Positions 1 through 64,000 of a DNA stretch of 64,000 nucleotides are shown one piece after another. How positions within the stretch are numbered: the first letter of the stretch is position 1; each line of letters begins with the position of its first letter. Position numbers and translations under genes: made by a program. Source of the stretch: an uncultured Candidatus Saccharibacteria bacterium (GTDB lineage: Bacteria; Patescibacteriota; UBA1384; XYA2-FULL-43-10; 1-14-0-10-43-13); NCBI GenBank assembly GCA_964406145.1, contig CAYOQP010000001.1:7706-71705 (forward strand), in the 5' to 3' direction. Under the pieces are notes generated by a model that had not been told where the DNA came from, searched no databases, and saw nothing but the letters and a program-made list of their open reading frames with translations.

Positions 1-221
1 TTGATGCCAGTTGCTTCAATTTCCGTCATGACAATATTATAAATCTGCTCCAAACCAGCGTAATCGATCGCGCTCGGCGTCGTCTGAATCAAAATAAAAT
101 TATCTCGCCCTTTTACTCCAGCGCAAATACCCTTGGTCACTTCCAGATTAGCCGTATTGAAAGCAGGGATAGCATAGCCACCTTCTCGTGCTTTTTTCAG
201 TTCTTGTGCAACATTGATCAT
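1..221 (-). CDS. fba: Class II fructose-bisphosphate aldolase, N-terminal fragment; the gene runs off the window start
   Basis: Reverse-strand translation from the ATG at 219-221 gives MINVAQELKKAREGGYAIPAFNTANLEVTKG, the canonical class II aldolase N-terminus (YA.PAFN..N.E). It sits in the same glycolytic block as pgk. Confidence 0.7.
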   Translation of the reverse strand, partial: MINVAQELKKAREGGYAIPAFNTANLEVTKGICAGVKGRDNFILIQTTPSAIDYAGLEQIYNIVMTEIEATGI

Positions 222-234
222 ATTATTAATCTGA

Positions 235-1350
235 TTAATTTAAAGCTTCAATTCCTGGTAATTTCATGCCCGCCAAGAAATCTAGGGCCGCCCCACCACC
301 GGTGGAGAGAAAAGTAATTTTCTTATCCAATCCTTCTTCTTTGACAAATCCGACAGTATCACCACCAGCAATGACCGTGACTGCATCAGCTTCATTCATC
401 GCTTTGGCAACCGTGCTCATACCGCCCTGATAGCGAGGATCTTCACTATAGCCAAGACTACCGTTCCAAAAGATTGTTTTTGCTCCCCTTATTGCGATAG
501 CAAAGTTTGTTCTAGTCTGAGCGCCAATATCTAATATTTTAAATCCACCACTTTGTCCTAGCTCTTTGACACTATCAACAGGCAAAACAATTTTATCACT
601 AAATTTTTCAAGTATTTCTTTGCATTTATCTACCATCTCGGTGTCATAGACCGAGCCACCGACATCCTCGCCCTTAGCCTTAACAAAAGTATTGGCAACA
701 CCGCCACCAAGAAGAATTTTATCAGCCATAGGGGCAAGCTTATCGATCACGCCCGCCTTGTCCTTGACCTTGACGCCACCGATGACTAAGACAAATGGTT
801 TCTCGGGATTTTCTGTGATTTTGCTTAAGTTTTCGACCTCAGCTTGCATTAATAGTCCAGCATAGCTTGGAATAAATTTGGTAATTGCTTCGACCGAGGC
901 ATTGGCTCGGTGCGACACGGCGAAAGCATCATTGACATAGACACCAAGATCACCAGAAGAAGAGGTTGTCATATTGGCAAGCTCTTCGCCAAATTGAGAA
1001 TCGTTCTCTTCTTCGCGGGGGTCGAAACGCAGATTCTCAAGCATCATGATGCTTTCACTCAAGACATATTCCTTTTGCGGACTATCAAAATCATGACGAA
1101 TGTTCAATTGTTCTCCAAGACGATTTGCTACTGGCCAAAGACTATAGAGTAGATCTGTTTGTCCTTCTGGACGTCCCAGATGAGTCCCGATGATGATTCT
1201 GCCGCCCTTGTCTAGAATATATTTTATCGTTGGCAATACTGCCTTAATGCGGTTATCATCGGTAATCTCTCCGTCCGTCATTGGCACATTAAAATCAACG
1301 CGCAAAAACACGCGTTTTCCTTTTAGATCGGCTTCTTGTACTTTCCTCAT
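235..1350 (-). CDS. pgk: Phosphoglycerate kinase
   Basis: 371 aa. N-terminal RVDFNVP...IKA.LPTI and the full PGK architecture are present. A GGAGGG SD sits upstream. Confidence 0.95.
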   Translation of the reverse strand: MRKVQEADLKGKRVFLRVDFNVPMTDGEITDDNRIKAVLPTIKYILDKGGRIIIGTHLGRPEGQTDLLYSLWPVANRLGEQLNIRHDFDSPQKEYVLSESIMMLENLRFDPREEENDSQFGEELANMTTSSSGDLGVYVNDAFAVSHRANASVEAITKFIPSYAGLLMQAEVENLSKITENPEKPFVLVIGGVKVKDKAGVIDKLAPMADKILLGGGVANTFVKAKGEDVGGSVYDTEMVDKCKEILEKFSDKIVLPVDSVKELGQSGGFKILDIGAQTRTNFAIAIRGAKTIFWNGSLGYSEDPRYQGGMSTVAKAMNEADAVTVIAGGDTVGFVKEEGLDKKITFLSTGGGAALDFLAGMKLPGIEALN

Positions 1351-1419
1351 ATCCCTCCGAATATTTTCTTGATTTTATTGTACCACAAGAACAAGACTAA
1401 AAAAGGGGTTAGGGGCTCT

Positions 1420-1752
1420 TCATGGAGCCCCCTGTGCGCTGCCGACTTCTTTTTCGGTTCGTTCTTTTTCTTGCTGGATCTTTTTGAGTAGCTCCATCTT
1501 GATCTCATAATAGGCGTTATCTTCGAAGAAGAAATACCACGCCCAGATGAAACAAAAGAGCCAAGCAAGACTCGGAGACCTTTGGCAAAATGCGGCCCAG
1601 AGAGACCATAACCATGCCACAAGGACGACGATTCTCACAATCTTGTGAGAAATGGTGACTAGTTTCAGATCCAGTTCAGGCGGAATATGCATAACAGAAT
1701 TACCTCCAACGAAACATGTTATTGCTATACCACTTTTTAACATTATTCGCAA
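1420..1752 (-). CDS. Small hypothetical membrane protein, two predicted TM helices and a charged C-tail. The true start may be the internal MHIPPE.
   Basis: ORF in the 450-nt divergent region between pgk and hydB. Hydrophobic segments VVLVAWLWSLWAAF and LAWLFCFIWAWYFFF. Followed on its own strand by hairpin GGGGCTC-TTCATG-GAGCCCC (1411-1430) plus a T-run. Confidence 0.3.
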   Translation of the reverse strand: MRIMLKSGIAITCFVGGNSVMHIPPELDLKLVTISHKIVRIVVLVAWLWSLWAAFCQRSPSLAWLFCFIWAWYFFFEDNAYYEIKMELLKKIQQEKERTEKEVGSAQGAP

Positions 1753-1802
1753 CTTCTCTAATTAGTTCAAAAGGGATAAAATAGGATTATTATGGAGGGA
1801 AA

Positions 1803-2744
1803 TTGAACGCACGCATCAATGAACATCAGCTCAATCTAATTATTTCTTATATTCTGAATGAATTTGAAACTTTTGGTGTGCAAAAAAATGACGAGAAGAT
1901 TATGTTCGAATCGCTCAAGAAATCATCAGATTTTGTTATCTGGGCCGATAAACCAATCATCTCTTTTAAGAAAATCCTCTGGCCTAATGGACAGGAGATG
2001 GGTAAAAGAAATAACAGAAAAATTGCTTTTCTTGGCCTTGCTAACTGCGACGCAGAAGCACTCTCCAAATTTTTTCTAGAGTTTAATAAAACTGATTTAC
2101 TAATTGAAAGAAAAAATATTCTGGTCGTCACAACCAAGTGTAAGCCAGATGAGAATTGTTTCTGTCAAGCTTTTGGTAAAGTCAAATTTCAATATTCCGA
2201 TATTCACATCCAAAAAAATGGCCGCGATTTTGAGATCTTTGGGTTAACTCCAACTGGGAAAAGAATATTGGAGAATACCGGCGTCAAGAAAACATTGGGT
2301 CTCGAAATTGAAGAATTGCTCCCTCAGAATATCGAACAGATTGACAAAAATGAGTTATCAAACGAAATAGATAATAAGGAAAAATGGTCCGAATATTGGC
2401 AAGAAATTTCTGATAATTGTTTTGGCTGTGGCGCCTGCACCGCGGTTTGCCCGCTTTGTTTTTGCTTCCGACAAAATTCCAAGAATACCACGGATGGCAA
2501 ATGCAAAAATTGTCTAGAGTGGGACTCGTGTTTTTCGACAAGTTTTTCACAGATCCAACACCACTTTGATTTTCGACCAACCAACAAAGACCGCCTCTAC
2601 AATTGGTACCATCACAAATTCGATCGAGCATATTTTCAGAATAAACATTTCTTATGTACTGGTTGTGGTCGCTGCATCAAGGCCTGTCCGGCGCACCTTA
2701 ATCAATATCGAATAATTTCTCATTTGGTGAAAAAAAATGATTAA
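1803..2744 (+). CDS. hydB: Group 3b [NiFe] hydrogenase (sulfhydrogenase-type) beta subunit, Fe-S protein
   Basis: 313 aa. Two 4Fe-4S ferredoxin motifs, CFGCGACTAVCP and CTGCGRCIKACP, plus extra Cys clusters. First gene of a beta-gamma-delta-alpha operon. TTG start after GGAGGG. Confidence 0.65.
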   Translation: MNARINEHQLNLIISYILNEFETFGVQKNDEKIMFESLKKSSDFVIWADKPIISFKKILWPNGQEMGKRNNRKIAFLGLANCDAEALSKFFLEFNKTDLLIERKNILVVTTKCKPDENCFCQAFGKVKFQYSDIHIQKNGRDFEIFGLTPTGKRILENTGVKKTLGLEIEELLPQNIEQIDKNELSNEIDNKEKWSEYWQEISDNCFGCGACTAVCPLCFCFRQNSKNTTDGKCKNCLEWDSCFSTSFSQIQHHFDFRPTNKDRLYNWYHHKFDRAYFQNKHFLCTGCGRCIKACPAHLNQYRIISHLVKKND

Positions 2745-3543
2745 GAAAATAAATAATTTTGAATACCAAGAATATGAAATATTAGACAAAGAGGAGATTG
2801 CTCCGGAAACATTTTTGTTTAAATTAAAAGACAATATTCCTTTTAAGCCTGGGCAATTTGTCCAAGTCGCGATAGATCATTTTGGCGAAGCAACCTTTGC
2901 TATCTGTTCAAGTCCACATGAGAAAGAATATTTTGAGCTCTGTATTAGAAATTCCGGCAACACCTCCGGTCACCTAACGACTCTTCTGCCCGGAGACAAA
3001 ATGAAGATACGGGGACCATATGGCAATGGTTGGCCGATTGAGAAATTATTCGGAAAAGAAATTGTATTGATTGCTGGCGGTTTAGGATTGGTTCCCCTGC
3101 GTCCATTAATTTTTGCCCTTGAGAAAAGAAAGGTGAAGCTTGGGACAATAAAAATATTTGCCGGATTCAAGAGCCCCGAACAGGTCGTCTTCAAACAAGA
3201 TTTGCGTAATTGGATCAAGAAGTACCATGCTGATGTTGTCGTCGAGTACACTGAGAAGAATTTCTGGGGCGAGAAAGGCATGATCACCGAGGCACTAGAA
3301 AAAAGAAAATTAAATCCGAGCAGATCGATCGTCTTGATATGCGGACCAGAAATAATGTGTCCATATTGTAACGCCGTGTTATTCAAAAAAGGCATTGGGA
3401 AAGATCAGATTTACATCTCTTTAGAGCGAAGAATGGAATGTGGTATTGGTATCTGCCAGCATTGCAACTGCGGCAAACATTTAGTCTGTCAAGATGGTCC
3501 GATTTTTAGACTAGACAAAATCGAAAAAGAAATAGGCAAATAA
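2737..3543 (+). CDS. hydG: Hydrogenase gamma subunit, PyrK/AsrB-like FAD/NAD(P)-binding oxidoreductase with a C-terminal [2Fe-2S]
   Basis: 268 aa. Flavin reductase-like N-domain and a C-terminal CGIGICQHCNCGKHLVC cluster motif. Overlaps hydB by 8 nt. Confidence 0.75.
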   Translation: MIKKINNFEYQEYEILDKEEIAPETFLFKLKDNIPFKPGQFVQVAIDHFGEATFAICSSPHEKEYFELCIRNSGNTSGHLTTLLPGDKMKIRGPYGNGWPIEKLFGKEIVLIAGGLGLVPLRPLIFALEKRKVKLGTIKIFAGFKSPEQVVFKQDLRNWIKKYHADVVVEYTEKNFWGEKGMITEALEKRKLNPSRSIVLICGPEIMCPYCNAVLFKKGIGKDQIYISLERRMECGIGICQHCNCGKHLVCQDGPIFRLDKIEKEIGK

Positions 3544-4287
3544 ATGCAAAACAAAGAAACAATTAATGATTTTATACCCAAGAAAAAATTAGCTATTTTT
3601 TCCTTGACCTCTTGTGAAGGTTGTCAGTTCGAAATGCTAAGCTGTTATGAGGATTTTGAAAAAATCTTAAAATTTTATGACGTTGTAAATTTTCGTCTAG
3701 GTCAGGAAATAAATTTACCCGGACCATTTGATGTTTCAATAGTCGAAGGCAACCCCGATGGTGAAAAACAGGAAAAATTATTAAAAGAAATCCGCAAACA
3801 CACTAAATTAGTCATTGCTATAGGCGCTTGTGCTCACCTTGGCGGCATCCAATCAGAACGAAATCATCAACCCAAAAAACTTATAGATAAAGAAAAAACC
3901 AAAACAGTCGCCGACGTTATCAGGGTAGAATATATCATTCCTGGTTGCCCGATCAACAGATTTGAGCTTTATGATTGCTTAATGGACGTTTATTGGGGCA
4001 AAATTTTTCGTCTACCAGACCTAGCTGTTTGCTTCGAATGTCGTCAAAATGAAAATCCCTGCCTTTTGAAACAGAAAAAACTTTGTCTGGGACCAATTAC
4101 TCGAGCTGGATGCGATTCTGTCTGTGTCAACAGTGGTGAGGCCTGTCTGGGCTGTCGCGGCACGATTCCAAATCCGAACATCAAGAAGCTAAAACAAATT
4201 TTAGGAGCAAATTTTTCAGAAAAAGAGATTGATAATTTTATGACCATATACGGTACAAGTAAAGATTTAGAGGCAAATTTACAATGA
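3544..4287 (+). CDS. hydD: [NiFe] hydrogenase small (delta) subunit
   Basis: 247 aa. N-terminal LTSCEGCQFE proximal-cluster cysteines, then GACAHLGGI and GCPI motifs typical of NuoB-like or group 3 small subunits. Starts 1 nt after the hydG stop. Confidence 0.8.
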   Translation: MQNKETINDFIPKKKLAIFSLTSCEGCQFEMLSCYEDFEKILKFYDVVNFRLGQEINLPGPFDVSIVEGNPDGEKQEKLLKEIRKHTKLVIAIGACAHLGGIQSERNHQPKKLIDKEKTKTVADVIRVEYIIPGCPINRFELYDCLMDVYWGKIFRLPDLAVCFECRQNENPCLLKQKKLCLGPITRAGCDSVCVNSGEACLGCRGTIPNPNIKKLKQILGANFSEKEIDNFMTIYGTSKDLEANLQ

Positions 4288-5531
4288 ACGAAGCAGTCCC
4301 AAAAATTGAAGGCCACGCCGCTTTTTACTCTCATTTGAAGAATGGCCATGTTGATAAAGCCCAGCTAATTGGTTTAGAGAATGATCGTTTTGTCGAGAAA
4401 ATACTGTTTGGACGAAAATATTTTGAAGCCCCGATCATTACTTCACGTATCTGCGGAATATGTCCGACAATTCACAACATCACTTCAATAAAGGCGATCG
4501 AGGCGGCTTGCGGAATTGTGCCATCGTCTCAGACCAAGAAACTTCGAGAGCTAATGCTTTGTGGCCAGATGATACAAAGTCATTCTCTCCATCTCTACCT
4601 TTTAGTCGCGCCAGATTTTGTTGGAGCAAGCTCTTCATTTGAATTACAAAAAACTCATCCGGAATTATTCAAAAATGCCATCGAGCTAAAAAAATATGCT
4701 GACAAAATCATTGAAACAATCGGCGGACGAGCAGTCCATCCTATTGCCAGTGTCCCAGGCGGATTCAAGTCCTATCCAGAGAAAAAAGAACTGGAATTCT
4801 TAGCTGAATCAGCTAAACAGGTAGAAGAAATTGCCGCCAGAACTCTACGCCTTTTTGCTAGCTTTGGCTATCCGACAATAGAGCGAGAGATTATTTATAG
4901 CTCACTTCATTCAGATGGGGAATATGCTTTTTATGATGGAGATATTTGGACCTCGGCTGGCGACCTATTTAAGGCCGAGGAATATAACAGTTATATTTAC
5001 GAAGAGATTAAACCATACACTCATGCAAAGTTTGGGACTCTTAAGGGCAAGGAGATCATGGTTGGGGCAATGGCTAGATATAATCAAAACCACAGTCACT
5101 TCAATAGAAAAACCAAAGAAATTATTTCTGAATTAGGAATTGTTAACAAATTCGATAATCCATTCAATAATATTTTGGCCCAAGCAATCGAGAACTACTA
5201 TTTCGTTACTTTGTCTGCTGAAATTATTTCTAATTTATTGAAAAATGGCATTAAAAAAGAACATATTTTACCACCGAGAAGGTTCGGCATTGGGACTGGT
5301 GTCTGCGAAGCACCTCGTGGAACCTTGTTTCATCACTACGAGCTAGACGAGGAAGGCTTTATTACAAAATGTGATATTATCACACCAACGGTGCAAAGTT
5401 TGCCAGCCTTAGAACACGACATGAAGAAAATGGGGCCATTGCTCAAAGAGGCCGATACCGAAGAAAGAAACAGACTAATCGAAATGTTAATACGTGCTTA
5501 TGATCCTTGTATCACCTGCGCCACACACTAG
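4284..5531 (+). CDS. hydA: [NiFe] hydrogenase large (alpha) subunit, group 3b-like
   Basis: 415 aa. N-terminal Ni-binding L1 motif RICGICPTIH and C-terminal L5 motif DPCITCATH, after which the ORF stops. Overlaps hydD by 4 nt. Confidence 0.9.
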   Translation: MNEAVPKIEGHAAFYSHLKNGHVDKAQLIGLENDRFVEKILFGRKYFEAPIITSRICGICPTIHNITSIKAIEAACGIVPSSQTKKLRELMLCGQMIQSHSLHLYLLVAPDFVGASSSFELQKTHPELFKNAIELKKYADKIIETIGGRAVHPIASVPGGFKSYPEKKELEFLAESAKQVEEIAARTLRLFASFGYPTIEREIIYSSLHSDGEYAFYDGDIWTSAGDLFKAEEYNSYIYEEIKPYTHAKFGTLKGKEIMVGAMARYNQNHSHFNRKTKEIISELGIVNKFDNPFNNILAQAIENYYFVTLSAEIISNLLKNGIKKEHILPPRRFGIGTGVCEAPRGTLFHHYELDEEGFITKCDIITPTVQSLPALEHDMKKMGPLLKEADTEERNRLIEMLIRAYDPCITCATH

Positions 5532-5570
5532 GCTCTTTCAAATAATGTAAATCAGTAATAAAATATTTTT

Positions 5571-6455
5571 ATGAATGTTATCGAAATAACAAAATTAACA
5601 AAATATTATCTTGGCAAGAAAGTCTTGGGTATAAAGGATCTTAACCTTGAAGTTAAAGAAGGCGAAATTTTCGGTTTCATTGGTCCAAATGGTGCGGGCA
5701 AATCTACCACCATTAGACTTCTTCTAGATTTTATCCGGCCGACATCTGGAAATGCTAAAATATTTGGCCAGGATATTAATATCAAGTCAGTAGAAATTAA
5801 AAAACAGATCGGCTATTTGCCTGGAGAGATCTTCCTGGAAGACAATATAACAGGCAAAGAATGCCTAGATTACTACAAGGGCTTCAAAGAAAATGTTGAC
5901 GAAAAGTATCTCGATAGTTTAATAAAGCGTATGGGCCTAAGCCTGTCCAAGAAAGTCAGAGATTATTCGAAAGGAAATAAACAAAAACTGGCGATAATCT
6001 TGGCATTGATGCACAAACCGAAATTATTAATTCTTGACGAACCAACTAGCGGCCTTGATCCATTAAATCAACATGAATTTTTTGAAATTTTGAAAGAAAC
6101 AAAAAAAGAAGGCGTGACTACATTTCTGTCGACCCACATCCTTGATGAGGCTAATCGAATTTGTGATCGCGTCGGCATTATCAAATCAGGTAAGTTAATC
6201 GCTATTGAGGACATCGATGAATTTAGGACGAAGAATATTCGCGATATACATATCAAAACCTCCGAAACTATTCCCTCTTCAGTATTGAATACAGCCGGTA
6301 TTACTAAATCAGAGAAAACTGAAACGGGATATCACCTATCAATCGTCGGCCCAGATGCTCAAATCTTAAAAGAGATACTCAAATATTCAGTCGAAGATAT
6401 CGACATCGAAAAACCAACGCTAGAAGAGATATTTATTAGGTTTTACAAAGATTAA
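5571..6455 (+). CDS. ABC transporter ATP-binding protein (ABC-2 subfamily)
   Basis: Walker A GPNGAGKST, signature YSKGNKQKLAI, Walker B LLILDEPTSGLD. Confidence 0.85.
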   Translation: MNVIEITKLTKYYLGKKVLGIKDLNLEVKEGEIFGFIGPNGAGKSTTIRLLLDFIRPTSGNAKIFGQDINIKSVEIKKQIGYLPGEIFLEDNITGKECLDYYKGFKENVDEKYLDSLIKRMGLSLSKKVRDYSKGNKQKLAIILALMHKPKLLILDEPTSGLDPLNQHEFFEILKETKKEGVTTFLSTHILDEANRICDRVGIIKSGKLIAIEDIDEFRTKNIRDIHIKTSETIPSSVLNTAGITKSEKTETGYHLSIVGPDAQILKEILKYSVEDIDIEKPTLEEIFIRFYKD

Positions 6456-6456
6456 T

Positions 6457-7251
6457 ATGATCAACATCATAAAATACAATTTAAGAAAACAGTTTAAAAG
6501 CATCGCCATATACTTAGTCGCGCTGGTTGGATTTGCATTAATGTATATATCGCTATTTCCCTCTATGAAAAAGATCGACATCGAAGCGATGATGGCACAG
6601 ATGCCCAAAGAATTCTTAGGTTTTTTGGGGGAAGGTGGCGCTGCTAGCTACGGCAAGATTGAAGGATATCTCTCTGGTGAATTTTTTTCATTCTTCTTCA
6701 TACTCTTGGTTGGCTTTTATGTTTCCTCAGTAGCAGGATCAGCTATTGCCGGTAAAATTGAAAAAAGGGTAATGGATTTTGACCTCTCGCAACCAATTTC
6801 AAGATCAAAAAGGCTAATTTCTGAGACACTAGTTGCAATGTTTTATTCATTTATAATTGTCGGAGTTGTCTGTCTTTCGACTAAGTTATTGTGTCTAGCA
6901 TTTGATATATCGATATCAAGCAAAGGATTGTTATTTATGACAATTATTGGCACACTCTTCGCCTGGGCTCTATATGGGATAGCAATATTCATTTCAAGCA
7001 TCACGAGGTCCAAAATTGCAGTCTCTGGTATAACCGTATTCATCACGCTTGCCTCTTATATTTTCTACGCTTTATCACTTGCCGTTGAGAAAATAAAGGA
7101 TTATGGCAAATACAGTCTGTACAACTACTACGATCCACAAAAAATCCTCTCGAAATCAGAAATAAGCCCCGAACAATGTCTCGTCTTCCTTGCTATTTTT
7201 GCTGTAGGCACAGCAATGGCAATGATTATTTTTAACAAAAAAGATACATAA
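6457..7251 (+). CDS. ABC-2 type transporter permease
   Basis: 264 aa polytopic membrane protein, about 6 hydrophobic helices. Starts 2 nt after the ATPase stop. Confidence 0.6.
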   Translation: MINIIKYNLRKQFKSIAIYLVALVGFALMYISLFPSMKKIDIEAMMAQMPKEFLGFLGEGGAASYGKIEGYLSGEFFSFFFILLVGFYVSSVAGSAIAGKIEKRVMDFDLSQPISRSKRLISETLVAMFYSFIIVGVVCLSTKLLCLAFDISISSKGLLFMTIIGTLFAWALYGIAIFISSITRSKIAVSGITVFITLASYIFYALSLAVEKIKDYGKYSLYNYYDPQKILSKSEISPEQCLVFLAIFAVGTAMAMIIFNKKDT

Positions 7252-7284
7252 AAAAAAATAACCTCGAGAGAGGTCATTTTTTTA
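7252..7284. terminator. Bidirectional rho-independent terminator between the convergent ABC permease and hypC
   Basis: A-run, then hairpin ACCTC-GAGA-GAGGT (7261-7274), then TTTTTTT. Confidence 0.5.
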
Positions 7285-7303
7285 AAATATATTCTAACAG
7301 TAA

Positions 7304-7537
7304 TCAATCGTGTCGTTCACAAGCCATCTCTTCATGAGTCTTGATAAACTCTAGGTTTTCTTCGGCTTCTTTTTCCGAAATTTTAGACAGCGCTCGGCCA
7401 TCATGCATCAATATCCAATCTCCTTTCTTTACCTCGGGAGCCAAGGAAATGTCTGCGATATATTCTTTACCATCATATTTAAAATAAGCTTTTTGTTCTT
7501 CAATTTTAATAATTTTTCCGGGAATTGCCAAACACAT
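7304..7537 (-). CDS. hypC: [NiFe] hydrogenase maturation chaperone HypC/HupF
   Basis: 77 aa beginning MCLAIPGKI, the invariant HypC N-terminus. Its ATG directly abuts the gap stop codon (TAA-ATG junction at 7535-7540). Confidence 0.85.
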   Translation of the reverse strand: MCLAIPGKIIKIEEQKAYFKYDGKEYIADISLAPEVKKGDWILMHDGRALSKISEKEAEENLEFIKTHEEMACERHD

Positions 7538-8527
7538 TTATTTTTTGCCAATCAATTGTGCAAGATCAACTAATCTTTCGGAATAGCCCCACTCGTTGTC
7601 ATACCAAGCGATAACTTTGATCAAATTTCCGCCAACAACTTGAGTTAACGAAAGATCAACAATCGTAGAATTTTTATTGCCAAGCAAATCGCTAGAGACA
7701 ATCTGCTCATCAGTTGTGGCAAGTATTCCCATCATCTCTTCGTCTTCAGCGCCAACAAAAGCTTTATTAATCTCATCGACCGTAACTTCTTTCTTCAATA
7801 CTGCTGTAATATCAGCCAAAGAGACAACTGGAGTTGGAACTCTAACGGCTAAGCCATCAAATCGATCTTTCAAAGCAGGGATGGTTTTGAAAGCCGCCTT
7901 GGCCGCACCAGTAGAAGTCGGGACAATATTTAAAGCCGCCGCCCGAGCTCGACGCAAATCCTTGTGGGGACCATCAACCAAATTTTGGTCAGCAGTATAA
8001 GAATGAATTGTCGTCATTAAAGATTTCTCAATGCCAAATTTTTCTTCTATGACTTTCATGACGGGAGTTATGCAATTTGTCGTACAAGATGCGTTAGAAA
8101 CAATATCCTCACCAGCATATTTATCAGCATTGACACCGATTACATACATCGGCGTATCGTCCTTGGGTGGCGCTGACATGACAACTTTTTTTGCCCCTGC
8201 TTTGATATGAGATTTAGCATCTTCTTGCGTTAAGAAATGTCCAGTACATTCAAGTACAACATCAATACCAAGCTCTCGCCAAGGCAACTTGGCCGGCTCC
8301 TTCTCCGCATATGCATGAATTCTTTTTTTATCAATAATTATATCGTTCTCGTCGAAACCAACCTCGTGAGACCAGATCCCATAGGCAGTATCGTATTTCA
8401 AAAGATGGGCCAAGGTCTCTGTTTCTGTCAGATCATTAATGGCTACAAGCTCAAGATCTTTACGCTCATAAATAATTTTTGCGGCCGCGCGACCAATACG
8501 TCCAAAGCCATTGATAGCAATTTTCAT
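7538..8527 (-). CDS. gap: Glyceraldehyde-3-phosphate dehydrogenase (type I)
   Basis: 329 aa. NGFGRIGR NAD-binding motif and the SNASCTTNC active site. Confidence 0.95.
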   Translation of the reverse strand: MKIAINGFGRIGRAAAKIIYERKDLELVAINDLTETETLAHLLKYDTAYGIWSHEVGFDENDIIIDKKRIHAYAEKEPAKLPWRELGIDVVLECTGHFLTQEDAKSHIKAGAKKVVMSAPPKDDTPMYVIGVNADKYAGEDIVSNASCTTNCITPVMKVIEEKFGIEKSLMTTIHSYTADQNLVDGPHKDLRRARAAALNIVPTSTGAAKAAFKTIPALKDRFDGLAVRVPTPVVSLADITAVLKKEVTVDEINKAFVGAEDEEMMGILATTDEQIVSSDLLGNKNSTIVDLSLTQVVGGNLIKVIAWYDNEWGYSERLVDLAQLIGKK

Positions 8528-8536
8528 TTTTTCCTC

Positions 8537-9289
8537 TTAAGGTCTTAAACTTTTTGTTTCTGCCCAAATTTTACAAATTTTGATAAATTCAGCACTTCTA
8601 ACGCTGGCGCTTCCGACTAAGACACCGTCGATCTCCGGACGTCCTGCGTATTCCTTGATGTTAGCCGAACTAACGCTACCTCCATACAATATTGGGGTTT
8701 CGGAATGGACCAGCTCTCTTAATCTTACAATGGCTTTAGCCACGTATAACGGATCGGCATTCTCATGTTTAGTCGTTGAAGTTATGGCCCAGATAGGCTC
8801 ATAAGCCACAACAATATTGCGATAATATTTCTTAGGTACTCCTCGTAGAGCTTCTTCGAGCTCTTTGACTGGCTGATTGAAATTAGTACTTTTGGTCTTC
8901 TCGCCGACACAAATAATTGGCACAAGCCCTGCTTTTAGAGCCGCCAAAACTTTTTCATTAACCTCAATATTGGTCTCACCAAAGTGCTCTCTGCGCTCTG
9001 AATGGCCAACAATAACATAATCTGAAACTTCTTTGACCATCAAGGGCGAAATTTCACCTGTGTAGGCTCCATCTGGCTCATAGAACATATCTTGAGCGCC
9101 CAAAACAGTCTTCCCACCACGTTTCAAAATGTCAGCGATTTCCGTTAACCACAAAATTGGAGGACAAATTATCACCTCAATGTCTTTGAGATCGGCAACA
9201 TTGTTTCTGACAGCAGTTGCGATAACATGAGCGTCAGCAACGCTTGTTACATACATTTTCCAGTTAGCAACGATAATAGAGCGTTTCAT
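8537..9289 (-). CDS. tpiA: Triosephosphate isomerase
   Basis: 250 aa. ANWKM, GHSERR and AYEPIWAI motifs. Confidence 0.95.
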   Translation of the reverse strand: MKRSIIVANWKMYVTSVADAHVIATAVRNNVADLKDIEVIICPPILWLTEIADILKRGGKTVLGAQDMFYEPDGAYTGEISPLMVKEVSDYVIVGHSERREHFGETNIEVNEKVLAALKAGLVPIICVGEKTKSTNFNQPVKELEEALRGVPKKYYRNIVVAYEPIWAITSTTKHENADPLYVAKAIVRLRELVHSETPILYGGSVSSANIKEYAGRPEIDGVLVGSASVRSAEFIKICKIWAETKSLRP

Positions 9290-9350
9290 TTCCCTCCAAT
9301 ATTATATTTGATCCGCTTGCCATCATTATACAATTTGATTGCAAATTTGG

Positions 9351-10595
9351 CTAGTTTTTGAAAATTCCCTTTCGATGCAATGTTCTATAATATGCGATGG
9401 CGAATCGGTGAGATTCATCACGGGCCGAGATGGCAATATCTTTGAGAGATTTTGTATGATTGAAATATTCAGCAATCTTTAAATCTCCGTAATGAAAATC
9501 ATTTTTTGATCTATCTGGTCCTTTGGAAATGGAAATAACTGGAATCGATATTTTTTTTGAATCAAGTACTTTTTTAGCGACATTGAGATGATTGACCCCT
9601 CCATCGATTATAATAAGATCAGGAAAGGGCCAATCATTGTCAAATCTCCTCATCAAAACTTCTTCCAGACGCTCGAGATCACTTTTCTGTTCGCCTTTGA
9701 TCTTAAATTTTCGATACTCATCGACGGATTTTTTGCCATCTTCAAAGACGATCATAGAGCCGACAGAGTATTTATCGCCAATATTTGAAATGTCATAACA
9801 TTCTATCCGCTTAAATGTATCTTCGTGTTTTTCGACAAAATCGTCTCTTAGACCTATCGCCACATCTGAGAGATGTTTCAAAGCCATCAATTGATTGCGG
9901 ATATTCGCCGCCATCTCAAAATTGCGATTTTTACTATAGTTCAACATCTCCTTTTCTAGAGACTTCATTACTTCGCCCTTGCGGCCCTTAAGGAAATTTT
10001 TGAGATATTTAATGTTTCTATTATATTCTGCCTTATTAACATAGCCGACACACGGGCTTGTACAGACCCTTATGTCGCCATAGATACAAGAGCGATTTTT
10101 CTTTTTATAGCTATTGAATTTTGTCTTGGCGCAATCTCTATAAGGAAAAACTTTACGCAAAAAACTCAATGATTTCTTAAGTAATTCTCCAGCTGGGTAT
10201 GGACCAAAATAAAAAGCATTTTTATCCTTCAAATCGACATTTTTAAATCGCTCAAGAGAGATGATCGGGAAATCTTCCTTCGAGATCTTGATCATCAGGA
10301 ATGATTTGTCATCTTTGAGACGAACATTGTACTTGGGTTTTAATTTTTTAATCTGCTCGGCCTCGAGAATCACTGCCTCAATCTCTGACTCTGTCTCGAT
10401 CCACTCAATATCAGTGGCCAACCGGACCATTTGCTCAATGGCTGGACCGCGTCCGAGATCACGCGGCACAAAATATTGCTTCAATCTGTTCTTGAGATTC
10501 TTGGCTTTGCCAATATACAAAATCGCACCTTTTTCATTGAGAAAGCGATAAACACCAGGAACAGCGGGTATAATTTTAGATTGCAATATATTCAT
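9351..10595 (-). CDS. uvrC: Excinuclease ABC subunit C family protein, short form apparently lacking the C-terminal (HhH)2 domain
   Basis: 414 aa. N-terminal GIY-YIG (GVYRF...ILYIGKAKNL), then Cys-rich and UvrC core, ending in the conserved RDESHRFAI..YHR motif. Confidence 0.7.
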   Translation of the reverse strand: MNILQSKIIPAVPGVYRFLNEKGAILYIGKAKNLKNRLKQYFVPRDLGRGPAIEQMVRLATDIEWIETESEIEAVILEAEQIKKLKPKYNVRLKDDKSFLMIKISKEDFPIISLERFKNVDLKDKNAFYFGPYPAGELLKKSLSFLRKVFPYRDCAKTKFNSYKKKNRSCIYGDIRVCTSPCVGYVNKAEYNRNIKYLKNFLKGRKGEVMKSLEKEMLNYSKNRNFEMAANIRNQLMALKHLSDVAIGLRDDFVEKHEDTFKRIECYDISNIGDKYSVGSMIVFEDGKKSVDEYRKFKIKGEQKSDLERLEEVLMRRFDNDWPFPDLIIIDGGVNHLNVAKKVLDSKKISIPVISISKGPDRSKNDFHYGDLKIAEYFNHTKSLKDIAISARDESHRFAIAYYRTLHRKGIFKN

Positions 10596-10649
10596 ATTTA
10601 CTATTATACAGTATCGGGGAACAGAGACATGATCTTTGTTCCCCGAAGG

Positions 10650-11204
10650 TTAGCGCCGGATTTTGGAATAGCGTTTCCTCTCGGCAAAGCGAGACTCGCC
10701 GATTCCGGTATCCGAGCGCAAGAAGTCGCCCATGACTCCAACGGATACCCCGAACATCTCACGCAGAACGTAGTAACTCGTGACCATGCCCTCGCCACGT
10801 CTCAGCTGCTCCATTTCGACAAGCACATAGTCGCGTAGCCTTTCGAGCTGATCCATGGGATACTTTTCCCAGCCTCTGGCGCGGAGCGGACCAGAGCGAG
10901 AAGTACCTTTGGGTTTAGCAGGCCCAGGCCGCGATGTCGGTTTCATCGGTTTGCCGGATCGAACTGCTGGCACATCATGCGGAAGGCCAGTGAGGCGCCT
11001 CCATTCCGGTTTCTCCGATTCTCTCAGTCGGGCCTCTAGTAGTCGAGCGACAAAAGCCGCATCCATGGCAAACTGTCTTGCCAGATCTTCGCATCCCGGT
11101 ATATACCGTCCAACTTTGATGCGTCGACGTACGAACTGCATCAAAGAATGACAAGCCTTGTCAGGATACTGCGAAAAGTCGGCGGATGTGTCTGTAGTAG
11201 TCAT
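10650..11204 (-). CDS. Hypothetical protein on GC-rich island 1, with a possible HTH segment
   Basis: 184 aa ORF, GC about 60% against an AT-rich backbone. Own SD GAGGAGG 11 nt upstream of the ATG. Upstream TTGAAA / ATAGTG promoter-like elements. Putative HTH CEDLARQFAMDAAFVARLL. No recognisable family. Confidence 0.4.
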   Translation of the reverse strand: MTTTDTSADFSQYPDKACHSLMQFVRRRIKVGRYIPGCEDLARQFAMDAAFVARLLEARLRESEKPEWRRLTGLPHDVPAVRSGKPMKPTSRPGPAKPKGTSRSGPLRARGWEKYPMDQLERLRDYVLVEMEQLRRGEGMVTSYYVLREMFGVSVGVMGDFLRSDTGIGESRFAERKRYSKIRR

Positions 11205-11272
11205 TCTTCGACATTCCTCCTCAAGATTTGTATTTGCACTATACCATGTTTTCTATTTTTTTCAAGGAGTTG

Positions 11273-11301
11273 TTGACTCTAATTAGTCTTTCTGGTAGTA
11301 T
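11273..11301 (+). promoter_or_regulatory. Sigma70-like promoter for the plus-strand island 1 gene
   Basis: TTGACT (11273-78), 17-nt spacer, TAGTAT (11296-301), in an AT-rich divergent intergenic region. Confidence 0.4.
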
Positions 11302-11357
11302 ACTTTCATGTTTTTGACACGCAAAAAAAAGCAAGACATCATTAAGTCATTCGGCTA

Positions 11358-11429
11358 CGGGCCAGCTTTTTAGTGCAGTACAAAAACGTGCGCTTGAAGG
11401 AACTGGCCTCCGGGCCAGATTTTTTTTTG
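11358..11429 (+). promoter_or_regulatory. Leader attenuator-like element with an intrinsic terminator hairpin, T-run, and a possible upstream anti-terminator copy
   Basis: CTGGCC-TCCG-GGCCAG hairpin (11404-11419) followed by TTTTTTTTT. The upstream segment CGGGCCAGC (11358-66) can pair alternatively with CTGGCC. It lies between the promoter and the SD of the 11499 ORF. Confidence 0.4.
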
Positions 11430-11498
11430 TTTATCCAGGGGAAAATTCCTACATCATTCCCTGTAATAGACAAAATACCTTGAGGAGGTACACACGTC

Positions 11499-11891
11499 AT
11501 GGTCACTGCTCTTTCGAGCCGCAACACCTTGGCGGGCAAAAAACCCGTCAGCATGACACCAGAAGAGTTGATCAGCCTGGTGGCGGAAGCACCGCTCCAG
11601 TGGTCAAGCTCGCACATCGCCGCTGCCACTATCCTCGGCTGTATGCTCGCGGAAGAAGGTGGCTTTGCCGACACGATCAAGCAGACGCCGCAAGCTCTCG
11701 CGAACATCGCCCGCTGTCGGCGCCTTCACCCCGGAGTTCGCGACACCGCCCTCCTGATCCTCACCCAGCACGAAGGAGAAGGGGCCACGGCCCCTGACAA
11801 CCGCTTTGCGCGGGGATTCGAGCGCCGCCAGAAGCTTCGGACCAAGAAGCCCAAGGCCTGCGGCGGGCCAGTTCCCTGCTTCATCCAGTAG
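11499..11891 (+). CDS. Hypothetical protein on GC-rich island 1
   Basis: 130 aa ORF, GC about 62%. Strong SD GAGGAGG 9-10 nt upstream of the ATG. Basic C-terminus. No recognisable family. Confidence 0.4.
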   Translation: MVTALSSRNTLAGKKPVSMTPEELISLVAEAPLQWSSSHIAAATILGCMLAEEGGFADTIKQTPQALANIARCRRLHPGVRDTALLILTQHEGEGATAPDNRFARGFERRQKLRTKKPKACGGPVPCFIQ

Positions 11892-11918
11892 TGCGCTTAA
11901 AGCGCCACAAGTTCAGAA

Positions 11919-11947
11919 ACGCCTCAGTGCAATGCACTGAGGCGTTC
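11919..11947. terminator. GC-rich perfect inverted repeat at the right edge of island 1, between convergent genes
   Basis: AACGCCTCAGTGCA / TGCACTGAGGCGTT, 14-bp arms. A second small palindrome GCGCTT-A-AAGCGC lies at 11892-11904. No T-run. Confidence 0.35.
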
Positions 11948-11957
11948 CCTGTTTAAA

Positions 11958-13166
11958 CTAGATCTTCTCTATTGATACTTTATCAGTAACCAAATCAATT
12001 TTTTCTATGCCACCAGCTTCAAGTGATTTCTTGGAGACAATTATTCTCTCCGGACAGCCAATCAAATCCGCCTCAGCAAATTTTTCTCCAGCCGACATGT
12101 CTCTATCATCATAAAGAACTTCGACGCCATCAGACTTTAACTTCTTATAAATCTTTTCTGCTTCTTCGTTTTGATTTAATGAGATGATCTCGACTTGATA
12201 TGGAGCGACCTCTTTCGGCCAGACCATTCTATTCTTGGTTGCGTCATAATAGACCTCGACAACTGTCGCCATCGAACGAGTGATGCCAATGCCATAACAG
12301 CCCATGATAAATTCTTTCTCATTTCCATCCTTGTCAAGAAATGTTGCCTTCATCGGCTTTGAAAATCGATCCTTAAGCGGGAAAATATTGCCCACCTCAA
12401 TGCCACGATCTGCCTGGATTTTGCCATCACATTTTGGGCATTTATCATTTTCTTTGACCTCTGCGATCTCCTTATTTTGAGCAAAATCACATTTATCACA
12501 ATGATAGATTGTATCTTCACCTACTGCAGTTAAGACCTGAAACTCATGAGAGAATTTCGAGAATATTCCACCAGAAGCCTCAACAAGCTTTGCATCGAGA
12601 CCCAATCTTTTGAAAACATTGAAATAGGCTGGGATCGATTTTTGATAGAATTCTTCATGTTGATCCAGAGTAGCTGAGAAACTGTACATGTCCTTCATGA
12701 TGAATTCTCTACCACGCAAAAGACCGGATTTAACTCTTGGCTCATTTCGAAATTTTGTTTGAATTTGATAAATAGCAAAGGGCAGATCCTTATAGGAAGT
12801 AATATTTTTTCTCACAATATCAGTGACCTCTTCCTCATGAGTTGGAGCAAGATTCATCTCTTTGCCACGACTATCTTTCAGTTTGTAGAAAATATCAATA
12901 GCTGAATTCCAACGGTCGGTCTCTTCCCAGAGCTCTTTTGGCTGAAGAACATTCATAAGAATTTGTTGGCCACCGATTTCATCCATCTCTTCTTTGACTA
13001 TCTTTTCAATCTTTTCGATTACTCTTTGCCCCAAAGGCAAAAGAGCATAGGCTCCAGCCATATGTTTATGAACAAATCCGGCTCTAATTAAATAAGAAGC
13101 ATTAGTTGAATCGGCATCAGCTGGCGTTTCTTTTCTGGTTTTGAAAAATAGCTTCGATAGTTTCAT
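11958..13166 (-). CDS. proS: Prolyl-tRNA synthetase, minimal form without the INS editing domain
   Basis: 402 aa. Class II motif 2 FRNEPRVKSGLLRGREFIMKDMYSF, motif 3 GCYGIGITR, and a C-terminal anticodon-binding domain. Confidence 0.9.
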   Translation of the reverse strand: MKLSKLFFKTRKETPADADSTNASYLIRAGFVHKHMAGAYALLPLGQRVIEKIEKIVKEEMDEIGGQQILMNVLQPKELWEETDRWNSAIDIFYKLKDSRGKEMNLAPTHEEEVTDIVRKNITSYKDLPFAIYQIQTKFRNEPRVKSGLLRGREFIMKDMYSFSATLDQHEEFYQKSIPAYFNVFKRLGLDAKLVEASGGIFSKFSHEFQVLTAVGEDTIYHCDKCDFAQNKEIAEVKENDKCPKCDGKIQADRGIEVGNIFPLKDRFSKPMKATFLDKDGNEKEFIMGCYGIGITRSMATVVEVYYDATKNRMVWPKEVAPYQVEIISLNQNEEAEKIYKKLKSDGVEVLYDDRDMSAGEKFAEADLIGCPERIIVSKKSLEAGGIEKIDLVTDKVSIEKI

Positions 13167-13179
13167 GATTTTCCTTTTA

Positions 13180-14250
13180 TTATGAAAAAAGTCTCAAAAT
13201 GTCCTTGTAAGTAACGGCCAAAACCAGAAGAATCAATAGAACGAAGCCGATAGTATGAATTATCCCCTCAACATTTTCTTTTACAATACGCTTGCCAAAA
13301 ATTTTTTCAAGAACAATAAATAAAACTCGACCACCATCAAGGGCAGGCAATGGCATGATATTAATTAGCGCCAAATTCAATGAGAGAATTGCAATAAATT
13401 GCAACAGAACAACAAATCCAGCTCTAGCCGCCACACCAGTTAGGTTAAAAATAGCCACCGGACCGCCAACTTGATCTGAAATTGTTCCAGTTGAAAAGAG
13501 TTGTTTGGCAAAATCACCCAAGAAAGAAAAAGTATATTTCAAAACTCTATAAGACTCAATCATGGCAACATAAGGAGCTTTGTACCAAGGAACTCTGATA
13601 ACTGCTTGGTCAATAATTCCTATTCCCATCGGAGCGGATTTATCTTCAGACAAAATGACTGTTTTTTCTATTACATCATTTTGCCTTTGAATTTTTATAG
13701 AAACTTCTTTGCCAAGATTCTCTCCAGTATAAGTAGTTACATCGCTAATTCCGTCGAAAGAAATGTCTCCATGTCCAATCAATTTGTCTCCAATTTGTAT
13801 TCCAGCCCTTTCAGCCGGAGAACCACTCTTGATCTCGGCAATGAAAATTTGTGATTTAATTTTTTGACCAGGTATTTCATCTGATCGACTTGCGATTGGA
13901 GACATGCCAATACTGAAAGCAATGGTCAAGATAAACCAAGCCAGAATAACGTTCATTAAGACACCGGCAACCCCAATAACGAATCGCTTAAATATCGATT
14001 GTCTATTAAAAGAACGAGGATCAGAAGACTGTTCATCTTCACCCAACATTTTGACATAACCGCCAAGAGGAAGAGCTCCGATAGTATATTGAGTCTCATT
14101 TTTCTTAAAAGAAAAAATACGAGGAGGAAAGCCGATAGAAAACTCAAGGACTTTCACACCAGATATTTTTGCTGTTATATAGTGCCCAAATTCATGGACA
14201 AGAACAAGAATACCAAGGACCAAGATGAATGCTACTATTGTAAGAAACAA
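13180..14250 (-). CDS. rseP: Site-2 protease RseP-like zinc metalloprotease with a PDZ domain
   Basis: 356 aa. HEFGH in the first TM, an internal PDZ, and a C-terminal LDGG motif. Confidence 0.85.
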   Translation of the reverse strand: MFLTIVAFILVLGILVLVHEFGHYITAKISGVKVLEFSIGFPPRIFSFKKNETQYTIGALPLGGYVKMLGEDEQSSDPRSFNRQSIFKRFVIGVAGVLMNVILAWFILTIAFSIGMSPIASRSDEIPGQKIKSQIFIAEIKSGSPAERAGIQIGDKLIGHGDISFDGISDVTTYTGENLGKEVSIKIQRQNDVIEKTVILSEDKSAPMGIGIIDQAVIRVPWYKAPYVAMIESYRVLKYTFSFLGDFAKQLFSTGTISDQVGGPVAIFNLTGVAARAGFVVLLQFIAILSLNLALINIMPLPALDGGRVLFIVLEKIFGKRIVKENVEGIIHTIGFVLLILLVLAVTYKDILRLFS

Positions 14251-14283
14251 TTTCCTCCTAAAAAATAAAAATAATGACTAAAA

Positions 14284-14841
14284 TTAGATCTTCATAACTT
14301 CAGTTTCCTTCTCGGAAACTGTTCGATCAACTTCTTTATTCATTTCATTAATAATTTTATTAAGCTCTTCTTCGGCCCAGCGTCGATCGTCTTCAGTTAC
14401 TTCACTTTTTTTCTCAGCCGTCTGAACTTTATCCCAAGCATCACGTCTAATGTTTCTAATACTAACTTTTGTCTCTTCACCATGTTTTTTAACCTGGGAA
14501 ACAATTTCTTTACGTCTTTCTTCGGTCATCGGCGGCAAGACAAGTCTAATCTGTTGACCGTCATTAATAGGCGCAAGACCAATATCAGAATTTCTGATTG
14601 CTGTCTCAATCGTGTTCAAAACGCTTCTTTCCCATGGTCTAATGACAATTTGACCTGGATCTGGCACGGTCACAGAAGCCAGCTCTTTGATCATTGTATT
14701 AGTGCCATAGTATGAAACTGTCACATTGTCCAAAATACTTGGGTTGGCTCTGCCCGTCCTTAATCTAGATAGTTCGGTTCTTAAGGCTGAAATCGCCGAC
14801 TCCATTTTAGGTTTTACTTCTTTGAGAATTTGTTCAATCAT
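14284..14841 (-). CDS. frr: Ribosome recycling factor
   Basis: 185 aa with typical RRF sequence throughout. Confidence 0.95.
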   Translation of the reverse strand: MIEQILKEVKPKMESAISALRTELSRLRTGRANPSILDNVTVSYYGTNTMIKELASVTVPDPGQIVIRPWERSVLNTIETAIRNSDIGLAPINDGQQIRLVLPPMTEERRKEIVSQVKKHGEETKVSIRNIRRDAWDKVQTAEKKSEVTEDDRRWAEEELNKIINEMNKEVDRTVSEKETEVMKI

Positions 14842-14849
14842 AAAACTCC

Positions 14850-15563
14850 TTAGCTAATAATAGTGCCGATTTTTTGGCCATTTATAACATTTTTGACATT
14901 ATCTTTTTCCATTAGAGCAAAAACAATAATTGGCAATTTGTTTTCCATGCACAAAGTCACAGCGGTGCCATCCATAACTTTTAGATCGCCATTGATAATA
15001 TCCAAATAAGATAGATTTTCATACTTTTTAGTATTCTGATGTTTTTCAGGATCTTTATCATGGACACCGTCAACCTTTGTCGCCTTAAGGACGACTTCAC
15101 AATCAAGTTCGCAAGCCCTAATGGCCGCGGCTGTATCGGTCGAGAAATACGGATGGCCGCTTCCTGCGGCGACAATAACAACGCGACCCTTTTCAAGATG
15201 CCTAATGGCACGGTCTCGAATATATGATTCGCATACTTTTGGCATATCAATTGCAGACTGAACCCTAGCAACAACTCCAATTTCATTAAGAGCACTACCT
15301 AAAGCAAGAGAATTCATGACTGTAGCCAACATTCCGATGTAATCACCTGTCGTCCTATCCATTCCATTATGTTCCGCTCTGGCTCCTCTGAAAATATTGC
15401 CGCCGCCAAAAACTATCACAACTTCAGTTCCATCTTTGACTACTTTTTCAATCTCTTTAGCAATAAAAGAACACGCCTCTGGATCAATTCCATAGGTTCG
15501 CTTGCCGAGAAGTGCTTCCCCGGAAAGCTTTAGGAGTATTCTTTTATATTTCTTGTCTGCCAT
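14850..15563 (-). CDS. pyrH: UMP kinase
   Basis: 237 aa. ILLKLSGEAL N-terminus of the amino-acid kinase fold. Confidence 0.95.
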   Translation of the reverse strand: MADKKYKRILLKLSGEALLGKRTYGIDPEACSFIAKEIEKVVKDGTEVVIVFGGGNIFRGARAEHNGMDRTTGDYIGMLATVMNSLALGSALNEIGVVARVQSAIDMPKVCESYIRDRAIRHLEKGRVVIVAAGSGHPYFSTDTAAAIRACELDCEVVLKATKVDGVHDKDPEKHQNTKKYENLSYLDIINGDLKVMDGTAVTLCMENKLPIIVFALMEKDNVKNVINGQKIGTIIS

Positions 15564-15583
15564 ACTAATAAAATGATAGCAGA

Positions 15584-16180
15584 TTAAGCTCCGATTTCAA
15601 AACGAGAAAAACGAGAAATAGTTATCTTTTCACCAATTTTGGCGATTTTTTCATTCAATAGATCATTTATTGTTTTAGTAGAATCCTTAACAAATGGCTG
15701 AGACATTAAACACATTTCTTCAACATATTTGTCAATTTTGCCTTGTACGATTTTCTCGACGATATTTTCTGGTTTACCGCTGGCTTTGACCTCCTCGACA
15801 AAGTAAACCTTTTCCTTCTCGATGTCTTCAGCTGGGACTTGATCAGAACTTAGGTATTTTGGATTCATTGCAGCAATATGCAAAGCAACATCATGAGCAA
15901 ATTCTTTAAACTCGTCATTCTTGGCCACAAAATCAGTTTCAGCAAGGACTTCAACAATGACACCGATTTTGCCATTTGCATGGACATAGGACTCGATAAT
16001 ACCCTCTTTGGCTTCTCTTTCTGATCTCTTGGCCGCCTTCAAAGCACCCTGTTTCTTCAAGATTTCCATTGCCTTAGTTTCATCGCCATCAGCCTCGACA
16101 AGTGCTTTTTTGCACTCCATCATGCCGATACCGGTCTTAGCTCTTAGTTCTGCAATCTGCTTAGCCGTAATATTTGCCAT
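15584..16180 (-). CDS. tsf: Elongation factor Ts (short form)
   Basis: 198 aa. N-terminal UBA-like ITAKQIAELRAKTGIGMMECKKAL. Confidence 0.9.
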   Translation of the reverse strand: MANITAKQIAELRAKTGIGMMECKKALVEADGDETKAMEILKKQGALKAAKRSEREAKEGIIESYVHANGKIGVIVEVLAETDFVAKNDEFKEFAHDVALHIAAMNPKYLSSDQVPAEDIEKEKVYFVEEVKASGKPENIVEKIVQGKIDKYVEEMCLMSQPFVKDSTKTINDLLNEKIAKIGEKITISRFSRFEIGA

Positions 16181-16201
16181 ATCTCTCCTTTTTTCTAAAA
16201 T

Positions 16202-16915
16202 TTATTTTTCTTTAGATGCATCAACTTTTGCGCTTTTCTTTCTGGCTTCCGAAATTGTCTGAGCAAAAAGTTGAGCGAAAAGCTTAACCGATTTTGTTGC
16301 GTCATCATTTGCGGGGATCGGGTAGTCAATTATTGTTGGATCAGCATTAGTGTCGACTGTCGCAACAATTGAAATGCCAACTCTTTTAGCTTCCTTAACA
16401 GCAATTTTTTCATCATATGAACCAAAAAGAAGTAAGGCGTCTGGCTTTCGATCAAGATTAATGAGCCCGCCTAAATATTTTTCGCCTCTGCCAACTTCTT
16501 TTCTGATTTTTGAAAGTTCACTCTTGGTTAAAACTGTATTCTCGTTTTCAAGCTCTTCTTTTTGTTTCTTGAGCTTCTTGGCGGCACTTCTAATAGCATC
16601 GAAGTTAGTCAATGTTCCACCAAGCCAACGAGTATTAACGTATGGCATACCGCAAGAAATTGCCGCATCTTTGATGATTTCTCCGGACTGTTTCTTTGTC
16701 CCGACGAAAACAAACATCTTGCCGGCTTCGGCTTCTTTTTTGATAAAATCGACAGCCTTTTTTAATTCTTCCTGAGTCTTCTCAAGATTAATAACATGAA
16801 CACCGGACTTAGCCGTAAAGATATAAGGAGCCATTTTTGGAGACCAACGTGAAGTCTTGTGACCAAAATGAACACCAGCATCTAACATTTCTCGAAGCGA
16901 AGGTAACTCTACCAT
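16202..16915 (-). CDS. rpsB: 30S ribosomal protein S2
   Basis: 237 aa. LDAGVHFGHKTSRWSP motif. Confidence 0.95.
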   Translation of the reverse strand: MVELPSLREMLDAGVHFGHKTSRWSPKMAPYIFTAKSGVHVINLEKTQEELKKAVDFIKKEAEAGKMFVFVGTKKQSGEIIKDAAISCGMPYVNTRWLGGTLTNFDAIRSAAKKLKKQKEELENENTVLTKSELSKIRKEVGRGEKYLGGLINLDRKPDALLLFGSYDEKIAVKEAKRVGISIVATVDTNADPTIIDYPIPANDDATKSVKLFAQLFAQTISEARKKSAKVDASKEK

Positions 16916-17074
16916 AAAAAAACCTTTCTTAATTTCTCTTTAGATATTTATTAGCAATTTGGTTTCTTTTTTCTTCCGCTCAACATGTCGCAATGGACAG
17001 AAACCTGAGATGAGCGTGATTCCCCGAGATAACTCGTGGGTTTATTTCATTACGGGATTGATAGTAACATAATG

Positions 17075-17103
17075 TTGACTTAAATGCAATGCTATGGTAA
17101 GAT
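17075..17103 (+). promoter_or_regulatory. Sigma70-like promoter for rpmE
   Basis: TTGACT (17075-80), 17-nt spacer, TGgTAAGAT extended -10 (17095-103). Confidence 0.45.
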
Positions 17104-17112
17104 CCTTTAAGT

Positions 17113-17388
17113 ATGAAAGAGAACATTCACCCAAAATACAACAAAGAAGTTATCGCCACTTGTGCTTGTGGCGCTAAATTTGCGACTGGTTCAACTCGTG
17201 AAGAGATTAAGGTTGAAATTTGTTCAGCCTGCCATCCTTTCTTCACCGGCAAACAGAAACTCGTTGACACTGCCGGCCGAGTCGATAAATTCAAAGCCAA
17301 GATGGAGGCTTCCAAGAAAATGCAGGAAGCAAACGCCAAAAAGGCCGCTCTTAAACCAGCCAAAAAAGAGAACAAAGAAGAGAAATAA
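17113..17388 (+). CDS. rpmE: 50S ribosomal protein L31 (Zn-ribbon type) with a Lys-rich C-terminal tail
   Basis: 91 aa. CxC and CxxC zinc-ribbon cysteines, and the [13 protein letters not shown] motif. Confidence 0.9.
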
Positions 17389-17404
17389 CGCTTCCTATAT
17401 TAAA

Positions 17405-17447
17405 ATCGGCCCAGACTAGATATAATTCTAGTAAGCCGATTTTTTTG
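17405..17447 (+). terminator. Rho-independent terminator after rpmE
   Basis: ATCGGC...GCCGAT stem enclosing a second palindrome CTAGATATAATTCTAG, followed by TTTTTTT. Confidence 0.6.
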
Positions 17448-17471
17448 ATAATAAACAACTAGTTACGAGTG

Positions 17472-17549
17472 AGGGTTTTGCTTTTGTGAGTGCCGGTCTC
17501 GCGATTAGCGAGTAGGATGGCTAGGGTGGCTGGAACAAAAGCAAAACCC
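17472..17549 (+). promoter_or_regulatory. Structured leader upstream of prfA. A 14-bp perfect long-range stem encloses a GC-rich segment of about 50 nt.
   Basis: GGGTTTTGCTTTTG (17472-85) pairs perfectly with CAAAAGCAAAACCC (17536-49). An internal hairpin CTCGC-GATTA-GCGAG is present. It ends 9 nt before the prfA ATG. Confidence 0.35.
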
Positions 17550-17558
17550 GAATGAGAG

Positions 17559-18632
17559 ATGAACACAGAAAAATTACAATCAATTTTAAGTCGCTACGAA
17601 GATCTAGAAAAAAGTTTGCATGATCCGGTCATCGCACAGAATCAAACTGAGATCACCAAAGTAGCTAAAGAAAAATCAGAGCTCGAAGAGCTTGCAAATC
17701 TAATCAAGCAATATTTTGATATTCAAAAAAATATTGCCGACAATAAGGAAATTATCAACGGAAATGACGACCAAGATTTGAAAAATCTCGCTCAGGAAGA
17801 ACTTTCTGGACTTGAGAAGGAAGAGCTAAGATTAACCAAAGAGCTTGAGGTTGCTCTCCTGCCCAAGGATCAAAATGACGAAAAAAACGTTATTATTGAG
17901 ATTAGACCAGGAGCAGGTGGCGACGAATCAGAACTTTTCGCCGGAGAAATATTAAGAATGTATAATCGTTTTGCTGAAAGACGCAACTGGAAGATAAATA
18001 CTCTTGAAATTCAAGCTACCGGCATCGGTGGAGTAAAATATGCTGCTTTTGAAATATGTGGCGACAAAGTTTATTCTAAGATGAAATATGAAAGCGGAGT
18101 TCATAGAGTCCAGAGAATCCCCGAAACAGAGAAACAGGGTCGCGTCCACACCTCAACAGTCACTGTCGCCGTCATGCCTGAGGCAGAGGAAGCAGACGTC
18201 GAAATCAGACCAGAAGACCTAAGGCTCGACACCTTTTGCGCTGGCGGACACGGTGGACAATCAGTTAACACTACTTATTCGGCTGTCAGAATCACCCACT
18301 TGCCTACCGGCACAGTCGTAACTTGTCAAGATGAAAGAAGCCAGTTGAAAAACAAAGAGAAAGCAATGGGCATCTTGAGATCTAGAATCTTAGCCGTCAG
18401 AGAAGAACAAGCCATGAAAGAGCGTCGCGACCTTCGTTCATCTCAGATCGGAACAGGGGACCGTTCAGAAAAAATTAGAACGTATAATTTTCCTCAAGAC
18501 AGGGTCACTGATCACAGAATAAATCAGTCGTGGCATTCAATTTATAATATTATGGATGGCGATATTGAATCAATGATGACAGCCCTCATGACAGAGGATC
18601 AATCTCGCAAACTTGCCGCTTCCAATCTCTAA
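17559..18632 (+). CDS. prfA: Peptide chain release factor 1
   Basis: 357 aa. GGQ motif ([11 protein letters not shown]) and an RF1-type PET tripeptide. Confidence 0.95.
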
Positions 18633-19501
18633 TGACGCTAATCTCAACCTATAAAAAAGCAGTCCTTGTACTAAAAAAATCTGGCGACCAGACAGCTGAG
18701 TTGGACGCTAGTATACTCTTGGAATATATAACAAAAAAAAATCGTGGTAATATCTTGAGTCATCCAGAAGAACCACTAACTAATAGCCAGAATGCAAAAT
18801 TCGCCAATCTTATAAAAAAAAGAATAAATGGCATGCCAATCGCCTATATTCTCGGTCATAAGGAATTTTTTGGTTACGATTTTTACGTTAATAAAAACAC
18901 CCTAATCCCCCGCCCCGAAACAGAGAAACTAGTGGAACTCGTATTAAACAGAATTGACAAGGAAAATATTAGAATCTTAGATATGGGCACTGGCTCTGGT
19001 TGCATTATAATCTCACTAGCAAAAGAGTTGGAGAAAAAAGGAATAAACTGTAACCTCCAAGCTTGTGACATCTCGTCAAAAGCTCTTTATGTTGCCAAAA
19101 AAAATGCCCAAAGACATCAAGTTACAGAAAATATTCGTTTTTTCATTTCAGATCTTTTTGATAATCGCAGACTTCATAATAAGTATGATATTATCGTTGC
19201 CAACCTACCATATGTTCCAACAACGAACAGAAAAAATAAGCCGACTATCAAAGACAGTAGCATCCACTTTGAACCACAAAGTGCAATCTTTGTCGATGGT
19301 GATGGTAGCAACATAATCACAAGATTCCTAGAGCAGTCCAAGAACAGATTGAGCAAAAATGGAGCTATTTTTCTCGAACTAGACGAGAGAAATTCGATGA
19401 AAATAAAAGAAATTGCCAAGAAATATTTTTCCGAAAAAAAAATAGAATTACTAAATGATTTATCTGGAAAACTGCGCTATCTTACAATCGAAAAAAGCTA
19501 G
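18632..19501 (+). CDS. prmC: Release-factor glutamine N5-methyltransferase PrmC/HemK
   Basis: 289 aa. SAM motif DMGTGSGCI and an NLPY variant of the (N/D)PPY motif. Start overlaps the prfA stop. Confidence 0.85.
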   Translation: MTLISTYKKAVLVLKKSGDQTAELDASILLEYITKKNRGNILSHPEEPLTNSQNAKFANLIKKRINGMPIAYILGHKEFFGYDFYVNKNTLIPRPETEKLVELVLNRIDKENIRILDMGTGSGCIIISLAKELEKKGINCNLQACDISSKALYVAKKNAQRHQVTENIRFFISDLFDNRRLHNKYDIIVANLPYVPTTNRKNKPTIKDSSIHFEPQSAIFVDGDGSNIITRFLEQSKNRLSKNGAIFLELDERNSMKIKEIAKKYFSEKKIELLNDLSGKLRYLTIEKS

Positions 19502-19515
19502 ACCTGATCATAAAT

Positions 19516-19544
19516 AAAAGACCCCGATTAATCGGGGTCTTTTA
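19516..19544. terminator. Bidirectional rho-independent terminator between the convergent prmC and htrA
   Basis: AAAAGACCCCGA-TTAA-TCGGGGTCTTTT perfect hairpin flanked by an A-run and a T-run. Confidence 0.7.
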
Positions 19545-19567
19545 TTTATACATTCAGTATCTTCTAA

Positions 19568-20833
19568 TTAACTTTTGCTCTCCTCTAAAGTGATCTTGAC
19601 TTCCTTTTCCTTACCCTTGGAAAGAACTTTCAAGGTTATTTGTTCGCCAACTTGATGTTCCTGAACGAGCGATAATAGAGAATGATCCTGATCTATTTTT
19701 TCACCATCGATCTCTAGAATAATGTCATTCTCGACAATTCCGGCCTTATCAGCAGGAGATCCGGGCACAACGGCAAAATCCATTAAGCTATTGCCCCTCT
19801 GAACCAAAGCTCCATGATCGACAGAGAGATTGTTTTCTTTGGCAACAGACGGCGTTATTTCAAAGTACCTCACGCCTAAATATGGTCGAACTATTTTACC
19901 AGTTTTCTTAATGCTTTCGATCGCAGATTTAGCCGCATTAATCGGAATGGCAAACCCTATGCCCTGAGCGTTGCTAGCTACAGCCGTATTGATGCCGATA
20001 ACCTGACCAGCCAAATTGACCAGCGGACCGCCAGAATTACCTGAATTTATAGCCGTATCTGTCTGTAATAATCCGCTCAGACTCTCTGAACTACCGCCAC
20101 TAGCATCAGATGCTTCGATCTTTCTGTCTTTGGCTGAAATAACACCAGCCGTAACGGTATTTGAAAATTGTCCTAGGGCATTACCAATTGCAACAACCCA
20201 CTGGCCGATACTCAATTGATCGGAATCACCAAGTTCAACAACGGGAAGATTTCTAGCCTCAACTTTAATCACGGCCAGATCATTGACCGGATCAAGCGAT
20301 TTTACAGTAGCATCGTAGGTTGTACCGTCTAGCATGACAACGGTATAAGTCGCACTAGCATCACTAACAACGTGCTTATTTGTTAAAATTAATCCATCGC
20401 TTGTGATAACAAAACCGGTACCAGCACCTTCTGACTGATAAACCTGACCGAAAATATTCTGAACCGTTTTCTTTAGTTTAATAGAAACAACCGAGCTAGA
20501 AACTTTATTAACGGTGTCGATAATTGCGCTCGATTCCTGAACCACAACTTTTTGAGTCGAAACAGTCGGAATTGCTAAATCTTTAAAGTTGGGAATACCG
20601 AACTTTTTGGCAATATCACCATTTTTAGCTGAGAAAAGCAAAACTCCTCCGACTCCGCCAACTGCTCCGGCTACAAAAATAGCAATAATTAGAAAAAATA
20701 CTAAGACTGACTTTAAAAACTTATTTTTATTACCCTTAGATTCCTCCCGAAAATAAGGATCTTCATACTCAATTTTCGACATATTTCCTCTTATTTTTTG
20801 TTTAGTCCATCTTCTTTGAGACGGTATCTGCAA
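19568..20833 (-). CDS. HtrA/DegP-family serine protease with an N-terminal membrane anchor and a C-terminal PDZ
   Basis: 421 aa. Trypsin-like catalytic GNSGGPL, a PDZ domain, and an N-terminal TM. Confidence 0.85.
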   Translation of the reverse strand: MQIPSQRRWTKQKIRGNMSKIEYEDPYFREESKGNKNKFLKSVLVFFLIIAIFVAGAVGGVGGVLLFSAKNGDIAKKFGIPNFKDLAIPTVSTQKVVVQESSAIIDTVNKVSSSVVSIKLKKTVQNIFGQVYQSEGAGTGFVITSDGLILTNKHVVSDASATYTVVMLDGTTYDATVKSLDPVNDLAVIKVEARNLPVVELGDSDQLSIGQWVVAIGNALGQFSNTVTAGVISAKDRKIEASDASGGSSESLSGLLQTDTAINSGNSGGPLVNLAGQVIGINTAVASNAQGIGFAIPINAAKSAIESIKKTGKIVRPYLGVRYFEITPSVAKENNLSVDHGALVQRGNSLMDFAVVPGSPADKAGIVENDIILEIDGEKIDQDHSLLSLVQEHQVGEQITLKVLSKGKEKEVKITLEESKS

Positions 20834-21038
20834 CTTCTTTTATTTTTTCTTTCGTGGCTTCCGTGCCTTTTTCAACCATTTCCTTGCCTTTTTCAACATA
20901 ATCCTTGGCTTTGTCGCCAATAATTTTTCTTGTTTCCTTGCCACTCTTTGGTGCAAACAAGATGCCCGCGACTGCTCCAGCTATAGCACCAATGGCCGCA
21001 CCTAAAATGAACTTTCCCTTACCACCGTTATTACTCAT
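20802..21038 (-). CDS. YtxH-like small stress or membrane protein
   Basis: 78 aa. Gly/Ala-rich TM segment followed by a Lys/Glu-rich helix, as in YtxH/DUF948-type proteins. Confidence 0.45.
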   Translation of the reverse strand: MSNNGGKGKFILGAAIGAIAGAVAGILFAPKSGKETRKIIGDKAKDYVEKGKEMVEKGTEATKEKIKEVADTVSKKMD

Positions 21039-21313
21039 TTTTCTCCTTTTTTATAACTTTCAATTTTTTCTCGAATTGATTTGATAAACTCAAGCGAATA
21101 AACAAAACCCTTGAGAGCGTCCAGTCCCTCAGTTATGGTTTTTTCGAATTTACTGATTCCAGCATCAACATCCTGAACTCTTTTTTTAACAATCACTGTA
21201 GTTTCTTTGACATCAGAAAGGATTCCGAAGACTCGCCAAAAAATAGCAATCAAAAAACCAATTGCAATGATGGAGATTCCGATCAATAACTGAATTAATA
21301 ATTCTGTAGACAT
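21035..21313 (-). CDS. DUF948-like small membrane protein
   Basis: 92 aa. N-terminal TM plus a coiled C-terminus. Overlaps the downstream gene by 4 nt. AAGGAGGTGA SD. Confidence 0.45.
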   Translation of the reverse strand: MSTELLIQLLIGISIIAIGFLIAIFWRVFGILSDVKETTVIVKKRVQDVDAGISKFEKTITEGLDALKGFVYSLEFIKSIREKIESYKKGEK

Positions 21314-21380
21314 TCACCTCCTTATTTTATCTGACAAGTTATATTATAGTTCTAGCTACAACTATTAGCAACGGAGAAGC

Positions 21381-21638
21381 TTATTTCTTGCCGTTATCTT
21401 CTTCGTCCTGAAGCATTTTACCCAATAGATATGTAACACCAACAGCGATAACCGTTACAACAAATGCATAAGTAACCTTGGAGGAAATGCCAGTACCATT
21501 TTCTGGCACAAGTCGAGCAATAATACTTTGGATTGCTTCATTCCAAGCAAGAGCAGCAACTAGACCAAAAGCGGCCGTTGCCAACTGAATCATTGTTTTT
21601 AGAAATTCTTTTTTAAGTCTACTGCCTTCTTTTTTCAT
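21381..21638 (-). CDS. Small membrane protein of unknown function
   Basis: 85 aa, two hydrophobic helices. Overlaps the gatB stop (ATGA). Confidence 0.4.
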   Translation of the reverse strand: MKKEGSRLKKEFLKTMIQLATAAFGLVAALAWNEAIQSIIARLVPENGTGISSKVTYAFVVTVIAVGVTYLLGKMLQDEEDNGKK

Positions 21639-23026
21639 AATTTTCCTTTCAATATTTTGGTGATTTCTTGCGGATTTACTTTACCCTTTGTTTCTTTCAT
21701 GATTTGACCCATGAAAAAACCAAGAAGCTGTGTTTCTCCGGCACGATAACGCTCAACTTCTTTGGGATTTGATCGCAATATCTTATCTATAGCTTCAACA
21801 AGCGATTCGCTAGATTCGACAGAACCAATGTCCATCCTAGCTTCGTCAAAACTCTTGCCATCGTGAATACTTTTAACAAGTAACCCGAATAAAGACTTTG
21901 GCATTTTTTCGTTTTCAGCTAGAGAGATTGCTTTGGCATATTCACCAGTTCTTGACCAATCATTTTCTGAAAAATCAAATGGGAAGTAATTATTTACAAT
22001 TGCTTTACCCAGAAAATTGTAGTGTTTTTTATCGACATCGATCACCAGCTTTTGCAAAATTGCATCCTTTGCATGATTGCTAACAAAAACCCTTGCGTCA
22101 GTTTCTGAAATACCAAGACATACTAATTCGTCAAATTTTTCTTCTGCCGTTTTACTAACTTCAGATTTTAATTTTTCGTGATCAAACTTAGTTGTATCAA
22201 ATGGCGGTAAATCTGGCTCTGGAAAATAACGATAATCAGCCGCCTCTTCCTTGGTGCGCTGAGGATATGTTGTATTGTTTTCAGAATTATAACCGCGAGT
22301 CACCTTTTTTAGCTTATCTGGCCAAGCTGGATATTCTTCTTTGAGCCTAGTCTCCTCAATGGTCAGGGCTTTTTCAAGAAATCTGAATGAATTAATATTT
22401 TTAAGTTCAACGATTTCTGACATTTTGTCTCCATCATTGACCGAGATGTTGCCATCACAACGCATGTGACCTTTTTCCATGTCAGCATCAGATACTTCAA
22501 CCACATCGCGGACAATTTTTTGCAATTTTCGCAAAAAATCTCCAGCCTGTTTGGGAGAGGTGATATCCGGCTCAGTCACTATCTCCATAAGTGGAGTCCC
22601 GGCTCTATTTAGATCAACTAAGCTTTTATCTCCCTTATGCGTTAATTTGCCGGCATCTTCTTCGAGATGAATTCTAGTTAAATTTATTTTCTGACCATCA
22701 ACTTCAACATAGCCACCAAGACAAAAAGGCTCATCATACTGAGAAATCTGATAACCCTTAGGAAGATCTGGATAGAAATAATGTTTACGATCAAACTTTG
22801 CAATCTTGGGTATGTCACAGTTGAGTGCTAAGCCAGTCTTAATTGTCCATTCAATTGCCTGATGATTGGCAATAGGCAAACTACCAGGAAAACCTAGACA
22901 AACCGGACAAACGACAGAATTCGGCGCCTTGCCTTGTGCATCATTATCACAAGAACAAAACATCTTGCTCTTAGTCTTAAGCTGAACGTGTATCTCTAAA
23001 CCAATTTTTGTATGCAATTCTGTCAT
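21635..23026 (-). CDS. gatB: Asp/Glu-tRNA(Asn/Gln) amidotransferase subunit B
   Basis: 463 aa. GatB N-terminal KIGLEIHVQL and a C-terminal YqeY-like domain. Confidence 0.95.
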   Translation of the reverse strand: MTELHTKIGLEIHVQLKTKSKMFCSCDNDAQGKAPNSVVCPVCLGFPGSLPIANHQAIEWTIKTGLALNCDIPKIAKFDRKHYFYPDLPKGYQISQYDEPFCLGGYVEVDGQKINLTRIHLEEDAGKLTHKGDKSLVDLNRAGTPLMEIVTEPDITSPKQAGDFLRKLQKIVRDVVEVSDADMEKGHMRCDGNISVNDGDKMSEIVELKNINSFRFLEKALTIEETRLKEEYPAWPDKLKKVTRGYNSENNTTYPQRTKEEAADYRYFPEPDLPPFDTTKFDHEKLKSEVSKTAEEKFDELVCLGISETDARVFVSNHAKDAILQKLVIDVDKKHYNFLGKAIVNNYFPFDFSENDWSRTGEYAKAISLAENEKMPKSLFGLLVKSIHDGKSFDEARMDIGSVESSESLVEAIDKILRSNPKEVERYRAGETQLLGFFMGQIMKETKGKVNPQEITKILKGKL

Positions 23027-23034
23027 ATTTTTTA

Positions 23035-23496
23035 TTACTCATTATCTTCTTCAAATATTGTGCCTAAAGTTTGTTGATCCCAGCGAATTTCTCCGTCAAT
23101 ACCATTTTTATAATGAAGTCTCTTATATAACGCTTCCATTTTCGGTAAGTAATCTCTCAGGAAAATAAGATCGGCCATTCTTCTTTCACTCCTATTATTT
23201 ATATCTCTATAGGCGTATCCATCCTCGGCTTTCAATCCAACTTCCACCATAGCTTCTCGCAGATCCAATGAAAGATCTTTCCACTTTTGAGCCATAACAC
23301 GGAATTCCTTGCTTTGTTCATCATCGCCTTCAAGCATATCTGGATCAGATTCTATCATTCTCATACCATAATGTTGATTTTCGAGCACTGAAGCCTTTAA
23401 ATTATTAAACGGCCTAAGACTGACCAATAGATTCTGAACTTCTGCCGCGATTTCCTCTTCACTCAATTGTTCGCCCGCATCTTCGGTCTCGCTCAT
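23035..23496 (-). CDS. Acidic hypothetical protein, possible partner of the upstream HEPN-like protein
   Basis: 153 aa, strongly acidic (many D/E). Overlaps the upstream ORF by 4 nt. Ends 8 nt before gatB. No recognisable domain. Confidence 0.45.
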   Translation of the reverse strand: MSETEDAGEQLSEEEIAAEVQNLLVSLRPFNNLKASVLENQHYGMRMIESDPDMLEGDDEQSKEFRVMAQKWKDLSLDLREAMVEVGLKAEDGYAYRDINNRSERRMADLIFLRDYLPKMEALYKRLHYKNGIDGEIRWDQQTLGTIFEEDNE

Positions 23497-23948
23497 AATG
23501 TTTTGGTGTAGCTTAATAGTTTTGTTGCTGCTGACTTAAGATCAGAATTCGATATCGCAATACCCTGCTCATGGGCAATCTGATTTCTAATCTTGTGACC
23601 CTGCCATATCTCATTATTAAGACTTTGGCTGAGATTTACCTGAGCTTTTTTCAATCTCTCCGCAAATGTCTGACCAGCATAACCCTGAATTTTCATCGTG
23701 TGATCGACTAGTTTATCAGCCTCGATAACTGCATTTTTAAGTTCAATCTGATTCTCGGTCGACAAGCTCTTTTCAATTTCTAGACGTCTTGAAGAGATAT
23801 AGTTTTTCTCCTCTATCGATAGATTATTATTTATTTTCCCAAATTTGAAACCCTTAAATGGTAAAGAAATGAGCCACCAAAGCATTCTACCAATGCCGAT
23901 AATTATTGTCTGGAAAATATCATTATCATATTTTTGTTTTTTGCTCAT
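23493..23948 (-). CDS. Membrane-anchored protein with a HEPN-like (HepT/DUF86-like) RNxxxH motif
   Basis: 151 aa. N-terminal TM (IFQTIIIGIGRMLWWLISLPF). An alpha-helical C-domain carries GHKIRNQIAHEQG (R121-N-x3-H126), matching the canonical HEPN R-N-x3-H-x-(Y/Q) motif. Confidence 0.45.
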   Translation of the reverse strand: MSKKQKYDNDIFQTIIIGIGRMLWWLISLPFKGFKFGKINNNLSIEEKNYISSRRLEIEKSLSTENQIELKNAVIEADKLVDHTMKIQGYAGQTFAERLKKAQVNLSQSLNNEIWQGHKIRNQIAHEQGIAISNSDLKSAATKLLSYTKTL

Positions 23949-23949
23949 A

Positions 23950-24693
23950 TTACTTTAACTCAACAGAGGTGATATTAACTGGATCTATTGGTTTGTCGCT
24001 TTCATCAACAGGAACTTCAGAAATTGCCACAGCTACATCGAGCCCCTTAATAACATGGCCAAAAACCGTGTGCTGTCCATCCAAATGCGGCTGAGCCTGC
24101 TCTGTCACAATGAAAAACTGGCTACCATTAGTGTTTGGGCCAGAATTAGCCATAGCCAGAGACCCAACATCCATTTTGTGAGAGGTCAGCTTGTAATTAT
24201 ATTTATAGCCCTGATCTTCAAGCTTTTTTATCTGATCGTCACTAAGGCCAAGACTTTTAGGATTGATTTCATCATCAAAAGTGTCACCAAATGAACTTTC
24301 ACCACCGGTGCCATCACCCTTTGGATCGCCCCCCTGAATCATAAAGCCCTTAATAACTCTGTGCCAGGCAAGATTATCGTAATAACCTTTTTCGGAAAGA
24401 GCCTTAAAATTCTCAACTGTCTTGGGCGCACTTTCTGGATAAAAAGCAATTTCAATGTCACCTTTAGAGGTATGAATGATGGCCATATTTCCTTCTGTTG
24501 TTATTAATGAATCTTTTTTTACAAACGGAAAGGCAATGAGAGCAACAAGACAGAGAGTATAAATCCAAAAATCTAATCTTCGCCAAAAATTCTCCCAAGG
24601 ATTTTTGAGACGCGAAATTTCTCTGAGAATTTCCTTCCGACTCTTCTCGGTCTCTTCTTTTTTTGTTCTCCTGATTTGTGCTTTCTTGCCCAT
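23950..24693 (-). CDS. Cyclophilin-type peptidyl-prolyl cis-trans isomerase with an N-terminal membrane anchor
   Basis: 247 aa. HRVIKGFMIQGGDP and NSGPNTNGSQFFI cyclophilin motifs. N-terminal TM. Confidence 0.9.
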   Translation of the reverse strand: MGKKAQIRRTKKEETEKSRKEILREISRLKNPWENFWRRLDFWIYTLCLVALIAFPFVKKDSLITTEGNMAIIHTSKGDIEIAFYPESAPKTVENFKALSEKGYYDNLAWHRVIKGFMIQGGDPKGDGTGGESSFGDTFDDEINPKSLGLSDDQIKKLEDQGYKYNYKLTSHKMDVGSLAMANSGPNTNGSQFFIVTEQAQPHLDGQHTVFGHVIKGLDVAVAISEVPVDESDKPIDPVNITSVELK

Positions 24694-24699
24694 ATTTCT

Positions 24700-25005
24700 T
24701 TAATTTAATCCGATAATAATACCGATCAACCAAAAAACAAAGATGATGCAGATCCAAACAGTTCCCAAAAATGAATAGAGGAACTTTTTTTGATCTGAGC
24801 GAAACAAGTAGTAATTAAATGCATAATTTATACATAAAGCGACTGGCCAAAATACAAAGAAGAAAAGATTTTCAGCAAAAGTTGTTTTAAACCAATCAGA
24901 ATCAAACCCATAAATTACAAAAAGAAAGAAGGCTATCGATTCAAGAAAAGTTAGAAGCAAGCCATTCCCCAAAGCTTTCAAAATTTTGCTAGTATTTTCG
25001 CTCAT
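24700..25005 (-). CDS. Hypothetical small membrane protein (3 TM)
   Basis: 101 aa hydrophobic ORF packed between the PPIase and the next membrane ORF. Confidence 0.4.
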   Translation of the reverse strand: MSENTSKILKALGNGLLLTFLESIAFFLFVIYGFDSDWFKTTFAENLFFFVFWPVALCINYAFNYYLFRSDQKKFLYSFLGTVWICIIFVFWLIGIIIGLN

Positions 25006-25074
25006 TAGTCTCCGTTTTATTTCAATATTAATTATAAATCAACATCATCTTGTTATTATTCTTTTATGGATTAG

Positions 25075-25386
25075 TTACCAATGCAAGAGAAGAGCCATCA
25101 TATTGATTACGATTATGATTAATAAAAGTATGTTTGCTGCAAGTATATGAGTCCATTTGCGCAAATCTTCTTTATGATTTTTTAAAGCTATCAAGGAGTT
25201 TACAGTAAAGATTACAATAAAAATAAAAATGGCAAATATTACGCCTTTAGCATTATCGTCAGAAAAAAGAAGAGAGAAAGGCGCCAAAAAACCCCATACC
25301 AAAATAGAGGTAACCGCTCCGATAACAAATGTTTTTGTATATTCTCTACTCATTATTCTCCGTTCTATTAAAAGAATATTTAACAA
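25075..25386 (-). CDS. Hypothetical small membrane protein (3 TM)
   Basis: 103 aa hydrophobic ORF. Ends 2 nt before the gatA start. Confidence 0.4.
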   Translation of the reverse strand: MLNILLIERRIMSREYTKTFVIGAVTSILVWGFLAPFSLLFSDDNAKGVIFAIFIFIVIFTVNSLIALKNHKEDLRKWTHILAANILLLIIIVINMMALLLHW

Positions 25387-25387
25387 A

Positions 25388-26896
25388 TTAATTGATTTCT
25401 GGCTTTTTCAAATGCCAATCTGTCACTTGCTGATATGCATAGCCGGCGTTTAATATCGCCTGCTCGCCCCACATCGATCCGATCAATTGTAGCCCTACTG
25501 GCAAATCTTTGCCCTCTTTTTTGATAAATCCAGCCGGAATACTGATTGCCGGCAAACCAGCGGGGTTAACCGGAACTGTCAGAATATCCGATAGATACAT
25601 TGCCAATGGATCATCTGTTTTTTCGCCAAATTTGAAAGCAGGAACAGGGGAGACCGGAGTTACCAAAAGGTCAACCTGCTTAAATATTTGCTCGAATTCT
25701 TTTTTAATTAAAGTTCTGACCTTCTGGGCCTTCTTGTAGTAAGCATCATAATATCCAGCCGAGAGAACATAACTGCCAAGCATTATTCTCCGCTTGGCCT
25801 CCGACCCAAATCCTTGAGCACGTGACTTAGAATAAACTTGCTCAAGACCTCTAGGATTAGAATCCTTATCTTTAAGTATACTATTGCCATAATGAATTCC
25901 ATCGTAACGAGCCAAATTGGAGCTGACTTCAGCCGGCATCAGAATATAGTATACTGCCAAAGCGTAATGGACCGACGGCAAAGAAACTTCGACTATTTCC
26001 GCCCCGTGTTCCCTATAAACATCAATTGAATTCCGAATAATTTTTTCAACCATTGGGTCCAGACCTTCAGCAAAAAACTCTTTCGGAACACCAATCTTAA
26101 GACCAGATAAATTATTTTTTAGATTCTTACCATAATCGGGGACTTCTTTTTCTGAGCTAGTAGCGTCATTATCATCGTGACCAGAGATATATTTAAGAAG
26201 TATGGCTGCGTCTTCGACGCTCTTTGTCATTGGTCCAGCCTGATCGAGAGATGAGGCCATCGCAATCGTGCCATAACGAGAAACTCGGCCATAAGTTGGT
26301 TTCAGCCCAGTAATAGAACAATGGCTAGCTGGCTGACGAATTGATCCACCAGTATCCGTGCCAATAGCAGCAATACAAAGATCTGCCGCTACCGCTGCTG
26401 CTGATCCGCCCGATGATCCACCCGGAATTCTCTCTAGGTCCCAAGGATTTCGTGTCGTTGAATCAAAATCTTTCGCCGTCGCATAAGCCGATGTCTCGGT
26501 TGATGAGCCCATCGCAAACTGATCCAGATTAGTCTTACCGATCAGAACCGCACCAGCTTCCCAGAGTTTGCGCGTGACCGTTGACTCATATTGTGGAATG
26601 AAATCGTCAAGAATTTTTGAAGCCGCTGTTGTCTTAATGCCTTTAGTCAGAAATAAGTCCTTAACAGCTATCGGAATACCATCAATCTCACTTAACAATT
26701 TGCCGCTTTTCCGACGCTCATCTGAAGCCCTAGCCATATCCAAAGCTTTATCTTCACATAAAGTAATATATGCACCGATTTTAGAATCAACTTGTTTTAT
26801 CCGTTCAAAAATACTTTCAGTTAGACCGACTGAAGTAATTTCACCATTTCCAAGCTTTAGAATAGACTCTTTAATTGTAAGATTATTGAGATTCAT
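25388..26896 (-). CDS. gatA: Glu-tRNA(Gln) amidotransferase subunit A
   Basis: 502 aa. Amidase signature GGSSGGSAAAVA and the Ser-cisSer-Lys region. Confidence 0.95.
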   Translation of the reverse strand: MNLNNLTIKESILKLGNGEITSVGLTESIFERIKQVDSKIGAYITLCEDKALDMARASDERRKSGKLLSEIDGIPIAVKDLFLTKGIKTTAASKILDDFIPQYESTVTRKLWEAGAVLIGKTNLDQFAMGSSTETSAYATAKDFDSTTRNPWDLERIPGGSSGGSAAAVAADLCIAAIGTDTGGSIRQPASHCSITGLKPTYGRVSRYGTIAMASSLDQAGPMTKSVEDAAILLKYISGHDDNDATSSEKEVPDYGKNLKNNLSGLKIGVPKEFFAEGLDPMVEKIIRNSIDVYREHGAEIVEVSLPSVHYALAVYYILMPAEVSSNLARYDGIHYGNSILKDKDSNPRGLEQVYSKSRAQGFGSEAKRRIMLGSYVLSAGYYDAYYKKAQKVRTLIKKEFEQIFKQVDLLVTPVSPVPAFKFGEKTDDPLAMYLSDILTVPVNPAGLPAISIPAGFIKKEGKDLPVGLQLIGSMWGEQAILNAGYAYQQVTDWHLKKPEIN

Positions 26897-27190
26897 TTAT
26901 TCAAATACTCCCGGCACAACGAAACTGCCATCTCTAAATTCTGGCGCATTCTTGGACATATCATCATGAGATATTTTAGATTCTTCAGCCTCATCAACCC
27001 TATCTACATTCGAAAGACCAGTGATATTGGCCGTTGGCTCAACACCATCGGTATTAACCTCACTAAGTTGGTCGACATAAGAGAGAACCGAAGAAAGCTG
27101 TCCAGCATAAAGATCTTCTTCATCAGCAGAAAGCTCAAGACGAGATAATTTGGCAATGTGTTTTACTTCTTCGATACTTAATTTCGACAT
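26897..27190 (-). CDS. gatC: Glu-tRNA(Gln) amidotransferase subunit C
   Basis: 97 aa. IAKLSRLELS GatC motif. Contiguous with gatA. Confidence 0.9.
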   Translation of the reverse strand: MSKLSIEEVKHIAKLSRLELSADEEDLYAGQLSSVLSYVDQLSEVNTDGVEPTANITGLSNVDRVDEAEESKISHDDMSKNAPEFRDGSFVVPGVFE

Positions 27191-27259
27191 AAAAAAATGA
27201 GTTAATATTCTAACTCAAATCCTAACATTATCGCTCTCAAAGTTCAACTACGCTCAGGA

Positions 27260-28066
27260 TCAACGGAAATCTTTAGGAACATTAATTATGTCGACCTTTT
27301 TCTCACTTCTACCATGTAGCATTGTAAAAAAGAACATTCTAAGTCCTATCGGGATAAAAAAGAACAGGTATTTAAACAATGCGAAAAGTGTCCACTTCGC
27401 ATACATCGCCTGGGTTTGATGATGTGCCAAGGCCATTCTCAAATCATTAGCACTTTTGCCCTCGAAAAGGGTATAGCCTTTACCAATGGCTTCAACAATG
27501 TGAGCGTCAGACGAACCAGTTTCGGCTTTCAACAACATTGTTCTGTTTATAAATTCTGCGCGGTAATTCTCCTCACCTAAAGTTGGTGTTGCGTTAACAA
27601 CCTCAATGCCATGTAATAGCTTCTTTTCCTGGATCAGAGTCATGAGACCGACGCCATCCATAGTCAGACCATTTGGCTCACGATATCTTAAATGCTCAAA
27701 CGGGTGAGAGGCAATGCCAACACCGCCCTGACGCCTAATTTCTTTTAATGTATTATGGGCGGTCATTCCGCTTCTGATTTTTTCTTTAATAAACAAAGCG
27801 AGAATATGTCCTTGCAAAGTAGAAACTTCTTCACCGATTATGAGATCAAAACGATATTTTTTCTTACTCATAATTTCCATTGCCTCAAGCGCACCGCTAA
27901 TTTCGTCGTGATCAGTAATAGCGATAACATTCAGATCGGTATGCTCTTCAACATAATCAAGAATTTGCTCAACAGAAGGTCGGCCATCAGAATGATTGGA
28001 GTGAATATGGATATCGGCTTTGCCTAAATGAGCAAAATCTTCAATTTTCTTGATGCCTTTTTTCAT
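27260..28066 (-). CDS. PHP-domain phosphoesterase
   Basis: 268 aa. DIHIHSNHSDG and ITDHD metal-binding motifs. Abuts the ligA stop. Confidence 0.75.
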   Translation of the reverse strand: MKKGIKKIEDFAHLGKADIHIHSNHSDGRPSVEQILDYVEEHTDLNVIAITDHDEISGALEAMEIMSKKKYRFDLIIGEEVSTLQGHILALFIKEKIRSGMTAHNTLKEIRRQGGVGIASHPFEHLRYREPNGLTMDGVGLMTLIQEKKLLHGIEVVNATPTLGEENYRAEFINRTMLLKAETGSSDAHIVEAIGKGYTLFEGKSANDLRMALAHHQTQAMYAKWTLFALFKYLFFFIPIGLRMFFFTMLHGRSEKKVDIINVPKDFR

Positions 28067-30094
<2,028 letters not shown>

Positions 30095-30134
30095 TTACCG
30101 AGAACAACATGCCAATTCAATAGAAGGGAATCTC

Positions 30135-30162
30135 GAAAAAAGCCCCGACATAAAGTCGGGGC
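30135..30162 (-). terminator. Rho-independent terminator after the GC-elevated 304-aa gene
   Basis: On the minus strand: GCCCCGAC-TTTATG-TCGGGGC followed by TTTTTT. Confidence 0.65.
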
Positions 30163-30177
30163 AAGAGATGTTAGTGC

Positions 30178-31092
30178 TTACGATATTAAACTGGCGACTT
30201 CCCGAAGGTTGTTCCAGCCCTTTCGTAAACAAATAAAGTCGTGAGCGGTCAAATTGTTCCGCCTTTCGACAATAGAGAAATCTGCCTCGCCACTAGCATC
30301 AACCAGTAGATATAGGAGATCGCGATAGATCTCTTTGGAGACAGAGAGCATATCTTCGAGCGAACAAGGGATATCGCCCAAGATAGGCTCGTTCTCTACT
30401 CGGTGGTAGGTGGGACGACGACCGATTGGAGTAAACAGTTGGTGGCTTTGCCAACGAGAGTGTTCTCCCATTTTGGCCAAAACACGTCTAGCCTCGTAGA
30501 AGATTTCCTCCGCTGCGCCTCCGACCATAATCACTTCGTCCCAGTTTTCCGCCCCATCAACCTGGAGAGGACGGCGGCCGATCAGCGCAGAGAGTGGATC
30601 GCGCATATACCAAGCATGAGAAGCCATGTATTTAAGCGCTTCCCATCCGCCCCTGCGCTCAGCAAACTGCTTGATGCGGTCCCCTCCGTGCTGGGAAAGA
30701 TAGCTAGCCATTTCATCGATCATCAGCCACTCATCAGCCAATATCGGGCGATCGCGCAGGATTCGAACGGGCGCGTTGGGGTGGAAATTGGCGACATACG
30801 CTTCGAGGTATCGAATCGCTCGGTCGGCGAAATCCGCTACGAATGGCTCGAACCCCTGGCCAAGCAGAAGGGACGAATAGTTTTCCGCGAAATAGAATTC
30901 GACATCTGCTTTTGCTTTGTCATCAGCCATTTCACGAAGAAGTGCCAGAGCCGGTATAATATATGCAGGAAGCCGAACCGGCACCTCGCAGTTGGGATCG
31001 CAACCGAAACCGGTTACGATAATGGTCCTTCCGTTAAGACGGACAGGACGGGTATCCTTGGCGAAAAGGAATTTCGGGATGTTAAGGAGCAT
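30178..31092 (-). CDS. Hypothetical protein of unknown function. GC-elevated terminal gene of the yerC-like / dapF-like operon.
   Basis: 304 aa ORF, about 50-55% GC against about 35-40% in its flanks. SD GGGAGG 8 nt upstream of the ATG. Own terminator. No recognisable motif. The antisense frame is also open, consistent with high GC. Confidence 0.5.
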   Translation of the reverse strand: MLLNIPKFLFAKDTRPVRLNGRTIIVTGFGCDPNCEVPVRLPAYIIPALALLREMADDKAKADVEFYFAENYSSLLLGQGFEPFVADFADRAIRYLEAYVANFHPNAPVRILRDRPILADEWLMIDEMASYLSQHGGDRIKQFAERRGGWEALKYMASHAWYMRDPLSALIGRRPLQVDGAENWDEVIMVGGAAEEIFYEARRVLAKMGEHSRWQSHQLFTPIGRRPTYHRVENEPILGDIPCSLEDMLSVSKEIYRDLLYLLVDASGEADFSIVERRNNLTAHDFICLRKGWNNLREVASLIS

Positions 31093-31156
31093 CTGTTTTC
31101 CTCCCAGACAATCTCAAGCGTTAGCGTCTAACACTTGGTTTTTACCCAGGAAAAGA

Positions 31157-32029
31157 TTAAATTTCTAAAATATTTTCAGACAATATTTTCACTTCGCTCT
31201 CGACTGATATTTCCGATTTGCCTAAAAATATTTTTATTTTTTTTCCGCTTGGCTGAACAATCTCAAAGGATTTTTTGCCAGTAATTTTGCTTAATTGGTA
31301 AGCCAGGGCCACTGAAGCTGAGCCACAAGCTGTCTCGTAATAAATTGTATTGAGACAATTTACTCTGACTAATGGTAATATTTGGTAAGACCACCGATTT
31401 AATTTGCGGAAAGCCACAAAACCAGCTGCACCCCCCTGAGACAAATCCGGCAACTGCCGATAAATCTGATCAAATAAATCATTAAAACCCGCATTCTCAG
31501 CACTACTGAGGCCTTTATTCTGATCCGAAAATAATTTCTGAGCTGAAGGCGGCAGAATACTTAGATCGACAAGTATCTGTGAAATCCCAGTGAGAACGAC
31601 CCGAATACAATCGACAGCGAACGAGTCTAAAATCAACTTCTCTCCAGACAATTTTTGGATAATTTCGTAACCAAATTTCACCTTGACGCAGTAACTTCCA
31701 ATAAAGATATTGCTAACTTCCGCCTTGACTAAACTTGGTGATCCCGATGTTTTAAATATGACGGAAGATCTTCTAGACTTCAGGGCGATCAAAACTGCTG
31801 CACACCGAGTAGCGTTAACACAAAGCTCACCGTTGGCCATATTAAGATTTGGAATAATGCCACCAAAATTAACAAAACCAACCTGCTCAACTTTCATCCT
31901 TTGCACATATGGGTCAGCTAGAAGTTTTCTGGCCAAGCCAATCCGATCAGCAAAAGGAACTTTGGTCACAACTAGCGCGGTAATATTCCCTCCTGGATCA
32001 GCGATAATAAATTTGATTTTTTTCTTCAT
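31157..32029 (-). CDS. Diaminopimelate-epimerase-fold (DapF/PhzF superfamily) protein with a non-canonical active-site motif
   Basis: 290 aa. N-terminal FIIADPGGNITALV (DapF-like GxGNDF region). First Cys motif NGELCVNATRCA (DapF: CGNGxRC). Second Cys motif ETACGSASVALA. Confidence 0.5.
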   Translation of the reverse strand: MKKKIKFIIADPGGNITALVVTKVPFADRIGLARKLLADPYVQRMKVEQVGFVNFGGIIPNLNMANGELCVNATRCAAVLIALKSRRSSVIFKTSGSPSLVKAEVSNIFIGSYCVKVKFGYEIIQKLSGEKLILDSFAVDCIRVVLTGISQILVDLSILPPSAQKLFSDQNKGLSSAENAGFNDLFDQIYRQLPDLSQGGAAGFVAFRKLNRWSYQILPLVRVNCLNTIYYETACGSASVALAYQLSKITGKKSFEIVQPSGKKIKIFLGKSEISVESEVKILSENILEI

Positions 32030-32106
32030 TTTTTTTCCTTAAATACGAAAAAATCTCCCGGAGGAGATTTAATGCGGATAAAATATTAGTTTTTAGATAA
32101 ACGAAA

Positions 32107-32415
32107 TTACTCTAGCTTATCCAAAGCTAATTCATACCCGCCCATGCCATGATGTAACCAATAATTTATTCGAACAACTGTCGTAGTTGAAACGCCAATT
32201 TCTTTAGCAATATCACGGACACTTTTGCCCTCTTTGAGAAGTTTGGCCGCCAAAAATCTTCGACTCGCCTCTTCTATTTCCTCGATAGTCAGAAGATCAC
32301 GCAGAAAATTAGCCATACTGTCAGCACGGTCAATAGCGGCCAAAGCCTTGTAAAGCTCCTTAGCCGCTGGTGTTTTTAATGAATTTTCTAATTCTTTTTT
32401 CATTTCTCTCTTCAC
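32107..32415 (-). CDS. TrpR-like YerC/YecD family DNA-binding protein
   Basis: 102 aa. Trp-repressor fold signature TIEEIEEASRR..AAKLL..GKSVRDIAKEIGVSTTTVVR. Confidence 0.75.
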   Translation of the reverse strand: MKREMKKELENSLKTPAAKELYKALAAIDRADSMANFLRDLLTIEEIEEASRRFLAAKLLKEGKSVRDIAKEIGVSTTTVVRINYWLHHGMGGYELALDKLE

Positions 32416-32429
32416 CTGATTAGTATCAA

Positions 32430-32456
32430 TGTGTTAACACAATGATACAGTATCAT
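32430..32456. promoter_or_regulatory. Two adjacent perfect palindromes in the divergent promoter region; candidate operator for the TrpR-like regulator
   Basis: TGTGTTAACACA (32430-41) and ATGATAC-A-GTATCAT (32442-56), located 15-40 nt upstream of the yerC-like ATG. Confidence 0.4.
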
Positions 32457-32463
32457 TTTATCT

Positions 32464-32496
32464 TTGTCAATAGGTTATTGAAGTATTTGTTATAAT
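32464..32496 (+). promoter_or_regulatory. Promoter for the MBL-fold gene, extended -10 type
   Basis: TGtTATAAT (32488-96), with TTGTCA upstream at a non-optimal 21-nt spacing. Confidence 0.45.
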
Positions 32497-32527
32497 GAAC
32501 TTAAATAATTAATTTTCAGGAAAAAAA

Positions 32528-33094
32528 ATGGCCAAAATCAAAGTACTATTATCCGGTTTTACTAATGCTGATTGCCGAAAAAACGGCGAGGAAGAGATCA
32601 CTCGCTGCACTACTACACTAATTTATGCCGACAATATGATTATTTTGTCCGACCCTGGAGTATTGTCAGACCAGAAGATAATGATTGATGCCCTAAAAAA
32701 GGAGGGGTTGGGTGTTGATGATATTTCACACATCTTCATAACTCACTCTCACTTGGACCATTATCGCAACATCGGCATGTTTCCCAAGGCCAAAACAATA
32801 GAATTTTGGGGTATTTGGGACGGTGGAAAATGCGAGCCTTATTCAGAACATTTTTCTAAAGATTCAAAAATAATCAAAACCCCAGGACACAGCTATGATG
32901 GCCTAACTATGCTTGTCACCACAAGTGACGGCGTTGTCGCCATCGCTGGGGATCTCTGGTGGAGCAAAAAAGGTCCAGAAAAAGATCCTTTTGCCCTTGA
33001 TAATGAAATATTAAAAAAATCACGAGAAGAAGTTCTAGTTCTCGCCAATTATATAGTTCCTGGTCACGGAGATATATTCAAAGTTGTAAAATAA
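32528..33094 (+). CDS. Metallo-beta-lactamase-fold hydrolase
   Basis: 188 aa. THSHLDHYRN (HxHxDH) and downstream His/Asp ligands. Confidence 0.8.
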   Translation: MAKIKVLLSGFTNADCRKNGEEEITRCTTTLIYADNMIILSDPGVLSDQKIMIDALKKEGLGVDDISHIFITHSHLDHYRNIGMFPKAKTIEFWGIWDGGKCEPYSEHFSKDSKIIKTPGHSYDGLTMLVTTSDGVVAIAGDLWWSKKGPEKDPFALDNEILKKSREEVLVLANYIVPGHGDIFKVVK

Positions 33095-33100
33095 TATTTT

Positions 33101-33510
33101 GTGTGGGCGCGACGGTAAGTCTTTTACCATGGCGCCCACAGAATACGGGGACCAATCACTAGTCACCCCCATTTCTGGCGACCGGCCTCTTCCCCTTGTT
33201 TGAACCCCTACTGGGCTCTTTTTTCTTCGACGAGAATCTACGAGTAAGCCGCCACCACCAAATTTGCCAGGTCTCGATCCGACTCACATCATTGTTGCCG
33301 GACTTCCAGGCTTTGGCCGACTGATAGCAGCCGATAAAGCGAGAGTCACCCTCTGTGATCTCAAGCTGCCAGCTACCAGCAAAGAATCGACTAACGCCTA
33401 GATAACTCCCGGCGGGGACTTTGGTGTTGCCATTTGACGAACAAGCCTCAGTCTCCTCTTCTCTTAAGTTAAGCAGAAAGTGTGCCATACCGACTCCTTC
33501 CACAAGACTG
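33101..33510. other. GC-rich (about 55-58%) non-coding stretch with strong hairpins; candidate structured RNA or decayed remnant of acquired DNA
   Basis: No credible ORF on either strand. The only ORF is a 114-aa W/R-rich minus-strand frame. Begins with the 9-bp stem TGTGGGCGC...GCGCCCACA. Composition contrasts sharply with the flanking 28%-GC spacer. Confidence 0.3.
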
Positions 33511-33564
33511 TGTCTTTAGAGACAATAACACAAGAAAAAAAGCTATTCAATCAAATAAATACCT

Positions 33565-33593
33565 TTGACAAAAATATAAAAAAATGTTATGAA
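33565..33593 (+). promoter_or_regulatory. Sigma70-like promoter for the GC-rich isomerase gene
   Basis: TTGACA (33565-70), 17-nt spacer, TGtTATGAA (33585-93). AGGAG SD at 33672-76, 7 nt before the GTG start. Confidence 0.45.
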
Positions 33594-33683
33594 AATAACA
33601 TTGTCCTAACCGGCAAGTACAATTACATACATGCCGATTGACCAAGAAAAAATCTACTTGGCAATTGGAACAGGAGCACAGAA

Positions 33684-35171
33684 GTGTTAAACACCCCCGC
33701 CGTTAATCTCGGCATCGTTGGCGTCAGCCGGGATTGCTTCCCGATCGAACTGACCCGGACCCGTCTCGGCCAGTTGGCCGAAGCCTGTGGCGACCATGCC
33801 ACCCCGTTCACCACGATCATCGAGAGCGAACGCGATGTCGCATCTGTCCTCAAAGAGGCGCATGATCTCGGCACCAACGCGATCGCGATCTATCTCGGCA
33901 ACTTCGGCCCCGAAGGCCCACTGTCCCTCCTCGCCGAAAAGTTCGGTGGCCCCGTCATGATCTGTGGCGCCGCCGAAGAGAGCATGCACACCCTGATCCA
34001 GGGTCGTGGCGATGCCTTCTGTGGCATGTTGAACGCGCACTACAATCTCGGACTGCGCCGGAAGCGCGTCCACACCCCGCAGAATCCCGTGGGCCTGCCT
34101 CACGAACTGGCGATTGAGATCGCCCACTTCATCAAGGTCGCCCGCGTCGCCCTCGGCATGAAAAGCCTCAAGGTCTTCGGATTCGGCCCGCGGCCCCAGG
34201 ACTTCCTGGCCTGCAACGCGCCGATTCAGCCGATCTACAACCTCGGCATCGAGATCATGGAGAACAGCGAGCTCGACCTCCTGAGGCTCTACAAAGCCGT
34301 CGATGAGAACGATCCTGAAATCGCAGTGATCGCCGAAGACATGGCTGCCGAACTGGGCCAGGGTAACACCTACCCCGACCTGTTGGCCAAGCTGGCCCGT
34401 TACGAACTGGCACTGTCCCGCTTCTTCGACGCCAACCTCGGCATGAGCAACTATGCCGTGATGGCCGACAAGTGCTGGCCGGCCTTCGAGGCCGAATTCG
34501 GCTTCGTCCCCTGCTACGTCAACAGCCGCTTCGCCAAGCGCGGCATTCCCATCGCTTGCGAAGTGGACGTCTACGGCGCGATCAGCGAGTATATGTGCCA
34601 GCTCGCGAGCCTCGCACCAGCGACCCTGCTGGACATCAACAACACCGCCCCGACCGATTTGTTGGCCAAGCTCGGCCGCAACTTCGATCCGGGCAACTTC
34701 TGGATGGGTTTCCATTGCGGCAATACCCCGTCCTGCCAGATGAAGAGCTGCGCTATGGCCTACCAGCTCATCATGAATCGTCTGATGGAAGGTGGCAACA
34801 CGCCCGACATCACCCGCGGTACCCTGGAAGGCCAGCTTCGCCCCGGCGCGGCAACGATCTTCCGCCTGCAAGGGACATCGGACAACTATCTGGCCAGCTA
34901 CATGGCGGAGGGCGAGATCGTCGATCTCGATCCCATGAGCTTCGGCGGCATCGGAGTCTTTGAGATTCCCGACTTCGCCCGCTTCTACCGCCACGTCCTT
35001 TTGAGTCTGCGTTTTCCGCATCACACCGCCGTGGCCTTCGACCACTGCGGCGAGGTGCTCTATGACGCGACGAAGATGCTCGGCCTCGCCAACATCTTCA
35101 CGCCGAACCCGGCGTCGATCCCCTACGAGCGCGAGAACCCGTTCTCCCTCGCCCGGATCAGCGGCAAGTAA
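33684..35171 (+). CDS. L-fucose/L-arabinose isomerase-family (COG2407-like) sugar isomerase, on GC-rich island 3
   Basis: 495 aa, about 62% GC, GTG start. N-terminal VNLGIVGVSRDCFP...AIYLGNFGPE pattern of FucI-like proteins. Central acidic metal-site candidates CEVDVYGA. Antisense frame fully open, a GC artefact. Confidence 0.5.
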   Translation: MLNTPAVNLGIVGVSRDCFPIELTRTRLGQLAEACGDHATPFTTIIESERDVASVLKEAHDLGTNAIAIYLGNFGPEGPLSLLAEKFGGPVMICGAAEESMHTLIQGRGDAFCGMLNAHYNLGLRRKRVHTPQNPVGLPHELAIEIAHFIKVARVALGMKSLKVFGFGPRPQDFLACNAPIQPIYNLGIEIMENSELDLLRLYKAVDENDPEIAVIAEDMAAELGQGNTYPDLLAKLARYELALSRFFDANLGMSNYAVMADKCWPAFEAEFGFVPCYVNSRFAKRGIPIACEVDVYGAISEYMCQLASLAPATLLDINNTAPTDLLAKLGRNFDPGNFWMGFHCGNTPSCQMKSCAMAYQLIMNRLMEGGNTPDITRGTLEGQLRPGAATIFRLQGTSDNYLASYMAEGEIVDLDPMSFGGIGVFEIPDFARFYRHVLLSLRFPHHTAVAFDHCGEVLYDATKMLGLANIFTPNPASIPYERENPFSLARISGK

Positions 35172-35192
35172 ACAACTTCGCCGACACAACAA

Positions 35193-35231
35193 AGCACCCC
35201 TCTCGGTTCCCGGGAGGGGTGCTCGCTTTTT
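35193..35231 (+). terminator. GC-rich rho-independent terminator after the isomerase gene
   Basis: CACCCCTCTCGG-TTC-CCGGGAGGGGTG perfect 12-bp stem, followed by CTCGCTTTTTA. Confidence 0.7.
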
Positions 35232-35233
35232 AT

Positions 35234-36136
35234 CTAGAAACTCATCTGTCTTAGAATTTTGATTCTCTCCGCAATCGGCGGATGCGTTGAAAAAAGTTTT
35301 GCAAAATTAGAGATATTATTTTTATCCTTTTTACCAAAAGGATTGGCAATGTAAAGATGGGCTGTCGCTGAACTAGCATGAGCAAGCGGTTGATTGTAAG
35401 TGGAAATTTTTTCCAAAGCGCTAGCCAAACCTTCGGGATATCGAGTGAGCAATGCGCCATCTGCATCAGCCAGAAATTCTCTCTTCCTTGATATTGCTAA
35501 TTGGACCATCATAGCAATCAGAGGCGCTAATATTGCGGCAACTATACCCAAGATAAATAATAGCTGTCCATTGTCATTTCTATCACGATCGCGACCGAAA
35601 CCAAACCATTGTGATCTTAAGAAGATATCAGAAACAAGTGCAACCACAGCAACTAGAACGGCTACTATGGTCATTAGTCGAATGTCGAAGTTACCAACAT
35701 GACTAAGCTCATGCGCGATCACACCTTCGAGCTCAGATTTATTCAATCTCTCCAGAAGACCAGTTGTTACAGCAACCGAAGCATTTTTAGGGTCGCGTCC
35801 CGTAGCAAATGCATTTGGTGCCGGGTCGGAAATAATATAAACTTTTGGCATCGGCAATCCGCCAGCGATCGTCAGATTTTCAACTGCATTCCAAAGTATT
35901 GGATTGCCCGCCTTTTCGATCTCCTTGGCCCCAGAAGTCGCAAGAATTATTTTATCACCAGCAAAATAGCCGACTGAGGATTGAACCAAAGCAATAATAA
36001 CCGCAAAAATTAAAATTGCTGGCGAATCATATATATATGAAATAAGCCAACCAAGACCTATAACCAATAAGACAAAAACAAATATGAGAAAAAAGCTCCT
36101 CTTTTTATTCGAGTCAACTTGAGTCCAAAGATTCAT
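35234..36136 (-). CDS. M48-family (HtpX-like) zinc metalloprotease
   Basis: 300 aa. HELSHV zinc motif in GVIAHELSHVGNFD, flanked by TM helices. Confidence 0.8.
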   Translation of the reverse strand: MNLWTQVDSNKKRSFFLIFVFVLLVIGLGWLISYIYDSPAILIFAVIIALVQSSVGYFAGDKIILATSGAKEIEKAGNPILWNAVENLTIAGGLPMPKVYIISDPAPNAFATGRDPKNASVAVTTGLLERLNKSELEGVIAHELSHVGNFDIRLMTIVAVLVAVVALVSDIFLRSQWFGFGRDRDRNDNGQLLFILGIVAAILAPLIAMMVQLAISRKREFLADADGALLTRYPEGLASALEKISTYNQPLAHASSATAHLYIANPFGKKDKNNISNFAKLFSTHPPIAERIKILRQMSF

Positions 36137-36142
36137 AATATC

Positions 36143-36496
36143 CTACAAGATTTTAGTAAGACCACCGACAATCGGCAATATTCTTTCTTTGCCGGTGATG
36201 ACATTAACAATACCGCAAAACATAAGAAACAATATTAGCAAAGCAAATATCCAAGGCAAGAAAAGAACATAGAACGAGAAGGAAAACAGAACCCAAACAA
36301 ACAATAATGCTATGCCTTGACGAACATGAAATTGGACAAAGGGACTTTTTCTGGCAAAGAAAAGAGGAATCAGAACTAAAATATGAACATAAGACAAGAT
36401 TCCCATCACCGTCACTAAATTTATCTTCCGCAAATTAATCTTCGAAATGTCGAGCTTCTTGATTTTAATCTTGGGCAATACTACTTTGTTAACCAT
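36143..36496 (-). CDS. Small polytopic membrane protein (DUF4870/Tic20-like features)
   Basis: 117 aa. FVQFHVRQG motif between TM helices. Confidence 0.4.
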   Translation of the reverse strand: MVNKVVLPKIKIKKLDISKINLRKINLVTVMGILSYVHILVLIPLFFARKSPFVQFHVRQGIALLFVWVLFSFSFYVLFLPWIFALLILFLMFCGIVNVITGKERILPIVGGLTKIL

Positions 36497-36513
36497 TAAA
36501 TTCCTTGAAATTG

Positions 36514-37071
36514 TTATTTGCTAAAATCAACCTTGACTGGTTCCTTCGCCGCTTCTTCTGTAACTTCAAAAAGATCTCTCTTTTTGAATTTGAAAGCATT
36601 GGCAAATATGTTAGTTGGGAATGTCTGAATCGCGATATTAAGCTCGCGAACATTGGAGTTGTAAAACCTTCTGGCTGCCTGAATCTTGTCTTCCGTGTCA
36701 GTTAAATCTGCCTGTAACTGAGAGAAGTTTTGATTAGCCTTAAGATCAGGATAAGCTTCAGCAACAGCAAAAACTGATTTCAAAGCCTCGGCCAAGCCTG
36801 CCTCAGCCTTAGATTTGTCATTAATCGTTTTTGCGCCAAGTGCTTCAGTGCGAGCTTTTGTTACCTCTTCAAAAACACCTTTTTCATGAGTGGCGTAACC
36901 CTTAACAGTCTCAACAAGATTTGGTATCAGGTCGTATCGACGCTTCAGTTGAACATCAATATCACTCCAAGCTTCATCTGTTCGAACATTAAGAGTAACA
37001 AGACGATTATAAATTCCAATAATAGCGATGACGATCACCGCAACAACGGCTAGAATTATCCAAAATTCCAT
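36514..37071 (-). CDS. lemA: LemA-family protein
   Basis: 185 aa. N-terminal TM and the LemA core NRLV.L...DEAWS.IDVQLKRRYDLIPNLVETVKGYA.HE. Confidence 0.85.
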   Translation of the reverse strand: MEFWIILAVVAVIVIAIIGIYNRLVTLNVRTDEAWSDIDVQLKRRYDLIPNLVETVKGYATHEKGVFEEVTKARTEALGAKTINDKSKAEAGLAEALKSVFAVAEAYPDLKANQNFSQLQADLTDTEDKIQAARRFYNSNVRELNIAIQTFPTNIFANAFKFKKRDLFEVTEEAAKEPVKVDFSK

Positions 37072-37143
37072 ATTTCTCCTTTATTTATTATTCCTTAAGA
37101 GAATAATACTACTCGTTACAAAGGAAGTAAAGATGGTTTGGCT

Positions 37144-39039
37144 CTATTGATCCGCCGATAGATCTATTACATCAGAGTTGCTTGGCGTAACGAAATTATT
37201 AGCAACATCAAAGTCAGTAAGAGAAACAGAGAGAATCATCTGTATTACTGGAGAAGAAGTGGAATTAGTTACCTTAAGATCAATTTTTCGAACCAATTTA
37301 TCCTTAATTCCGATCCATGCCGTACCAGAAATACTCTGAACCGAGTCGGATGGGACCCCGAGCCCAAGAAGAGAGTCGCCTATCTCAACATTATTTATTA
37401 GATATTTATAGCATCTAACATCTCCTATTTTCTCATTACCAATCCTTGAGCCATTAGCCGAAAAACCTTTGGTGGCATCGATAGAAAAAACCTGGTCAAA
37501 AATATTTGTGTTTTTTAACTTGGGCAAAGTATATGAGAGCCATTTTCCGGACTCGGCTTTTGGATCAAATTTTATCTTATCGCTCTTAACCCAGAGGACA
37601 TCATTTTTATTCTTTAAGTTTACAGTATTGGTAGTTAAAGGCTTTTTTACAGTTATTGTTGCTTCATTGCCCGATACGCCAACGCTCGCTGTAAAAGATG
37701 TGTCGATTGATCTGGTTGTAGAGGTGTCAACATAAGCTGTTGTCGTGGCTTGATCAACATTACTAGACGTTGTCGCAGAAGAACTATTATTTAGCAAACC
37801 ATCATTGAACGTGTCTCCACCGTCAGAACCAATGGCAGTGAGAACCGCCTTAATGGGCGAATCACCAAGACGGATAAGATCCGGCATTTGACTTACAAGA
37901 GGCGTCGTCACATTGCTTTTGATTGTTTTGTCGATTTTTAGAGACATAGTGCCGGTAGCCTTGATCTCCTTATGATCATTCATTACGAGAAAGGATTGAC
38001 CAAGAGCAGTCTCGGAATTTTTTGATAAACCATTCCAGATCTTTTCAAGACCGACTGTGCCATAATATTTTTCCAGACCCAAAGAAAGATAGCCAGATTC
38101 GGTCGCCCAAATAAGACCAGCCAAAATTGTTATAAGACCAATAATTATTACTAAAACAAAAGGAAATCTTTTGATCTTTTTGGTTGATAGTGGCACTTCA
38201 GCAATCTCAGTAGACTCAGATACCTCTGGTGCCTTTTCATGTTTAAGGTTAGCAAAAAGTTGCGACAAGCCATGGCGATCATTATTACTCTGAGAATCTT
38301 TAACCGAACTGTCAATCGATTGGTTTCCGCTTTCTGGGACTACAGGATTTGTTGCTGGAGCTGGATCAGTCCCAAGATTTGGTTGTGTGACTGGAGAAGT
38401 ATTTACGGCGGGGGCCTCAACAGAAGGCGCTGGAACACTAGGCTGAATAATAGCCGAAGATAATGTCGAACCCTGAAGATTATTCGCAGGAGGATTATTT
38501 GGGATTTGTGAAGTCACGTTTGAAACAGGTTGCGATGGCGCGACAGCAGGAACAACCGGCTGAGTCGTTAATTTTGGAGCCACCGACAAAGAATCAACCG
38601 TATTATGTACTTGAGCAACAGCTGATGATGCCTGAGCCAAGGGAGGAGCTATCGGTTGTGTCGGGGCAGGAGAGGTCGTTGGCTGAGATTGTGTCTCAGA
38701 AAAACTATAATTAAAAGCCGGGTTGGTCTTCGGCTCTGGATTTGGTGTCGATACTTGAGAAACCGGAGCTGGATTTTTCGCAATAGTGTCAACTCCAGCC
38801 ATCTGACTAGCCTGGACGACAGGAGGAAAAGTCTTTGACTCTATATCACTGGGCAGATTGAAAGGTTTTACACTTTCGGGCTTTTTTTCCGCCTGATCAA
38901 TAAAACCACCAACAATCTTTGGCTTTGGTGCCGGCTCTTCAGGAAGAGGTTCATCCCAAGGGCTTCCCCCACTAGCTGGTTGATTATTAGGAACAGTAGA
39001 ATTGGTTTGTGTATTTGACACGTTATTTATATCTGGCAC
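37144..39039 (-). CDS. Large bitopic membrane protein: about 290-aa P/S/T/Q-rich disordered N-region, single TM, about 320-aa C-terminal domain of unknown function
   Basis: 631 aa. Low-complexity N-half. TM FPFVLVIIIGLITILAGLIW. C-domain has no recognised motifs. Sits in the ftsEX / ctpA envelope operon. Confidence 0.5.
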   Translation of the reverse strand: MPDINNVSNTQTNSTVPNNQPASGGSPWDEPLPEEPAPKPKIVGGFIDQAEKKPESVKPFNLPSDIESKTFPPVVQASQMAGVDTIAKNPAPVSQVSTPNPEPKTNPAFNYSFSETQSQPTTSPAPTQPIAPPLAQASSAVAQVHNTVDSLSVAPKLTTQPVVPAVAPSQPVSNVTSQIPNNPPANNLQGSTLSSAIIQPSVPAPSVEAPAVNTSPVTQPNLGTDPAPATNPVVPESGNQSIDSSVKDSQSNNDRHGLSQLFANLKHEKAPEVSESTEIAEVPLSTKKIKRFPFVLVIIIGLITILAGLIWATESGYLSLGLEKYYGTVGLEKIWNGLSKNSETALGQSFLVMNDHKEIKATGTMSLKIDKTIKSNVTTPLVSQMPDLIRLGDSPIKAVLTAIGSDGGDTFNDGLLNNSSSATTSSNVDQATTTAYVDTSTTRSIDTSFTASVGVSGNEATITVKKPLTTNTVNLKNKNDVLWVKSDKIKFDPKAESGKWLSYTLPKLKNTNIFDQVFSIDATKGFSANGSRIGNEKIGDVRCYKYLINNVEIGDSLLGLGVPSDSVQSISGTAWIGIKDKLVRKIDLKVTNSTSSPVIQMILSVSLTDFDVANNFVTPSNSDVIDLSADQ

Positions 39040-39088
39040 AGCCCCTCCTTTGATTTTTATTTTAGTTTAAAGAATTTCTATTTGCAAA

Positions 39089-40327
39089 TTAAAGACCAGT
39101 CACTATATATTGAATAGCTCGGTCGAATTGTGGATCACTATCTCCACTTTCGGCACTTTTAACTTCAATATCTGGAGTAATTCCTTCACCATTAATAGTG
39201 CGACCATTTGGTGTCAGCCATTTTGCGACCGTTATTTTGACAGCAGATCCATCAGACAGATCAACCAATTCTTGAACGCTGCCCTTGCCAAATGTCTTTT
39301 CACCGATTATCTTAGCACTCTTATGGTCCTGAAGAGCACCACTCATAATCTCTGAGGCAGAAGCGGAGCCACCATTAACTAAAATTACTGTTTTAAAGTT
39401 TTTGAGTCTTGCCTTCTTAGTAACACTAAATTCCTTCTTCTCGCCGCTGCGATCTTGTTCGGCCACAATCGTGCCACCGTCAACAAAATAGCTCGATAAA
39501 TTTATGGCTGTTTCAAAATATCCGCCCGGATCATTTCTAAGGTCGATTACTATACCATCTGGCTTAGAGCTAACAGCTTCATCAACAAATGATTCGAAAA
39601 GCTTGTCGGTGTCATCACCAAATTGTCGAACTTTAACATAAAGTATTTTTTTGCCATTGCTGGTCTTTTCTTCCCAAGTAACACTTTTAACTACAATGGT
39701 GTCTCTAATAACATCAAAATTTAAAAGATCGTCTTTGCCGGCTCTCATGATTTTAATATTAACTGTCGTCCCCTTTTTGCCCCTTATTTTGTCAATAACT
39801 TCATTGAAGCCCAGAGTTGAAGACTTAATACCTTCAACCTCAACAACAACATCTCCGGCTTTAATACCAGCTTTCTCACCAGGTGATTCGGAAAGAGGCG
39901 AAACAACGGTGACTAGACCACTCTTTTGCACTAATTCGACACCGATTCCATCAAATTCGCCCTGAATATCTTCCTTAAATCTTTTGTTGTCTTCTGGAGT
40001 AAAGAAAACAGTGTACGGATCATCCAGCGATGAAAACATGCCCGAGATAGAACCATAGATCATTTTCTGAGTATCGGGCAAAGATACTGAGTCATTCTTT
40101 AATTTATTCCATGCCTCCCAATAAAGAGAGAAGTCTAGATTACTCGGTTTACCGACCTCCGTATTGGTAACGTCTCTGAATCCAACAATACCGATGGATT
40201 TTCCCTTTTGGCCAAGATTGTAACCGAAGACAAAAGTTACGGCCAATGCAAAGACAGAAACCAGAAAAATTATAATTATTTTCGGTAATACTTTTTTAAA
40301 CACAATTAGCGATTTAGGGGCGGACAT
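39089..40327 (-). CDS. ctpA: Carboxyl-terminal processing protease (S41), membrane-anchored
   Basis: 412 aa. PDZ (GIGVEL...GDVVVEV) and S41 catalytic region ILVNGGSASASEI...KTFGKGSVQ. Confidence 0.85.
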   Translation of the reverse strand: MSAPKSLIVFKKVLPKIIIIFLVSVFALAVTFVFGYNLGQKGKSIGIVGFRDVTNTEVGKPSNLDFSLYWEAWNKLKNDSVSLPDTQKMIYGSISGMFSSLDDPYTVFFTPEDNKRFKEDIQGEFDGIGVELVQKSGLVTVVSPLSESPGEKAGIKAGDVVVEVEGIKSSTLGFNEVIDKIRGKKGTTVNIKIMRAGKDDLLNFDVIRDTIVVKSVTWEEKTSNGKKILYVKVRQFGDDTDKLFESFVDEAVSSKPDGIVIDLRNDPGGYFETAINLSSYFVDGGTIVAEQDRSGEKKEFSVTKKARLKNFKTVILVNGGSASASEIMSGALQDHKSAKIIGEKTFGKGSVQELVDLSDGSAVKITVAKWLTPNGRTINGEGITPDIEVKSAESGDSDPQFDRAIQYIVTGL

Positions 40328-40362
40328 CTACCTCCCGGTAATTAAAATTAACAATTATTTTC

Positions 40363-41634
40363 CTAATTTCTAGTAAGCTTCATTGAAATAACATTCGCAA
40401 GATCATAACTACTGTTTCTCCAATATGGATCATGAATCAGATATTTGCCATTTGATAAACCACTGATAACAATGAAGTGATTAGAGCCATCAGCGTTATA
40501 AACCGGTCCAGGAACTTTTACACTAACAATCACAGGACGACCGTTGGCAAGCTCAGTGTTAATAATGCCCCAATCCTTAGGGACAGATCCATTGACGGAA
40601 AAGCCTGGATCACTATTAAACCACAACCAGGAACCACCGGTCGTAAAAGACGATTTTCTAACAATATCGACAGGAGACGAGGTTGTACCATAATATGTTG
40701 CCACCATTGCATAAGAGGTTACCAGACATCCAACCTCTCCAATCGTCATACGCGAAGGTGAAAGATAGGTTCCGCTCCACTGACTATCTATTTGACTGTA
40801 ATACCAACTAAAATCTGGGTCAGTAATAAGTTGAGTGCCCCTTGGCCCACCGCCCGCACCAGAAGTATAGATACTGGCAATAACTTTTCTAAGCTCAGCC
40901 GCTTTTGCTTCAGCTTCAGCCGCTTGGGCATTAAGGCTACTAATCGCACCATTAGTATCAGACAAAAGATGATTTTTAAGAGTTTTCTTGTCTTCAAGAT
41001 AACTCTTTTGCTCGTTCTGAGTCTTTTTTAGATCAGAGAGAGCAGCAAGATTATTTTGTTGTTCAGTTTTTTGATTGCCCAAATCTGCTTTTATTTCTTC
41101 GATCTTATCCATCGCCCCCTTGATCTGCTGGCGAATCGATTCATAATATTGCTGTTGTGTAATAACATCAGAAATATTTTGTGAATCAATCATCGCCTCG
41201 AGTAGTCCTGTCTCCCCCTCCATATACCAAGACGAGATTACCTGACCCATACGATCTTGCTCTTTGACCAGATTGTCCTCTTCGGTTTTTATCGCTATTT
41301 CCAAATCAGCAATAGACTTTTCGGTTGTAGAAATCTGACCCTCGGTTCTAGAAATCGCATTCTCAGTAGAAGAGATGTTTTCTGTTACAGCAGTAATTTG
41401 TTGTTGTATCTGTTGAGCTTGTTGTTGTTTTAGAGCCGCTTGCTGTCTGGCCTGTTCGGCTAATCTTTTTTGATAATCAAGCTGAGCTTGATATTGAGCA
41501 GCGGTGAGAGCAAGTGCTGGCATCGCTGGCATGAAAGACAGAGAAAATATCATCGACAGGCCGATGAATGCTTTAAGGAAAAAGCTAATTTTCGCATTAT
41601 ATTTCATACTATTTAAGATGTTTCTTGACGGCAA
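40363..41634 (-). CDS. PcsB/EnvC-like coiled-coil protein with a C-terminal C39-like (papain-fold) cysteine peptidase domain
   Basis: 423 aa. Signal/TM, then about 230 aa of Q/A/E-rich coiled coil. C-terminal EVGCLVTSYAMVATYYG (C39-type Cys motif) and downstream HFIVISG...IHDP (His). Overlaps ftsX by 26 nt. Confidence 0.55.
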   Translation of the reverse strand: MPSRNILNSMKYNAKISFFLKAFIGLSMIFSLSFMPAMPALALTAAQYQAQLDYQKRLAEQARQQAALKQQQAQQIQQQITAVTENISSTENAISRTEGQISTTEKSIADLEIAIKTEEDNLVKEQDRMGQVISSWYMEGETGLLEAMIDSQNISDVITQQQYYESIRQQIKGAMDKIEEIKADLGNQKTEQQNNLAALSDLKKTQNEQKSYLEDKKTLKNHLLSDTNGAISSLNAQAAEAEAKAAELRKVIASIYTSGAGGGPRGTQLITDPDFSWYYSQIDSQWSGTYLSPSRMTIGEVGCLVTSYAMVATYYGTTSSPVDIVRKSSFTTGGSWLWFNSDPGFSVNGSVPKDWGIINTELANGRPVIVSVKVPGPVYNADGSNHFIVISGLSNGKYLIHDPYWRNSSYDLANVISMKLTRN

Positions 41635-42526
41635 AGACTGAGCAAACCGTGCCCAAAACTATGCCGATCACCAATTGACTAAAAACTATCAGTGATAAAC
41701 CAATATTGGAGTAAAAAGCTCCCTCATTGCTAATGCCAAGATAGTTTCCAGCAGCTGGCAAGGAATATCTGAAAGCAAAGAAAAGTATTATCGAAGAGAC
41801 AATTGAGGCTAGAAAACCATAAGCCACCCCTTCAAGAACAAACGGCCCCTGAACGTACGCATCAGACGCTCCGACTAGATTCATTATCTCTATCTCGTTC
41901 GATCGAGCATAGATAGTCAATCTAATCGTGTTATAAATAATAAGAATTGAGACAATGACAAATATCCCCGAAAGTGCCCAGCCAACATATTTGATGAATG
42001 AAGTAATCTTCATCAATTTATCAATACGATCTTTGTTTTTCTGATAGCTGATTTCACGAATAAGTGGCTTATAGTCGTCAGAACTCAAAAAAGTGTTAAC
42101 ACCTTCAATATCTTCGGGGTGCTCAGTCTTGATCTCCAGGCTTCTTGGTAGAGGATTGTAGACATCGGTAATTATACCTGCCAAACCTTCATCACCAACA
42201 TTTCGTTCTCGCCAACGTTTTAAAGCTTCTTCTTTGGAAATATAATCAACTTTCTTAATATCAGACCTCTCGTGCAAAACATTTTCAATCGCCAAAATCT
42301 GATCTTTAGAGGCAGTGTCATTGAAATATACCGCAATATCAACTTTGCTTCTTAATAATTCTGTCGTCGAATTTACCATAATAAGAAGACTAGCGAAAAA
42401 AGAGATAGTAAATAGTGTCAAAGTCATAACTAAGGTTGCCGCTAACGACAATCCCCTGTTTCTCCAAAGAGAGTTAGCGGCGGTTCTAGCAATTCTTGTT
42501 AAGGTTGTGAAAAATTGAAAATTCAT
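41609..42526 (-). CDS. ftsX: Cell-division ABC transporter permease FtsX
   Basis: 305 aa. N-terminal TM, large extracytoplasmic loop, and three C-terminal TMs typical of FtsX. Overlaps ftsE by 4 nt. Confidence 0.8.
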   Translation of the reverse strand: MNFQFFTTLTRIARTAANSLWRNRGLSLAATLVMTLTLFTISFFASLLIMVNSTTELLRSKVDIAVYFNDTASKDQILAIENVLHERSDIKKVDYISKEEALKRWRERNVGDEGLAGIITDVYNPLPRSLEIKTEHPEDIEGVNTFLSSDDYKPLIREISYQKNKDRIDKLMKITSFIKYVGWALSGIFVIVSILIIYNTIRLTIYARSNEIEIMNLVGASDAYVQGPFVLEGVAYGFLASIVSSIILFFAFRYSLPAAGNYLGISNEGAFYSNIGLSLIVFSQLVIGIVLGTVCSVFAVKKHLK

Positions 42527-43326
42527 AGCGTATACTTGCCTTTCAATTGATCAGAGACAATTTTTCCATCTTTCATGCTGATAACTCGACGTTGAAGCGT
42601 GTCGACAACTTCCTTATCGTGGGTTGCTAAAATTACTATCGTACCCTGCTTATTGATCTTGAAAAGTAGCTCGATAATTTCCCAGGTCGAAACCGGATCA
42701 AGATTTCCCGTCGGCTCGTCAGCTATTAAAAGCTTGGGGTTGTGGACCAGCGCTCTGGCAATAGAAACACGCTGTTTCTCGCCGCCAGATAGTTCCTCGG
42801 TAAAGGCAAAGGCTCGACTGGTAAGGCCAACAAGATCAATAATTTTGGGTACCTTGTCTTTGATTTCGCTGTTTGTGGCATCACATACCTCGAGGGCAAA
42901 TGCAATGTTCTCGTAAACGGTCTTTCTGGGGAGAAGTTTGAAATCTTGGAAGATGACACCGACCTTACGACGAAAGAATGGCAGCTCTTTCTTTTTGAGC
43001 TGAGATATATTCCTACCGGCAACTAAAATTTTGCCCGAAGTCGGACTTTCTTCGCATGTTAGAAGCTTGACTAAAGTAGATTTCCCGGCCCCAGATGGGC
43101 CAACAAGAGAAATAAATTCACCAATCGAAACATTGAAAGAAACATCGTGCACAGCTTCGACAGCAGCAGAATATTTCTTAGAGACTTCTTTAAATTCAAT
43201 CACAATATCGGAAGAGGAATCCTTTTCGTCCTCCTTTTTTTCCGTTTTGACATTATCCTCTGCTATTTCCGGTTCAATGTGCTCGGAATCTTTTTTGTTT
43301 TTGTCTTTTAACTCTATATCACTCAT
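42523..43326 (-). CDS. ftsE: Cell-division ATP-binding protein FtsE, with an acidic/Lys-rich N-terminal extension of about 40 aa
   Basis: 267 aa. Walker A GPSGAGKST, LSGGEKQRVSIARAL, and the FtsE-typical LIADEPTGNLD. Confidence 0.85.
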   Translation of the reverse strand: MSDIELKDKNKKDSEHIEPEIAEDNVKTEKKEDEKDSSSDIVIEFKEVSKKYSAAVEAVHDVSFNVSIGEFISLVGPSGAGKSTLVKLLTCEESPTSGKILVAGRNISQLKKKELPFFRRKVGVIFQDFKLLPRKTVYENIAFALEVCDATNSEIKDKVPKIIDLVGLTSRAFAFTEELSGGEKQRVSIARALVHNPKLLIADEPTGNLDPVSTWEIIELLFKINKQGTIVILATHDKEVVDTLQRRVISMKDGKIVSDQLKGKYTL

Positions 43327-43379
43327 CTTTTTTTATAAGCACCAATTAAAAACATTGTCTAAACTTGGACTATTATATT

Positions 43380-44939
43380 TTATATCATTGCCACCGTTAA
43401 ATCCATCCCGGTCATCTCCGCTGATTTCTCCAAACCAAGATTAGCCAGCACCGACGGAGCTACATCAGCTAGAACTCCAATCGGAGTTCCAATCGCATAT
43501 TGAATATAATCAGCTTGAGCCAAAGCAGTTTCGGTAAACTGATAAGGCTTTTTTTCAAAATCCAAAAAAACAAAGGGTACAGGATTACAGGTGTGTTCTT
43601 TGTTTGGCTCACCTGAATCATCTATCATATATTCGCAGTTTCCATGATCTGCAGTCAGAATTACCTTGTAAGCTTTTTCTGAAGCGATAGGCAAAATCTC
43701 CGCTAAACAGCTATCGAGAGCTTCGCAAGCCTTAATTGCCGATTCTAAAACTCCAGTATGGCCAACCATGTCACCATTAGCAAAATTAACCACTATAAAA
43801 TTAACCTCTTTATTAATCGCACCGATGACTTCCTTTGTCACCTGAGGCGCTGACATTTCTGGAATCTTGTCATAAGTTGGCGACTTTCTCGACGGCACGA
43901 CTATATCTTTTTCGCCTGGGAATAATTCTTCCCGTCCTGCTTTGAAGAAATAAGTCACATGAGCGTATTTCTCAGTCTCAGCGGTGTGTAATTGGGTCAT
44001 ATTCTTATTTGATACAATTTCAGAAAGAGTATTTTTGGCTTCTGTGGGCTCAAATATCACTAATGCTTTTTGCCCTTTTTCATACTCTGTCATCGTTGCA
44101 ATTGTCAAATTATCCGGGATCTTAGAATTCATCGCCCCAGTAAAAAGAGATAGCATCTGACGCGAGCGATCACTTCGATGATTGAAAAATATAACACTAT
44201 CGTTCTCTTTGACTACACCACCTTCACCAATAACTGATGGCTCAATATTTTCATCATTCTTGCCATTTTTATAATTAGCCTGAAGCGCCGCTTTGGCATC
44301 TGGATACTTTTCTCCAACATTTTCGACAAATAGATCGAAGGCTTTCTTTTCTCTGTCCCAGTTCTTATCACGATCCATTGAAAAATATCTTCCTATCATC
44401 GTGGCAATTTTGCCGATACCAAACTTCTTGAAAGCTGCCTCTAATTGATCGACGAAACCCTCTGCTACTTGCGCCCCAGTGTCACGGCCATCAGAAATAA
44501 AGTGGATATAAACATTCTTAACATTGTTCTTTGCTGCTGCCTCGATTAAGGCAAAAACGTGACGTATGTGCGAATGAACTCCACCATCAGAAATAAGGCC
44601 AATTAAGTGAAGATTGGAATCATTCTTTTTAGTTTTTTCAAATAGTTCAACAAGCGCCTTTTTATTGGCAAAGTCTCCAGATTGAATTGATTGATCAATC
44701 AGGGGTAAATTTTCCCAAATAACTCTGCCCGATCCTAAGCTCAAATGACCAACCTCTGAGTTGCCCGGTTCGCCTTCGCTCAAACCAACCTCTAAACCAG
44801 AGGCGGTGATGGAAGTTTTGGGGTAATTGGAATAGACAAAATCTAACGTTGGAGTCTTGGCCAAAAGTGGAGCATTACCTTTCTCCTGTCCAGACAACCC
44901 AATACCGTCAAGTATCACAAGTAAAACCTTATTAGACAC
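43380..44939 (-). CDS. gpmI: 2,3-bisphosphoglycerate-independent phosphoglycerate mutase
   Basis: 519 aa. N-terminal LVILDGIG, and iPGM phosphatase and transferase domains. Confidence 0.95.
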   Translation of the reverse strand: MSNKVLLVILDGIGLSGQEKGNAPLLAKTPTLDFVYSNYPKTSITASGLEVGLSEGEPGNSEVGHLSLGSGRVIWENLPLIDQSIQSGDFANKKALVELFEKTKKNDSNLHLIGLISDGGVHSHIRHVFALIEAAAKNNVKNVYIHFISDGRDTGAQVAEGFVDQLEAAFKKFGIGKIATMIGRYFSMDRDKNWDREKKAFDLFVENVGEKYPDAKAALQANYKNGKNDENIEPSVIGEGGVVKENDSVIFFNHRSDRSRQMLSLFTGAMNSKIPDNLTIATMTEYEKGQKALVIFEPTEAKNTLSEIVSNKNMTQLHTAETEKYAHVTYFFKAGREELFPGEKDIVVPSRKSPTYDKIPEMSAPQVTKEVIGAINKEVNFIVVNFANGDMVGHTGVLESAIKACEALDSCLAEILPIASEKAYKVILTADHGNCEYMIDDSGEPNKEHTCNPVPFVFLDFEKKPYQFTETALAQADYIQYAIGTPIGVLADVAPSVLANLGLEKSAEMTGMDLTVAMI

Positions 44940-45019
44940 TTTTCCTCCGACATTAAAAGTTTCTTCTATTATACCATTGCAACAAAGAGTTCAAAATACA
45001 CAAACAAAACAAGAGATGT

Positions 45020-47731
45020 TTATTTACCGCAACATTTCTTATATTTCTTGCCACTACCACACGGGCAAGGATCGTTGCGGCCAACTTTTGGAGATGATTT
45101 GACTTGTGAGGCAACTCCGGTTCGAGATTCTTTCATACGATCAAATACTGTCTTGCCGCGCTCAACCACCGTAACACTCTCGGTGCCTGGATGAATTTTA
45201 TTAGACTCAGCCAACATTTTTTGTTCGACAGCCAATTGTTCCTTTTGGCTTTCGAAGCTACCAACTGAGTCAGCGTCCGGCTTAGAATAATCGACTGTTT
45301 GAGGCTTTTGCACCGGAGTTTGTCTAGCAATTTCGACCTCAACCTTGTAAATCGTTCTAACGATATTGGCTTCAATATTTTTAAGCAAACTTTCAAACAT
45401 CTTGTAAGCTTCGTGTTTGTATTCAACCAAAGGATCTCTCTGACCATATCCGCGAAGCCCAATACCGGCACGAAGCTCATCAATGGTTGTCAGGTGCTCA
45501 ATCCAAAGCATATCGATCGTTCTCAAATAAACCATCTTTTCAGCTTGACGCATAACTTTGGACGAATATTTTTTCTCACGATCTTCGTAAATCTTTTTAG
45601 CTAATTCTTTGGCCGAATCGGCATCATCAATCTTCTGACCAAAATCACCTAAAATAGCCTTGAGCTCGATATTTATCTTTTCTAGGTCTTCCTGATATAC
45701 CAAGAAAATATTGTCGATATCTTCCTCAATCATCGCCAGGATTTCTTCTTTGAGATTAGAGTCACCGATATTTCCGTCCTCAGTCATCTCTAATATGCGA
45801 CGTCGTTTGCGATAAATAACCTCTCGATGTTTATTCATTACATCGTCGTATTCAACTAAATGTTTTCTGGTATCAAAGTTATATCCCTCTACTCGTCTCT
45901 GAGCCGATTCGATGGATCTGGAAATCATTTTGTTCTCTATTGGCATATCATCTGGCAACCCCAAAGAATTCATTAGATTTCTAAGTCTTTCGCCGCCGAA
46001 TATTCTCATTAAATCGTCATCCAAAGAGACAAAGAATTGAGACGCACCCGGATCACCCTGGCGACCGGCTCGACCACGAAGCTGATTATCAATTCTTCTG
46101 GCTTCGTGCCTCTCAGTGCCCAAAACAAACAACCCACCAAGTCCTCTAACCTTGTCATCGAGTCGAATATCAGTTCCGCGACCAGCCATATTAGTAGCAA
46201 CAGTCACCGCACCAGTGAAGCCTGCCTTAGCGATGATCTTGGCCTCGCGCTCATGATGCTTGGCATTCAAAACCTCGTGTTTGACACCTGCCTTCTTGAG
46301 CTTTTTTGATAAAACTTCATTTTTAGAGACAGAAACAGTACCAATTAAGATCGGCTGACCCTTTTCGCTTCTCTCTTTGACTTCAGCCACAATCGCATCT
46401 AGCTTTGCCTCATCAGACTTATAAATTCTGTCTGGCAAATCGCGTCGCAGAACATTTTTATTCGTCGGAATCTCGACGACATCAAGTTTATAAATTTTAT
46501 AAAATTCCTCAGCTTCAGTCGCTGCTGTACCGGTCATACCAGCCAACTTTCGATACATTCTAAAAAGATTTTGAAAGGAAATAGTCGCTAAAGTCTGAGA
46601 TTCTTGTTTGACCTCGACGCCCTCCTTGGCCTCAATCGCCTGATGGAGCCCCTCGGAATAACGACGTCCCACCATCAATCGCCCCGTAAACTCATCAACT
46701 ATAATAATCTCTCCTTCGCGAACAACATAGTCTCGATCCTTTTTGAAAAGTGCATGCGCTTTGAGCGCCTGCTCCAGATGATGAACCATAGTAATGCCAC
46801 CGACCGCATAAATATTGTCGACATGGAGTAACTTCTCCATCTCGGCAATTCCCTGATCAGTCAAGGTCACAGCTCGATCTTTTTCGTCCAGAACATAGTC
46901 AATATCAATCTTGAGCCGTGGTACTAATGCGGCAAATTGCTGATACATAGCGCCAGATTCTTCAGCCGGAGAGGAGATGATGAGTGGGGTCCTAGCCTCA
47001 TCAATCAAAATTGAGTCAACCTCATCAACGATGGCAAAGTTTAGCTCTCTTTGCGAACATTGCTCGAGTGTCGGCGCCATATTGTCGCGAAGATAATCAA
47101 AACCGTATTCATTGTTCGTACCGTATGTAATATCACAAGCATAAGCGTCTTTTCTGGAACATGGCTCAAGATTCAATCCTTCACATTCAGAATAATGTTT
47201 GTAGTTTTCTTTCTTAACGAAGCGGAAAGTTTCCTGATTGCTCTGAATTATTCCTGTCGATAATCCCAAAAAATTAAAAACTTCACCCATGCCTTCGCCC
47301 TGATGTTTCGAAAGATAGTCATTGACCGTCACCAGATGGGCACCCCTGCCAGAAAGTGCATTTAGGTAAAGTGGCAAAGTCGCAACAATAGTTTTACCTT
47401 CACCAGTTTTCATTTCGGCAATCTTACCCTGATGTAGGACCAGTCCACCAATAAGCTGAACATCAAAATGACGCTCATTCCAAACCCTTTTCATCGCCTC
47501 TCGCACGACGGCAAATGCTTCCGGAGTGATTGATTCGATAATTGATTTTTCCTGTTCAATATCTCCACCTGCTTTGGCGATTTCCTTCTTAAAATCTGAG
47601 GTTTTTTCCCTAAGCTCAGAATCACTCAATTTTTGCAATGCCGCTTCATGACCATTAATATCGGCGACAATCTTTTCTAAAGAAGAAATGACTCGCTTAC
47701 TTGGGTTGTAGATTAAATCCAGAATACTCAT
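45020..47731 (-). CDS. secA: Preprotein translocase ATPase SecA
   Basis: 903 aa. DEAD-like motor, and a C-terminal zinc-binding CPCGSGKKYKKCCG. Confidence 0.95.
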   Translation of the reverse strand: MSILDLIYNPSKRVISSLEKIVADINGHEAALQKLSDSELREKTSDFKKEIAKAGGDIEQEKSIIESITPEAFAVVREAMKRVWNERHFDVQLIGGLVLHQGKIAEMKTGEGKTIVATLPLYLNALSGRGAHLVTVNDYLSKHQGEGMGEVFNFLGLSTGIIQSNQETFRFVKKENYKHYSECEGLNLEPCSRKDAYACDITYGTNNEYGFDYLRDNMAPTLEQCSQRELNFAIVDEVDSILIDEARTPLIISSPAEESGAMYQQFAALVPRLKIDIDYVLDEKDRAVTLTDQGIAEMEKLLHVDNIYAVGGITMVHHLEQALKAHALFKKDRDYVVREGEIIIVDEFTGRLMVGRRYSEGLHQAIEAKEGVEVKQESQTLATISFQNLFRMYRKLAGMTGTAATEAEEFYKIYKLDVVEIPTNKNVLRRDLPDRIYKSDEAKLDAIVAEVKERSEKGQPILIGTVSVSKNEVLSKKLKKAGVKHEVLNAKHHEREAKIIAKAGFTGAVTVATNMAGRGTDIRLDDKVRGLGGLFVLGTERHEARRIDNQLRGRAGRQGDPGASQFFVSLDDDLMRIFGGERLRNLMNSLGLPDDMPIENKMISRSIESAQRRVEGYNFDTRKHLVEYDDVMNKHREVIYRKRRRILEMTEDGNIGDSNLKEEILAMIEEDIDNIFLVYQEDLEKINIELKAILGDFGQKIDDADSAKELAKKIYEDREKKYSSKVMRQAEKMVYLRTIDMLWIEHLTTIDELRAGIGLRGYGQRDPLVEYKHEAYKMFESLLKNIEANIVRTIYKVEVEIARQTPVQKPQTVDYSKPDADSVGSFESQKEQLAVEQKMLAESNKIHPGTESVTVVERGKTVFDRMKESRTGVASQVKSSPKVGRNDPCPCGSGKKYKKCCGK

Positions 47732-47821
47732 ATATTTCCTAACTACAAAATAATAAGATATGTTTACTCACATCTGATATTATCATTATGCTTTTGCGAA
47801 TACAATCAATAAGAATATGGC

Positions 47822-48190
47822 CTATTTTTTGATTCTTAAGGCACGGAGCGCTCTAGAAACGTAATCCTCTGTCCCTTCGTGAGATTTGTCAATTCTTTTC
47901 TTGTGAAATCGACTTAAGTTGCGCTCAAGTGACTTGTAAGCGATGGCAAATGCTCTCATTAGACGATCATCAACTTCTCTGACAAAAATCTTTTCCTTGC
48001 CGAAAGTAGTTGCGAGCTCAACTGCTTGATCCATGCCGCCCTTCTCTGGACTTGTCTCGTCTTTGAAATAAACGTCAATTATCATTGGCTCATCTTTGAG
48101 ATAGCGTTTTAGCTTCATCAACTTTTTCTCAAAAAAAGACTTTTGCTTCGCTGAAATTACAATATTTTTAATGTGAAATTCAATTTTCAT
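47822..48190 (-). CDS. hpf: Ribosome hibernation promoting factor / RaiA family
   Basis: 122 aa. Sigma-54 modulation protein fold sequence. Confidence 0.8.
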   Translation of the reverse strand: MKIEFHIKNIVISAKQKSFFEKKLMKLKRYLKDEPMIIDVYFKDETSPEKGGMDQAVELATTFGKEKIFVREVDDRLMRAFAIAYKSLERNLSRFHKKRIDKSHEGTEDYVSRALRALRIKK

Positions 48191-48300
48191 TTCGCCTCCT
48201 AATTTTATTAATTATTTTCCACGGCATAGAACACAAACCAAGCAGGACTCCCTCAAAATCCCACTTTTCTTAATTTTAGTCTGTCTATACACTATAGAAA

Positions 48301-49557
48301 TTACCTCTTAATTTCCTTAAAACCGGTATATTTTTGCAATACTTTTGGTACGACAATAGAGCCGTCTTTTTGCTGATAATTTTCCAGAATGGCAATAAGT
48401 GGTCGATCAGAAAAGGCTGTGCCGTTAAGAGTATAAACAAAGTCAACCTTGCCACTCTTGGTCTTGTATCTAATATTTAGACGTCTAGACTGGAAATCAG
48501 TACAATTTGAACAGGAATGAGTCTCGCGATAATTATTTTCACCCGGCATCCAAGCCTCAATATCAAATTTTTTGGCCGCTGACGCGCCAAGATCACCAGC
48601 GCAAATATTGATAACCTGATAAGGAATTTTTAGAGCTGTCATCATCTTCTCCTCGAGAGAGACGAGATATTCATGTTCCTTTTCGGCGTCTTCTGGCTTA
48701 ACATACGAAAACATTTCGACTTTGTTAAATTGATGAGCCCTCAATATTCCACGTACATCTTTGCCATGACTTCCAGCTTCACGCCTAAAACAGGTCGAAA
48801 CTGCAACATATCGCAGAGGCAAAGTCTTCTCGTCCAATATCTCATCCATATGGTATCCGGCCAGCGGTTGTTCAGCGGTGCCAGCCAAATAAGAATCGTC
48901 TTGTGAGCGATAAATCTCATCTTCGCCACCAGGAATATAGCCAGCACCTTCCATAATTTTACGACCCAAAAGGATCGGCGGAATCATCGGAATAAAGCCC
49001 TCAGCTATCAAAAAATCAAAGGCAAAACGGAAAAGTGATTGCTCAAGAATGACTAATTCATTCTTCAAATAATAAAAACGTGAACCAGAAATCTTACCAG
49101 CTCGCTCAATATCAATAAGGTCCAGCTTCTGACCAAGATCAACGTGATCAAGCGGTGAAAAATCAAATTTGGTCGGCTTTCCAACTTTGCGATTGACAGT
49201 ATTATCCTTATCCGATTCTCCGTCTATAACACTCTCAAGCGGTGGATTGGGAATATCAATCATTACTTTTCTGTATTCAGAATTGACTTTATCTAGCTCA
49301 GGTTTAATCTGTTTAATTTTTTCGGAATATTCGCTTGCTTCATTGATAGCGTCAATTTTCTGTTGACCATGAAACATAGCAATTTCTTTAGAACGAGTAT
49401 TTAATTCGCTCTGGAAATCTTCAACTTTAGAAATAAGTTCTCTTCTGCGCTCATCTAATTCCAAAAGTTCATCGACAAGTGCCGGCTCAGCACCCTTGCG
49501 GGCAATCGCCTTCTTGATCTCTTCAGGTTTTTCTCTGATTTGTTTAATATCTAGCAT
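48301..49557 (-). CDS. serS: Seryl-tRNA synthetase
   Basis: 418 aa. N-terminal coiled-coil arm and class II motifs, including the FRRE motif-2 region. Confidence 0.95.
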   Translation of the reverse strand: MLDIKQIREKPEEIKKAIARKGAEPALVDELLELDERRRELISKVEDFQSELNTRSKEIAMFHGQQKIDAINEASEYSEKIKQIKPELDKVNSEYRKVMIDIPNPPLESVIDGESDKDNTVNRKVGKPTKFDFSPLDHVDLGQKLDLIDIERAGKISGSRFYYLKNELVILEQSLFRFAFDFLIAEGFIPMIPPILLGRKIMEGAGYIPGGEDEIYRSQDDSYLAGTAEQPLAGYHMDEILDEKTLPLRYVAVSTCFRREAGSHGKDVRGILRAHQFNKVEMFSYVKPEDAEKEHEYLVSLEEKMMTALKIPYQVINICAGDLGASAAKKFDIEAWMPGENNYRETHSCSNCTDFQSRRLNIRYKTKSGKVDFVYTLNGTAFSDRPLIAILENYQQKDGSIVVPKVLQKYTGFKEIKR

Positions 49558-50963
49558 TTTTCTCCTTCGTTCTTTTTGGCAGAGTCAACTGGTTTCATGA
49601 ATGGGAAATATAATATTTCTCTCAATGTCTTGGAATCGGTCAGCACTTTGACAAAACGATCAACTCCAAGGCCCCAGCCGGCTGTAGGTGGCATACCATA
49701 CTCGATCGCTTTCAAGAAATCTTCGTCAAGTCTTTGTGCTTCCTCATCGCCTTTTTCGCGAAGCTTGGCCTGATCGACGAATCTTTCTCTCTGGTCAATC
49801 GGATCATTGAGCTCAGAGAATGCCTTGATAAGCTCAATTCCACCAATTACCAACTGGAATGAATCAACTAATTTTGAATTTTTGCTATTTCTTTTAGCTA
49901 ATGGCAAAAGATCGGCTGGGTGATTTGTCACGAATGTTGGATTAACAAGCTTGGCAACGCCCTTTTTAAAAGCCTCGTCTGATTCTTCACCACCAGTTAG
50001 TTCATGAAAAGTTGTTCTCTCAAATTTTTGAGCAAAATCAATTTTCTTGCAGTCTATTTCGAGAACAAGATCGCCGTTATTAACAGCTCTGACGACAAAA
50101 CGGACAAGATCCTCGGTCAGATTCATTAATTTCTCATAATCAGCATACGCCCAGTAAAATTCCAGATTAGTAAATTCAGGGTTGTGGGTCGCATCGACGC
50201 CTTCATTTCTAAAACATCGCGCAAATTCGAATATTTTTTCGAATCCACCGACAAGCAATCTCTTAAGATATAGCTCTGGAGCAATTCGCAAAAATACTTC
50301 CCTGTCATAGGCATTGTAATGAGTCGAGAAAGGCTTAGCCGAAGCACCGCCCGGAATAGCTTGGAGTACCGGGGTATCGACTTCCATAAAGCCATTTTCT
50401 ACTAAGAAGTCTCGCAGGGCTTTGATTATTTTGGAGCGAGCATAGAATTTCTGCTTAACTTCAGGGTTGACAATAAAATCGACATATCTCTCTCTGTATC
50501 TGGTCTCAACATCTTTAAGTCCATTCCATTTCTCTGGAAGTGGTCTGATCGATTTGGTCAATATTCGGACATCACTTGCCTGGACTGAGAGCTCGCCGGC
50601 ATTTGTGATAAAGATTGTGCCTGATATCTCGATAAAATCACCAACTTCTAGACAGCTGACGACCTCAAAGGCACCTTCTTTTAAAAGATCTGCCTTTAAA
50701 ACTCCCTGAATCTTGCCCGATTCATCAACAATATCAAGAAAAACTAGCTTACCATGTCCTCTTTTGGCAATAGCACGACCGGCAATAGTGACTTCTTCTT
50801 TCGAATCAATCAGAGAATCTTTGTTGGCTAAAACTACTTCAATCAAACGGTCTCTATTTGAAACTGAAGGATATGGATCAATACCCAAATTCTTAAGTTC
50901 GGAGAGCTTAGCGACTCGACTTTCTATTAAATCTTTTTCTGTTGCACCCAAATCATTAGACAT
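49551..50963 (-). CDS. lysS: Lysyl-tRNA synthetase (class II)
   Basis: 470 aa. OB-fold N-domain and class II motifs. Overlaps the serS start by 7 nt. Confidence 0.95.
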   Translation of the reverse strand: MSNDLGATEKDLIESRVAKLSELKNLGIDPYPSVSNRDRLIEVVLANKDSLIDSKEEVTIAGRAIAKRGHGKLVFLDIVDESGKIQGVLKADLLKEGAFEVVSCLEVGDFIEISGTIFITNAGELSVQASDVRILTKSIRPLPEKWNGLKDVETRYRERYVDFIVNPEVKQKFYARSKIIKALRDFLVENGFMEVDTPVLQAIPGGASAKPFSTHYNAYDREVFLRIAPELYLKRLLVGGFEKIFEFARCFRNEGVDATHNPEFTNLEFYWAYADYEKLMNLTEDLVRFVVRAVNNGDLVLEIDCKKIDFAQKFERTTFHELTGGEESDEAFKKGVAKLVNPTFVTNHPADLLPLAKRNSKNSKLVDSFQLVIGGIELIKAFSELNDPIDQRERFVDQAKLREKGDEEAQRLDEDFLKAIEYGMPPTAGWGLGVDRFVKVLTDSKTLREILYFPFMKPVDSAKKNEGEKC

Positions 50964-51049
50964 CTGTATCCTTTTTACACTTTACAACTTTTTTATAGCA
51001 TATTCACAAAGTTAAATCGATACCTCAAAGTCAATTTTGTCGCCCCAAC

Positions 51050-51084
51050 AAAAAAGACCTCCGATTTATCGGGAGGCCTTTTTC
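51050..51084. terminator. Bidirectional-looking terminator hairpin after greA
   Basis: A-run, then GACCTCCGAT-TT-ATCGGGAGGCC (one bulge), then TTTTT. Confidence 0.45.
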
Positions 51085-51099
51085 TATCTTGAGAGAAAA

Positions 51100-51585
51100 T
51101 TATTCAATATTTATAATTTTACACTTAGAGACACCAGCTGGGGTTTTGACTTCGACTGTTTCGCCCTTCTTATGACCAACCAAAGCTGAACCAATCGGCG
51201 AATCAATGGAAATGCGACCATTCAACGGATCAGACTCGTCACTTCCAACGATTTGATATTTCATTTTGTCACCATCATCATCGATCTCAACCGTACAGCC
51301 GACATTGATAGTATCATTCTTACATTCTTTTTTGATAATCTGAGCGCTTCTAATTTTCTGATCAAGCTCCTGCTCTTTGCCCATCAAAAAAGACTGCTCA
51401 TTTTTAGCTTCATGATACTCTGCATTCTCAGAAAGATCGCCCATTTCTCTGGCTTCTTTGATTTTCTGGCTGACTTCTTTTAGCTTAACTTTAATATCGG
51501 CTAATTGAATTTTAAGTTTTGAAAGACCGTCTTCGGTCAAGTAATTACTCATAATTTGGCTCCTTTTGAGAAAAAAAGCGCTCAC
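51100..51585 (-). CDS. greA: Transcription elongation factor GreA
   Basis: 161 aa. GreA coiled-coil and FKBP-like C-domain. The real start is probably at the internal MSNYLTE. Confidence 0.9.
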   Translation of the reverse strand: MSAFFLKRSQIMSNYLTEDGLSKLKIQLADIKVKLKEVSQKIKEAREMGDLSENAEYHEAKNEQSFLMGKEQELDQKIRSAQIIKKECKNDTINVGCTVEIDDDGDKMKYQIVGSDESDPLNGRISIDSPIGSALVGHKKGETVEVKTPAGVSKCKIINIE

Positions 51586-51601
51586 GATTGATACCGTGAA
51601 G

Positions 51602-51640
51602 CGTTATTTCTTTTAATGTTGGCAAATTTTCTCAAAATTA
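51602..51640 (-). terminator. Terminator-like hairpin after pbp2, just upstream of the greA SD
   Basis: On the minus strand: hairpin AACGCTTCACG...CGTGAGCGCTT followed by TTTTTTT, then the AAAGGAG SD of greA. Confidence 0.4.
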
Positions 51641-51724
51641 GCTCTTTTTGTCAATATTTATAGACTTGCAAAAATTGTTTTATCCTTTTCTAGACTTAAC
51701 AATTAAAATAAGTTTTTTCTCCGA

Positions 51725-53659
51725 TTATCTCGTAAAATAATAGTTCAAAATCTCCTTGGCTACCGGTAATGCAATTTCATGGCCACCACCACCTCCGTCA
51801 ACCAGGACTATAACTGCAATCTGAGGATCTTCATATGGGGCAAAACAAGTAAACCAAGCGTGGGTCTTTTGGTTGTTTAGAAATTGTGCCGTTCCTGTTT
51901 TGCCAGCCGATTTTATAGGCAAATCAGAGAGTGTCCTAGCCGAACCTTCAGTTACGGCCATTCTCATGCCCTCAGCCACAGTTTTAATAACATCAGAACT
52001 AATAAAATCTTGTCTTTCGATTCTTGGAGCAAATTCACTAATAACGGCACCGTCTGGTCCAATAATCTTTTTGACTAGTTGCGGCTCATAAAGTTTACCG
52101 CCGCTAGCGATTACTGCTGTCGCTCGAAGCATCTGAAGAGGCGTTACCAAAAGATCGCCCTGGCCAATCGACACATGGTAAGTGTCGCCAATATACCAAG
52201 GCTCGTTCTTGACGGTTTTTTTCCAAGTCGCATCGGGCAAGAGTCCCGTTGCTTCTCCAGGTAAATCAATGCCGGTTTTTTCACCCAAACCGAAAAGCTC
52301 CCAATAATGCTTTATCGCATCAATACCGATTCCCTTTATCTTGTCATAGCCACCTCCGATCGAATAGAAAAAAACATTGTTTGATTCGGCCAATGCCCTC
52401 TCAACGTCGGTGGTTTCATAGCTATGATCCTTCCAATCCGGAAAACCATAATCACCTATCCTGATTTCTGCAGGAGTAACGAAAGAAGTATTTTTTGTAA
52501 TATTACCCTCGGATAGTCCAGCCGAAGCCATAATAATCTTGGAAATCGAACCTGGCGGGTAAACTCCGCCAATAGATCGATTAAACATCGGAAGCGATGC
52601 ATCGCTCATCAGCCCTTGATAATCCTTGTCTGAGATTTTTGTTGTAAACAAATTATTATCATAATCTGGCAAGGAAACCATCGACAAAATTCCACCTGTT
52701 TTTACATCCATGACGATAGCCGCGCCACCAGTCACTTCTGTTCCAGTCATTTCTTTACCAGAGTCAATACCAGCTCTCAGAGCTGCGGCAGCTTTTTCCT
52801 GAAGTCCTAAATCAATATTTAAGACTAAGTCATCTCCAGCAACTGGATCTTTGTTTTCCTTGTCGACCAAAACCTTAGCGATATTTCCCTTGGAATCAAC
52901 CTCAATCTGTTCAACCCCATAGGTTCCTCTCAAAAAACTCTCGTACTCGGCCTCAAGGCCAACCTTGCCAATTCTGTCTGATAGATAATAACTCGGATAT
53001 TTTTTCAAATCTTCGCCCGAAACAATGCCAGAATAACCAATTAGATGACTCAAGCCACTTGTGCCTTTATATTCTCGGATAGATTTTTTGGCAATAAAAA
53101 CTCCAGGCAAACCAGTGATGTTTTCCTCAAGCAAAAGAGCATCATCATGGGATATATCTTCTTTTAACAAAACCTCATCCAAAGATGATAAACCATTTTT
53201 TTCAGCATCCTTTTTGATTTGGTCAACAGAAATTCCAGACAATTCAGAAATTTTTTGGTAGAGCTCTTGTCGATCATTTTTTTTCTTGGGAAGATCAGAA
53301 GGATATATGGCCAAAGCAAATGATGGCTTATTTCTGGCTAGCCACTGACCGTTTGAATCAACTATCAAACCGCGGCTGGCTTCCAGAACTCTAGGACGGA
53401 TTCTGTTGCCTTCAGCCAATTTTTGATTTATATCTCCATGCACAACCTGAACAAAAAATAATCTGTAAACAAGAATCGAGAAAATTAAAATCGAAATCAG
53501 TTTTGGAAGCAGAAAAGATTGCTCCGAGCTCTTGCTTTCTACTTTGCCGATTGACTCATCTGTGACTTCAGAATACGAGAATTCAAGATCATTTTGAGTC
53601 CTGATTGTCCTTTTATTTTTATCTCCTAGCAACTGTGAAAAATTTCCAAATATATCCAT
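51725..53659 (-). CDS. mrdA: Class B penicillin-binding protein (PBP2-type transpeptidase)
   Basis: 644 aa. N-terminal TM. SxxK (GSISK), SxN (ESNN) and KTG (KTGTA) motifs. Follows mreBCD. Confidence 0.85.
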   Translation of the reverse strand: MDIFGNFSQLLGDKNKRTIRTQNDLEFSYSEVTDESIGKVESKSSEQSFLLPKLISILIFSILVYRLFFVQVVHGDINQKLAEGNRIRPRVLEASRGLIVDSNGQWLARNKPSFALAIYPSDLPKKKNDRQELYQKISELSGISVDQIKKDAEKNGLSSLDEVLLKEDISHDDALLLEENITGLPGVFIAKKSIREYKGTSGLSHLIGYSGIVSGEDLKKYPSYYLSDRIGKVGLEAEYESFLRGTYGVEQIEVDSKGNIAKVLVDKENKDPVAGDDLVLNIDLGLQEKAAAALRAGIDSGKEMTGTEVTGGAAIVMDVKTGGILSMVSLPDYDNNLFTTKISDKDYQGLMSDASLPMFNRSIGGVYPPGSISKIIMASAGLSEGNITKNTSFVTPAEIRIGDYGFPDWKDHSYETTDVERALAESNNVFFYSIGGGYDKIKGIGIDAIKHYWELFGLGEKTGIDLPGEATGLLPDATWKKTVKNEPWYIGDTYHVSIGQGDLLVTPLQMLRATAVIASGGKLYEPQLVKKIIGPDGAVISEFAPRIERQDFISSDVIKTVAEGMRMAVTEGSARTLSDLPIKSAGKTGTAQFLNNQKTHAWFTCFAPYEDPQIAVIVLVDGGGGGHEIALPVAKEILNYYFTR

Positions 53660-53661
53660 AT

Positions 53662-54159
53662 TTATAACTTTATCTCAAATTCAGACAGGAAGAATTTTTT
53701 TGCTTTTGTGTAGAATACATTTATGATCGTGCCCATAATAGCATTTATCATTACAAAGTAGCCCACAGCCCTAAAACCAGCAATACTCCACTCGGAAGAC
53801 CAAGCGAGCAGAGAAAATTCGAATAAAAATGCAACGATAATAAAGTAAAGTATCGCCGTTAATGTACTCGGGCTGGGTAGATATTTTTTAATTAAATAAT
53901 TAATTGTAGCTGGGACTAATACAAAATTAAAACCTATAACAAAAAGTGGCACGGAGGAAAAAATTGAAAAGAGAATCACCAGTATCAGGCCGAAGAAAAT
54001 ATAATCATCACTTTTATTCGAAAGCGCCAACATAGTCAGAACTATAAGAGAAGTGATTAAGCTGGCACCGTAAATTTCAATATAACTAAAAAATGTTAAA
54101 TCCATTATAACTAGGACAAGACCAAGAAGAATGAATAATAACAATTTTGATAATTTCAT
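53662..54159 (-). CDS. mreD: Rod shape-determining protein MreD
   Basis: 165 aa polytopic membrane protein. Overlaps the mreC stop (ATGA). Position and size are consistent with MreD. Confidence 0.55.
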   Translation of the reverse strand: MKLSKLLLFILLGLVLVIMDLTFFSYIEIYGASLITSLIVLTMLALSNKSDDYIFFGLILVILFSIFSSVPLFVIGFNFVLVPATINYLIKKYLPSPSTLTAILYFIIVAFLFEFSLLAWSSEWSIAGFRAVGYFVMINAIMGTIINVFYTKAKKFFLSEFEIKL

Positions 54160-54941
54160 TGTTGTATGAAGACTAATTCTAGTTTTGATAAATCAAGTAA
54201 GGGTTCAACACTAATCGTCTTAAATATTCCAGAAGAGGACGATTGAAGCTTGTCGGCCTTTCCGATAAGAATTCCCTCCTTTATTTTACCACCAAGACCA
54301 CTGGTAATCACAAATTCCACCTCTTTATACTCTGTATCCCTTGTAATGTTTTCAATATACAAGCCAGAATTTCCACCTTTTAAAATTCCCTTTGCTCTGC
54401 AATCTTGAAGCATTGCTTGAATAATTGAATCCTTACTCGTAATTAAAACAACTGTGGACGTATTTTTCATTACTTCTCTAACCTGACCAACAAGTGTTCC
54501 ACTCGAAACAACTGCCATCCCGGACTTTAGCCCATCATCAGATCCACGGTCTACAATGACATAATCAAGATATGACATTGGATCACGCTCGATTATCTTG
54601 GCCGGAATTAACGGACCCGTTGATGAATCTTTAGCAAAGCCAAGTTCTTTTTTGAGAATTGTATTTTCATTTTCAAGTTCGCTAATTCTGCTTGTATCAA
54701 CTTGAAGACTCAATATTTTTTCCGATAGCTCGTTATTTTTAGAACGCAAATCACCAATATGTCTTATAAATGAAAGGTTCTCTCTGAGGTTTTTACCCGA
54801 AGAAGATAAATGTGATAACACAGGGCTGAAAAATCCAGACATAAAAGAACGAATGTTGGATCTCGCGCCAGAGAAAACAAACAATATTAAAACGATCGCC
54901 ACCAGTAGTAATATCGAAATTATGTTATTTTTCTTTTTCAT
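54156..54941 (-). CDS. mreC: Rod shape-determining protein MreC
   Basis: 261 aa. N-terminal TM, a coiled-coil, and a C-terminal beta domain with a G..SGLGG.IP.G..IG-like region. Confidence 0.75.
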   Translation of the reverse strand: MKKKNNIISILLLVAIVLILFVFSGARSNIRSFMSGFFSPVLSHLSSSGKNLRENLSFIRHIGDLRSKNNELSEKILSLQVDTSRISELENENTILKKELGFAKDSSTGPLIPAKIIERDPMSYLDYVIVDRGSDDGLKSGMAVVSSGTLVGQVREVMKNTSTVVLITSKDSIIQAMLQDCRAKGILKGGNSGLYIENITRDTEYKEVEFVITSGLGGKIKEGILIGKADKLQSSSSGIFKTISVEPLLDLSKLELVFIQQ

Positions 54942-55994
54942 TTATCGTTTATATTCTCTCGGAAGCAAGACTTCTGAAAGAAGATCAAGATCCTCAAGAA
55001 CCATACCTGTTCCCCTAGCCACAGCTGTTAGGGGATCATCGGCTATATAGACTTGGGTATTAGTCTCAAGAGAAATCAATCTGTCTAACCCTCGAAGAAG
55101 AGCTCCGCCGCCAGAAAGAATTATTCCGCGATCCATAATGTCAGCCAAAAGTTCCGGCGGAGTTTCTTCCATTGTGACTTTAATGCTCTCAATAATTAAG
55201 CTTATTGATTTTTTCATTGCCTCGCGAATTTGAGCATCATTAATAATGATCTCCTTGGGGAGTCCAGTTACAAGATCTCGTCCTCTCATTGGTGCTTCCG
55301 GCTTCTCTCTCATTTCAATGGCCGACCCAATTTTTATCTTAATCTCTTCCGCAGTCCTTTCGCCAAGTAGAAGATTAAACTTATCTCTTGCATATTGAAT
55401 TATGTCTTCATTTAGCTCATCTCCAGCAATGCGCAAAGAACGCGAAGCTACAACACCACCCAGAGAAATAACCGCTACCTCTGTCGTGCCGCCGCCGATA
55501 TCGATGATCATACTGCCAGAAGCATCCTGGATGGGAAGTCGGGCGCCAATCGCTGCAGCGATTGGTTCTTCAATCAGATAGACTTCTCTAGCACCAGCGT
55601 TGATCGCGCCTTCTTCAACAGCCCTTCTTTCCACTTCTGTCACACTATGAGGAATGCCGATAACAACTCTGGGGCGGGGAATAAGTGAAAAATGTTGTTG
55701 ATGAACACGATCAAAGAAATATCGAAGCATTGCTTCTGTAATTTCAAAATCTGATATTACACCATCAACTAACGGCCTGATTGCCACAATATGGCTAGGT
55801 GTCCTGCCAACCATTCTCTTTGCTTCTTCTCCAACAGCTAGAATTTCCTTCGTTTTTTTATTAATTGCCACAACAGAAGGCTCACGAATGACAACGCCCT
55901 TGCCGCGAACATAAACAAGAGTATTCGCAGTACCAAGATCGATTCCAATATCCTGCGAAAAACGACTTAAAATTTTACTAATTGGGCTCTTCAT
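54942..55994 (-). CDS. mreB: Rod shape-determining actin homolog MreB
   Basis: 350 aa. DIGIDLGTANTLVYV, DIGGGTTEVAV and the full MreB architecture. Confidence 0.95.
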   Translation of the reverse strand: MKSPISKILSRFSQDIGIDLGTANTLVYVRGKGVVIREPSVVAINKKTKEILAVGEEAKRMVGRTPSHIVAIRPLVDGVISDFEITEAMLRYFFDRVHQQHFSLIPRPRVVIGIPHSVTEVERRAVEEGAINAGAREVYLIEEPIAAAIGARLPIQDASGSMIIDIGGGTTEVAVISLGGVVASRSLRIAGDELNEDIIQYARDKFNLLLGERTAEEIKIKIGSAIEMREKPEAPMRGRDLVTGLPKEIIINDAQIREAMKKSISLIIESIKVTMEETPPELLADIMDRGIILSGGGALLRGLDRLISLETNTQVYIADDPLTAVARGTGMVLEDLDLLSEVLLPREYKR

Positions 55995-56122
55995 TTCATC
56001 ACAAGAAAAATTTAAATGATTTAGCTGCTACTCGAAAACAAAAACTAGTATTTTGCCAAAAAGCTTAATACTTGATTCACATATGAGTCTATTTCAAAAG
56101 TACGATTCGGTCAAGTCGAGAA

Positions 56123-57100
56123 TCACCAAAGATATTTTGCGGCCAGAGCCTCATGCTCAGCTGATGTTGAGCTTGGATAAATTTTACCGTCTCTACCGTA
56201 GAGGAAATAATAATATTTGCTTGGTGTTGGATTCTTGGCCGCCTCTATGCTCTTCAATCCCGGATTACATATCGGACCAAGAGGGAGCGCGCTTATTTGA
56301 TAGGTATTGTAAGGTGATTTGACGCTAGTATATTCAACCGTTTTGGCCGATTTCCAGAAAGTATAGTCTTTCTGATCGGAGACAGAAATTTTGGCAATCT
56401 CATTACTGTCACGACCATATTCAACTGTTGGATCAGACTGAAGCTTCATCCCTGCTTTTAAACGATTACTGTAAATTCCTGCAATCAGACCGCGATCAGT
56501 ATCATTAGCTGCTTCCCTCTCTACAATAGAAGCAAGAATTAAGTCATTATCAGTAACGCTGAGTCCGCTGATGCGTTTGTTGTAATCATCTAGCATCATC
56601 ACAATGATCTCATCAGCAGTCATGCGAGGATTAAAGAAATAGGTATCAGGGAATAGCTTGCCCTCTTTGTCTTTGGCCCTAGAAACAAATTCCTCATAGC
56701 TGACAATCCCCGCCTCATCAAGCTTTCGAGCAATTTGTTCGACTCTTAGTCCCTCGGGGATAAGAATCTTTGCTACTTTAACTTTGCCAGAATCAAGAAG
56801 ATTTAAGATGTCGCTAATTGACATTTTCGGTGTTAGCTCATAAAAACCTGGGGTAATCTTCTTGCTCAGAATAATCGAGGCATAATAGAAAACTCTGTCA
56901 TCGCTAACAAGGCCAAGTTTTTCCAAATCGCTACCAATTTCTTTGCTGCCCTTGCCGGATTCTATTTCTATAATTGTATTTTTTTCGATTTTTTCATTTG
57001 GCGCGTAAGTCTCTTTTTTCATATCGAAGAAAACAAAGACAACCACAAGCGCAAAAATCAAAACTAAAAAGCCAAAAATATATAGCAATTTAAATTTCAT
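56123..57100 (-). CDS. mltG: Endolytic murein transglycosylase MltG (YceG-like)
   Basis: 325 aa. N-terminal TM, YceG-like domain, conserved catalytic E in LASIVEREA. Confidence 0.85.
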   Translation of the reverse strand: MKFKLLYIFGFLVLIFALVVVFVFFDMKKETYAPNEKIEKNTIIEIESGKGSKEIGSDLEKLGLVSDDRVFYYASIILSKKITPGFYELTPKMSISDILNLLDSGKVKVAKILIPEGLRVEQIARKLDEAGIVSYEEFVSRAKDKEGKLFPDTYFFNPRMTADEIIVMMLDDYNKRISGLSVTDNDLILASIVEREAANDTDRGLIAGIYSNRLKAGMKLQSDPTVEYGRDSNEIAKISVSDQKDYTFWKSAKTVEYTSVKSPYNTYQISALPLGPICNPGLKSIEAAKNPTPSKYYYFLYGRDGKIYPSSTSAEHEALAAKYLW

Positions 57101-57104
57101 CTAT

Positions 57105-57515
57105 TTATCTCTCGCCACGCTTATTAATAAATTGTTCCAATATTAAGACGGCCGCCATTTCATCAGTCTTGCCACTCGCTCGAGAATAATTTTTGCCGCT
57201 TTCTTTTAAAATCTCTGTCGCCAGAACCGAGGTGTATTGCTCTGGCTCAAAATAAATTGGCAGACCAGTCTTTTCAATCAATGCTGCAGCCAATTTTCGA
57301 GCCTTCAGGCTGATCCTGCCCTCTTCGCCTTGAGATCTGATCGGTAGGCCAACAACAATCTTTTCGATCTCTTCTTCATGACAAATTTTAGCTATATCAT
57401 CAACAATCTTTTCCATTTTTTGTTCGCCATCAACCACGCCAGCACCTTTAGGGAAAATTGTCCCAACTGCCAGCCCTATTCTTTTTTCACCATAGTCAAT
57501 CGCTAAAAAAGCCAT
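57105..57515 (-). CDS. ruvX: Holliday junction resolvase-like RuvX/YqgF
   Basis: 136 aa. FLAIDYGEKRIGLAVG N-terminus. Confidence 0.9.
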   Translation of the reverse strand: MAFLAIDYGEKRIGLAVGTIFPKGAGVVDGEQKMEKIVDDIAKICHEEEIEKIVVGLPIRSQGEEGRISLKARKLAAALIEKTGLPIYFEPEQYTSVLATEILKESGKNYSRASGKTDEMAAVLILEQFINKRGER

Positions 57516-57547
57516 AAGAATTTTTGTTAATTATTTTTTGCCAATTA

Positions 57548-59317
57548 TTACTTTTGGTAATCAAAATCAACTTTTATTTTCTTGGTCAGAAAAGAAGTTC
57601 TATTTAACAACTTTGGTGTAATCTTTAGTGATACAGATTCGACTCCCTCTATTTTCCCAAGATAGCTTACGGCATCTGTATAACTTCGATTTTTGACACC
57701 TTCTTTAATATTATCACTCGAAATCTTCGGACCAACTTTGCCCTTAAAATCAGCTGATATTTTGATCTTTCCTTCGGACATCGAGTCCTCAATCATCTCG
57801 TAGGTCAATTCTGTTTTGTCAGCATTGATTAGCATTTTGTCAGCAGTCAAATCTTGTCCCGTCAAATCACTCATGATTTTTCTTAAGTCATCCTCTTTAA
57901 ATCCAAGTGCCATAAGCTTCACTCTAGCAGTAATCTGAAACTTATCAGCCTCATCATTGATTTTTTTATTAGAATCTTGAGAGATTATTTCTACCGCAAT
58001 GTTCTTCTCGAATATTTTTAAGCTTTCTTCAGCCGCCTTATCGATCAAGCCTTGCTTGCCCTGAGTAGTTCCCTCTTCTTTGATCGTCACCTCAGCTTTG
58101 GCTAAATCTTCATCTGTTACAAAAGAAACGTTTTTAGTGACTCCACCAGTAAATGTAGTTTTACTACTTGCGGTTAATTGCCCAACCGTAAAAGTTGTAG
58201 CAGGGATGTTGTATTTGTCGCCATTTTCAGAAGCAATCACAGATGCGTCTACGACGCCGGGAATCGGATCACAAATAATATTAAGCTGGGCATCTTGATG
58301 ACATTTACTAATATCGGTCTGAGCAGTCTTTCCCGGAACCAATACTCCCTTTTCAATATAAAAAATTTTACCATCAGCAGCCGTGACCTTGGCACCAGGA
58401 GAAACCGTGATTGCTTTGGTGCTAACAGTATTAGAAATTGTAATTGTGCCATGTGCCTTTTCGCCGATATCCTTTTTGCCAGTCGAGTCAAATTCTTTGG
58501 TAATTGATTTCTCTACTTCGACAAGCTGTCCTGGGACAGCAAAAACAGCCGGATCAGCAATGGCCTGATTCTTATCGACAAAAATATTGCTCTTTTTCTC
58601 GACGTCACTAGTCTTTAATATTAAAGAGGCTTCAGTCGTAGGAATAAGGACATAAAAAGCCGCAGCAAGACCGACCAATACAATTGACGAAATTACAAGA
58701 AATGCTTTTCGGCTTCCTTCTGTTTTTATGTGTCGCTTTTCTTTCTTGTTTGGAGACATAACCACCATTTCCTCCTCTTCATTATCTTTTTTCACATCCA
58801 AAGCTTTCGCTTGTATTTCTGGCTCGGACTGTTCTTCATGTTCTTCTTCCGGAATTTCTTCCACTACTACTTCTTCCTCTGGCACAGATTCTTCAATCTG
58901 TTCTTCTGGCTCTTCTAGATCTGGGTCATCTTCTGGCTCCGGTTCTAGCTCAGAATCTTCAGTCATCTTGCTAAGATCATATTTTTTGTATCGATTTACT
59001 TTTAATGAAGAAGAAGTCGCCTCTTCAGCTTTGACCGGCACATTAAGACTCGCTTTCTCCGCTTCTGTAACCTTAGAGAAAACTTCAATCCCGACCTGAT
59101 CAGCGAGGTTATTAGTAATCTTATCTGAGCTCACTATACCTATGACCTTACCGTGATCAGATGCATTTCTTTTGAGCAATTTAAGATTGATGGTGCTTTG
59201 CGAAATCGAAGAGCCTCTAGGCACAACCAAAACAACTCCGGCTTCTTCGCTCTTACGAATCCGATCAATGACTTTTGTTATCTCTTCATCTGGCTCAAGA
59301 TAATAGACTTTATTCAT
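57548..59317 (-). CDS. Hypothetical bitopic membrane protein co-transcribed with ftsA: about 90-aa N-domain (STAS-like topology, tentative), acidic E-rich linker, TM, about 360-aa C-domain of unknown function
   Basis: 589 aa. N-domain VVLVVPRGSSISQSTINLKLLKRN...KVIGIVSSD...GIEVF. E/P-rich repeats. TM LVISSIVLVGLAAAFYVLI. Start overlaps the ftsA stop (ATGA). Occupies the position where ftsZ is normally found. Confidence 0.5.
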   Translation of the reverse strand: MNKVYYLEPDEEITKVIDRIRKSEEAGVVLVVPRGSSISQSTINLKLLKRNASDHGKVIGIVSSDKITNNLADQVGIEVFSKVTEAEKASLNVPVKAEEATSSSLKVNRYKKYDLSKMTEDSELEPEPEDDPDLEEPEEQIEESVPEEEVVVEEIPEEEHEEQSEPEIQAKALDVKKDNEEEEMVVMSPNKKEKRHIKTEGSRKAFLVISSIVLVGLAAAFYVLIPTTEASLILKTSDVEKKSNIFVDKNQAIADPAVFAVPGQLVEVEKSITKEFDSTGKKDIGEKAHGTITISNTVSTKAITVSPGAKVTAADGKIFYIEKGVLVPGKTAQTDISKCHQDAQLNIICDPIPGVVDASVIASENGDKYNIPATTFTVGQLTASSKTTFTGGVTKNVSFVTDEDLAKAEVTIKEEGTTQGKQGLIDKAAEESLKIFEKNIAVEIISQDSNKKINDEADKFQITARVKLMALGFKEDDLRKIMSDLTGQDLTADKMLINADKTELTYEMIEDSMSEGKIKISADFKGKVGPKISSDNIKEGVKNRSYTDAVSYLGKIEGVESVSLKITPKLLNRTSFLTKKIKVDFDYQK

Positions 59318-60564
59318 TTTCTTAATCCTTCAACAATTCGATCGAGCACTCCATCAACGACACCTTCGCTACCGGCTAAATCAATGGCTAAATTAGCTAA
59401 GGCCATAGGGGTAATGTCCTGAGAACCCTTCAATTTCCCTGTCTCATCGATAATTGAAGTCACCTGTTTTGGCTTGATAAAATCAACTTTCGGCTGTTTA
59501 GCAAATGGTAGATTTTTCGTCCATGAGCGCTTCTCGAGATAATCTTTGATCTCAGGAAGCAATGAGCCGCCGCCGCACAGCAATATCTTCGATGGCAAAA
59601 GCTCAACATTCGAGAAATCCTCTAAGGCCAATTCTACTCCGGAGAGCCAGACTTCACAATCGTTTTCAATTGCCTTCCTGATCTTGCTTCCAATCTCTGA
59701 ATCTTTCTCTATCTTACCCGCAGAATAGTCAAGTTTTAACTGTTCAGCATCAGCAAAAGGCTTGTCAAATGCATCAGCAATAGACTTAGTAAACACTCGT
59801 CCGCCGATCGCGAACATCTTTGTCCCCTCGACTCCTCCGGCTCGGACAACAGCAATGTCGGTCGTACCGCCACCGATATCAACAAAAATTGAGGAAAATT
59901 CAGAAGAATCCTCGAGACCAACACAGCGCGCAACAGCATATGGCTCAGCGGCAATGGAGAGTAAGTCTAGTTGCAAGTCCTCAGCAATAGTTTGCAAAGC
60001 ACCAAGATGAACGATTGGGGCAAAAGCATTGAATATTCCGACCTGAACATCGCGACCCTGAAAACCGACTGGATTTGTGATCTTGTAGCCGTCTATTCTG
60101 ACATCAACAACAGCAGAATTTACCAATCTGACGTCAAGCTCAGCCTGACCAGTTTCCCAAGCCAATTCACTTCTAGTGCGGTCGAAGGCGCGCTCTTGGA
60201 CTTGTTCGATAATATCTTTGAGCTCCTTAACAGTTATTTTTTCTTTTGATTCTTCGCGCTTGTAGTGAATGACGGTTGTTGTGCCTTTAACAAGCTCACC
60301 GGCAATACCAATAACACACTGACGTGGTGCTACTTTGGCTTCTTCAAAAGCCTGCGCCAGAGCTTTTTCGCAATTTTTGATCACACCAGAAATGTCAGTG
60401 ACTCGTCCGCCTTGCATATCAGAGAGCTGCTGCTTCTGGCGACCGACACCGATGACATGAGCGACGTCATCATCAATACGAAAAACCAGCACTTTGACAA
60501 ATTCAGTCCCGATGTCCAGTGCGATTGCATAGTTTTTCTTATTCTTTATTCCAAAAAGTCCCAC
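59314..60564 (-). CDS. ftsA: Cell-division protein FtsA
   Basis: 416 aa. Actin-fold motifs ALDIGTEFVKV and DIGGGTTDIAV. GTG start. Confidence 0.9.
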   Translation of the reverse strand: MGLFGIKNKKNYAIALDIGTEFVKVLVFRIDDDVAHVIGVGRQKQQLSDMQGGRVTDISGVIKNCEKALAQAFEEAKVAPRQCVIGIAGELVKGTTTVIHYKREESKEKITVKELKDIIEQVQERAFDRTRSELAWETGQAELDVRLVNSAVVDVRIDGYKITNPVGFQGRDVQVGIFNAFAPIVHLGALQTIAEDLQLDLLSIAAEPYAVARCVGLEDSSEFSSIFVDIGGGTTDIAVVRAGGVEGTKMFAIGGRVFTKSIADAFDKPFADAEQLKLDYSAGKIEKDSEIGSKIRKAIENDCEVWLSGVELALEDFSNVELLPSKILLCGGGSLLPEIKDYLEKRSWTKNLPFAKQPKVDFIKPKQVTSIIDETGKLKGSQDITPMALANLAIDLAGSEGVVDGVLDRIVEGLRK

Positions 60565-60633
60565 AAAAATCCCTCGCTTATAGGTATAGGACTATTATAT
60601 CAAATGAAAAAATTAATGCCAATAAAAACGGGA

Positions 60634-60656
60634 AGGCGGCCCGTCATGGGCCGCCT
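60634..60656 (-). terminator. GC-rich terminator hairpin overlapping the cdsA stop codon
   Basis: On the minus strand: AGGCGGCCC-ATGAC-GGGCCGCCT (9-bp perfect stem) followed by a T-rich tract. Confidence 0.5.
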
Positions 60657-61473
60657 AGAATCCGATCAAGCGGAAGAGAAGGTAAGCAACAGGAGCAGCA
60701 TAGATCATGCTGTCCAGTCTATCAAGCATTCCGCCATGGCCGGGGAAAATCCCTCCGGAATCCTTTTTGTGAAGATTCCGCTTCAGGAGCGATTCGACCA
60801 AGTCTCCGACCTGGCCAAAGACTCCAACGACTGGGCCCAATAGGACCAAAGTCGCTTTGTGTAGTAAGATGGCAAACACTGCCGCCATCAAGATCGCCGC
60901 TACGAAGCCAGCAACACAGCCGCCCACGGTCTTGCCAGCACTGATGTCTGGGCAAAGCTTGGCAGTCTGCAGTTTCCTGCCGATCAGGTAAGCGAAGATG
61001 TCTGTCGCCCAGATCGTAAAGAAAAAGGCGACCACGAGCATTGAGCCCGTACCGGTCTGAAAACCGAAGACAATACTCTCGCCCGGAATGGCACGGATTG
61101 CGGCGATAAAGCTCGGCAGTAATCCGATATACAGAACTAGCCTGACAGGATTGTCGGCCTTTAGGGCCAACTTACCCAGTACCAGTTCACCCCCAAGAGC
61201 CATCATAGTCACCAAAGCCGACAGGACAAGAACCACTTCGAAGCCACCAGTGATACAGGCATAACTAGTTGCATAAGCCGCAACGACAGTTATGACCGAG
61301 AACAACTTGATCGTCTCCGATTGACCTGCCATGTCGCAGTACTCGCTCACCATCATGACGACAGTGATGGCTATAAGAGCCAGAAAGAAATCTTGGTTAC
61401 CCAAGAATATTGATGCCACAGTTAGGGGGATCCCGATAACTGTGACGACTAATCTTGCCAGAAAAGTCTTCAT
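60655..61473 (-). CDS. cdsA: Phosphatidate cytidylyltransferase (CDP-diglyceride synthase), on GC-rich island 4
   Basis: 272 aa polytopic protein. C-terminal signature KRNLHKKDSGGIFPGHGGMLDRLDS. GC clearly elevated against both flanks. Confidence 0.85.
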   Translation of the reverse strand: MKTFLARLVVTVIGIPLTVASIFLGNQDFFLALIAITVVMMVSEYCDMAGQSETIKLFSVITVVAAYATSYACITGGFEVVLVLSALVTMMALGGELVLGKLALKADNPVRLVLYIGLLPSFIAAIRAIPGESIVFGFQTGTGSMLVVAFFFTIWATDIFAYLIGRKLQTAKLCPDISAGKTVGGCVAGFVAAILMAAVFAILLHKATLVLLGPVVGVFGQVGDLVESLLKRNLHKKDSGGIFPGHGGMLDRLDSMIYAAPVAYLLFRLIGF

Positions 61474-61543
61474 GGGGAAGACCCCTTGGACAGCGTGCCA
61501 TCCTAGTCACGACTTACGTCGGTGTCGTTGTTAGCGACACTGT

Positions 61544-61572
61544 ATAGTACAATAATTTGTTAATTTAGTCAA
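61544..61572 (-). promoter_or_regulatory. Sigma70-like promoter for cdsA, with a 5' UTR of about 70-80 nt containing small hairpins
   Basis: Minus strand: TTGACT, 17-nt spacer, TACTAT. Confidence 0.4.
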
Positions 61573-61619
61573 CTAAAAAAGCCATCAGGAAATGACTTTG
61601 TCGCATTCTCAACTGGTGA

Positions 61620-63308
61620 CTATTTCAAAACTGCTTTGATTCTTCTGACACCAGAAGACGAGCTCTCTTCCTTTTGAATTTTGAACTCACCGAGATCACT
61701 CGTGCGAATCACATGAGGTCCACCACAAATTTCTTTGGAAAAATTTCCTATCGTATAGACTCTGACTTTGTCGCCATATTTAGACTCGAAGACTCCCATC
61801 GCACCAGATTTCTTGGCCTCTTCGAGGGTCATTTCCATCATCTCCACAGGCAAATCTTCTTGTATTTTTTCATTAACAATTTTCTCAACTTTTTCGATCT
61901 GCTCAGATGTCAGCTTCTCCGGATATGAGAAGTCGAACCGCATTCTCTCGGCCGTAATATTCGAGCCTTTTTGGAAGACTTCGCCACCTAGCACCTCTCG
62001 AAGAGCCGCTAGAAGCAAGTGAGTCGCAGTATGATATTTGGTCGTCGCTTCGCCAGCCTCGGCCAATCCCCCCTTAAACATGCCTGCAGATGCCGTGCGA
62101 GAAAGCTCTTGATGCTTTTTGAATAATTCTTCATAGTCAGAAACGGCATTAACCTCCAGTTGAGACTTGAGCCGACCGATCTCTTCAAGCGATATCTCCG
62201 AAGGAATGCCAAATGACTGATATAGGTCGAAAAGATCCTTGCCCGAAACATGTGCTTTTGATTCCAAAATTTTCAGACCATCTTTCAGGGTTTTGCGAAA
62301 CTTTTCTTCCTCTTTATCAAGTTCGGAAATAACTAATTCGTCGTTAAATTCATAAACACCTTTATAGGTTTCAAAATATTCACGAGCCAAGATACTTGTG
62401 AAATTTTGTGAAATTCCAATCTGCTGACCCTTGACGATCGCTCGACGGATCAGTCGGCGCAAGACATAGCCCTTGTCTTTGTTGGCCGGGACAACGCCAT
62501 CATTGATAATAAATACGGCAGCCCTAATATGATCAAGAATAATGCGCTCAGCAGATATATCTTCTTTCTGCAACAATTCATGTAATTTCGAGTGAGCCTT
62601 GGCAAATAATTCTGTGTGATAGACGCTATCAAGCGGCTCGCCGGCATAGCAAAGCAATCGCTCTAGACCCATCCCGGTATCAACTCCCTGCTGTTCCGAG
62701 GACTCAAACTTCCCTGCTTTGAATATATATTCGTTGAAGACTAAGTTCCAAACCTCGACATCGTCAATGTAGAATTCGACTGTTGGTCCGCCAGGAGAAT
62801 TTTCCGTACCAAGTGACCAAAAATTGTCGTCAAAACCCTGTGGTACGACTTTACTTAGACCATCGATGCTTTCAAGGATTTTAAGTGATTCTTCATCCTT
62901 AGGCACTCCCCGCTCTCCGAAAAAATATGTAGCGTAGATGCGGCTTTTTTCTATTTTTAAAACTTCTGTTAAGAACTCCCAAGCCAAAAATATTGCCTCT
63001 TTTTTGAAATATGAACCATCATTTTTAGGATAACCAAAGGAAAAATTACCCAGCATTTCGAAAAATGTACAGTGTGTTTTGTCGCCGACTTCATCGATAT
63101 CGCCAGTCCGGACACATTTCTGACAGGTCGTGACTCTCGACTTTGGCGCCTCAGCTGGATTGGCATAGTAGTTTTTAAATTGTTGCATCCCAGCCGTGTT
63201 GAATAACACGGTTGGATCAGTTTCCAATGGCACCAAAGAAGCAGAAGGAAGCACCAAGTGCCCCTTCTCTTTGAAAAAATCAATAAATTGTTGCCTCAAA
63301 TCCATCAC
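61620..63308 (-). CDS. alaS: Alanyl-tRNA synthetase, short form (catalytic, tRNA-recognition and editing domains; no C-Ala domain)
   Basis: 562 aa. AlaRS N-terminus FF.EKGH..LPS.SLVP..D.T.LF..AGM..FK. Editing-domain H..TATHLLLAALREVLG motif near the C-terminus. Confidence 0.9.
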   Translation of the reverse strand: MMDLRQQFIDFFKEKGHLVLPSASLVPLETDPTVLFNTAGMQQFKNYYANPAEAPKSRVTTCQKCVRTGDIDEVGDKTHCTFFEMLGNFSFGYPKNDGSYFKKEAIFLAWEFLTEVLKIEKSRIYATYFFGERGVPKDEESLKILESIDGLSKVVPQGFDDNFWSLGTENSPGGPTVEFYIDDVEVWNLVFNEYIFKAGKFESSEQQGVDTGMGLERLLCYAGEPLDSVYHTELFAKAHSKLHELLQKEDISAERIILDHIRAAVFIINDGVVPANKDKGYVLRRLIRRAIVKGQQIGISQNFTSILAREYFETYKGVYEFNDELVISELDKEEEKFRKTLKDGLKILESKAHVSGKDLFDLYQSFGIPSEISLEEIGRLKSQLEVNAVSDYEELFKKHQELSRTASAGMFKGGLAEAGEATTKYHTATHLLLAALREVLGGEVFQKGSNITAERMRFDFSYPEKLTSEQIEKVEKIVNEKIQEDLPVEMMEMTLEEAKKSGAMGVFESKYGDKVRVYTIGNFSKEICGGPHVIRTSDLGEFKIQKEESSSSGVRRIKAVLK

Positions 63309-63988
63309 TATTTTTGACCCGAACTAAAGATATTTTGAAAAATTTGAACCCAGACGAATCCTCTAACTCGAGCATCCTCTTCTTCCTTCGGTGTTTCTCG
63401 AAGCTCGGAGCTGACATCTTTCTTTAGACCAAGCTCCTCACCGTACATCTCAGTGTAAACTCTTTGATAATTCTTGACTTTACGAACATAGGTCACAGTT
63501 TCACTCTTTGAATTGGAATTTATAACTCGATCGAAAATGTTTTGCCTAACCCAGCTATCGACAGTACCAGTGCCAGCATTATATCCAGCCAGTGCTTGAT
63601 CAACATCACCATTATATTTCAACAGCAAGTCTCGTATATGAGCAGCACCAAAATCTATCGAGGTTTCAGCATCAAAGATATCATAATTGGGATATCTTCC
63701 AGTCTCCTTCGCCATCGTCTTAGCCGTGCCAGGCATAAATTGCATCAAACCCTGAGCACCCGCACTTGATTTAGCGTTCGGATTAAAACGACTCTCCTGA
63801 AGAATAACGGCGGCAACCAAAGCCGGATCAACGTCGTACTTTGTGCTATATTTAACTATCAGATCAGCATATTTCAAAGGATAGACTTCATCGGCAAACA
63901 TTTTTGGTATCAGAAAGTACGCAGTCAACATAACTAAAATGACGACCGAAAAAACAGTAAAAATTAACTTCTTCTTTCTATTTGCCAT
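63308..63988 (-). CDS. Membrane-anchored lytic transglycosylase (SLT/GH23 domain)
   Basis: 226 aa. N-terminal TM. Catalytic ESRFNPNAKSSAGAQGLMQFMP and AGYNAG motifs. Confidence 0.8.
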   Translation of the reverse strand: MANRKKKLIFTVFSVVILVMLTAYFLIPKMFADEVYPLKYADLIVKYSTKYDVDPALVAAVILQESRFNPNAKSSAGAQGLMQFMPGTAKTMAKETGRYPNYDIFDAETSIDFGAAHIRDLLLKYNGDVDQALAGYNAGTGTVDSWVRQNIFDRVINSNSKSETVTYVRKVKNYQRVYTEMYGEELGLKKDVSSELRETPKEEEDARVRGFVWVQIFQNIFSSGQK

Positions 63989-64000
63989 GTTATCTCTTGC

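Follow-up and report, generated by a model that had tools for sequence, protein, structure and literature searches.

Synthetase-derived proteins that act outside translation, such as the cyclodipeptide synthases (CDPS), HisZ, GluQRS and MshC, have each opened new biochemistry. GluQRS and MshC keep the HIGH and KMSKS signatures, and HisZ and GCN2 are class II. The CDPS have a class-Ic-like fold that lacks both signatures, and they carry a serine nucleophile in a G-x-S motif after strand 1. We know of no HisZ, GCN2 HisRS-like domain, GluQRS/YadB, MshC or BshC that is coupled to racemases, and racemase pairing is no feature of CDPS. For D-amino acids, an operon joining a racemase to a consuming enzyme is the rule, as in Alr-Ddl, MurI-MurD, Asp racemase/D-Asp ligase (Aslfm) and CntK-CntL. 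CPR organisms generally lack amino-acid biosynthesis. In Firmicutes and other phyla, the regulons of YerC, which is the L-histidine-dependent repressor HisR, contain histidine biosynthesis and transport genes (PMC9413887).

The window analysed here is a stretch of 64,000 nucleotides from an uncultured Candidatus Saccharibacteria bacterium. Its minus strand carries a YerC/HisR-family regulator gene, a racemase gene and a 304-aa ORF. The product of this ORF (the target) belongs, according to its predicted structure, to an undescribed family with the catalytic-domain fold of tyrosyl- and tryptophanyl-tRNA synthetases, and a functional coupling of this family to racemases is very probable. Like the racemase operons above, the target module is an obligate pairing of a racemase with a second enzyme. 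Its racemase is of the cofactor-independent CntK/HisR type. Its second enzyme has a synthetase fold, unlike the ATP-grasp, Mur-ligase and nicotianamine-synthase-like consumers in those operons.

Reading frame and base composition of the target gene

The target ORF (30178..31092, minus strand) starts with ATG. A Shine-Dalgarno sequence, GGGAGG (31100..31105, minus strand), can be read directly from the sequence 7 nt 5´ of this codon. An intrinsic-terminator-like hairpin with a T-run, GCCCCGAC-TTTAT-GTCGGGGC (30134..30162, minus strand), lies 3´ of the stop codon. The hairpin has an 8-bp stem with 7 GC pairs and a 5-nt loop, and it closes the racemase/target unit ahead of ligA. The preliminary description had based its choice of the minus strand on these two signals and the operon context, and had pointed out that a 242-aa antisense frame is also open; this frame is present at 30403..31131 on the plus strand. 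The signals are as described, and the minus-strand frame is confirmed by substitution patterns. Compared with the closest homolog (L007, 88% identical), nucleotide differences number 26, 13 and 77 at sense codon positions 1, 2 and 3, and the sense frame contains 65 synonymous versus 36 non-synonymous codons. The dominance of third-position substitutions, the synonymous excess, the conservation of the family across identities between 88% and about 25% and the confident AF2 model establish the ORF as a genuine gene. Read in the antisense frame, 51 of the 63 differing codons are non-synonymous and 12 are synonymous, and this frame is interrupted in the more distant homologs L001, L003, L004 and L005, in which the longest open stretches are 43–73 aa. 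Despite its openness over 242 aa, a real plus-strand gene is therefore extremely improbable and was rejected, and long antisense frames are in any case expected in GC-rich genes. The same effect is seen at 33684-35171, which has a 501-aa antisense frame.

The elevated GC content of the target gene reported in the preliminary description is borne out. Its GC is 0.519 (GC1 0.613, GC2 0.400, GC3 0.544), compared with a window median of 0.40 (GC3 0.36) and with 0.39–0.41 (GC3 about 0.35–0.36) in the surrounding racemase, yerC and ligA genes. Of the window's 53 ORFs with 150 aa or more, only three have a higher GC3 than the target, whose value lies 5.4 robust SD above the median. The amino-acid composition of the target combined with background codon usage predicts a GC of only 0.447, such that the choice of synonymous codons accounts for about 60% of the excess. 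The window contains further clear GC-rich outliers, such as 33684-35171 (GC3 0.825).

The elevated GC had been taken to suggest insertion of a foreign gene downstream of a native regulator/enzyme pair. A recent horizontal insertion of a GC-rich ORF functionally unrelated to this pair would fit the deviant GC3 and the presence of other GC-rich outliers in the same window, and the closest homolog is also GC-rich (0.537), such that the allele could conceivably have been replaced by that of a GC-richer relative. However, the gene order racemase-target gene-...-ligA-gatC-gatA is kept in a Saccharibacteria relative, in which the target is as similar to its counterpart (68% amino-acid identity) as gatC (68%), with ligA at 80% and the racemase at 47%. 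The position of the target is the same in L001/L002, and homologs in this position in other AT-rich genomes are GC-elevated as well. Furthermore, the pairing with a racemase spans at least five CPR phyla and about 20 lineages, the GC3 of the family gene exceeds that of its racemase in 11 of 16 other lineages (by up to 0.19), and no tRNA gene is found anywhere in the window. Foreign insertion or a genomic island was rejected on this conserved position, neighbour-like identity and functional tie in spite of the deviant composition. The insertion is largely refuted, and we consider it very improbable. The GC excess may instead reflect a gene under unusual constraints, which the preliminary description had named as its other option; a gene of an AT-rich genome can be GC-rich without being foreign.

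Fold and conserved motifs of the family

The predicted structure of the target contains a Rossmann-fold catalytic domain of the TyrRS/TrpRS type, followed by a C-terminal helical part that is shorter than in these enzymes. The family shares the fold of the class Ic synthetases (PF00579) with no detectable sequence similarity. The target has no match in Pfam or NCBIfam at E<=1, and PDB sequence searches with 6-sequence and 46-sequence family profiles returned noise only. An hhalign comparison of the family profile with a manually entered M. jannaschii TyrRS sequence returned nothing. The PADLOC anti-phage models match neither the target nor the racemase. A word-indexed homology search found just 6 relatives, and an exhaustive profile search was needed to expose the family, which comprises 237 cluster representatives at 50% identity. 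Its members carry no annotation beyond "hypothetical protein". The literature searched contains no description of the family, and a 2010 survey of class-I synthetase-like proteins, which covers CDPS and a MetRS paralogue, does not include it.

The conserved motifs (target residue numbering) are G28-x-G30...R40-x-x-x-Y44, Y67-x-A69, Y155-x-x-x-H159...M163-x-D165, G191-G192-x-x-E195-x-x-F198...R202, Q218...G224-x-x-P227-x-Y229 and D258. R40, Y44, Y67, H159, G191, E195, G224 and D258 are invariant in the 46 family members aligned. A core of G28, G30, R40, Y155, GG, E195, F198 and G..P.Y is kept even in the most distant members, and the pocket positions 44, 159, 163-165 and 202 differ in members with other partners. 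The position of the HIGH signature is occupied by R40-x-x-[AS]-Y44, and no H-x-[GA]-H occurs in any of the 46 members. Similarly, the position of the KMSKS loop is occupied by G224-x-x-P227-x-Y229, in which residues 225/226 are not conserved basic residues; apart from one off-position chance match, the 46 members contain no KMSKS-like string. The lack of a recognisable catalytic motif, remarked on for the single ORF in the preliminary description, is supported. Classical ATP-dependent activation by the target appears doubtful, since both signatures are missing from its sequence. The pI of the proteins (median 6.3, range 4.9–9.4) says nothing for or against tRNA binding.

Loss of HIGH and KMSKS in a class-Ic-like fold is shared with CDPS. 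However, the structure of the target is closer to TyrRS/TrpRS than to CDPS, the CDPS profile PF16715 does not match it, and the set of conserved residues differs. The serine nucleophile of CDPS is not conserved, as the corresponding loop reads G28-x-G30 with a variable position 31. Membership in the CDPS was therefore rejected, and in the absence of a conserved nucleophile a CDPS-type mechanism is unsupported. Unlike TyrRS and TrpRS, the target gene is almost always paired with a racemase, and it is co-encoded with a canonical synthetase instead of replacing one.

The racemase partner and its histidine context

The gene upstream of the target (31157..32029, minus strand) encodes a two-cysteine, cofactor-independent racemase of the DapF/CntK fold with catalytic residues C70 and C235. 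Its NCBIfam matches are histidine-racemase models only, far under their cut-offs (NF052224, 59 bits with a cut-off of 400; NF033599, 36 bits with a cut-off of 300). The best PDB match is the histidine racemase 9cr1 over the full length (E 3.4e-9), compared with 6e-4 for DapF. C70 and C235 align with C67 and C209 of 9cr1/9cr6 and are invariant in 10 module racemases. N15, E68, N72, E232 and S237 align with the proposed histidine-binding residues of the F. nucleatum enzyme HisR; E68 is present in nine of the 10 module racemases (Q in one) and E232 in all of them. E65 and E206 of F. nucleatum HisR have been proposed to hold the imidazole, and Ala/Leu occupies the E65 position in DapF/HypE (PMC11602996). 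From these alignments, the window racemase is most likely a histidine racemase and a distant relative of the known ones; the earlier DapF-like label describes its fold, whereas its closest relatives are histidine racemases. A staphylopine-type CntKLM system, considered for the CntK-like racemase, was rejected, as no CntL- or CntM-like neighbour occurs in any locus scanned.

A racemase is adjacent or fused to the family gene in about 21 of about 25 informative lineages. Besides the window, about 19 lineages have the DapF/CntK type next to it, and the stop codon of one gene frequently overlaps or abuts the start codon of the other; the usual partner in the window and most CPR is the two-cysteine histidine-type enzyme. 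An unrelated Asp/Glu-type racemase takes its place in L025 (adjacent) and P0100 (fused), a displacement that one would expect were the D-amino acid all that counts. The tandem-duplicated member P0124 is followed by an epimerase of the enolase superfamily (MR_MLE). No racemase is found nearby in L032, L039 and L040. Other neighbours linked to D-amino acids are VanX/VanY M15 peptidases (L015, L032), a Ddl-like ATP-grasp protein, a Mur ligase and, in four lineages, M20 peptidases. The partners in other clades include aminotransferases, a dehydrogenase and M20 peptidases.

The first gene of the window's module (32107..32415, minus strand) encodes a YerC/HisR-family (TrpR-like) regulator that matches TIGR02531 and PF01371. 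Its true start is likely ATG 32403 (98 aa), which is preceded by AGGTGA. The TIGR02531 score (57.1 bits) exceeds the cut-off of 42.2, whereas the TrpR model scores 27 bits, below its cut-off of 67; with the PF01371 match (E 5e-16), the TrpR-like label of the preliminary description stands and can be refined to the YerC/HisR family. A promoter-like TTGACA-17-TATCAT (32441..32470, minus strand) matches 11 of 12 consensus positions. A perfect 17-bp palindrome, AATGATAC-T-GTATCATT (32441-32457), encloses its -10 box and is a candidate autoregulatory operator. This palindrome is the sole exact match in the window, and six further matches have 3 mismatches each. It differs from the HisR consensus, and no canonical HisR box (cacTTTA-N6-TAAAgtg) occurs at the window's module. 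A terminator-like hairpin (32051..32070, minus strand) between yerC and the racemase gene is a possible partial terminator. The minus-strand gene context described earlier is real, but with this hairpin the "one operon" could consist of two transcription units connected by read-through. Rfam searches of the window and seven module loci detected tRNAs only, with no T-box or other leader.

Histidine also recurs in the module beyond the window. YerC/HisR repressors accompany the family gene in 10 lineages and HisRS in seven, and one family member is fused to TrpRS. Two of the eight tRNA genes in 28 loci are tRNA-His, and both adjoin modules. The window itself contains neither HisRS nor tRNA-His. 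Exact HisR boxes (CTTTA-N6-TAAAG) are present in the module promoters of L003, L012/L029, L022, L033 and L034. The fused member P0100 has an Asp-type class II synthetase-like neighbour. The association of the racemase/target module with histidine, HisRS, tRNA-His and HisR boxes is thereby shown. Several CPR module promoters thus share the YerC-family regulator and the operator cacTTTA-N6-TAAAgtg with the published HisR regulons (PMC9413887), with HisRS, tRNA-His, racemase and synthetase-fold genes in place of biosynthesis and transport genes. The position of these elements suggests that YerC/HisR may be autoregulated in CPR modules. Given that the repressor uses L-His as co-repressor (PMC9413887), the regulon would be on when histidine is scarce, a pattern more in line with histidine salvage or quality control than with histidine-consuming synthesis. 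A role of the target in G-1 addition was considered but dropped, since each of the two module tRNA-His genes already encodes G-1 across from C73, the usual bacterial arrangement.

Possible functions of the synthetase-fold partner

Taken as a whole, our best explanation, which we put forward tentatively and at close to even confidence, is that the target is the synthetase-fold partner of a histidine racemase and a D-His ligase or transferase linked to tRNA-His. The gene would be vertically inherited, and its ATP-handling signatures HIGH and KMSKS are replaced by the strictly conserved GxG...R...Y and G..P.Y. The racemase would interconvert L- and D-histidine, and the target would bind histidine or a histidyl moiety in a TyrRS-type pocket formed by Y155, H159, D165 and E195. 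That the target handles the D-amino acid of the racemase is probable. With some reservation, it may then act as a ligase or transferase that links this D-amino acid to an acceptor and so forms a D-His-containing product or conjugate. The activated partner would probably be tRNA-His-linked, namely histidyl-tRNA from the co-encoded HisRS, and not a classical aminoacyl-adenylate. As a transferase, the target could join the racemase-made D-amino acid to an aminoacyl-tRNA-derived residue.

The histidine context can also be read as chiral proofreading, in which the target would hydrolyse mis-made D-His-tRNA-His as a side-chain-specific analogue of D-aminoacyl-tRNA deacylase. CPR auxotrophs would salvage D-histidine by the racemase under low-histidine HisR control, and the target would bind the acceptor end of histidyl-tRNA-His, as CDPS bind aminoacyl-tRNA. 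The loss of HIGH/KMSKS with a retained pocket, the HisRS, tRNA-His and HisR boxes in the module and the expected de-repression at low His are consistent with such a role. The TrpRS fusion resembles a cis-editing domain, and the associated synthetases include TrpRS and an Asp-type class II enzyme; mischarging with D-amino acids is known for several synthetases, TrpRS and AspRS among them. Moreover, salvage-type neighbours (the MR_MLE epimerase with an M20 dipeptidase, and VanX/VanY) free amino acids from D-containing peptides. Nevertheless, a hydrolase on a TyrRS/TrpRS-type fold has no precedent, the known DTDs are side-chain-independent, such that one per cell is enough, and obligate pairing with a racemase, let alone fusion to it, is more usual for enzymes of successive metabolic steps, which makes proofreading an unlikely function. 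The same loss of catalytic signatures around conserved pocket-like residues, in a protein tightly coupled or fused to an enzyme, would be expected of a non-catalytic sensor or regulatory subunit. Such a pseudo-synthetase would bind histidine or uncharged tRNA-His and control the activity or direction of the racemase, and this control would keep an auxotroph from wasting L-His. HisZ, a HisRS paralogue that regulates HisG, and the HisRS-like domain of GCN2 are precedents, and the partners in other clades are assorted amino-acid-producing enzymes (aminotransferases, a dehydrogenase, M20 peptidases). In contrast, the exact sites of HIGH and KMSKS have been taken over by new invariant polar residues (R40/Y44 and G224/P227/Y229), and strand 1 is followed by a Gly-rich loop. 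These features are kept in the most distant members, and the pattern looks more like an active site that has been remodelled than like one in decay. A sensor would also leave the tandem duplication and the TrpRS fusion unexplained, and a purely sensory or regulatory role appears quite unlikely.

A broader and rather doubtful possibility is that the family represents new tRNA-linked D-amino-acid enzymes, either side-chain-specific D-aminoacyl-tRNA deacylases or synthetase-fold transferases, that are under HisR control and widespread in CPR. If the deacylase were true, it would be a new solution to chiral proofreading. With the module, the concept of the HisR regulon reaches into CPR, and its racemase hints at where a third lineage of cofactor-independent histidine racemases may lie. 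For a family that sequence searches of Pfam, NCBIfam and PDB do not detect, the tie to racemases of three unrelated folds, HisRS, tRNA-His and HisR operators gives a concrete testable question: how amino-acid-auxotrophic CPR bacteria handle D-amino acids relative to tRNA charging.

Composition, strand and descent of the 304-aa gene

The target ORF (30178-31092, minus strand, 304 aa) has a GC content of 0.519 (GC1 0.61, GC3 0.544) in an AT-rich window (GC 0.41), where the surrounding racemase, regulator and ligA genes have a GC of 0.39-0.41 and a GC3 of about 0.35-0.36. Its GC3 lies 5.4 robust SD over the median of the 53 long ORFs in the window. The protein is rich in GC-coded residues, and about 40% of the excess is due to composition and about 60% to synonymous-codon choice, because composition with background codon usage predicts a GC of only 0.447. 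A GGGAGG element precedes the ATG with 7-nt spacing, a GC-rich 8-bp hairpin with a T-run lies 3´ of the gene, and the opposite strand carries a 242-aa ORF. The preliminary description is confirmed.

Compared with the homolog at locus L007 (88% aa identity), nucleotide differences number 26/13/77 at sense codon positions 1/2/3. This third-position dominance, with 65 synonymous and 36 non-synonymous codon changes in the sense frame, bears out the earlier minus-strand assignment, and the gene is real as judged from its substitution pattern. The antisense frame shows 12 synonymous against 51 non-synonymous changes and is broken in homologs more distant than L007; it was rejected as a gene and is an ordinary side effect of high GC.

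The preliminary description had also proposed that a foreign gene was inserted downstream of a regulator/enzyme pair, which is not supported. A Saccharibacteria MAG (L001/L002/L010) has the order racemase, family gene, small oppositely oriented gene, ligA, gatC and gatA. The window agrees except for two genes: the small reversed gene is present only in the MAG, and a PHP gene separates ligA from gatC only in the window. Amino-acid identities between MAG and window are 80% for ligA, 68% for gatC, 68% for the target and 47% for the racemase, so that the target falls within its neighbours' range; this is a pattern of vertical descent rather than insertion. The family gene exceeds its locus GC in L001, L003, L004, L005, L011, L012, L016 and L033, and in 11 of 16 other lineages it has a higher GC3 than the neighbouring racemase gene, with differences of up to 0.19. 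The GC excess is thus in part a family property. In L011, L012, L013, L016 and L033, from several unrelated AT-rich CPR genomes, the family gene consistently lies above its racemase partner in GC3, by 0.14-0.19. The closest homolog has a GC of 0.537, and it is conceivable that the target allele was replaced from a GC-richer relative.

Other genes in the window are also outliers. By far the strongest (33684-35171, plus strand; GC 0.617, GC3 0.825, 13.6 robust SD over the median) encodes a 495-aa L-fucose-isomerase-like/sulfoquinovose-isomerase-like protein (PF02952, E 6e-20; NF048012, weak), with an open 501-aa antisense frame, and makes a far stronger candidate for a recently transferred gene than the target does. 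A CdsA-type cytidylyltransferase gene (60655-61473, minus strand; CTP_transf_1, E 6e-46) has a GC3 z of 6.9, and a 184-aa ORF without a Pfam match (10650-11204, minus strand; GC 0.55) a z of 5.6. The target is of more interest than a mere compositional oddity.

Fold and conserved residues of the family

Sequence searches of Pfam, NCBIfam, PADLOC and PDB gave no match to the target, and a word-indexed homology search gave six relatives, all annotated "hypothetical". When 1.84 billion cluster representatives were searched exhaustively with a profile, 237 were recovered at E<=1e-3, 45 of them at E<=1e-30. In fold comparison, A. pernix TyrRS scores highest (15.1; 242 residues aligned, 11% identity). 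Human TyrRS and A. pernix TrpRS follow with 15.0 and 14.1, while cyclodipeptide synthases reach at most 9.9 and the remaining class I synthetases at most 9.7; a Foldseek comparison is in accord. No HIGH- or KMSKS-like string occurs in the 46-member family alignment, and the protein is a synthetase fold without ATP signatures.

In this alignment, the first helix begins with the invariant R40...Y44 and is preceded by a nearly invariant G28-x-G30 loop, and G224-x-x-P227-x-Y229 forms the loop following the last core strand. Y67, A69, Y155, H159, M163, D165, G191, G192, E195, F198, R202, Q218, E235 and D258 are also invariant or nearly so. From its position in the fold, Y155-x-x-x-H159...D165 would correspond to the Y-x-x-x-Q..D amino-acid-binding helix of TyrRS, and GG..E..F...R to the GGxEQ of archaeal TyrRS. 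Even the most distant members keep the core GxG, R40, Y155, GG, E195, F198 and G..P.Y; positions 44, 159, 163-165 and 202 of the pocket differ in them. The active site thus looks remodelled, with a variable specificity pocket. Membership in TyrRS/TrpRS and in CDPS was rejected on the defining tests of each, and the proteins form a new family on the TyrRS/TrpRS fold. It is missing from curated libraries, and no description was found in the literature searched or in a 2010 survey of class-I synthetase-like proteins.

Racemase partners and histidine-linked neighbours

About 30 non-redundant loci from assemblies, GTDB genomes and JGI metagenomes were examined. A DapF/CntK-fold racemase gene directly adjoins the family gene in the window (31157-32029, minus strand) and in about 19 other lineages, including Saccharibacteria, Magasanikbacteria, Parcubacteria, Gracilibacteria and Peribacteria. 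Stop and start often abut or overlap, and gene order flips among clades with the pair kept. In L025 this place is taken by an Asp/Glu-type racemase (PF01177, E 2e-37), with pocket residues of the family protein unchanged, and in the protein P0100 the family domain is fused to an Asp/Glu racemase domain. The tandem-duplicated member P0124 has on its downstream side a GCS2-type ligase, an MR_MLE epimerase of the enolase superfamily and an M20 peptidase. The partners therefore have three unrelated folds, which argues that D/L interconversion itself is what matters. The racemase partner is counted as "obligate"; among loci with flanking sequence, L032, L039 and L040 have no racemase near the family gene. 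Further genes that recur near the family gene likewise fall within D-amino-acid or peptide chemistry: VanX/VanY M15 peptidases (L015, L032), M20 peptidases (four lineages), GNATs (L015, L022), a Ddl-like ATP-grasp protein and a Mur ligase.

Several loci carry additional genes. In L019 (1-10500; 58.5% GC, 164-kb contig), a biosynthetic-looking cluster divergent from a family::Asp/Glu-racemase fusion gene encodes proteins of 446 aa (Ddl-like ATP-grasp), 394 aa (class II synthetase-like, tRNA-synt_2) and 297 aa (unknown), together with a TauD dioxygenase and a second Asp/Glu racemase. In L021 (1698-9921), a 972-aa protein with two tandem family domains lies upstream of a GCS2-type carboxylate-amine ligase, a dipeptide-epimerase-type MR_MLE enzyme, an unknown 344-aa protein and an M20 peptidase. 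In four lineages (L015 7205-7867; L022 4116-4808; L031; L032), a SLOG gene (LDcluster4, LOG-like nucleotide-binding) adjoins either the family gene or HisRS.

Among solved structures, the window racemase is closest to the histidine racemase of F. nucleatum, with a full-length match at E 3.4e-9 against 6e-4 for DapF. By alignment, both catalytic cysteines (C67 and C209, here C70 and C235) and the residues proposed for histidine binding (N18, E65, N69, E206 and S211, here N15, E68, N72, E232 and S237; PMC11602996) are kept; DapF and HypE carry Ala or Leu at the E65 position.

The regulator (32107-32415, minus strand) belongs to the YerC family, with a TIGR02531 score over the cut-off. YerC is the repressor HisR, which needs L-histidine to bind cacTTTA-N6-TAAAgtg (PMC9413887). 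Exact CTTTA-N6-TAAAG boxes occur in module promoters of L003, L012/L029, L022 (two), L033 and L034 (two, both directly upstream of the family gene). The racemase/family pair is accompanied by YerC-like genes in ten lineages and by HisRS genes in seven; L003 has two HisRS copies. The 28 loci contain eight tRNA genes, of which two are tRNA-His; each of these lies beside a module, one downstream of a HisR box. In another member TrpRS is fused to the family domain, and a class II synthetase-like gene adjoins one further member. The module has a histidine-specific flavour in CPR and appears to be co-regulated with the tRNA-His charging apparatus.

The two tRNA-His(GTG) genes (L022 3330-4130; L003 1188-1264) both encode G-1 opposite C73. 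Of the two HisR boxes in L022, one separates yerC from tRNA-His and the other is in the divergent promoter of SLOG-HisRS-GNAT-racemase-family. Upstream of the L003 module (1386-7053) are a radical-SAM/SPASM protein, a 346-aa protein weakly matching a phosphoribosyltransferase, and two HisRS paralogues, both with anticodon-binding domains.

The window contains no HisRS gene, tRNA gene or canonical HisR box. Its yerC promoter-like site (32441-32470; TTGACA-17-TATCAT) has a -10 box that falls within a perfect palindrome, AATGATAC-T-GTATCATT, a candidate operator unlike the canonical HisR box of other CPR modules. This palindrome is followed by a second one, GTGTTAACAC, and by another TGATAC half-site. 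Between the regulator and racemase genes lies a terminator-like hairpin (32051-32070, minus strand; AAATCTCC-TCCG-GGAGATTT with a T-run). No promoter-like site follows this hairpin, which may allow partial termination or attenuation.

Possible functions

The family protein would bind histidine or a histidyl moiety and handle the D-isomer. Racemase operons generally encode a consumer of the D-amino acid, and on this basis we tentatively prefer a ligase or transferase consuming D-His. The missing HIGH/KMSKS motifs, together with the HisRS and tRNA-His neighbours, suggest that the activated substrate would be tRNA-linked. A D-His-tRNA-His deacylase serving D-His salvage best fits the HisR logic and the salvage-type neighbours, and we consider it unlikely. 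It is less probable still that the protein has no catalytic role and, like HisZ or GCN2, senses His or uncharged tRNA and controls the racemase. With its new family on the TyrRS/TrpRS fold, the target joins a known kind of protein, the synthetase paralogues recruited outside canonical aminoacylation.

What the first reader, a model, noticed from the sequence alone, without database searches (positions are those of the whole stretch)
31157..32456. TrpR/YerC-like regulator with twin palindromic operators, driving a DapF-fold protein with a non-canonical active site
The DapF-superfamily protein keeps the fold hallmarks (ADPGGN start, two Cys regions). Its first catalytic motif reads CVNATRC rather than the DapF CGNGxRC, which suggests a different epimerase/racemase or PhzF-like isomerase specificity. 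Immediately upstream of the co-transcribed TrpR-like gene lie two adjacent perfect palindromes, TGTGTTAACACA and ATGATAC-A-GTATCAT. They overlap the predicted promoter and are ideal dimeric-repressor operators. Together with the unknown third gene, this looks like a ligand-regulated small-molecule conversion module.
Basis: partly seen in the sequence, partly recalled or inferred. Interest (0 to 1): 0.5.

Follow-up and report, generated by a model that had tools for sequence, protein, structure and literature searches.

The report
Histidine repressor beside histidine-racemase-like gene
This locus in a small Saccharibacteria-type genome holds a known kind of histidine-sensing repressor gene with a conserved operator, followed by a histidine-racemase-family enzyme and an unannotated protein with a tRNA-synthetase fold; it is mostly ordinary, apart from that third protein.

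Summary
The sequence features are all present as described. The interpretation needs four corrections.

1. **Regulator.** The TrpR-like protein belongs to the YerC family. That family has been characterised as HisR, an L-histidine-dependent repressor (PMC9413887).

2. **Enzyme.** The DapF-fold protein is neither a DapF nor an orphan. It belongs to the CntK/HisR histidine-racemase family (Pfam CntK_N).
   - A family profile scores 7e-38 against the solved histidine racemases and 0.012 against the best true DapF.
   - Both catalytic Cys and every proposed histidine-binding side chain are kept.
   - Val in place of Gly after the first Cys is a common family variant (27 of 152 representatives).
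   - Relatives are fused to HisRS or HisG, or lie next to HisS, HutH, HisE and HisR genes.

3. **Palindromes.** Only TGTGTTAACACA is conserved. It is the core of an 18-bp palindrome just downstream of the -10 hexamer, kept in five other distinct orthologous promoters. The left arm of the second palindrome lies in an unconserved spacer, and its right arm is the -10 hexamer itself.

4. **Transcription.** A terminator-like hairpin follows the regulator gene in eight of the nine distinct related loci, and the downstream genes vary among close relatives. Co-transcription is therefore doubtful.

The third gene is a conserved partner of the racemase-like gene. Its predicted fold is that of TyrRS/TrpRS, but it lacks their signature motifs. 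It is the most novel element here.

The parts
32107..32403 (-). hisR/yerC-type TrpR-family repressor gene (98 aa from the ATG; the mechanical ORF extends to GTG at 32415)
   Evidence: Pfam Trp_repressor scores 5e-16. TIGR02531 YerC/YecD scores 57.1 bits against a cutoff of 42.2, whereas the TrpR equivalog scores 27 against 67. The best solved structure is 3G1C, E. eligens HisR, at 2.6e-16. The source annotation also gives 98 aa.
32442..32470 (-). sigma-70-type promoter of yerC: TTGACA (32470-32465), 17 nt, TATCAT (32447-32442)
   Evidence: This site matches 11 of 12 positions and is the best promoter-like site in 30000-33300. TTGACAA and the -10 (GTAnCAT) are invariant across 6 orthologous promoters.
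32427..32444 (.). conserved 18-bp palindromic operator candidate CAATGTGTTAACACAATG (+ strand); the core TGTGTTAACACA is at 32430-32441, next to the -10 hexamer and over the expected transcription start
   Evidence: It occurs once in the window. It is conserved as CATyGTGTTAACACArTG in L088, L082, L089, L090/91 and L092-94, whose YerC proteins are 77-94% identical, while the promoter spacer is not conserved.
32442..32456 (.). second palindrome ATGATAC-A-GTATCAT; the right arm is the -10 hexamer and the left arm lies in the promoter spacer
   Evidence: It occurs once in the window. The left arm is not conserved in any ortholog except approximately in L088. It is probably not an independent operator.
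32417..32428 (-). conserved block TGATACTAATCA in the 5' leader, between the operator and the RBS (AGGTGA, 32417-32412)
   Evidence: It is identical in the window, L088, L089 and L090, and partly kept in L082. Its role is unknown; it may be an operator extension.
32087..32109 (-). conserved 23-nt block that starts at the yerC stop codon (TAATTTCGTTTATCTAAAAACTA)
   Evidence: It is conserved in L082, L083 and L090/91 whatever the downstream gene. It is unexplained.
32040..32070 (-). terminator-like hairpin AAATCTCC-TCCG-GGAGATTT followed by TTTTTTCGTATTT, between yerC and the racemase-like gene
   Evidence: The terminator scan found it. An equivalent hairpin with a T-run follows yerC in L082, L083, L088, L089, L090/91, L092-94 and L001, but not in L086. 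The hairpin forms in both the minimum-energy and the centroid fold.
31157..32029 (-). CntK/HisR-family cofactor-independent (two-Cys) racemase-like gene, 290 aa; the catalytic Cys70 codon is at 31822-31820 and the Cys235 codon at 31327-31325
   Evidence: Pfam PF26317 CntK_N is precomputed for this protein. Against solved structures the single sequence gives 3e-9 and the family profile 7e-38 to F. nucleatum HisR. The AlphaFold2 model has pLDDT 95, and its top Foldseek matches are HisR (1.6e-21) and CntK (1e-18). C70 and C235 are invariant in the family alignment.
31116..31136 (-). 9-bp-stem hairpin (AAGUGUUAG-ACG-CUAACGCUU) between the racemase-like gene and gene X, with no T-run
   Evidence: This was read from the sequence. 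It was not analysed further.
30178..31092 (-). gene X: a 304-aa orphan with a predicted class-Ic aminoacyl-tRNA-synthetase (TyrRS/TrpRS) fold, and a conserved partner of the racemase-like gene
30142..30162 (-). strong intrinsic terminator (GCCCCGAC-TTTAT-GTCGGGGC followed by TTTTTT) that ends the cassette before ligA
   Evidence: The terminator scan found 8 pairs, 7 of them G-C.
32528..33094 (+). divergently transcribed small metallo-beta-lactamase-fold gene (188 aa) with an extended -10 TGTTATAAT at 32488-32496
   Evidence: Pfam Lactamase_B scores 3.7e-13. The same divergent partner of yerC appears in L088 and in the contig that carries P0003; in L092 a 113-aa gene lies between the two, and in L093 a 619-bp gap with no called gene separates them. 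The promoter was read from the sequence.

Best explanation
**The regulator unit.** The locus is a HisR (YerC)-type histidine repressor gene with its own promoter, operator and terminator.
- The repressor, presumably a dimer with L-histidine as co-repressor, would bind the conserved 18-bp palindrome CATTGTGTTAACACATTG. That palindrome abuts the -10 hexamer and covers the expected transcription start, so binding would shut off the repressor's own promoter (autoregulation).

**The downstream cassette.** It holds two genes.
- The first is a cofactor-independent two-thiol amino-acid racemase of the CntK/HisR family, most probably interconverting D- and L-histidine.
- The second is protein X, which has a TyrRS/TrpRS-like fold and no known function.

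**Expression.** No separate promoter is detectable for the cassette. It is therefore most likely expressed by read-through of the leaky terminator after hisR, and would be de-repressed when histidine is scarce.

**Direction of the reaction.** Relatives of the racemase gene sit next to, or are fused to, enzymes that consume L-histidine (HisRS, HutH). This favours a salvage role (D-His to L-His) in an organism with little biosynthetic capacity.

**Shown versus inferred.**
- Shown: family memberships, conservation of catalytic and histidine-binding residues, operator conservation, the hairpin that recurs in related loci, and gene linkage.
- Inferred: histidine as ligand and as substrate, read-through, and the direction of the reaction.
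For: **Regulator**
- TIGR02531 scores above its cutoff, and the best solved structure is 3G1C, treated as HisR in PMC9413887.
- That paper reports L-histidine-stimulated DNA binding, 20-bp palindromic operators whose consensus differs between lineages, and frequent autoregulation.

**Operator**
- TTGACAA, GTAnCAT and GTGTTAACACAnTGAnAC are invariant or nearly so in 6 distinct orthologous promoters, while the spacer between -35 and -10 varies freely.
- More distant candidate-phyla loci carry the published HisR box TTTA-N6-TAAA at the same promoter position: L001, L040, L043 and L086.

**Enzyme**
- The family profile scores 6.8e-38 against HisR, 7e-36 against CntK and 0.012 against the best DapF.
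- Foldseek ranks HisR and CntK above DapF.
- HisR residues N18, E49, E65, C67, N69, E206, C209 and S211 align with N15, E48, E68, C70, N72, E232, C235 and S237 (PMC11602996). All are invariant in alignment A1.

**Histidine link**
- Fusion proteins exist with HisRS (P0014) and HisG (P0016); both carry the same C(M/I)NATRC motif type.
- Among 81 genome loci, neighbours include HisS (17), HutH (6), HisE (4) and YerC (14, of which 13 lie within about 1 kb).
- In L089 the gene that follows the orthologous yerC is HisI.

**Promoter**
- The scan finds no other promoter-like site on the minus strand between 32030 and 32440.
Against: - A terminator-like hairpin follows yerC in eight of the nine distinct related loci examined. 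The gene after it varies among close orthologs (radical SAM, HisI, LOG-like, a 232-aa unknown). The adjacency in this lineage could therefore reflect a variable insertion spot rather than regulation.
- The operator occurs only once in 64 kb and not directly in front of the racemase-like gene.
- The operator sequence does not match the published HisR consensus cacTTTAnnnnnnTAAAgtg.
- The enzyme is only 21-23% identical to F. nucleatum HisR and scores far below the NCBIfam equivalog cutoffs: 59 against 400 and 36 against 300.
- Gly68, whose backbone is proposed to bind the substrate carboxylate, is Val here.
- The histidine-binding residues themselves are a model from the paper, not a structure with bound substrate.
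- No histidine gene lies elsewhere in the window.
Confidence: 0.55

Rival explanations
1. The adjacency is incidental. On this view yerC is a stand-alone, autoregulated, monocistronic gene at a conserved chromosomal position (M48 peptidase ... yerC ... ligA). Downstream of it lies a variable slot, and the racemase-like gene plus X were inserted there and are expressed independently of the repressor.
For: - A terminator-like hairpin follows yerC in most loci examined.
- The YerC proteins are 77-94% identical, yet the next gene differs: radical SAM in L088, HisI in L089, small ORFs plus a LOG-like gene in L090, and a 232-aa unknown plus a glycosyltransferase in L092.
- X has a deviant GC content: 52% overall and GC3 54%, against about 40% and 35% for its neighbours.
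Against: - YerC and CntK-like genes are adjacent in many unrelated lineages and in three different gene orders: YerC-CntK, YerC-X-CntK and HutH-CntK-YerC.
- 13 of the 14 YerC hits in 81 loci lie within about 1 kb of the CntK-like gene. That zone is roughly a third of the sequence searched, so by my arithmetic the probability is about 1e-5.
- One alternative downstream gene is again a histidine gene, HisI.
- No separate promoter is seen for the racemase-like gene.
Confidence: 0.25
2. The enzyme is a two-Cys racemase or epimerase of the CntK/HisR family, but it acts on something other than free histidine, such as another amino acid or a D-amino-acid-containing dipeptide. The Gly-to-Val change beside the catalytic Cys would mark the altered specificity.
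For: - V71 replaces the Gly found in 124 of 152 family representatives.
- The protein scores far below both histidine-racemase equivalog cutoffs.
- Many relatives sit beside or are fused to VanX-type D-Ala-D-Ala dipeptidases, M20 peptidases and GNAT acetyltransferases. These suggest a wider D-amino-acid or peptide metabolism.
Against: - The three Glu residues proposed to hold the imidazole and the amino group (E48, E68, E232) are invariant.
- Members with V, I or M at this position include the HisRS and HisG fusions.
- YerC and X are linked to both the Gly and the hydrophobic variants, so the substitution does not define a separate context.
Confidence: 0.15
3. The palindromes are not protein-binding sites. 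They would be either chance features of an AT-rich intergenic region or a 5'-leader RNA hairpin.
For: - Perfect 12-bp palindromes are as frequent in the window as in shuffles (21 against 18.7).
- Each palindrome type arises in 6-10% of shuffles of the intergenic region.
- The second palindrome is not conserved.
Against: - The first palindrome, with its flanks, is conserved base for base across promoters whose spacers have diverged completely. Its symmetry is kept, and L090 has a perfect 18-mer.
- Its length and symmetry fit the 20-bp palindromic structure reported for TrpR/HisR operators.
- Its position over the transcription start means that about half of it would not be in the RNA.
Confidence: 0.05

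Closest known systems
HisR (B. subtilis YerC) histidine repressor of the TrpR family (PMC9413887; structure 3G1C)
   Same: - It belongs to the same protein family: TIGR02531 scores above its cutoff and 3G1C is the best solved match.
- It is small, about 100 aa.
- A palindromic operator of about 20 bp sits at its own promoter, consistent with autoregulation.
- It is genomically linked to histidine-related genes.
   Different: - The operator in this lineage reads CATTGTGTTAACACAATG, not cacTTTAnnnnnnTAAAgtg. Its GTTAAC centre recalls the TrpR motif as quoted in that paper.
- The host is a Saccharibacteria-type candidate-phyla bacterium, a group that paper never mentions in its main text.
- The neighbouring genes are a racemase-like gene and a synthetase-fold orphan, not his biosynthesis or transport genes.
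- The effector was not tested here.
Cofactor-independent histidine racemases HisR of Fusobacterium nucleatum (PDB 9CR1/9CR6, PMC11602996) and CntK of Staphylococcus aureus (6JIS/6JIW)
   Same: - It has the same fold and the same Pfam family, CntK_N.
- It has the Cys pair at the N-termini of the two central helices.
- It has the same proposed substrate-contacting residues (N, E, E, N, E, S).
   Different: - It is 21-23% identical to HisR and 16-17% to CntK in the structure-based alignments.
- Val replaces Gly after Cys1, and Gly replaces Ala after Cys2.
- An extra insertion of about 25 residues (around 160-185) brings it to 290 aa against 260-270.
- The genomic context differs: there are no cntLM staphylopine genes, and it does not match the Fusobacterium neighbourhood.
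- Activity was not tested.
Diaminopimelate epimerase DapF
   Same: It shares the two-domain pseudo-symmetric fold, the two-thiol mechanism, and the 'NxxRC' part of the first motif.
   Different: - It matches no Pfam DAP_epimerase model.
- The best profile E-value to any solved DapF is 0.012, against 7e-38 for the histidine racemases.
- The first motif is CVNA, not CGNG.
Class Ic aminoacyl-tRNA synthetases (TyrRS/TrpRS) and their derivatives the cyclodipeptide synthases (for gene X)
   Different: - It has no detectable sequence similarity: no Pfam or NCBIfam hit.
- It has no H-x-G-H, KMSKS-like or G-x-D-Q motif.
- It is about 300 aa, with no recognisable anticodon-binding domain.
- Its own invariant motifs (TGF, RDRPI, ExRGG, YxRDP, GGxxEExF) are not those of either family.

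Membership tests
DapF (diaminopimelate epimerase) | Matches the DAP_epimerase domain model (PF01678) or DapF family models above threshold | tested here: not met
   The protein has no PF01678 hit at E<=1 and no DapF NCBIfam hit. The family profile reaches only E 0.012 against the best solved DapF.
DapF (diaminopimelate epimerase) | Two catalytic cysteines at the N-termini of the two central helices | tested here: met
   C70 and C235 are invariant in A1 and align with C67 and C209 of HisR. Helices start at residues 71 and 236 in the model. This feature is shared by the whole superfamily, so it does not discriminate.
DapF (diaminopimelate epimerase) | First motif C-G-N-G-x-R-C | tested here: not met
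   The sequence reads C-V-N-A-T-R-C.
CntK/HisR cofactor-independent histidine racemase | Member of Pfam CntK_N (PF26317), with closest sequence and fold matches to solved histidine racemases | tested here: met
   PF26317 is precomputed for this protein and its homologs. The family profile scores 6.8e-38 against 9CR1/9CR6 and 7e-36 against CntK. Foldseek ranks 1-9 are HisR or CntK chains.
CntK/HisR cofactor-independent histidine racemase | Scores above the NCBIfam equivalog cutoffs (NF052224 HisR, NF033599 CntK) | tested here: not met
   The scores are 59 bits against a cutoff of 400, and 36 bits against 300. The protein is a distant family member, not an equivalog.
CntK/HisR cofactor-independent histidine racemase | Proposed histidine-contacting residues (HisR N18, E49, E65, G68, N69, E206, A210, S211) | tested here: met
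   By the alignment these correspond to N15, E48, E68, V71, N72, E232, G236 and S237. All the side-chain contacts are kept. The two backbone contacts changed residue (G to V, A to G). The residue list comes from PMC11602996 and is itself a model.
CntK/HisR cofactor-independent histidine racemase | Racemises D- and L-histidine in vitro | not testable with these tools
   This needs an enzyme assay. Indirect support comes from the HisRS and HisG fusions and the HisS, HutH, HisE and HisR neighbours of relatives.
HisR (YerC) TrpR-family histidine repressor | Matches the YerC/YecD family model and the solved HisR structure | tested here: met
   TIGR02531 scores 57.1 bits against a cutoff of 42.2, and Pfam Trp_repressor scores 5e-16. 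3G1C matches at 2.6e-16 over residues 6-97.
HisR (YerC) TrpR-family histidine repressor | Palindromic operator of about 20 bp at target promoters, with consensus cacTTTAnnnnnnTAAAgtg in most lineages | tested here: inconclusive
   A conserved 18-bp palindrome lies at the gene's own promoter, but its sequence differs from the consensus. The canonical TTTA-N6-TAAA box is present at the yerC promoters of other candidate-phyla loci: L001, L040, L043 and L086. The paper reports that motifs differ between lineages.
HisR (YerC) TrpR-family histidine repressor | L-histidine-dependent DNA binding and control of histidine genes | not testable with these tools
   This needs a binding assay. Only genomic linkage to histidine-related genes is shown.
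E. coli-type tryptophan repressor TrpR | Scores above the TrpR equivalog model (TIGR01321) | tested here: not met
   It scores 27 bits against a cutoff of 67.25.
Class Ic aminoacyl-tRNA synthetase (gene X) | Rossmann-type catalytic domain with TyrRS/TrpRS topology | tested here: met
Class Ic aminoacyl-tRNA synthetase (gene X) | HIGH and KMSKS signature motifs, and a match to the tRNA-synt_1b model | tested here: not met
   No H-x-G-H, K-[MILVF]-S-x-S or G-x-D-Q motif occurs in any of 6 homologs. X has no Pfam or NCBIfam hit. The motif test was a pattern search, not a structural superposition.
Cyclodipeptide synthase (gene X) | Closest fold match to cyclodipeptide synthases, and a match to their family model | tested here: not met

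The most novel reading that the evidence does not exclude
Gene X may found an undescribed family derived from class-Ic aminoacyl-tRNA synthetases that works together with the histidine racemase-like enzyme in candidate-phyla bacteria.

- It could activate D- or L-histidine, or use histidyl-tRNA, to build or recycle a histidine-containing compound.
- The whole cassette would then be under a histidine repressor whose operator has been rewired in this lineage.
- The cluster in L086 would be the fullest version of such a pathway. It holds two HisRS paralogs, a phosphoribosyltransferase-like gene, HisR, the racemase-like gene behind a His-codon leader ORF, and X.
Probability: 0.2. Interest if true: 0.7.

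Novelty: new variant of a known kind. Interest (0 to 1): 0.42.

Why it matters
**What was already known.** Both main proteins fall into families that were characterised recently: the HisR repressor in 2022 and the HisR/CntK histidine racemases in 2019-2024. The finding is therefore not a new kind of system.

**What is new here.**
- The repressor family and the racemase family are recurrently linked to each other and to HisRS, HisG, HutH and HisE. This holds across candidate-phyla bacteria and Clostridia.
  - The full-text search found no paper mentioning CntK together with Saccharibacteria.
  - Neither key paper mentions the partner family.
  - The linkage gives independent genomic support for histidine as the substrate of a large, mostly unannotated enzyme family: 2725 clusters at 50% identity.
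  - It also raises the possibility that reduced-genome bacteria use D-histidine.
- This Saccharibacteria lineage has a distinct, well-conserved operator sequence for HisR.
- An unannotated protein with a synthetase fold is tightly coupled to the racemase-like gene. It is a concrete target for enzymology.

Tried and rejected
**Searches that failed or gave nothing**
I used protein homologs and contig look-ups instead.
- Rfam at a permissive threshold over 29900-33700 gave only two sub-threshold sRNA matches on the terminator at about 30140. It found no riboswitch or T-box between yerC and the racemase-like gene.
- Folding the yerC-racemase intergenic RNA gave no significant structure beyond the hairpin (z = -1.4). 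I dropped the attenuator idea for this window.
- I looked for a second copy of the operator. At up to 3 mismatches to the 18-mer, the window has none. The 12-mer hits with 1-2 mismatches at 20402, 28781, 42092 and 54811 were not followed. The hit at 31811 is simply the codons for Cys-Val-Asn of the active site.
- The canonical HisR box TTTA-N6-TAAA occurs four times in the window and never near this locus. These are probably chance hits in AT-rich DNA.
- No HisS, HutH, HisE, VanX, M20 or GNAT relatives occur in the window.

**Ideas rejected**
- Canonical DapF is rejected.
- E. coli-type TrpR is rejected.
- A promoter for the racemase-like gene in the conserved 23-nt block after the yerC stop codon is rejected: reading the sequence gives no acceptable -35/-10 pair.
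- The idea that Val71 defines a separate functional subgroup is rejected, because context associations cross the Gly and hydrophobic variants.
Full report
**1. What is in the sequence**

All three genes of the finding lie on the minus strand.
- A 98-aa TrpR-like gene lies at 32107-32403. It starts at an ATG preceded by AGGTGA; the mechanical ORF reaches a GTG at 32415.
- A 290-aa gene lies at 31157-32029. Its product begins MKKKIKFIIADPGGN and contains GELCVNATRC and YETACGS.
- A 304-aa gene ('X') lies at 30178-31092. A strong terminator follows at 30162-30142, and ligA comes next.
- A 188-aa metallo-beta-lactamase-fold gene is transcribed divergently from 32528.

The best promoter-like site of the region is TTGACA (32470-32465), 17 nt, TATCAT (32447-32442), with 11 of 12 matches. 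The -10 hexamer is therefore the right arm of the second palindrome, and the first palindrome covers the expected transcription start.

Neither palindrome is a dispersed repeat. Taken alone they are not statistically striking. Perfect 12-bp palindromes occur 21 times in the window, against 18.7 in shuffles. Either type arises in 6-10% of shuffles of this AT-rich spacer.

**2. The regulator is a HisR (YerC) histidine repressor homolog**

- It passes the YerC/YecD family model (57 bits against a cutoff of 42) and fails the TrpR equivalog (27 against 67).
- Its best solved relative is 3G1C from Eubacterium eligens at 2.6e-16.
- PMC9413887 treats YerC and 3G1C as HisR. [quoted passage not shown]
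  - 20-bp palindromic operators, with consensus cacTTTAnnnnnnTAAAgtg in most lineages but lineage-specific variants;
  - DNA binding stimulated by L-histidine in vitro for the Ruminococcus gnavus protein;
  - candidate autoregulatory sites in about half of the genomes studied.
- That paper never mentions Patescibacteria or Saccharibacteria in its main text.

**3. Which palindrome matters**

Close homologs of the regulator (77-94% identical) were located on their contigs and their promoters aligned.
- Six distinct promoters were compared: the window, L088, L082, L089, L090/91 and L092-94.
- The -35 (TTGACAA), the -10 (GTAnCAT) and the block yGTGTTAACACArTGAtACtAATCA are invariant or nearly so. 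The 15 nt between -35 and -10 have diverged completely.
- The conserved symmetric element is an 18-mer, CATTGTGTTAACACAATG, which is perfect in L090. The window has one mismatched pair at 32427-32444.
- Its size and symmetry fit the 20-bp palindromic structure reported for TrpR/HisR operators. Its GTnnAC centre matches the TrpR motif quoted in that paper.
Only the 94%-identical L088 keeps it, and only approximately. It is probably fortuitous, or at most strain-specific.
- More distant candidate-phyla loci carry canonical HisR boxes (TTTA-N6-TAAA) at the same place in the yerC promoter:
  - L001: GCTTTAATGAACTAAAGC
  - L040: ACTTTAATTTGCTAAAGT
  - L043: CTTTACTTAAGTAAAG
  - L086: CTTTAGTTAGGTAAAG
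- These boxes support the family assignment and the idea of autoregulation.

**4. The 'DapF-fold' protein is a CntK/HisR-family racemase homolog**

*Placement*
- It has no Pfam DAP_epimerase hit. Its only NCBIfam hits are the two histidine-racemase models, far below their equivalog cutoffs.
- The source databases assign it to PF26317 CntK_N.
- A profile of 12 homologs scores 6.8e-38 against F. nucleatum histidine racemase, 7e-36 against S. aureus CntK and 0.012 against the best true DapF.
- The AlphaFold2 model has pLDDT 95 and pTM 0.92. Its Foldseek ranks 1-9 are HisR or CntK chains (1.6e-21 to 4.4e-18), ahead of DapF at 3e-15.

*Active site*
- Both catalytic cysteines, C70 and C235, are invariant.
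- Using the alignment and the binding model of PMC11602996, residues N18, E49, E65, N69, E206 and S211 of HisR correspond to N15, E48, E68, N72, E232 and S237. All are invariant in the alignment.
- Only two backbone-contact positions differ: G68 is V71 and A210 is G236.

*Family size and the Val variant*
- The exhaustive search found 2725 cluster representatives at E<=0.001.
- Among the best 152 representatives, the residue after the first Cys is Gly in 124 and V, I, L, M or A in 27. CVNA is therefore a common variant and not an oddity.

**5. Independent evidence that the family deals with histidine**

*Fusion proteins*
- HisRS plus a CntK-like domain (P0014, motif CMNATRC).
- HisG plus a CntK-like domain (P0016, motif CINATRC).
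- VanX-type dipeptidase fusions (P0021, P0031).
- GNAT acetyltransferase fusions (P0020, P0058, P0154).

*Neighbours within 2.5 kb in 81 genome loci from one-genome-per-species contigs*

| Neighbour | Loci |
|---|---|
| VanX-like | 25 |
| HisS | 17 |
| M20 peptidase | 14 |
| YerC | 14 |
| GNAT | 13 |
| HutH | 6 |
| HisE | 4 |
| X | 4 |

*Recurrent gene orders*
- YerC - CntK-like::GNAT - VanX - HisS, in several candidate phyla.
- HisS - X - CntK-like, in Parcubacteria and Gracilibacteria.
- HutH - CntK-like - YerC, in Oscillospiraceae. This is probably the hisR2-hutH cluster mentioned in PMC9413887, which does not mention a racemase.
- YerC - CntK-like - X, in this lineage.

YerC and X are linked to both the Gly and the hydrophobic motif variants. 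Because HisRS and HutH both consume L-histidine, I infer that the enzyme supplies L-His from D-His. That is an inference, not a result.

**6. Is the racemase-like gene driven by the regulator's promoter?**

- A hairpin (AAATCTCC-TCCG-GGAGATTT) followed by a T-run lies between the two genes at 32070-32040.
- An equivalent hairpin with a T-run follows yerC in L082, L083, L088, L089, L090/91, L092-94 and L001. L086 has none.
- Among close orthologs, the genes after the hairpin differ:
  - racemase-like gene plus X (window, L082, L083, and the contig that carries P0003);
  - radical SAM (L088);
  - HisI (L089);
  - two small ORFs plus a LOG-like gene (L090);
  - an unknown 232-aa protein plus a glycosyltransferase (L092).
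- yerC therefore looks like a self-contained unit with a variable slot downstream.
- Against pure coincidence:
  - the pairing recurs in unrelated lineages and in different gene orders;
  - one alternative downstream gene is again a histidine gene;
  - no other promoter-like site precedes the racemase-like gene.
- I therefore favour partial read-through, with moderate confidence.

**7. The third gene**

- X has no family assignment and only five close homologs besides itself.
- It is adjacent to a CntK-like gene wherever its flanks are visible: the window, L002/L085, L005, L040, L066 and L086.
- L086 has the order HisS - HisS - phosphoribosyltransferase-like - YerC - CntK-like - X.
- No HIGH, KMSKS or GxDQ motif is present. 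The family has its own invariant motifs: TGF, RDRPI, ExRGG, YxRDP and GGxxEExF.
- Its function is unknown. A role in activating an amino acid, or in using an aminoacyl-tRNA, alongside the racemase is a hypothesis only.
- A histidine-using cyclodipeptide synthase is known from Parcubacteria (PMC7613923). X is not a member of that family.

**8. Origin**

The closest genome locus is an uncultured Candidatus Saccharibacteria assembly, L002/L085. It has the same order, racemase-like - X - ... - ligA - gatC - gatA. The window therefore most likely comes from a Saccharibacteria-type Patescibacterium. This is an inference.

**9. Verdict**

New elements:
- the recurrent linkage of the histidine repressor family with the histidine-racemase family;
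- a distinct operator in this lineage;
- the synthetase-fold partner protein.

Unproven:
- histidine as ligand and as substrate;
- read-through regulation;
- any function for X.

Noticed in passing
window 33684-35171 (+): This ORF resembles the L-fucose isomerase C-terminal domain and sulfoquinovose isomerase. It has 62% GC and GC3 82% in a 40%-GC genome, so it is either a recent foreign gene or an assembly chimera. The source annotation instead calls the opposite-strand 501-aa ORF, which has no Pfam hit; that is probably the wrong strand.
   Followed up: partly
window 30178-31092 (-), and X homologs in L085, L084, L086, L040, L005: Gene X is richer in GC than its neighbours: 52% with GC3 54%, against about 40% and 35%. 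In every other locus examined, the X homolog is also 4-9 points richer in GC than the adjacent racemase-like gene.
   Followed up: partly
window 32087-32109 (-); also L082, L083, L090/L091: A 23-nt block that begins at the yerC stop codon (TAATTTCGTTTATCTAAAAACTA) is conserved between loci whose YerC proteins are only about 78-80% identical, whatever gene follows. No convincing promoter or structure was found in it.
   Followed up: partly
L086 4864-4926, within the 155-nt leader 4875-5028: A 20-codon ORF (MTHKYIKFYLFHHHHRKRTF) with four consecutive His codons overlaps the yerC stop codon and precedes the CntK-like gene. That gene's real start appears to be at about 5029. The leader folds unusually well (z = -3.3). 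It looks like a histidine leader-peptide attenuator in front of a racemase-like gene.
   Followed up: partly
proteins P0014, P0016, P0021, P0031, P0020, P0058, P0154; loci L013, L038, L039: Natural fusions join the CntK-like domain to HisRS, HisG, VanX-type D-Ala-D-Ala dipeptidase or GNAT acetyltransferase.
   Followed up: yes
L069, L071, L077 (Oscillospiraceae): The gene order is histidine ammonia-lyase, then the CntK-like gene, then YerC. This probably corresponds to the hisR2-hutH cluster noted in PMC9413887, which does not mention a racemase.
   Followed up: partly
window 31814-31822 (-): The codons for Cys-Val-Asn of the active-site motif read TGTGTTAAC. This is the same 9-mer as the left three-quarters of the operator core, and it explains the 2-mismatch hit at 31811-31822. 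It is a coincidence.
   Followed up: yes
window 32528-33094 (+): A small metallo-beta-lactamase-fold gene lies divergently upstream of yerC here. The same divergent gene appears in L088, L092/L093 and the contig that carries P0003. The L092 copy has a weak Anti-Pycsar Apyc1 hit. The -35 hexamers of the two divergent promoters overlap at 32464-32470.
   Followed up: no
window 31116-31136 (-): An inverted repeat with a 9-bp stem (AAGTGTTAG-ACG-CTAACGCTT) lies between the racemase-like gene and X, with no T-run after it. An earlier count gave wrong coordinates for it; these are the correct ones.
   Followed up: no
window 11001-12000 and 60001-62000: These are further 1-kb blocks with raised GC (0.51, and 0.46-0.48) against a background of 0.37-0.42. 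They were not examined.
   Followed up: no

What the first reader, a model, noticed from the sequence alone, without database searches (positions are those of the whole stretch)
33565..35231. Horizontally acquired-looking FucI/AraA-family sugar isomerase (62% GC) driven by a host-like AT-rich promoter and closed by a GC-rich terminator
The 495-aa ORF has FucI-like N-terminal signatures and is the most GC-rich element in the window. Its promoter (TTGACA / 17 / TGtTATGAA) and AGGAG SD are typical of the AT-rich host. Its terminator, a perfect 12-bp GC stem, is donor-like. A pentose or deoxyhexose isomerase gained by a minimal fermenter would widen its substrate range. No cognate kinase or aldolase is adjacent, so the pathway context is unclear.
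Basis: partly seen in the sequence, partly recalled or inferred. Interest (0 to 1): 0.5.

Follow-up and report, generated by a model that had tools for sequence, protein, structure and literature searches.

The report
Foreign sugar isomerase in CPR bacterium
A tiny-genome, AT-rich Berkelbacteria-like (CPR) bacterium carries a real, GC-rich pentose isomerase gene taken from a free-living high-GC bacterium; it is an ordinary gene transfer, notable mainly because public annotations call the gene on the wrong strand and so miss it.

Summary
Window 33684-35171 (+) is an intact 495-aa ORF with 61.7% GC and GC3 0.83, in a 41% GC genome. It has a host-type promoter, an AGGAG ribosome-binding site and a strong hairpin terminator.

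The host is a Berkelbacteria-like CPR bacterium. Horizontal transfer is supported by three results:
- Relatives L086 and L087 have htpX and the MBL-fold gene adjacent, with no isomerase between them.
- Composition and CAI are extreme outliers for this genome.
- The nearest non-CPR homologues come from Armatimonadota and Planctomycetota.

The transfer is not recent. Four or five diverged relatives carry the island, and dN/dS is about 0.18.

Mis-assembly is excluded, because independent assemblies reproduce both junctions at 100% identity. No araB or araD lies within roughly 95 kb, so the gene's role in this host is unresolved.

Public gene calls annotate the antisense 501-aa ORF instead. Interest is modest.

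The parts
33095..33158 (.). Left edge of the inserted segment. It contains an inverted repeat (33099-33118 / 33124-33143) between the convergent MBL-fold gene and orf114, which looks like a bidirectional terminator.
   Evidence: Inverted repeat I3, 20-nt arms, 85% complementary. Fold -26.8 kcal/mol, z -3.8. Relatives L086 and L087 have no isomerase or orf114 between the MBL-fold gene and htpX.
33159..33503 (-). orf114 (called as 109 aa, 33159-33488, in public records). A small orphan gene divergent from the isomerase, GC 0.52, function unknown.
   Evidence: Homologues are found only in three close relatives at 76-81% aa. A search of 1.84 billion representatives gave five hits and no domain. 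dN/dS is 0.13-0.26. No Pfam match. Absent from L086, L087 and L001.
33565..33593 (+). Sigma-70-type promoter: -35 TTGACA (33565-33570), 17-nt spacer, extended -10 TGtTATGAA (33585-33593).
   Evidence: Sequence. The hexamers and spacer length are conserved in L167, L166 and L001 while the spacer sequence varies. The consensus scanner does not report it, because the -10 lacks T at position 6.
33584..33601 (.). Perfect palindrome ATGTTAT-N4-ATAACAT overlapping the -10 element; a candidate operator.
   Evidence: Exact match in the window. At up to 2 mismatches the window has 3 sites against 0.4 expected. The palindrome is conserved in L001 and has one arm mismatch in L167. Function is inferred.
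33634..33668 (+). Conserved hairpin in the 5' leader, ending 3 nt before the ribosome-binding site.
   Evidence: RNAalifold gives 12 pairs, with one compensatory U-A to C-G change in L167. The leader folds at -21.9 kcal/mol, z -2.9. No Rfam match. Only three sequences were available, so support is weak.
33672..33676 (+). Shine-Dalgarno AGGAG, 7 nt upstream of the GTG start.
   Evidence: Conserved in L001 and L167. 12 of 52 host genes have AGGAG or GGAGG upstream.
33684..35171 (+). Isomerase gene, 495 aa. It belongs to a distinct branch of the AraA/FucI superfamily and is predicted to be an L-arabinose (aldopentose) isomerase.
35193..35232 (+). Intrinsic terminator: a 14-pair hairpin (35193-35223) followed by a T-run, lying between the convergent isomerase and htpX genes.
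   Evidence: L001 has an analogous hairpin of different sequence at the same place.
33687..35192 (-). Spurious 501-aa antisense ORF. Public records (JGI, NCBI, Logan) annotate this as a hypothetical protein in place of the isomerase.
   Evidence: Gene tables of the source contigs. It is present in the protein collection while the true product is not. No Pfam match. Its CAI of 0.578 is higher than the 0.515 of the true frame.

Best explanation
The ORF is a genuine, intact, horizontally acquired gene for an aldose-ketose isomerase. It belongs to an uncharacterised third branch of the AraA/FucI superfamily.

In free-living bacteria of many phyla this family sits in operons with ribulokinase (AraB) and L-ribulose-5-phosphate 4-epimerase (AraD). 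Its most likely reaction is therefore L-arabinose to L-ribulose. This is inferred from gene context and fold, not assayed.

A segment of about 2.1 kb (window 33095-35233) lies between the convergent 3' ends of an MBL-fold hydrolase gene and htpX. It holds the small orphan gene orf114, an AT-rich regulatory region, the isomerase and a terminator. It is absent from this site in the more distant relatives L086 and L087. The isomerase was present in a common ancestor of the window and L001 lineages of Berkelbacteria-like CPR bacteria. orf114 is absent from L001 and may be a separate addition. The donor was a high-GC genome (about 61-67% GC) of the Armatimonadota/Planctomycetota type.

The gene is transcribed from a host-type sigma-70 promoter. 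That promoter overlaps an operator-like palindrome and is followed by a conserved leader hairpin. Expression is inferred from conservation, not measured.

The gene has been kept under purifying selection through substantial divergence, yet it retains the donor's composition. Its high GC3 also creates the long antisense ORF that host-trained gene finders call by mistake.

No araB or araD lies within about 95 kb. Either the partner genes are elsewhere in the genome, or the enzyme serves a one-step interconversion whose product is used by another kinase or by the partner organism.
For: Real gene and family:
- Pfam PF02952, E 6e-20, and at least 8000 homologues.
- Predicted structure pLDDT 83.7, pTM 0.88.
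- Foldseek top hits are all canonical AraA (TM 0.70, E 4e-21), followed by FucI.
- 128 of 132 residues that are at least 97% conserved in 192 non-CPR homologues are retained. These include E293, D295, D317, H344, H446 and H447.

Function from gene context:
- 51 of 74 loci have AraB and/or AraD within 3 kb on the same strand, and 27 have both.
- These neighbours score above NCBIfam cut-offs: ribulokinase 736-772 bits against 428, and the epimerase 317-334 bits against 251-257.
- The closest Armatimonadota-type relatives (64-66% identity) have the order araB-araD-...-isomerase.

Host identity: SecA is 71-73% identical to that of Berkelbacteria and Patescibacteria MAGs.

Horizontal transfer:
- Empty site in L086 (htpX and the MBL gene 26 bp apart) and in L087.
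- GC3 0.83 against about 0.35 in host genes.
- CAI is 7.7 sd below the host mean.
- Composition equals that of homologues in genomes of 61-67% GC, such as L170, L172 and L007.
- The CPR clade is sister to the Armatimonadota/Planctomycetota group in an NJ tree.

Age and selection:
- The same locus architecture occurs in L167 (85% nt), L166 (82% nt), L001 (71% nt) and P0001.
- dN/dS is 0.17-0.19, with dS above 1.

Regulation: conserved promoter, palindrome, leader hairpin and terminator.

Not an assembly artefact: Logan contigs from runs SRR12261225 and SRR12261226 are 100% identical across both junctions.
Against: - No biochemical data exist for this family branch in anything I could find.
- A canonical AraA is also present in 6 of 74 loci (Thermoanaerobacterium, Pelosinus and a spirochaete). 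The FucI-like enzyme may therefore have a related but different substrate.
- The window and its flanks lack araB, araD and a sugar transporter.
- D338N and L339F, next to the invariant H344, depart from residues conserved in at least 97% of the family. They occur only in the window and in P0001.
- The donor clade is not resolved. The tree is neighbour-joining only, with short internal branches.
- No integrase, tRNA or direct repeats mark the insertion.
- The lack of compositional amelioration, despite dS above 1 between carriers, is unexplained.
Confidence: 0.72

Rival explanations
1. The enzyme is an isomerase of this superfamily but acts on a different sugar. Candidates are L-fucose or D-arabinose (FucI-like), D-xylose (like the predicted XylA-II), D-galactose to tagatose, or sulfoquinovose (SftI-like). 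In the CPR host it may have shifted specificity.
For: - Only the FucI C-terminal Pfam domain matches.
- There is a weak NCBIfam hit to the sulfoquinovose isomerase SftI.
- FucI-family proteins have been predicted as alternative xylose isomerases (PMC2873477).
- A canonical AraA co-occurs in 6 of 74 loci.
- D338N and L339F lie near H344 in the window lineage.
- A PfkB kinase and a class II FBP/tagatose-type aldolase lie just beyond the window start.
Against: - The SftI score is 56.5 bits against a cut-off of 700.
- The partners in relatives are ribulokinase and L-ribulose-5-P 4-epimerase. No fuculokinase/FucA or xylulokinase hit passes its cut-off.
- The association holds both in distant phyla and in the closest clade.
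Confidence: 0.2
2. The gene is a non-functional passenger: transferred DNA that the host does not use and that is on its way to decay.
For: No pathway partners or transporter nearby. Codon usage is very poorly adapted. Two substitutions fall at highly conserved positions.
Against: - The reading frame is intact in every carrier examined.
- dN/dS is 0.17-0.19 with dS above 1.
- 97% of family-conserved residues are kept.
- The promoter, leader and terminator are more conserved than synonymous sites.
Confidence: 0.06
3. The GC-rich segment is a chimeric mis-assembly that joins a high-GC organism's DNA into a CPR contig.
For: There is an abrupt compositional change at both edges.
Against: - Independent Logan assemblies of two sequencing runs are 100% identical across both junctions (L002) and the right junction (L003).
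- Diverged relatives from other projects show the same joins: MBL-orf114-isomerase in L167 and isomerase-htpX in L001.
- The AT-rich promoter is fused to the gene in all carriers where this region is covered.
Confidence: 0.01
4. The gene is ancestral to CPR/Berkelbacteria and was lost from relatives. Its unusual composition reflects selection, not foreign origin.
For: A second Berkelbacteria-labelled MAG (L004) also carries a homologue. Composition has not ameliorated over a long time.
Against: - The L004 copy is 85% identical to an Armatimonadetes protein and nests inside that clade, which indicates a separate acquisition.
- No isomerase was detected in any of the 80 CPR-type htpX loci.
- Only 1 of the best 80 loci kept from the species-representative genome scan was labelled CPR.
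- Composition matches that of high-GC homologues.
Confidence: 0.03

Closest known systems
Canonical L-arabinose isomerase AraA (EC 5.3.1.4; Pfam PF02610/PF24856/PF11762; e.g. E. coli 2hxg, Geobacillus kaustophilus 4r1o)
   Same: - Same operon partners (AraB, AraD) in relatives.
- Invariant acidic and histidine residues (E293-x-D295, H446-H447) align with AraA's E-G-D and H-H motifs in the profile alignment. That alignment is low-confidence.
   Different: - No significant sequence similarity: 12-16% identity, hhalign probability 0.4%, and no AraA Pfam domain.
- It co-occurs with a canonical AraA in a few genomes.
- In this window it stands alone, without araB or araD.
L-fucose isomerase FucI (EC 5.3.1.25; Pfam PF07881/PF07882/PF02952; E. 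coli 1fui)
   Different: - It is about 100 residues shorter (495 aa against about 590).
- The N-terminal and central FucI domains are not detected, and no NCBIfam FucI model matches.
- In relatives, the only kinase and class II aldolase-family models whose cut-offs are passed are ribulokinase and L-ribulose-5-P 4-epimerase; L-fuculokinase and FucA models score far below theirs.
Other PF02952-only isomerases: predicted XylA-II (CAC2610; Gu et al. 2010, PMC2873477) and sulfoquinovose isomerase SftI (NCBIfam NF048012)
   Same: These are short FucI-like proteins carrying only the PF02952 signature. Their function was assigned from gene context, as a non-orthologous replacement of a classical sugar isomerase.
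   Different: The SftI model scores 56.5 bits against a cut-off of 700. XylA-II clusters with xylB, whereas this family clusters with araB and araD. No direct comparison with CAC2610 was possible.
Laterally acquired metabolic genes in Candidate Phyla Radiation genomes (a paper titled 'The rise of diversity in metabolic platforms across the Candidate Phyla Radiation' was listed but not read)
   Same: This is a single metabolic enzyme of foreign origin embedded among core genes of a reduced genome.
   Different: This case adds a documented empty site, retention of donor composition, a captured promoter, and a second independent acquisition in another Berkelbacteria-labelled MAG (L004).

Membership tests
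L-fucose isomerase FucI | Three Pfam domains (PF07881 N-terminal, PF07882 central, PF02952 C-terminal), about 590 aa | tested here: not met
   Only PF02952 matches (residues 343-469, E 6e-20), and the protein is 495 aa.
L-fucose isomerase FucI | Passes a curated FucI equivalog model | tested here: not met
   The NCBIfam scan returned only SftI, at 56.5 bits, and no FucI model.
L-fucose isomerase FucI | Gene context with fuculokinase and fuculose-phosphate aldolase | tested here: not met
   The neighbours in relatives pass the cut-offs only of the ribulokinase and L-ribulose-5-P 4-epimerase models. The window has neither kind of gene.
Canonical L-arabinose isomerase AraA | Pfam AraA_N, AraA_central and Arabinose_Iso_C domains | tested here: not met
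   None is detected in the window protein. A true AraA from locus L050 scores 226-278 bits on each of them. hhalign of the two families gives probability 0.4%.
Canonical L-arabinose isomerase AraA | AraA/FucI three-domain fold | tested here: met
   [not shown]
Canonical L-arabinose isomerase AraA | Operon association with araB and araD | tested here: inconclusive
   Met for homologues: 51 of 74 loci, plus the closest Armatimonadota loci. Not met in the window or its flanks.
Canonical L-arabinose isomerase AraA | Metal-dependent L-arabinose to L-ribulose activity | not testable with these tools
   This needs an enzyme assay. Candidate metal and catalytic residues E293, D317, H344 and H447 are invariant, but their roles are inferred.
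Sulfoquinovose isomerase SftI (NF048012) | Score above the curated cut-off (700 bits) | tested here: not met
   56.5 bits.
Horizontally acquired genomic islet | Atypical base composition and codon usage | tested here: met
   GC 0.617 against 0.409, and GC3 0.83 against about 0.35. CAI is 0.515 against 0.716 +/- 0.026.
Horizontally acquired genomic islet | Empty site in related genomes with conserved flanks | tested here: met
   L086 has C39-S41-LemA-tm117-HtpX-MBL-TrpR...LigA, with 26 bp between HtpX and MBL. L087 shows the same arrangement.
Horizontally acquired genomic islet | Phylogeny incongruent with the host | tested here: met
   The nearest non-CPR homologues are from Armatimonadota, Phycisphaerae and Planctomycetota. 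The tree is NJ only, and the donor is unresolved.
Horizontally acquired genomic islet | Mobility signatures (integrase, tRNA target, flanking direct repeats) | tested here: not met
   No tRNA in the window, no meaningful flanking repeats, and no integrase or transposase among the neighbours.
Sigma-70-type promoter | -35 and -10 hexamers at 16-18 nt spacing | tested here: inconclusive
   The -35 matches 6 of 6, the spacer is 17 nt and a TG extension is present. The -10 TATGAA matches 4 of 6 and lacks the final T, so the scanner omits it. Phylogenetic footprinting supports it. No transcription start data exist.
Intrinsic (rho-independent) terminator | G+C-rich hairpin followed by a T-run | tested here: met
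   35193-35223 has 14 pairs, then CGCTTTTTAT. Energy -28.7 kcal/mol, z -4.6.

The most novel reading that the evidence does not exclude
The isomerase is not just a stray pathway fragment. It is a stand-alone, regulated enzyme that Berkelbacteria-like episymbionts have acquired at least twice from Armatimonadota-type donors (the window lineage and L004). They keep it without araB or araD, perhaps to convert a host- or environment-derived pentose or hexose into a ketose handled by a non-cognate kinase such as the PfkB kinase next to the class II aldolase. Selection would also preserve its GC-rich synonymous sites. A related, more likely point: the family would be an experimentally uncharacterised, non-orthologous L-arabinose isomerase that is widespread across bacterial phyla.
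Probability: 0.15. Interest if true: 0.55.

Novelty: new member of a known kind. Interest (0 to 1): 0.33.

Why it matters
- Annotation. Gene finders trained on the AT-rich host pick the antisense ORF, so the isomerase is absent from public protein catalogues for this organism. Metabolic reconstructions of CPR genomes may systematically miss GC-rich foreign genes in this way.
- Evolution. This is a clean, well-bounded example of gene gain in a reduced genome. It has an empty site, several diverged carriers, a captured promoter and no compositional amelioration. It also shows apparent repeated uptake of the same enzyme family by Berkelbacteria-labelled genomes.
- Biochemistry. The family is a likely non-orthologous L-arabinose isomerase found in Thermoanaerobacterium, Clostridium, Pelosinus, Atribacterota, Bacteroidota, Planctomycetota and others, and it appears to be uncharacterised.

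None of this changes a major concept.

Tried and rejected
- Rfam, both gathering and permissive thresholds, found nothing in the window or the upstream region. No tRNA genes were found.
- Sequence searches of the PDB, with the single protein and with a profile, found no true relative. The one hit, ASCC1 at E 0.024, is chance.
- hhalign against canonical AraA was non-significant. Residue correspondences therefore rest on fold and invariance only.
- I asked whether the GC-rich upstream piece (33095-33520) is a remnant of a donor gene. There was no tblastx or blastn similarity to 80 homologue loci or to the htpX loci and no Pfam match. Its ORF is an orphan under purifying selection. The pseudogene idea was rejected; the function remains unknown.
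- No flanking direct repeats or att-like sites were found.
- The isomerase appeared to have lower synonymous divergence than its flanks (4-fold differences 0.14 against 0.38). This largely disappears with a bias-aware estimator (YN00 dS 0.57 against 0.55-0.64), so I make no claim of recent re-spread.
- Literature searches for a described 'alternative AraA' of the FucI family found only the XylA-II prediction and SftI.
- The afdb50 fold library was unavailable.
- DNA for P0001, the closest homologue, and for the JGI contig was not retrievable.
Full report
**1. What is in the sequence**

Window 33684-35171 (+) is an uninterrupted 495-codon ORF that starts with GTG.
- Its GC content is 0.617, with 0.60/0.42/0.83 at the three codon positions. 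The window as a whole is 0.409, and neighbouring genes have GC3 near 0.35.
- At scales of 500 bp and above it is the most GC-rich feature of the window. One 300-bp stretch at 11573-11872 is slightly richer.
- Its codon adaptation index, computed against the other genes of the window, is 0.515. The host mean is 0.716 with sd 0.026, so this is the lowest value in the window.

- Promoter: TTGACA at 33565-33570, a 17-nt spacer, then TGtTATGAA.
- Ribosome-binding site: AGGAG, 7 nt before the start.
- Terminator: a 14-pair hairpin at 35193-35223 followed by a T-run, at -28.7 kcal/mol and z -4.6.
- The simple promoter scanner omits the site because TATGAA lacks the final T.

**2. Which strand is the gene**

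The source contigs are a JGI contig (69 kb), an NCBI contig (101 kb) and Logan assemblies. In all of them a 501-aa 'hypothetical protein' is called on the minus strand (33687-35192), exactly antisense to this ORF.
- The antisense product has no Pfam match.
- The plus-strand product hits Pfam Fucose_iso_C at E 6e-20 and has thousands of homologues.
- The true product is not in the protein collection; its best hit there is 89% identical.
- The antisense frame has a higher host-referenced CAI than the true frame, 0.578 against 0.515. It also lies on the same strand as most neighbouring genes. Both facts plausibly explain the miscall.

**3. What the protein is**

- Only the C-terminal FucI domain is detected by Pfam.
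- NCBIfam gives only a far sub-threshold hit to the sulfoquinovose isomerase SftI, 56.5 bits against a cut-off of 700.
- Sequence searches of the PDB find no relative.
- An AlphaFold2 model built from 44 sequences has pLDDT 83.7 and pTM 0.88.
- Foldseek matches the model over its full length to canonical L-arabinose isomerases (TM 0.70, E 4e-21) and less well to L-fucose isomerases (TM 0.64).
- Profile-profile comparison with canonical AraA is not significant.

The protein therefore belongs to a separate sequence family within the AraA/FucI fold. It is not a member of either named family.

**4. Likely activity, from gene context**

A scan of species-representative genomes returned 80 loci from many phyla at 52-64% identity. 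I clustered their neighbouring genes.
- 51 of 74 loci have a ribulokinase and/or an L-ribulose-5-phosphate 4-epimerase within 3 kb on the same strand, often only 3-60 bp away. 27 loci have both.
- Representatives of these neighbours pass the NCBIfam cut-offs for AraB and AraD.
- Other recurrent neighbours are an AraR-like regulator, a sugar symporter or ABC transporter, a mutarotase and arabinofuranosidase-type hydrolases.
- The closest non-CPR relatives (64-66% identity, Armatimonadota-type contigs) have the order araB-araD-...-isomerase.

This supports an L-arabinose to L-ribulose isomerase that replaces the canonical AraA. There is one caveat: six loci also carry a canonical AraA, so the substrate could be a related sugar.

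A precedent exists for assigning pentose isomerase roles to PF02952-only proteins from context: the XylA-II prediction (PMC2873477). I found no biochemical characterisation of this clade.

**5. The host and the insertion**

SecA from the window is 71-73% identical to SecA from Berkelbacteria and Patescibacteria MAGs.

A metagenome scan with the neighbouring HtpX gave 80 loci.
- The closest is L086, a 413-kb contig whose length matches that recorded for the Berkelbacteria-labelled SecA hit P0142. It keeps the order C39-S41-LemA-tm117-HtpX-MBL-TrpR...LigA, with HtpX and the MBL-fold gene only 26 bp apart.
- L087 has the same arrangement, with an unrelated gap of about 330 bp.
- The window therefore carries about 2.1 kb (33095-35233) that these relatives lack. 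It lies between two convergent genes and consists of a hairpin, the orphan orf114, an AT-rich regulatory region, the isomerase and its terminator.
- No integrase, tRNA or flanking repeats accompany it.

**6. Not an assembly artefact, and not recent**

- Logan contigs assembled independently from runs SRR12261225 and SRR12261226 are 100% identical to the window across both junctions and across the right junction, respectively.
- Diverged relatives from other projects show the same joins. L167 (85% nt) has TrpR-MBL-orf109-isomerase. L166 (82% nt) ends in the promoter. L001 (71% nt) has the isomerase convergent with htpX. P0001 (89% aa) has the small upstream ORF.
- Between the window and L001, the isomerase has dN 0.21 and dS above 1, giving a ratio of 0.17-0.19. 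htpX shows similar values.
- The window protein keeps 128 of the 132 residues that are at least 97% conserved in 192 non-CPR homologues. The exceptions include D338N and L339F, next to the invariant H344. These two are shared with P0001 but not with L001.

**7. Origin**

- In a neighbour-joining tree of 197 sequences, the window, P0001 and P0002/L001 form one clade. That clade is sister to the group whose named members are from Armatimonadota, Phycisphaerae and Planctomycetota.
- The gene's GC, GC3 and 4-fold GC (0.62, 0.83, 0.87) match those of homologues in genomes of 61-67% GC, such as L170, L172 and L007.
- A second homologue lies on a 3-kb contig of a MAG labelled Berkelbacteria (L004). 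The gene has GC 0.52 and its flank 0.31. It is 85% identical to an Armatimonadetes protein and nests within that clade, which suggests an independent acquisition. The taxonomic label of L004 rests on binning only.

**8. Regulation**

Alignment of the upstream regions of four carriers shows the following.
- The -35 hexamer is invariant.
- The spacer is constant in length but variable in sequence.
- The extended -10 is conserved and overlaps a perfect palindrome, ATGTTAT-N4-ATAACAT (33584-33601).
- The leader contains a conserved hairpin (33634-33668) with one compensatory change.
- The upstream block is 81% identical to L001, against 71% for the aligned locus as a whole.
- L001 has a terminator hairpin of different sequence at the same place.

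These features argue that the gene is expressed and regulated in the host. They say nothing about a 'donor-like' terminator.

**9. What remains open**

- No araB, araD or sugar transporter lies in the window or in about 15-19 kb beyond each end. A PfkB kinase and a class II aldolase next to pgk look glycolytic. The physiological role in the host is unresolved.
- The window and L167 copies keep 4-fold GC near 0.88, although dS between carriers is large. The L001 copy has dropped to about 0.69. I have no tested explanation for this.

**10. Verdict**

This is a new member of a known kind: a laterally acquired metabolic gene in a CPR genome. It comes with a useful annotation lesson and a candidate non-orthologous L-arabinose isomerase family. 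Interest is modest.

Noticed in passing
window 33687-35192 (-): Public annotations (JGI, NCBI, Logan) call a 501-aa hypothetical protein antisense to the isomerase. As a result the real enzyme is missing from protein catalogues for this organism. This is probably a general risk for GC-rich foreign genes in AT-rich MAGs.
   Followed up: yes
window 33159-33503 (-): orf114/109 is a small orphan protein with relatives only in three close lineages plus one 49% homologue. It is under purifying selection (dN/dS 0.13-0.26), has no known domain, and is transcribed divergently from the isomerase.
   Followed up: partly
window 30178-32029; L166 1596-3167; L086 about 8500-11750: The interval between LigA and the TrpR-like gene is variable. 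The window has a GC-rich 304-aa protein with no Pfam match (GC 0.52) plus a CntK/histidine-racemase-like protein. The 82%-identical relative L166 has a radical-SAM protein plus a 149-aa protein instead. L086 has neither. This looks like a second hot spot of gene turnover beside the isomerase islet.
   Followed up: partly
window 10650-11204 (-) and 11499-11891 (+): Two more GC-rich ORFs (GC 0.55 and 0.63; the second has GC3 0.75) have no Pfam match and low host CAI (0.589 and 0.531). They are possibly further foreign genes. The 300-bp GC maximum of the whole window (0.663) lies here.
   Followed up: no
window 5575-5592: A one-mismatch copy of the promoter palindrome (ATGTTATCGAAATAACAA) overlaps the start codon region of an ABC-transporter ATPase gene (5571-6455). 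Three sites at up to 2 mismatches occur in the window, against 0.4 expected. This is possibly a shared regulator site, or chance.
   Followed up: no
L004 1677-3068: A MAG labelled Candidatus Berkelbacteria (Bin_65_7) carries a separate copy of the same isomerase family. The gene has GC 0.52 in a flank of GC 0.31, and it is 85% identical to an Armatimonadetes protein. This suggests repeated uptake of the enzyme. The contig is only 3 kb, and its taxonomic assignment rests on binning.
   Followed up: partly
L019, L022, L027, L050, L069, L079 (loci of homologues): In Thermoanaerobacterium, Pelosinus and a spirochaete, the FucI-like isomerase co-occurs with a canonical AraA in the same arabinose locus. 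The two may not be simply redundant.
   Followed up: partly
window residues 338-339 of the isomerase (about 34695-34700): D338N and L339F replace residues conserved in at least 97% of 192 homologues. They lie just upstream of the invariant H344 and occur only in the window and its 89% relative P0001. This could be a specificity change or drift.
   Followed up: no
window 1803-5531 and 235-9289; beyond the window start: NiFe-hydrogenase-like genes (Fer4, FAD/NAD-binding, Oxidored_q6 and NiFeSe_Hases domains, plus HypC) lie next to glycolytic genes (pgk, tpi, gap). Just outside the window are a class II FBP aldolase and a PfkB kinase. This is consistent with a fermentative CPR lifestyle.
   Followed up: no
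window 60655-61473 (-): A CdsA-like cytidylyltransferase gene (Pfam CTP_transf_1) is compositionally elevated (GC 0.51, GC3 0.60, CAI 0.594) compared with its neighbours.
   Followed up: no
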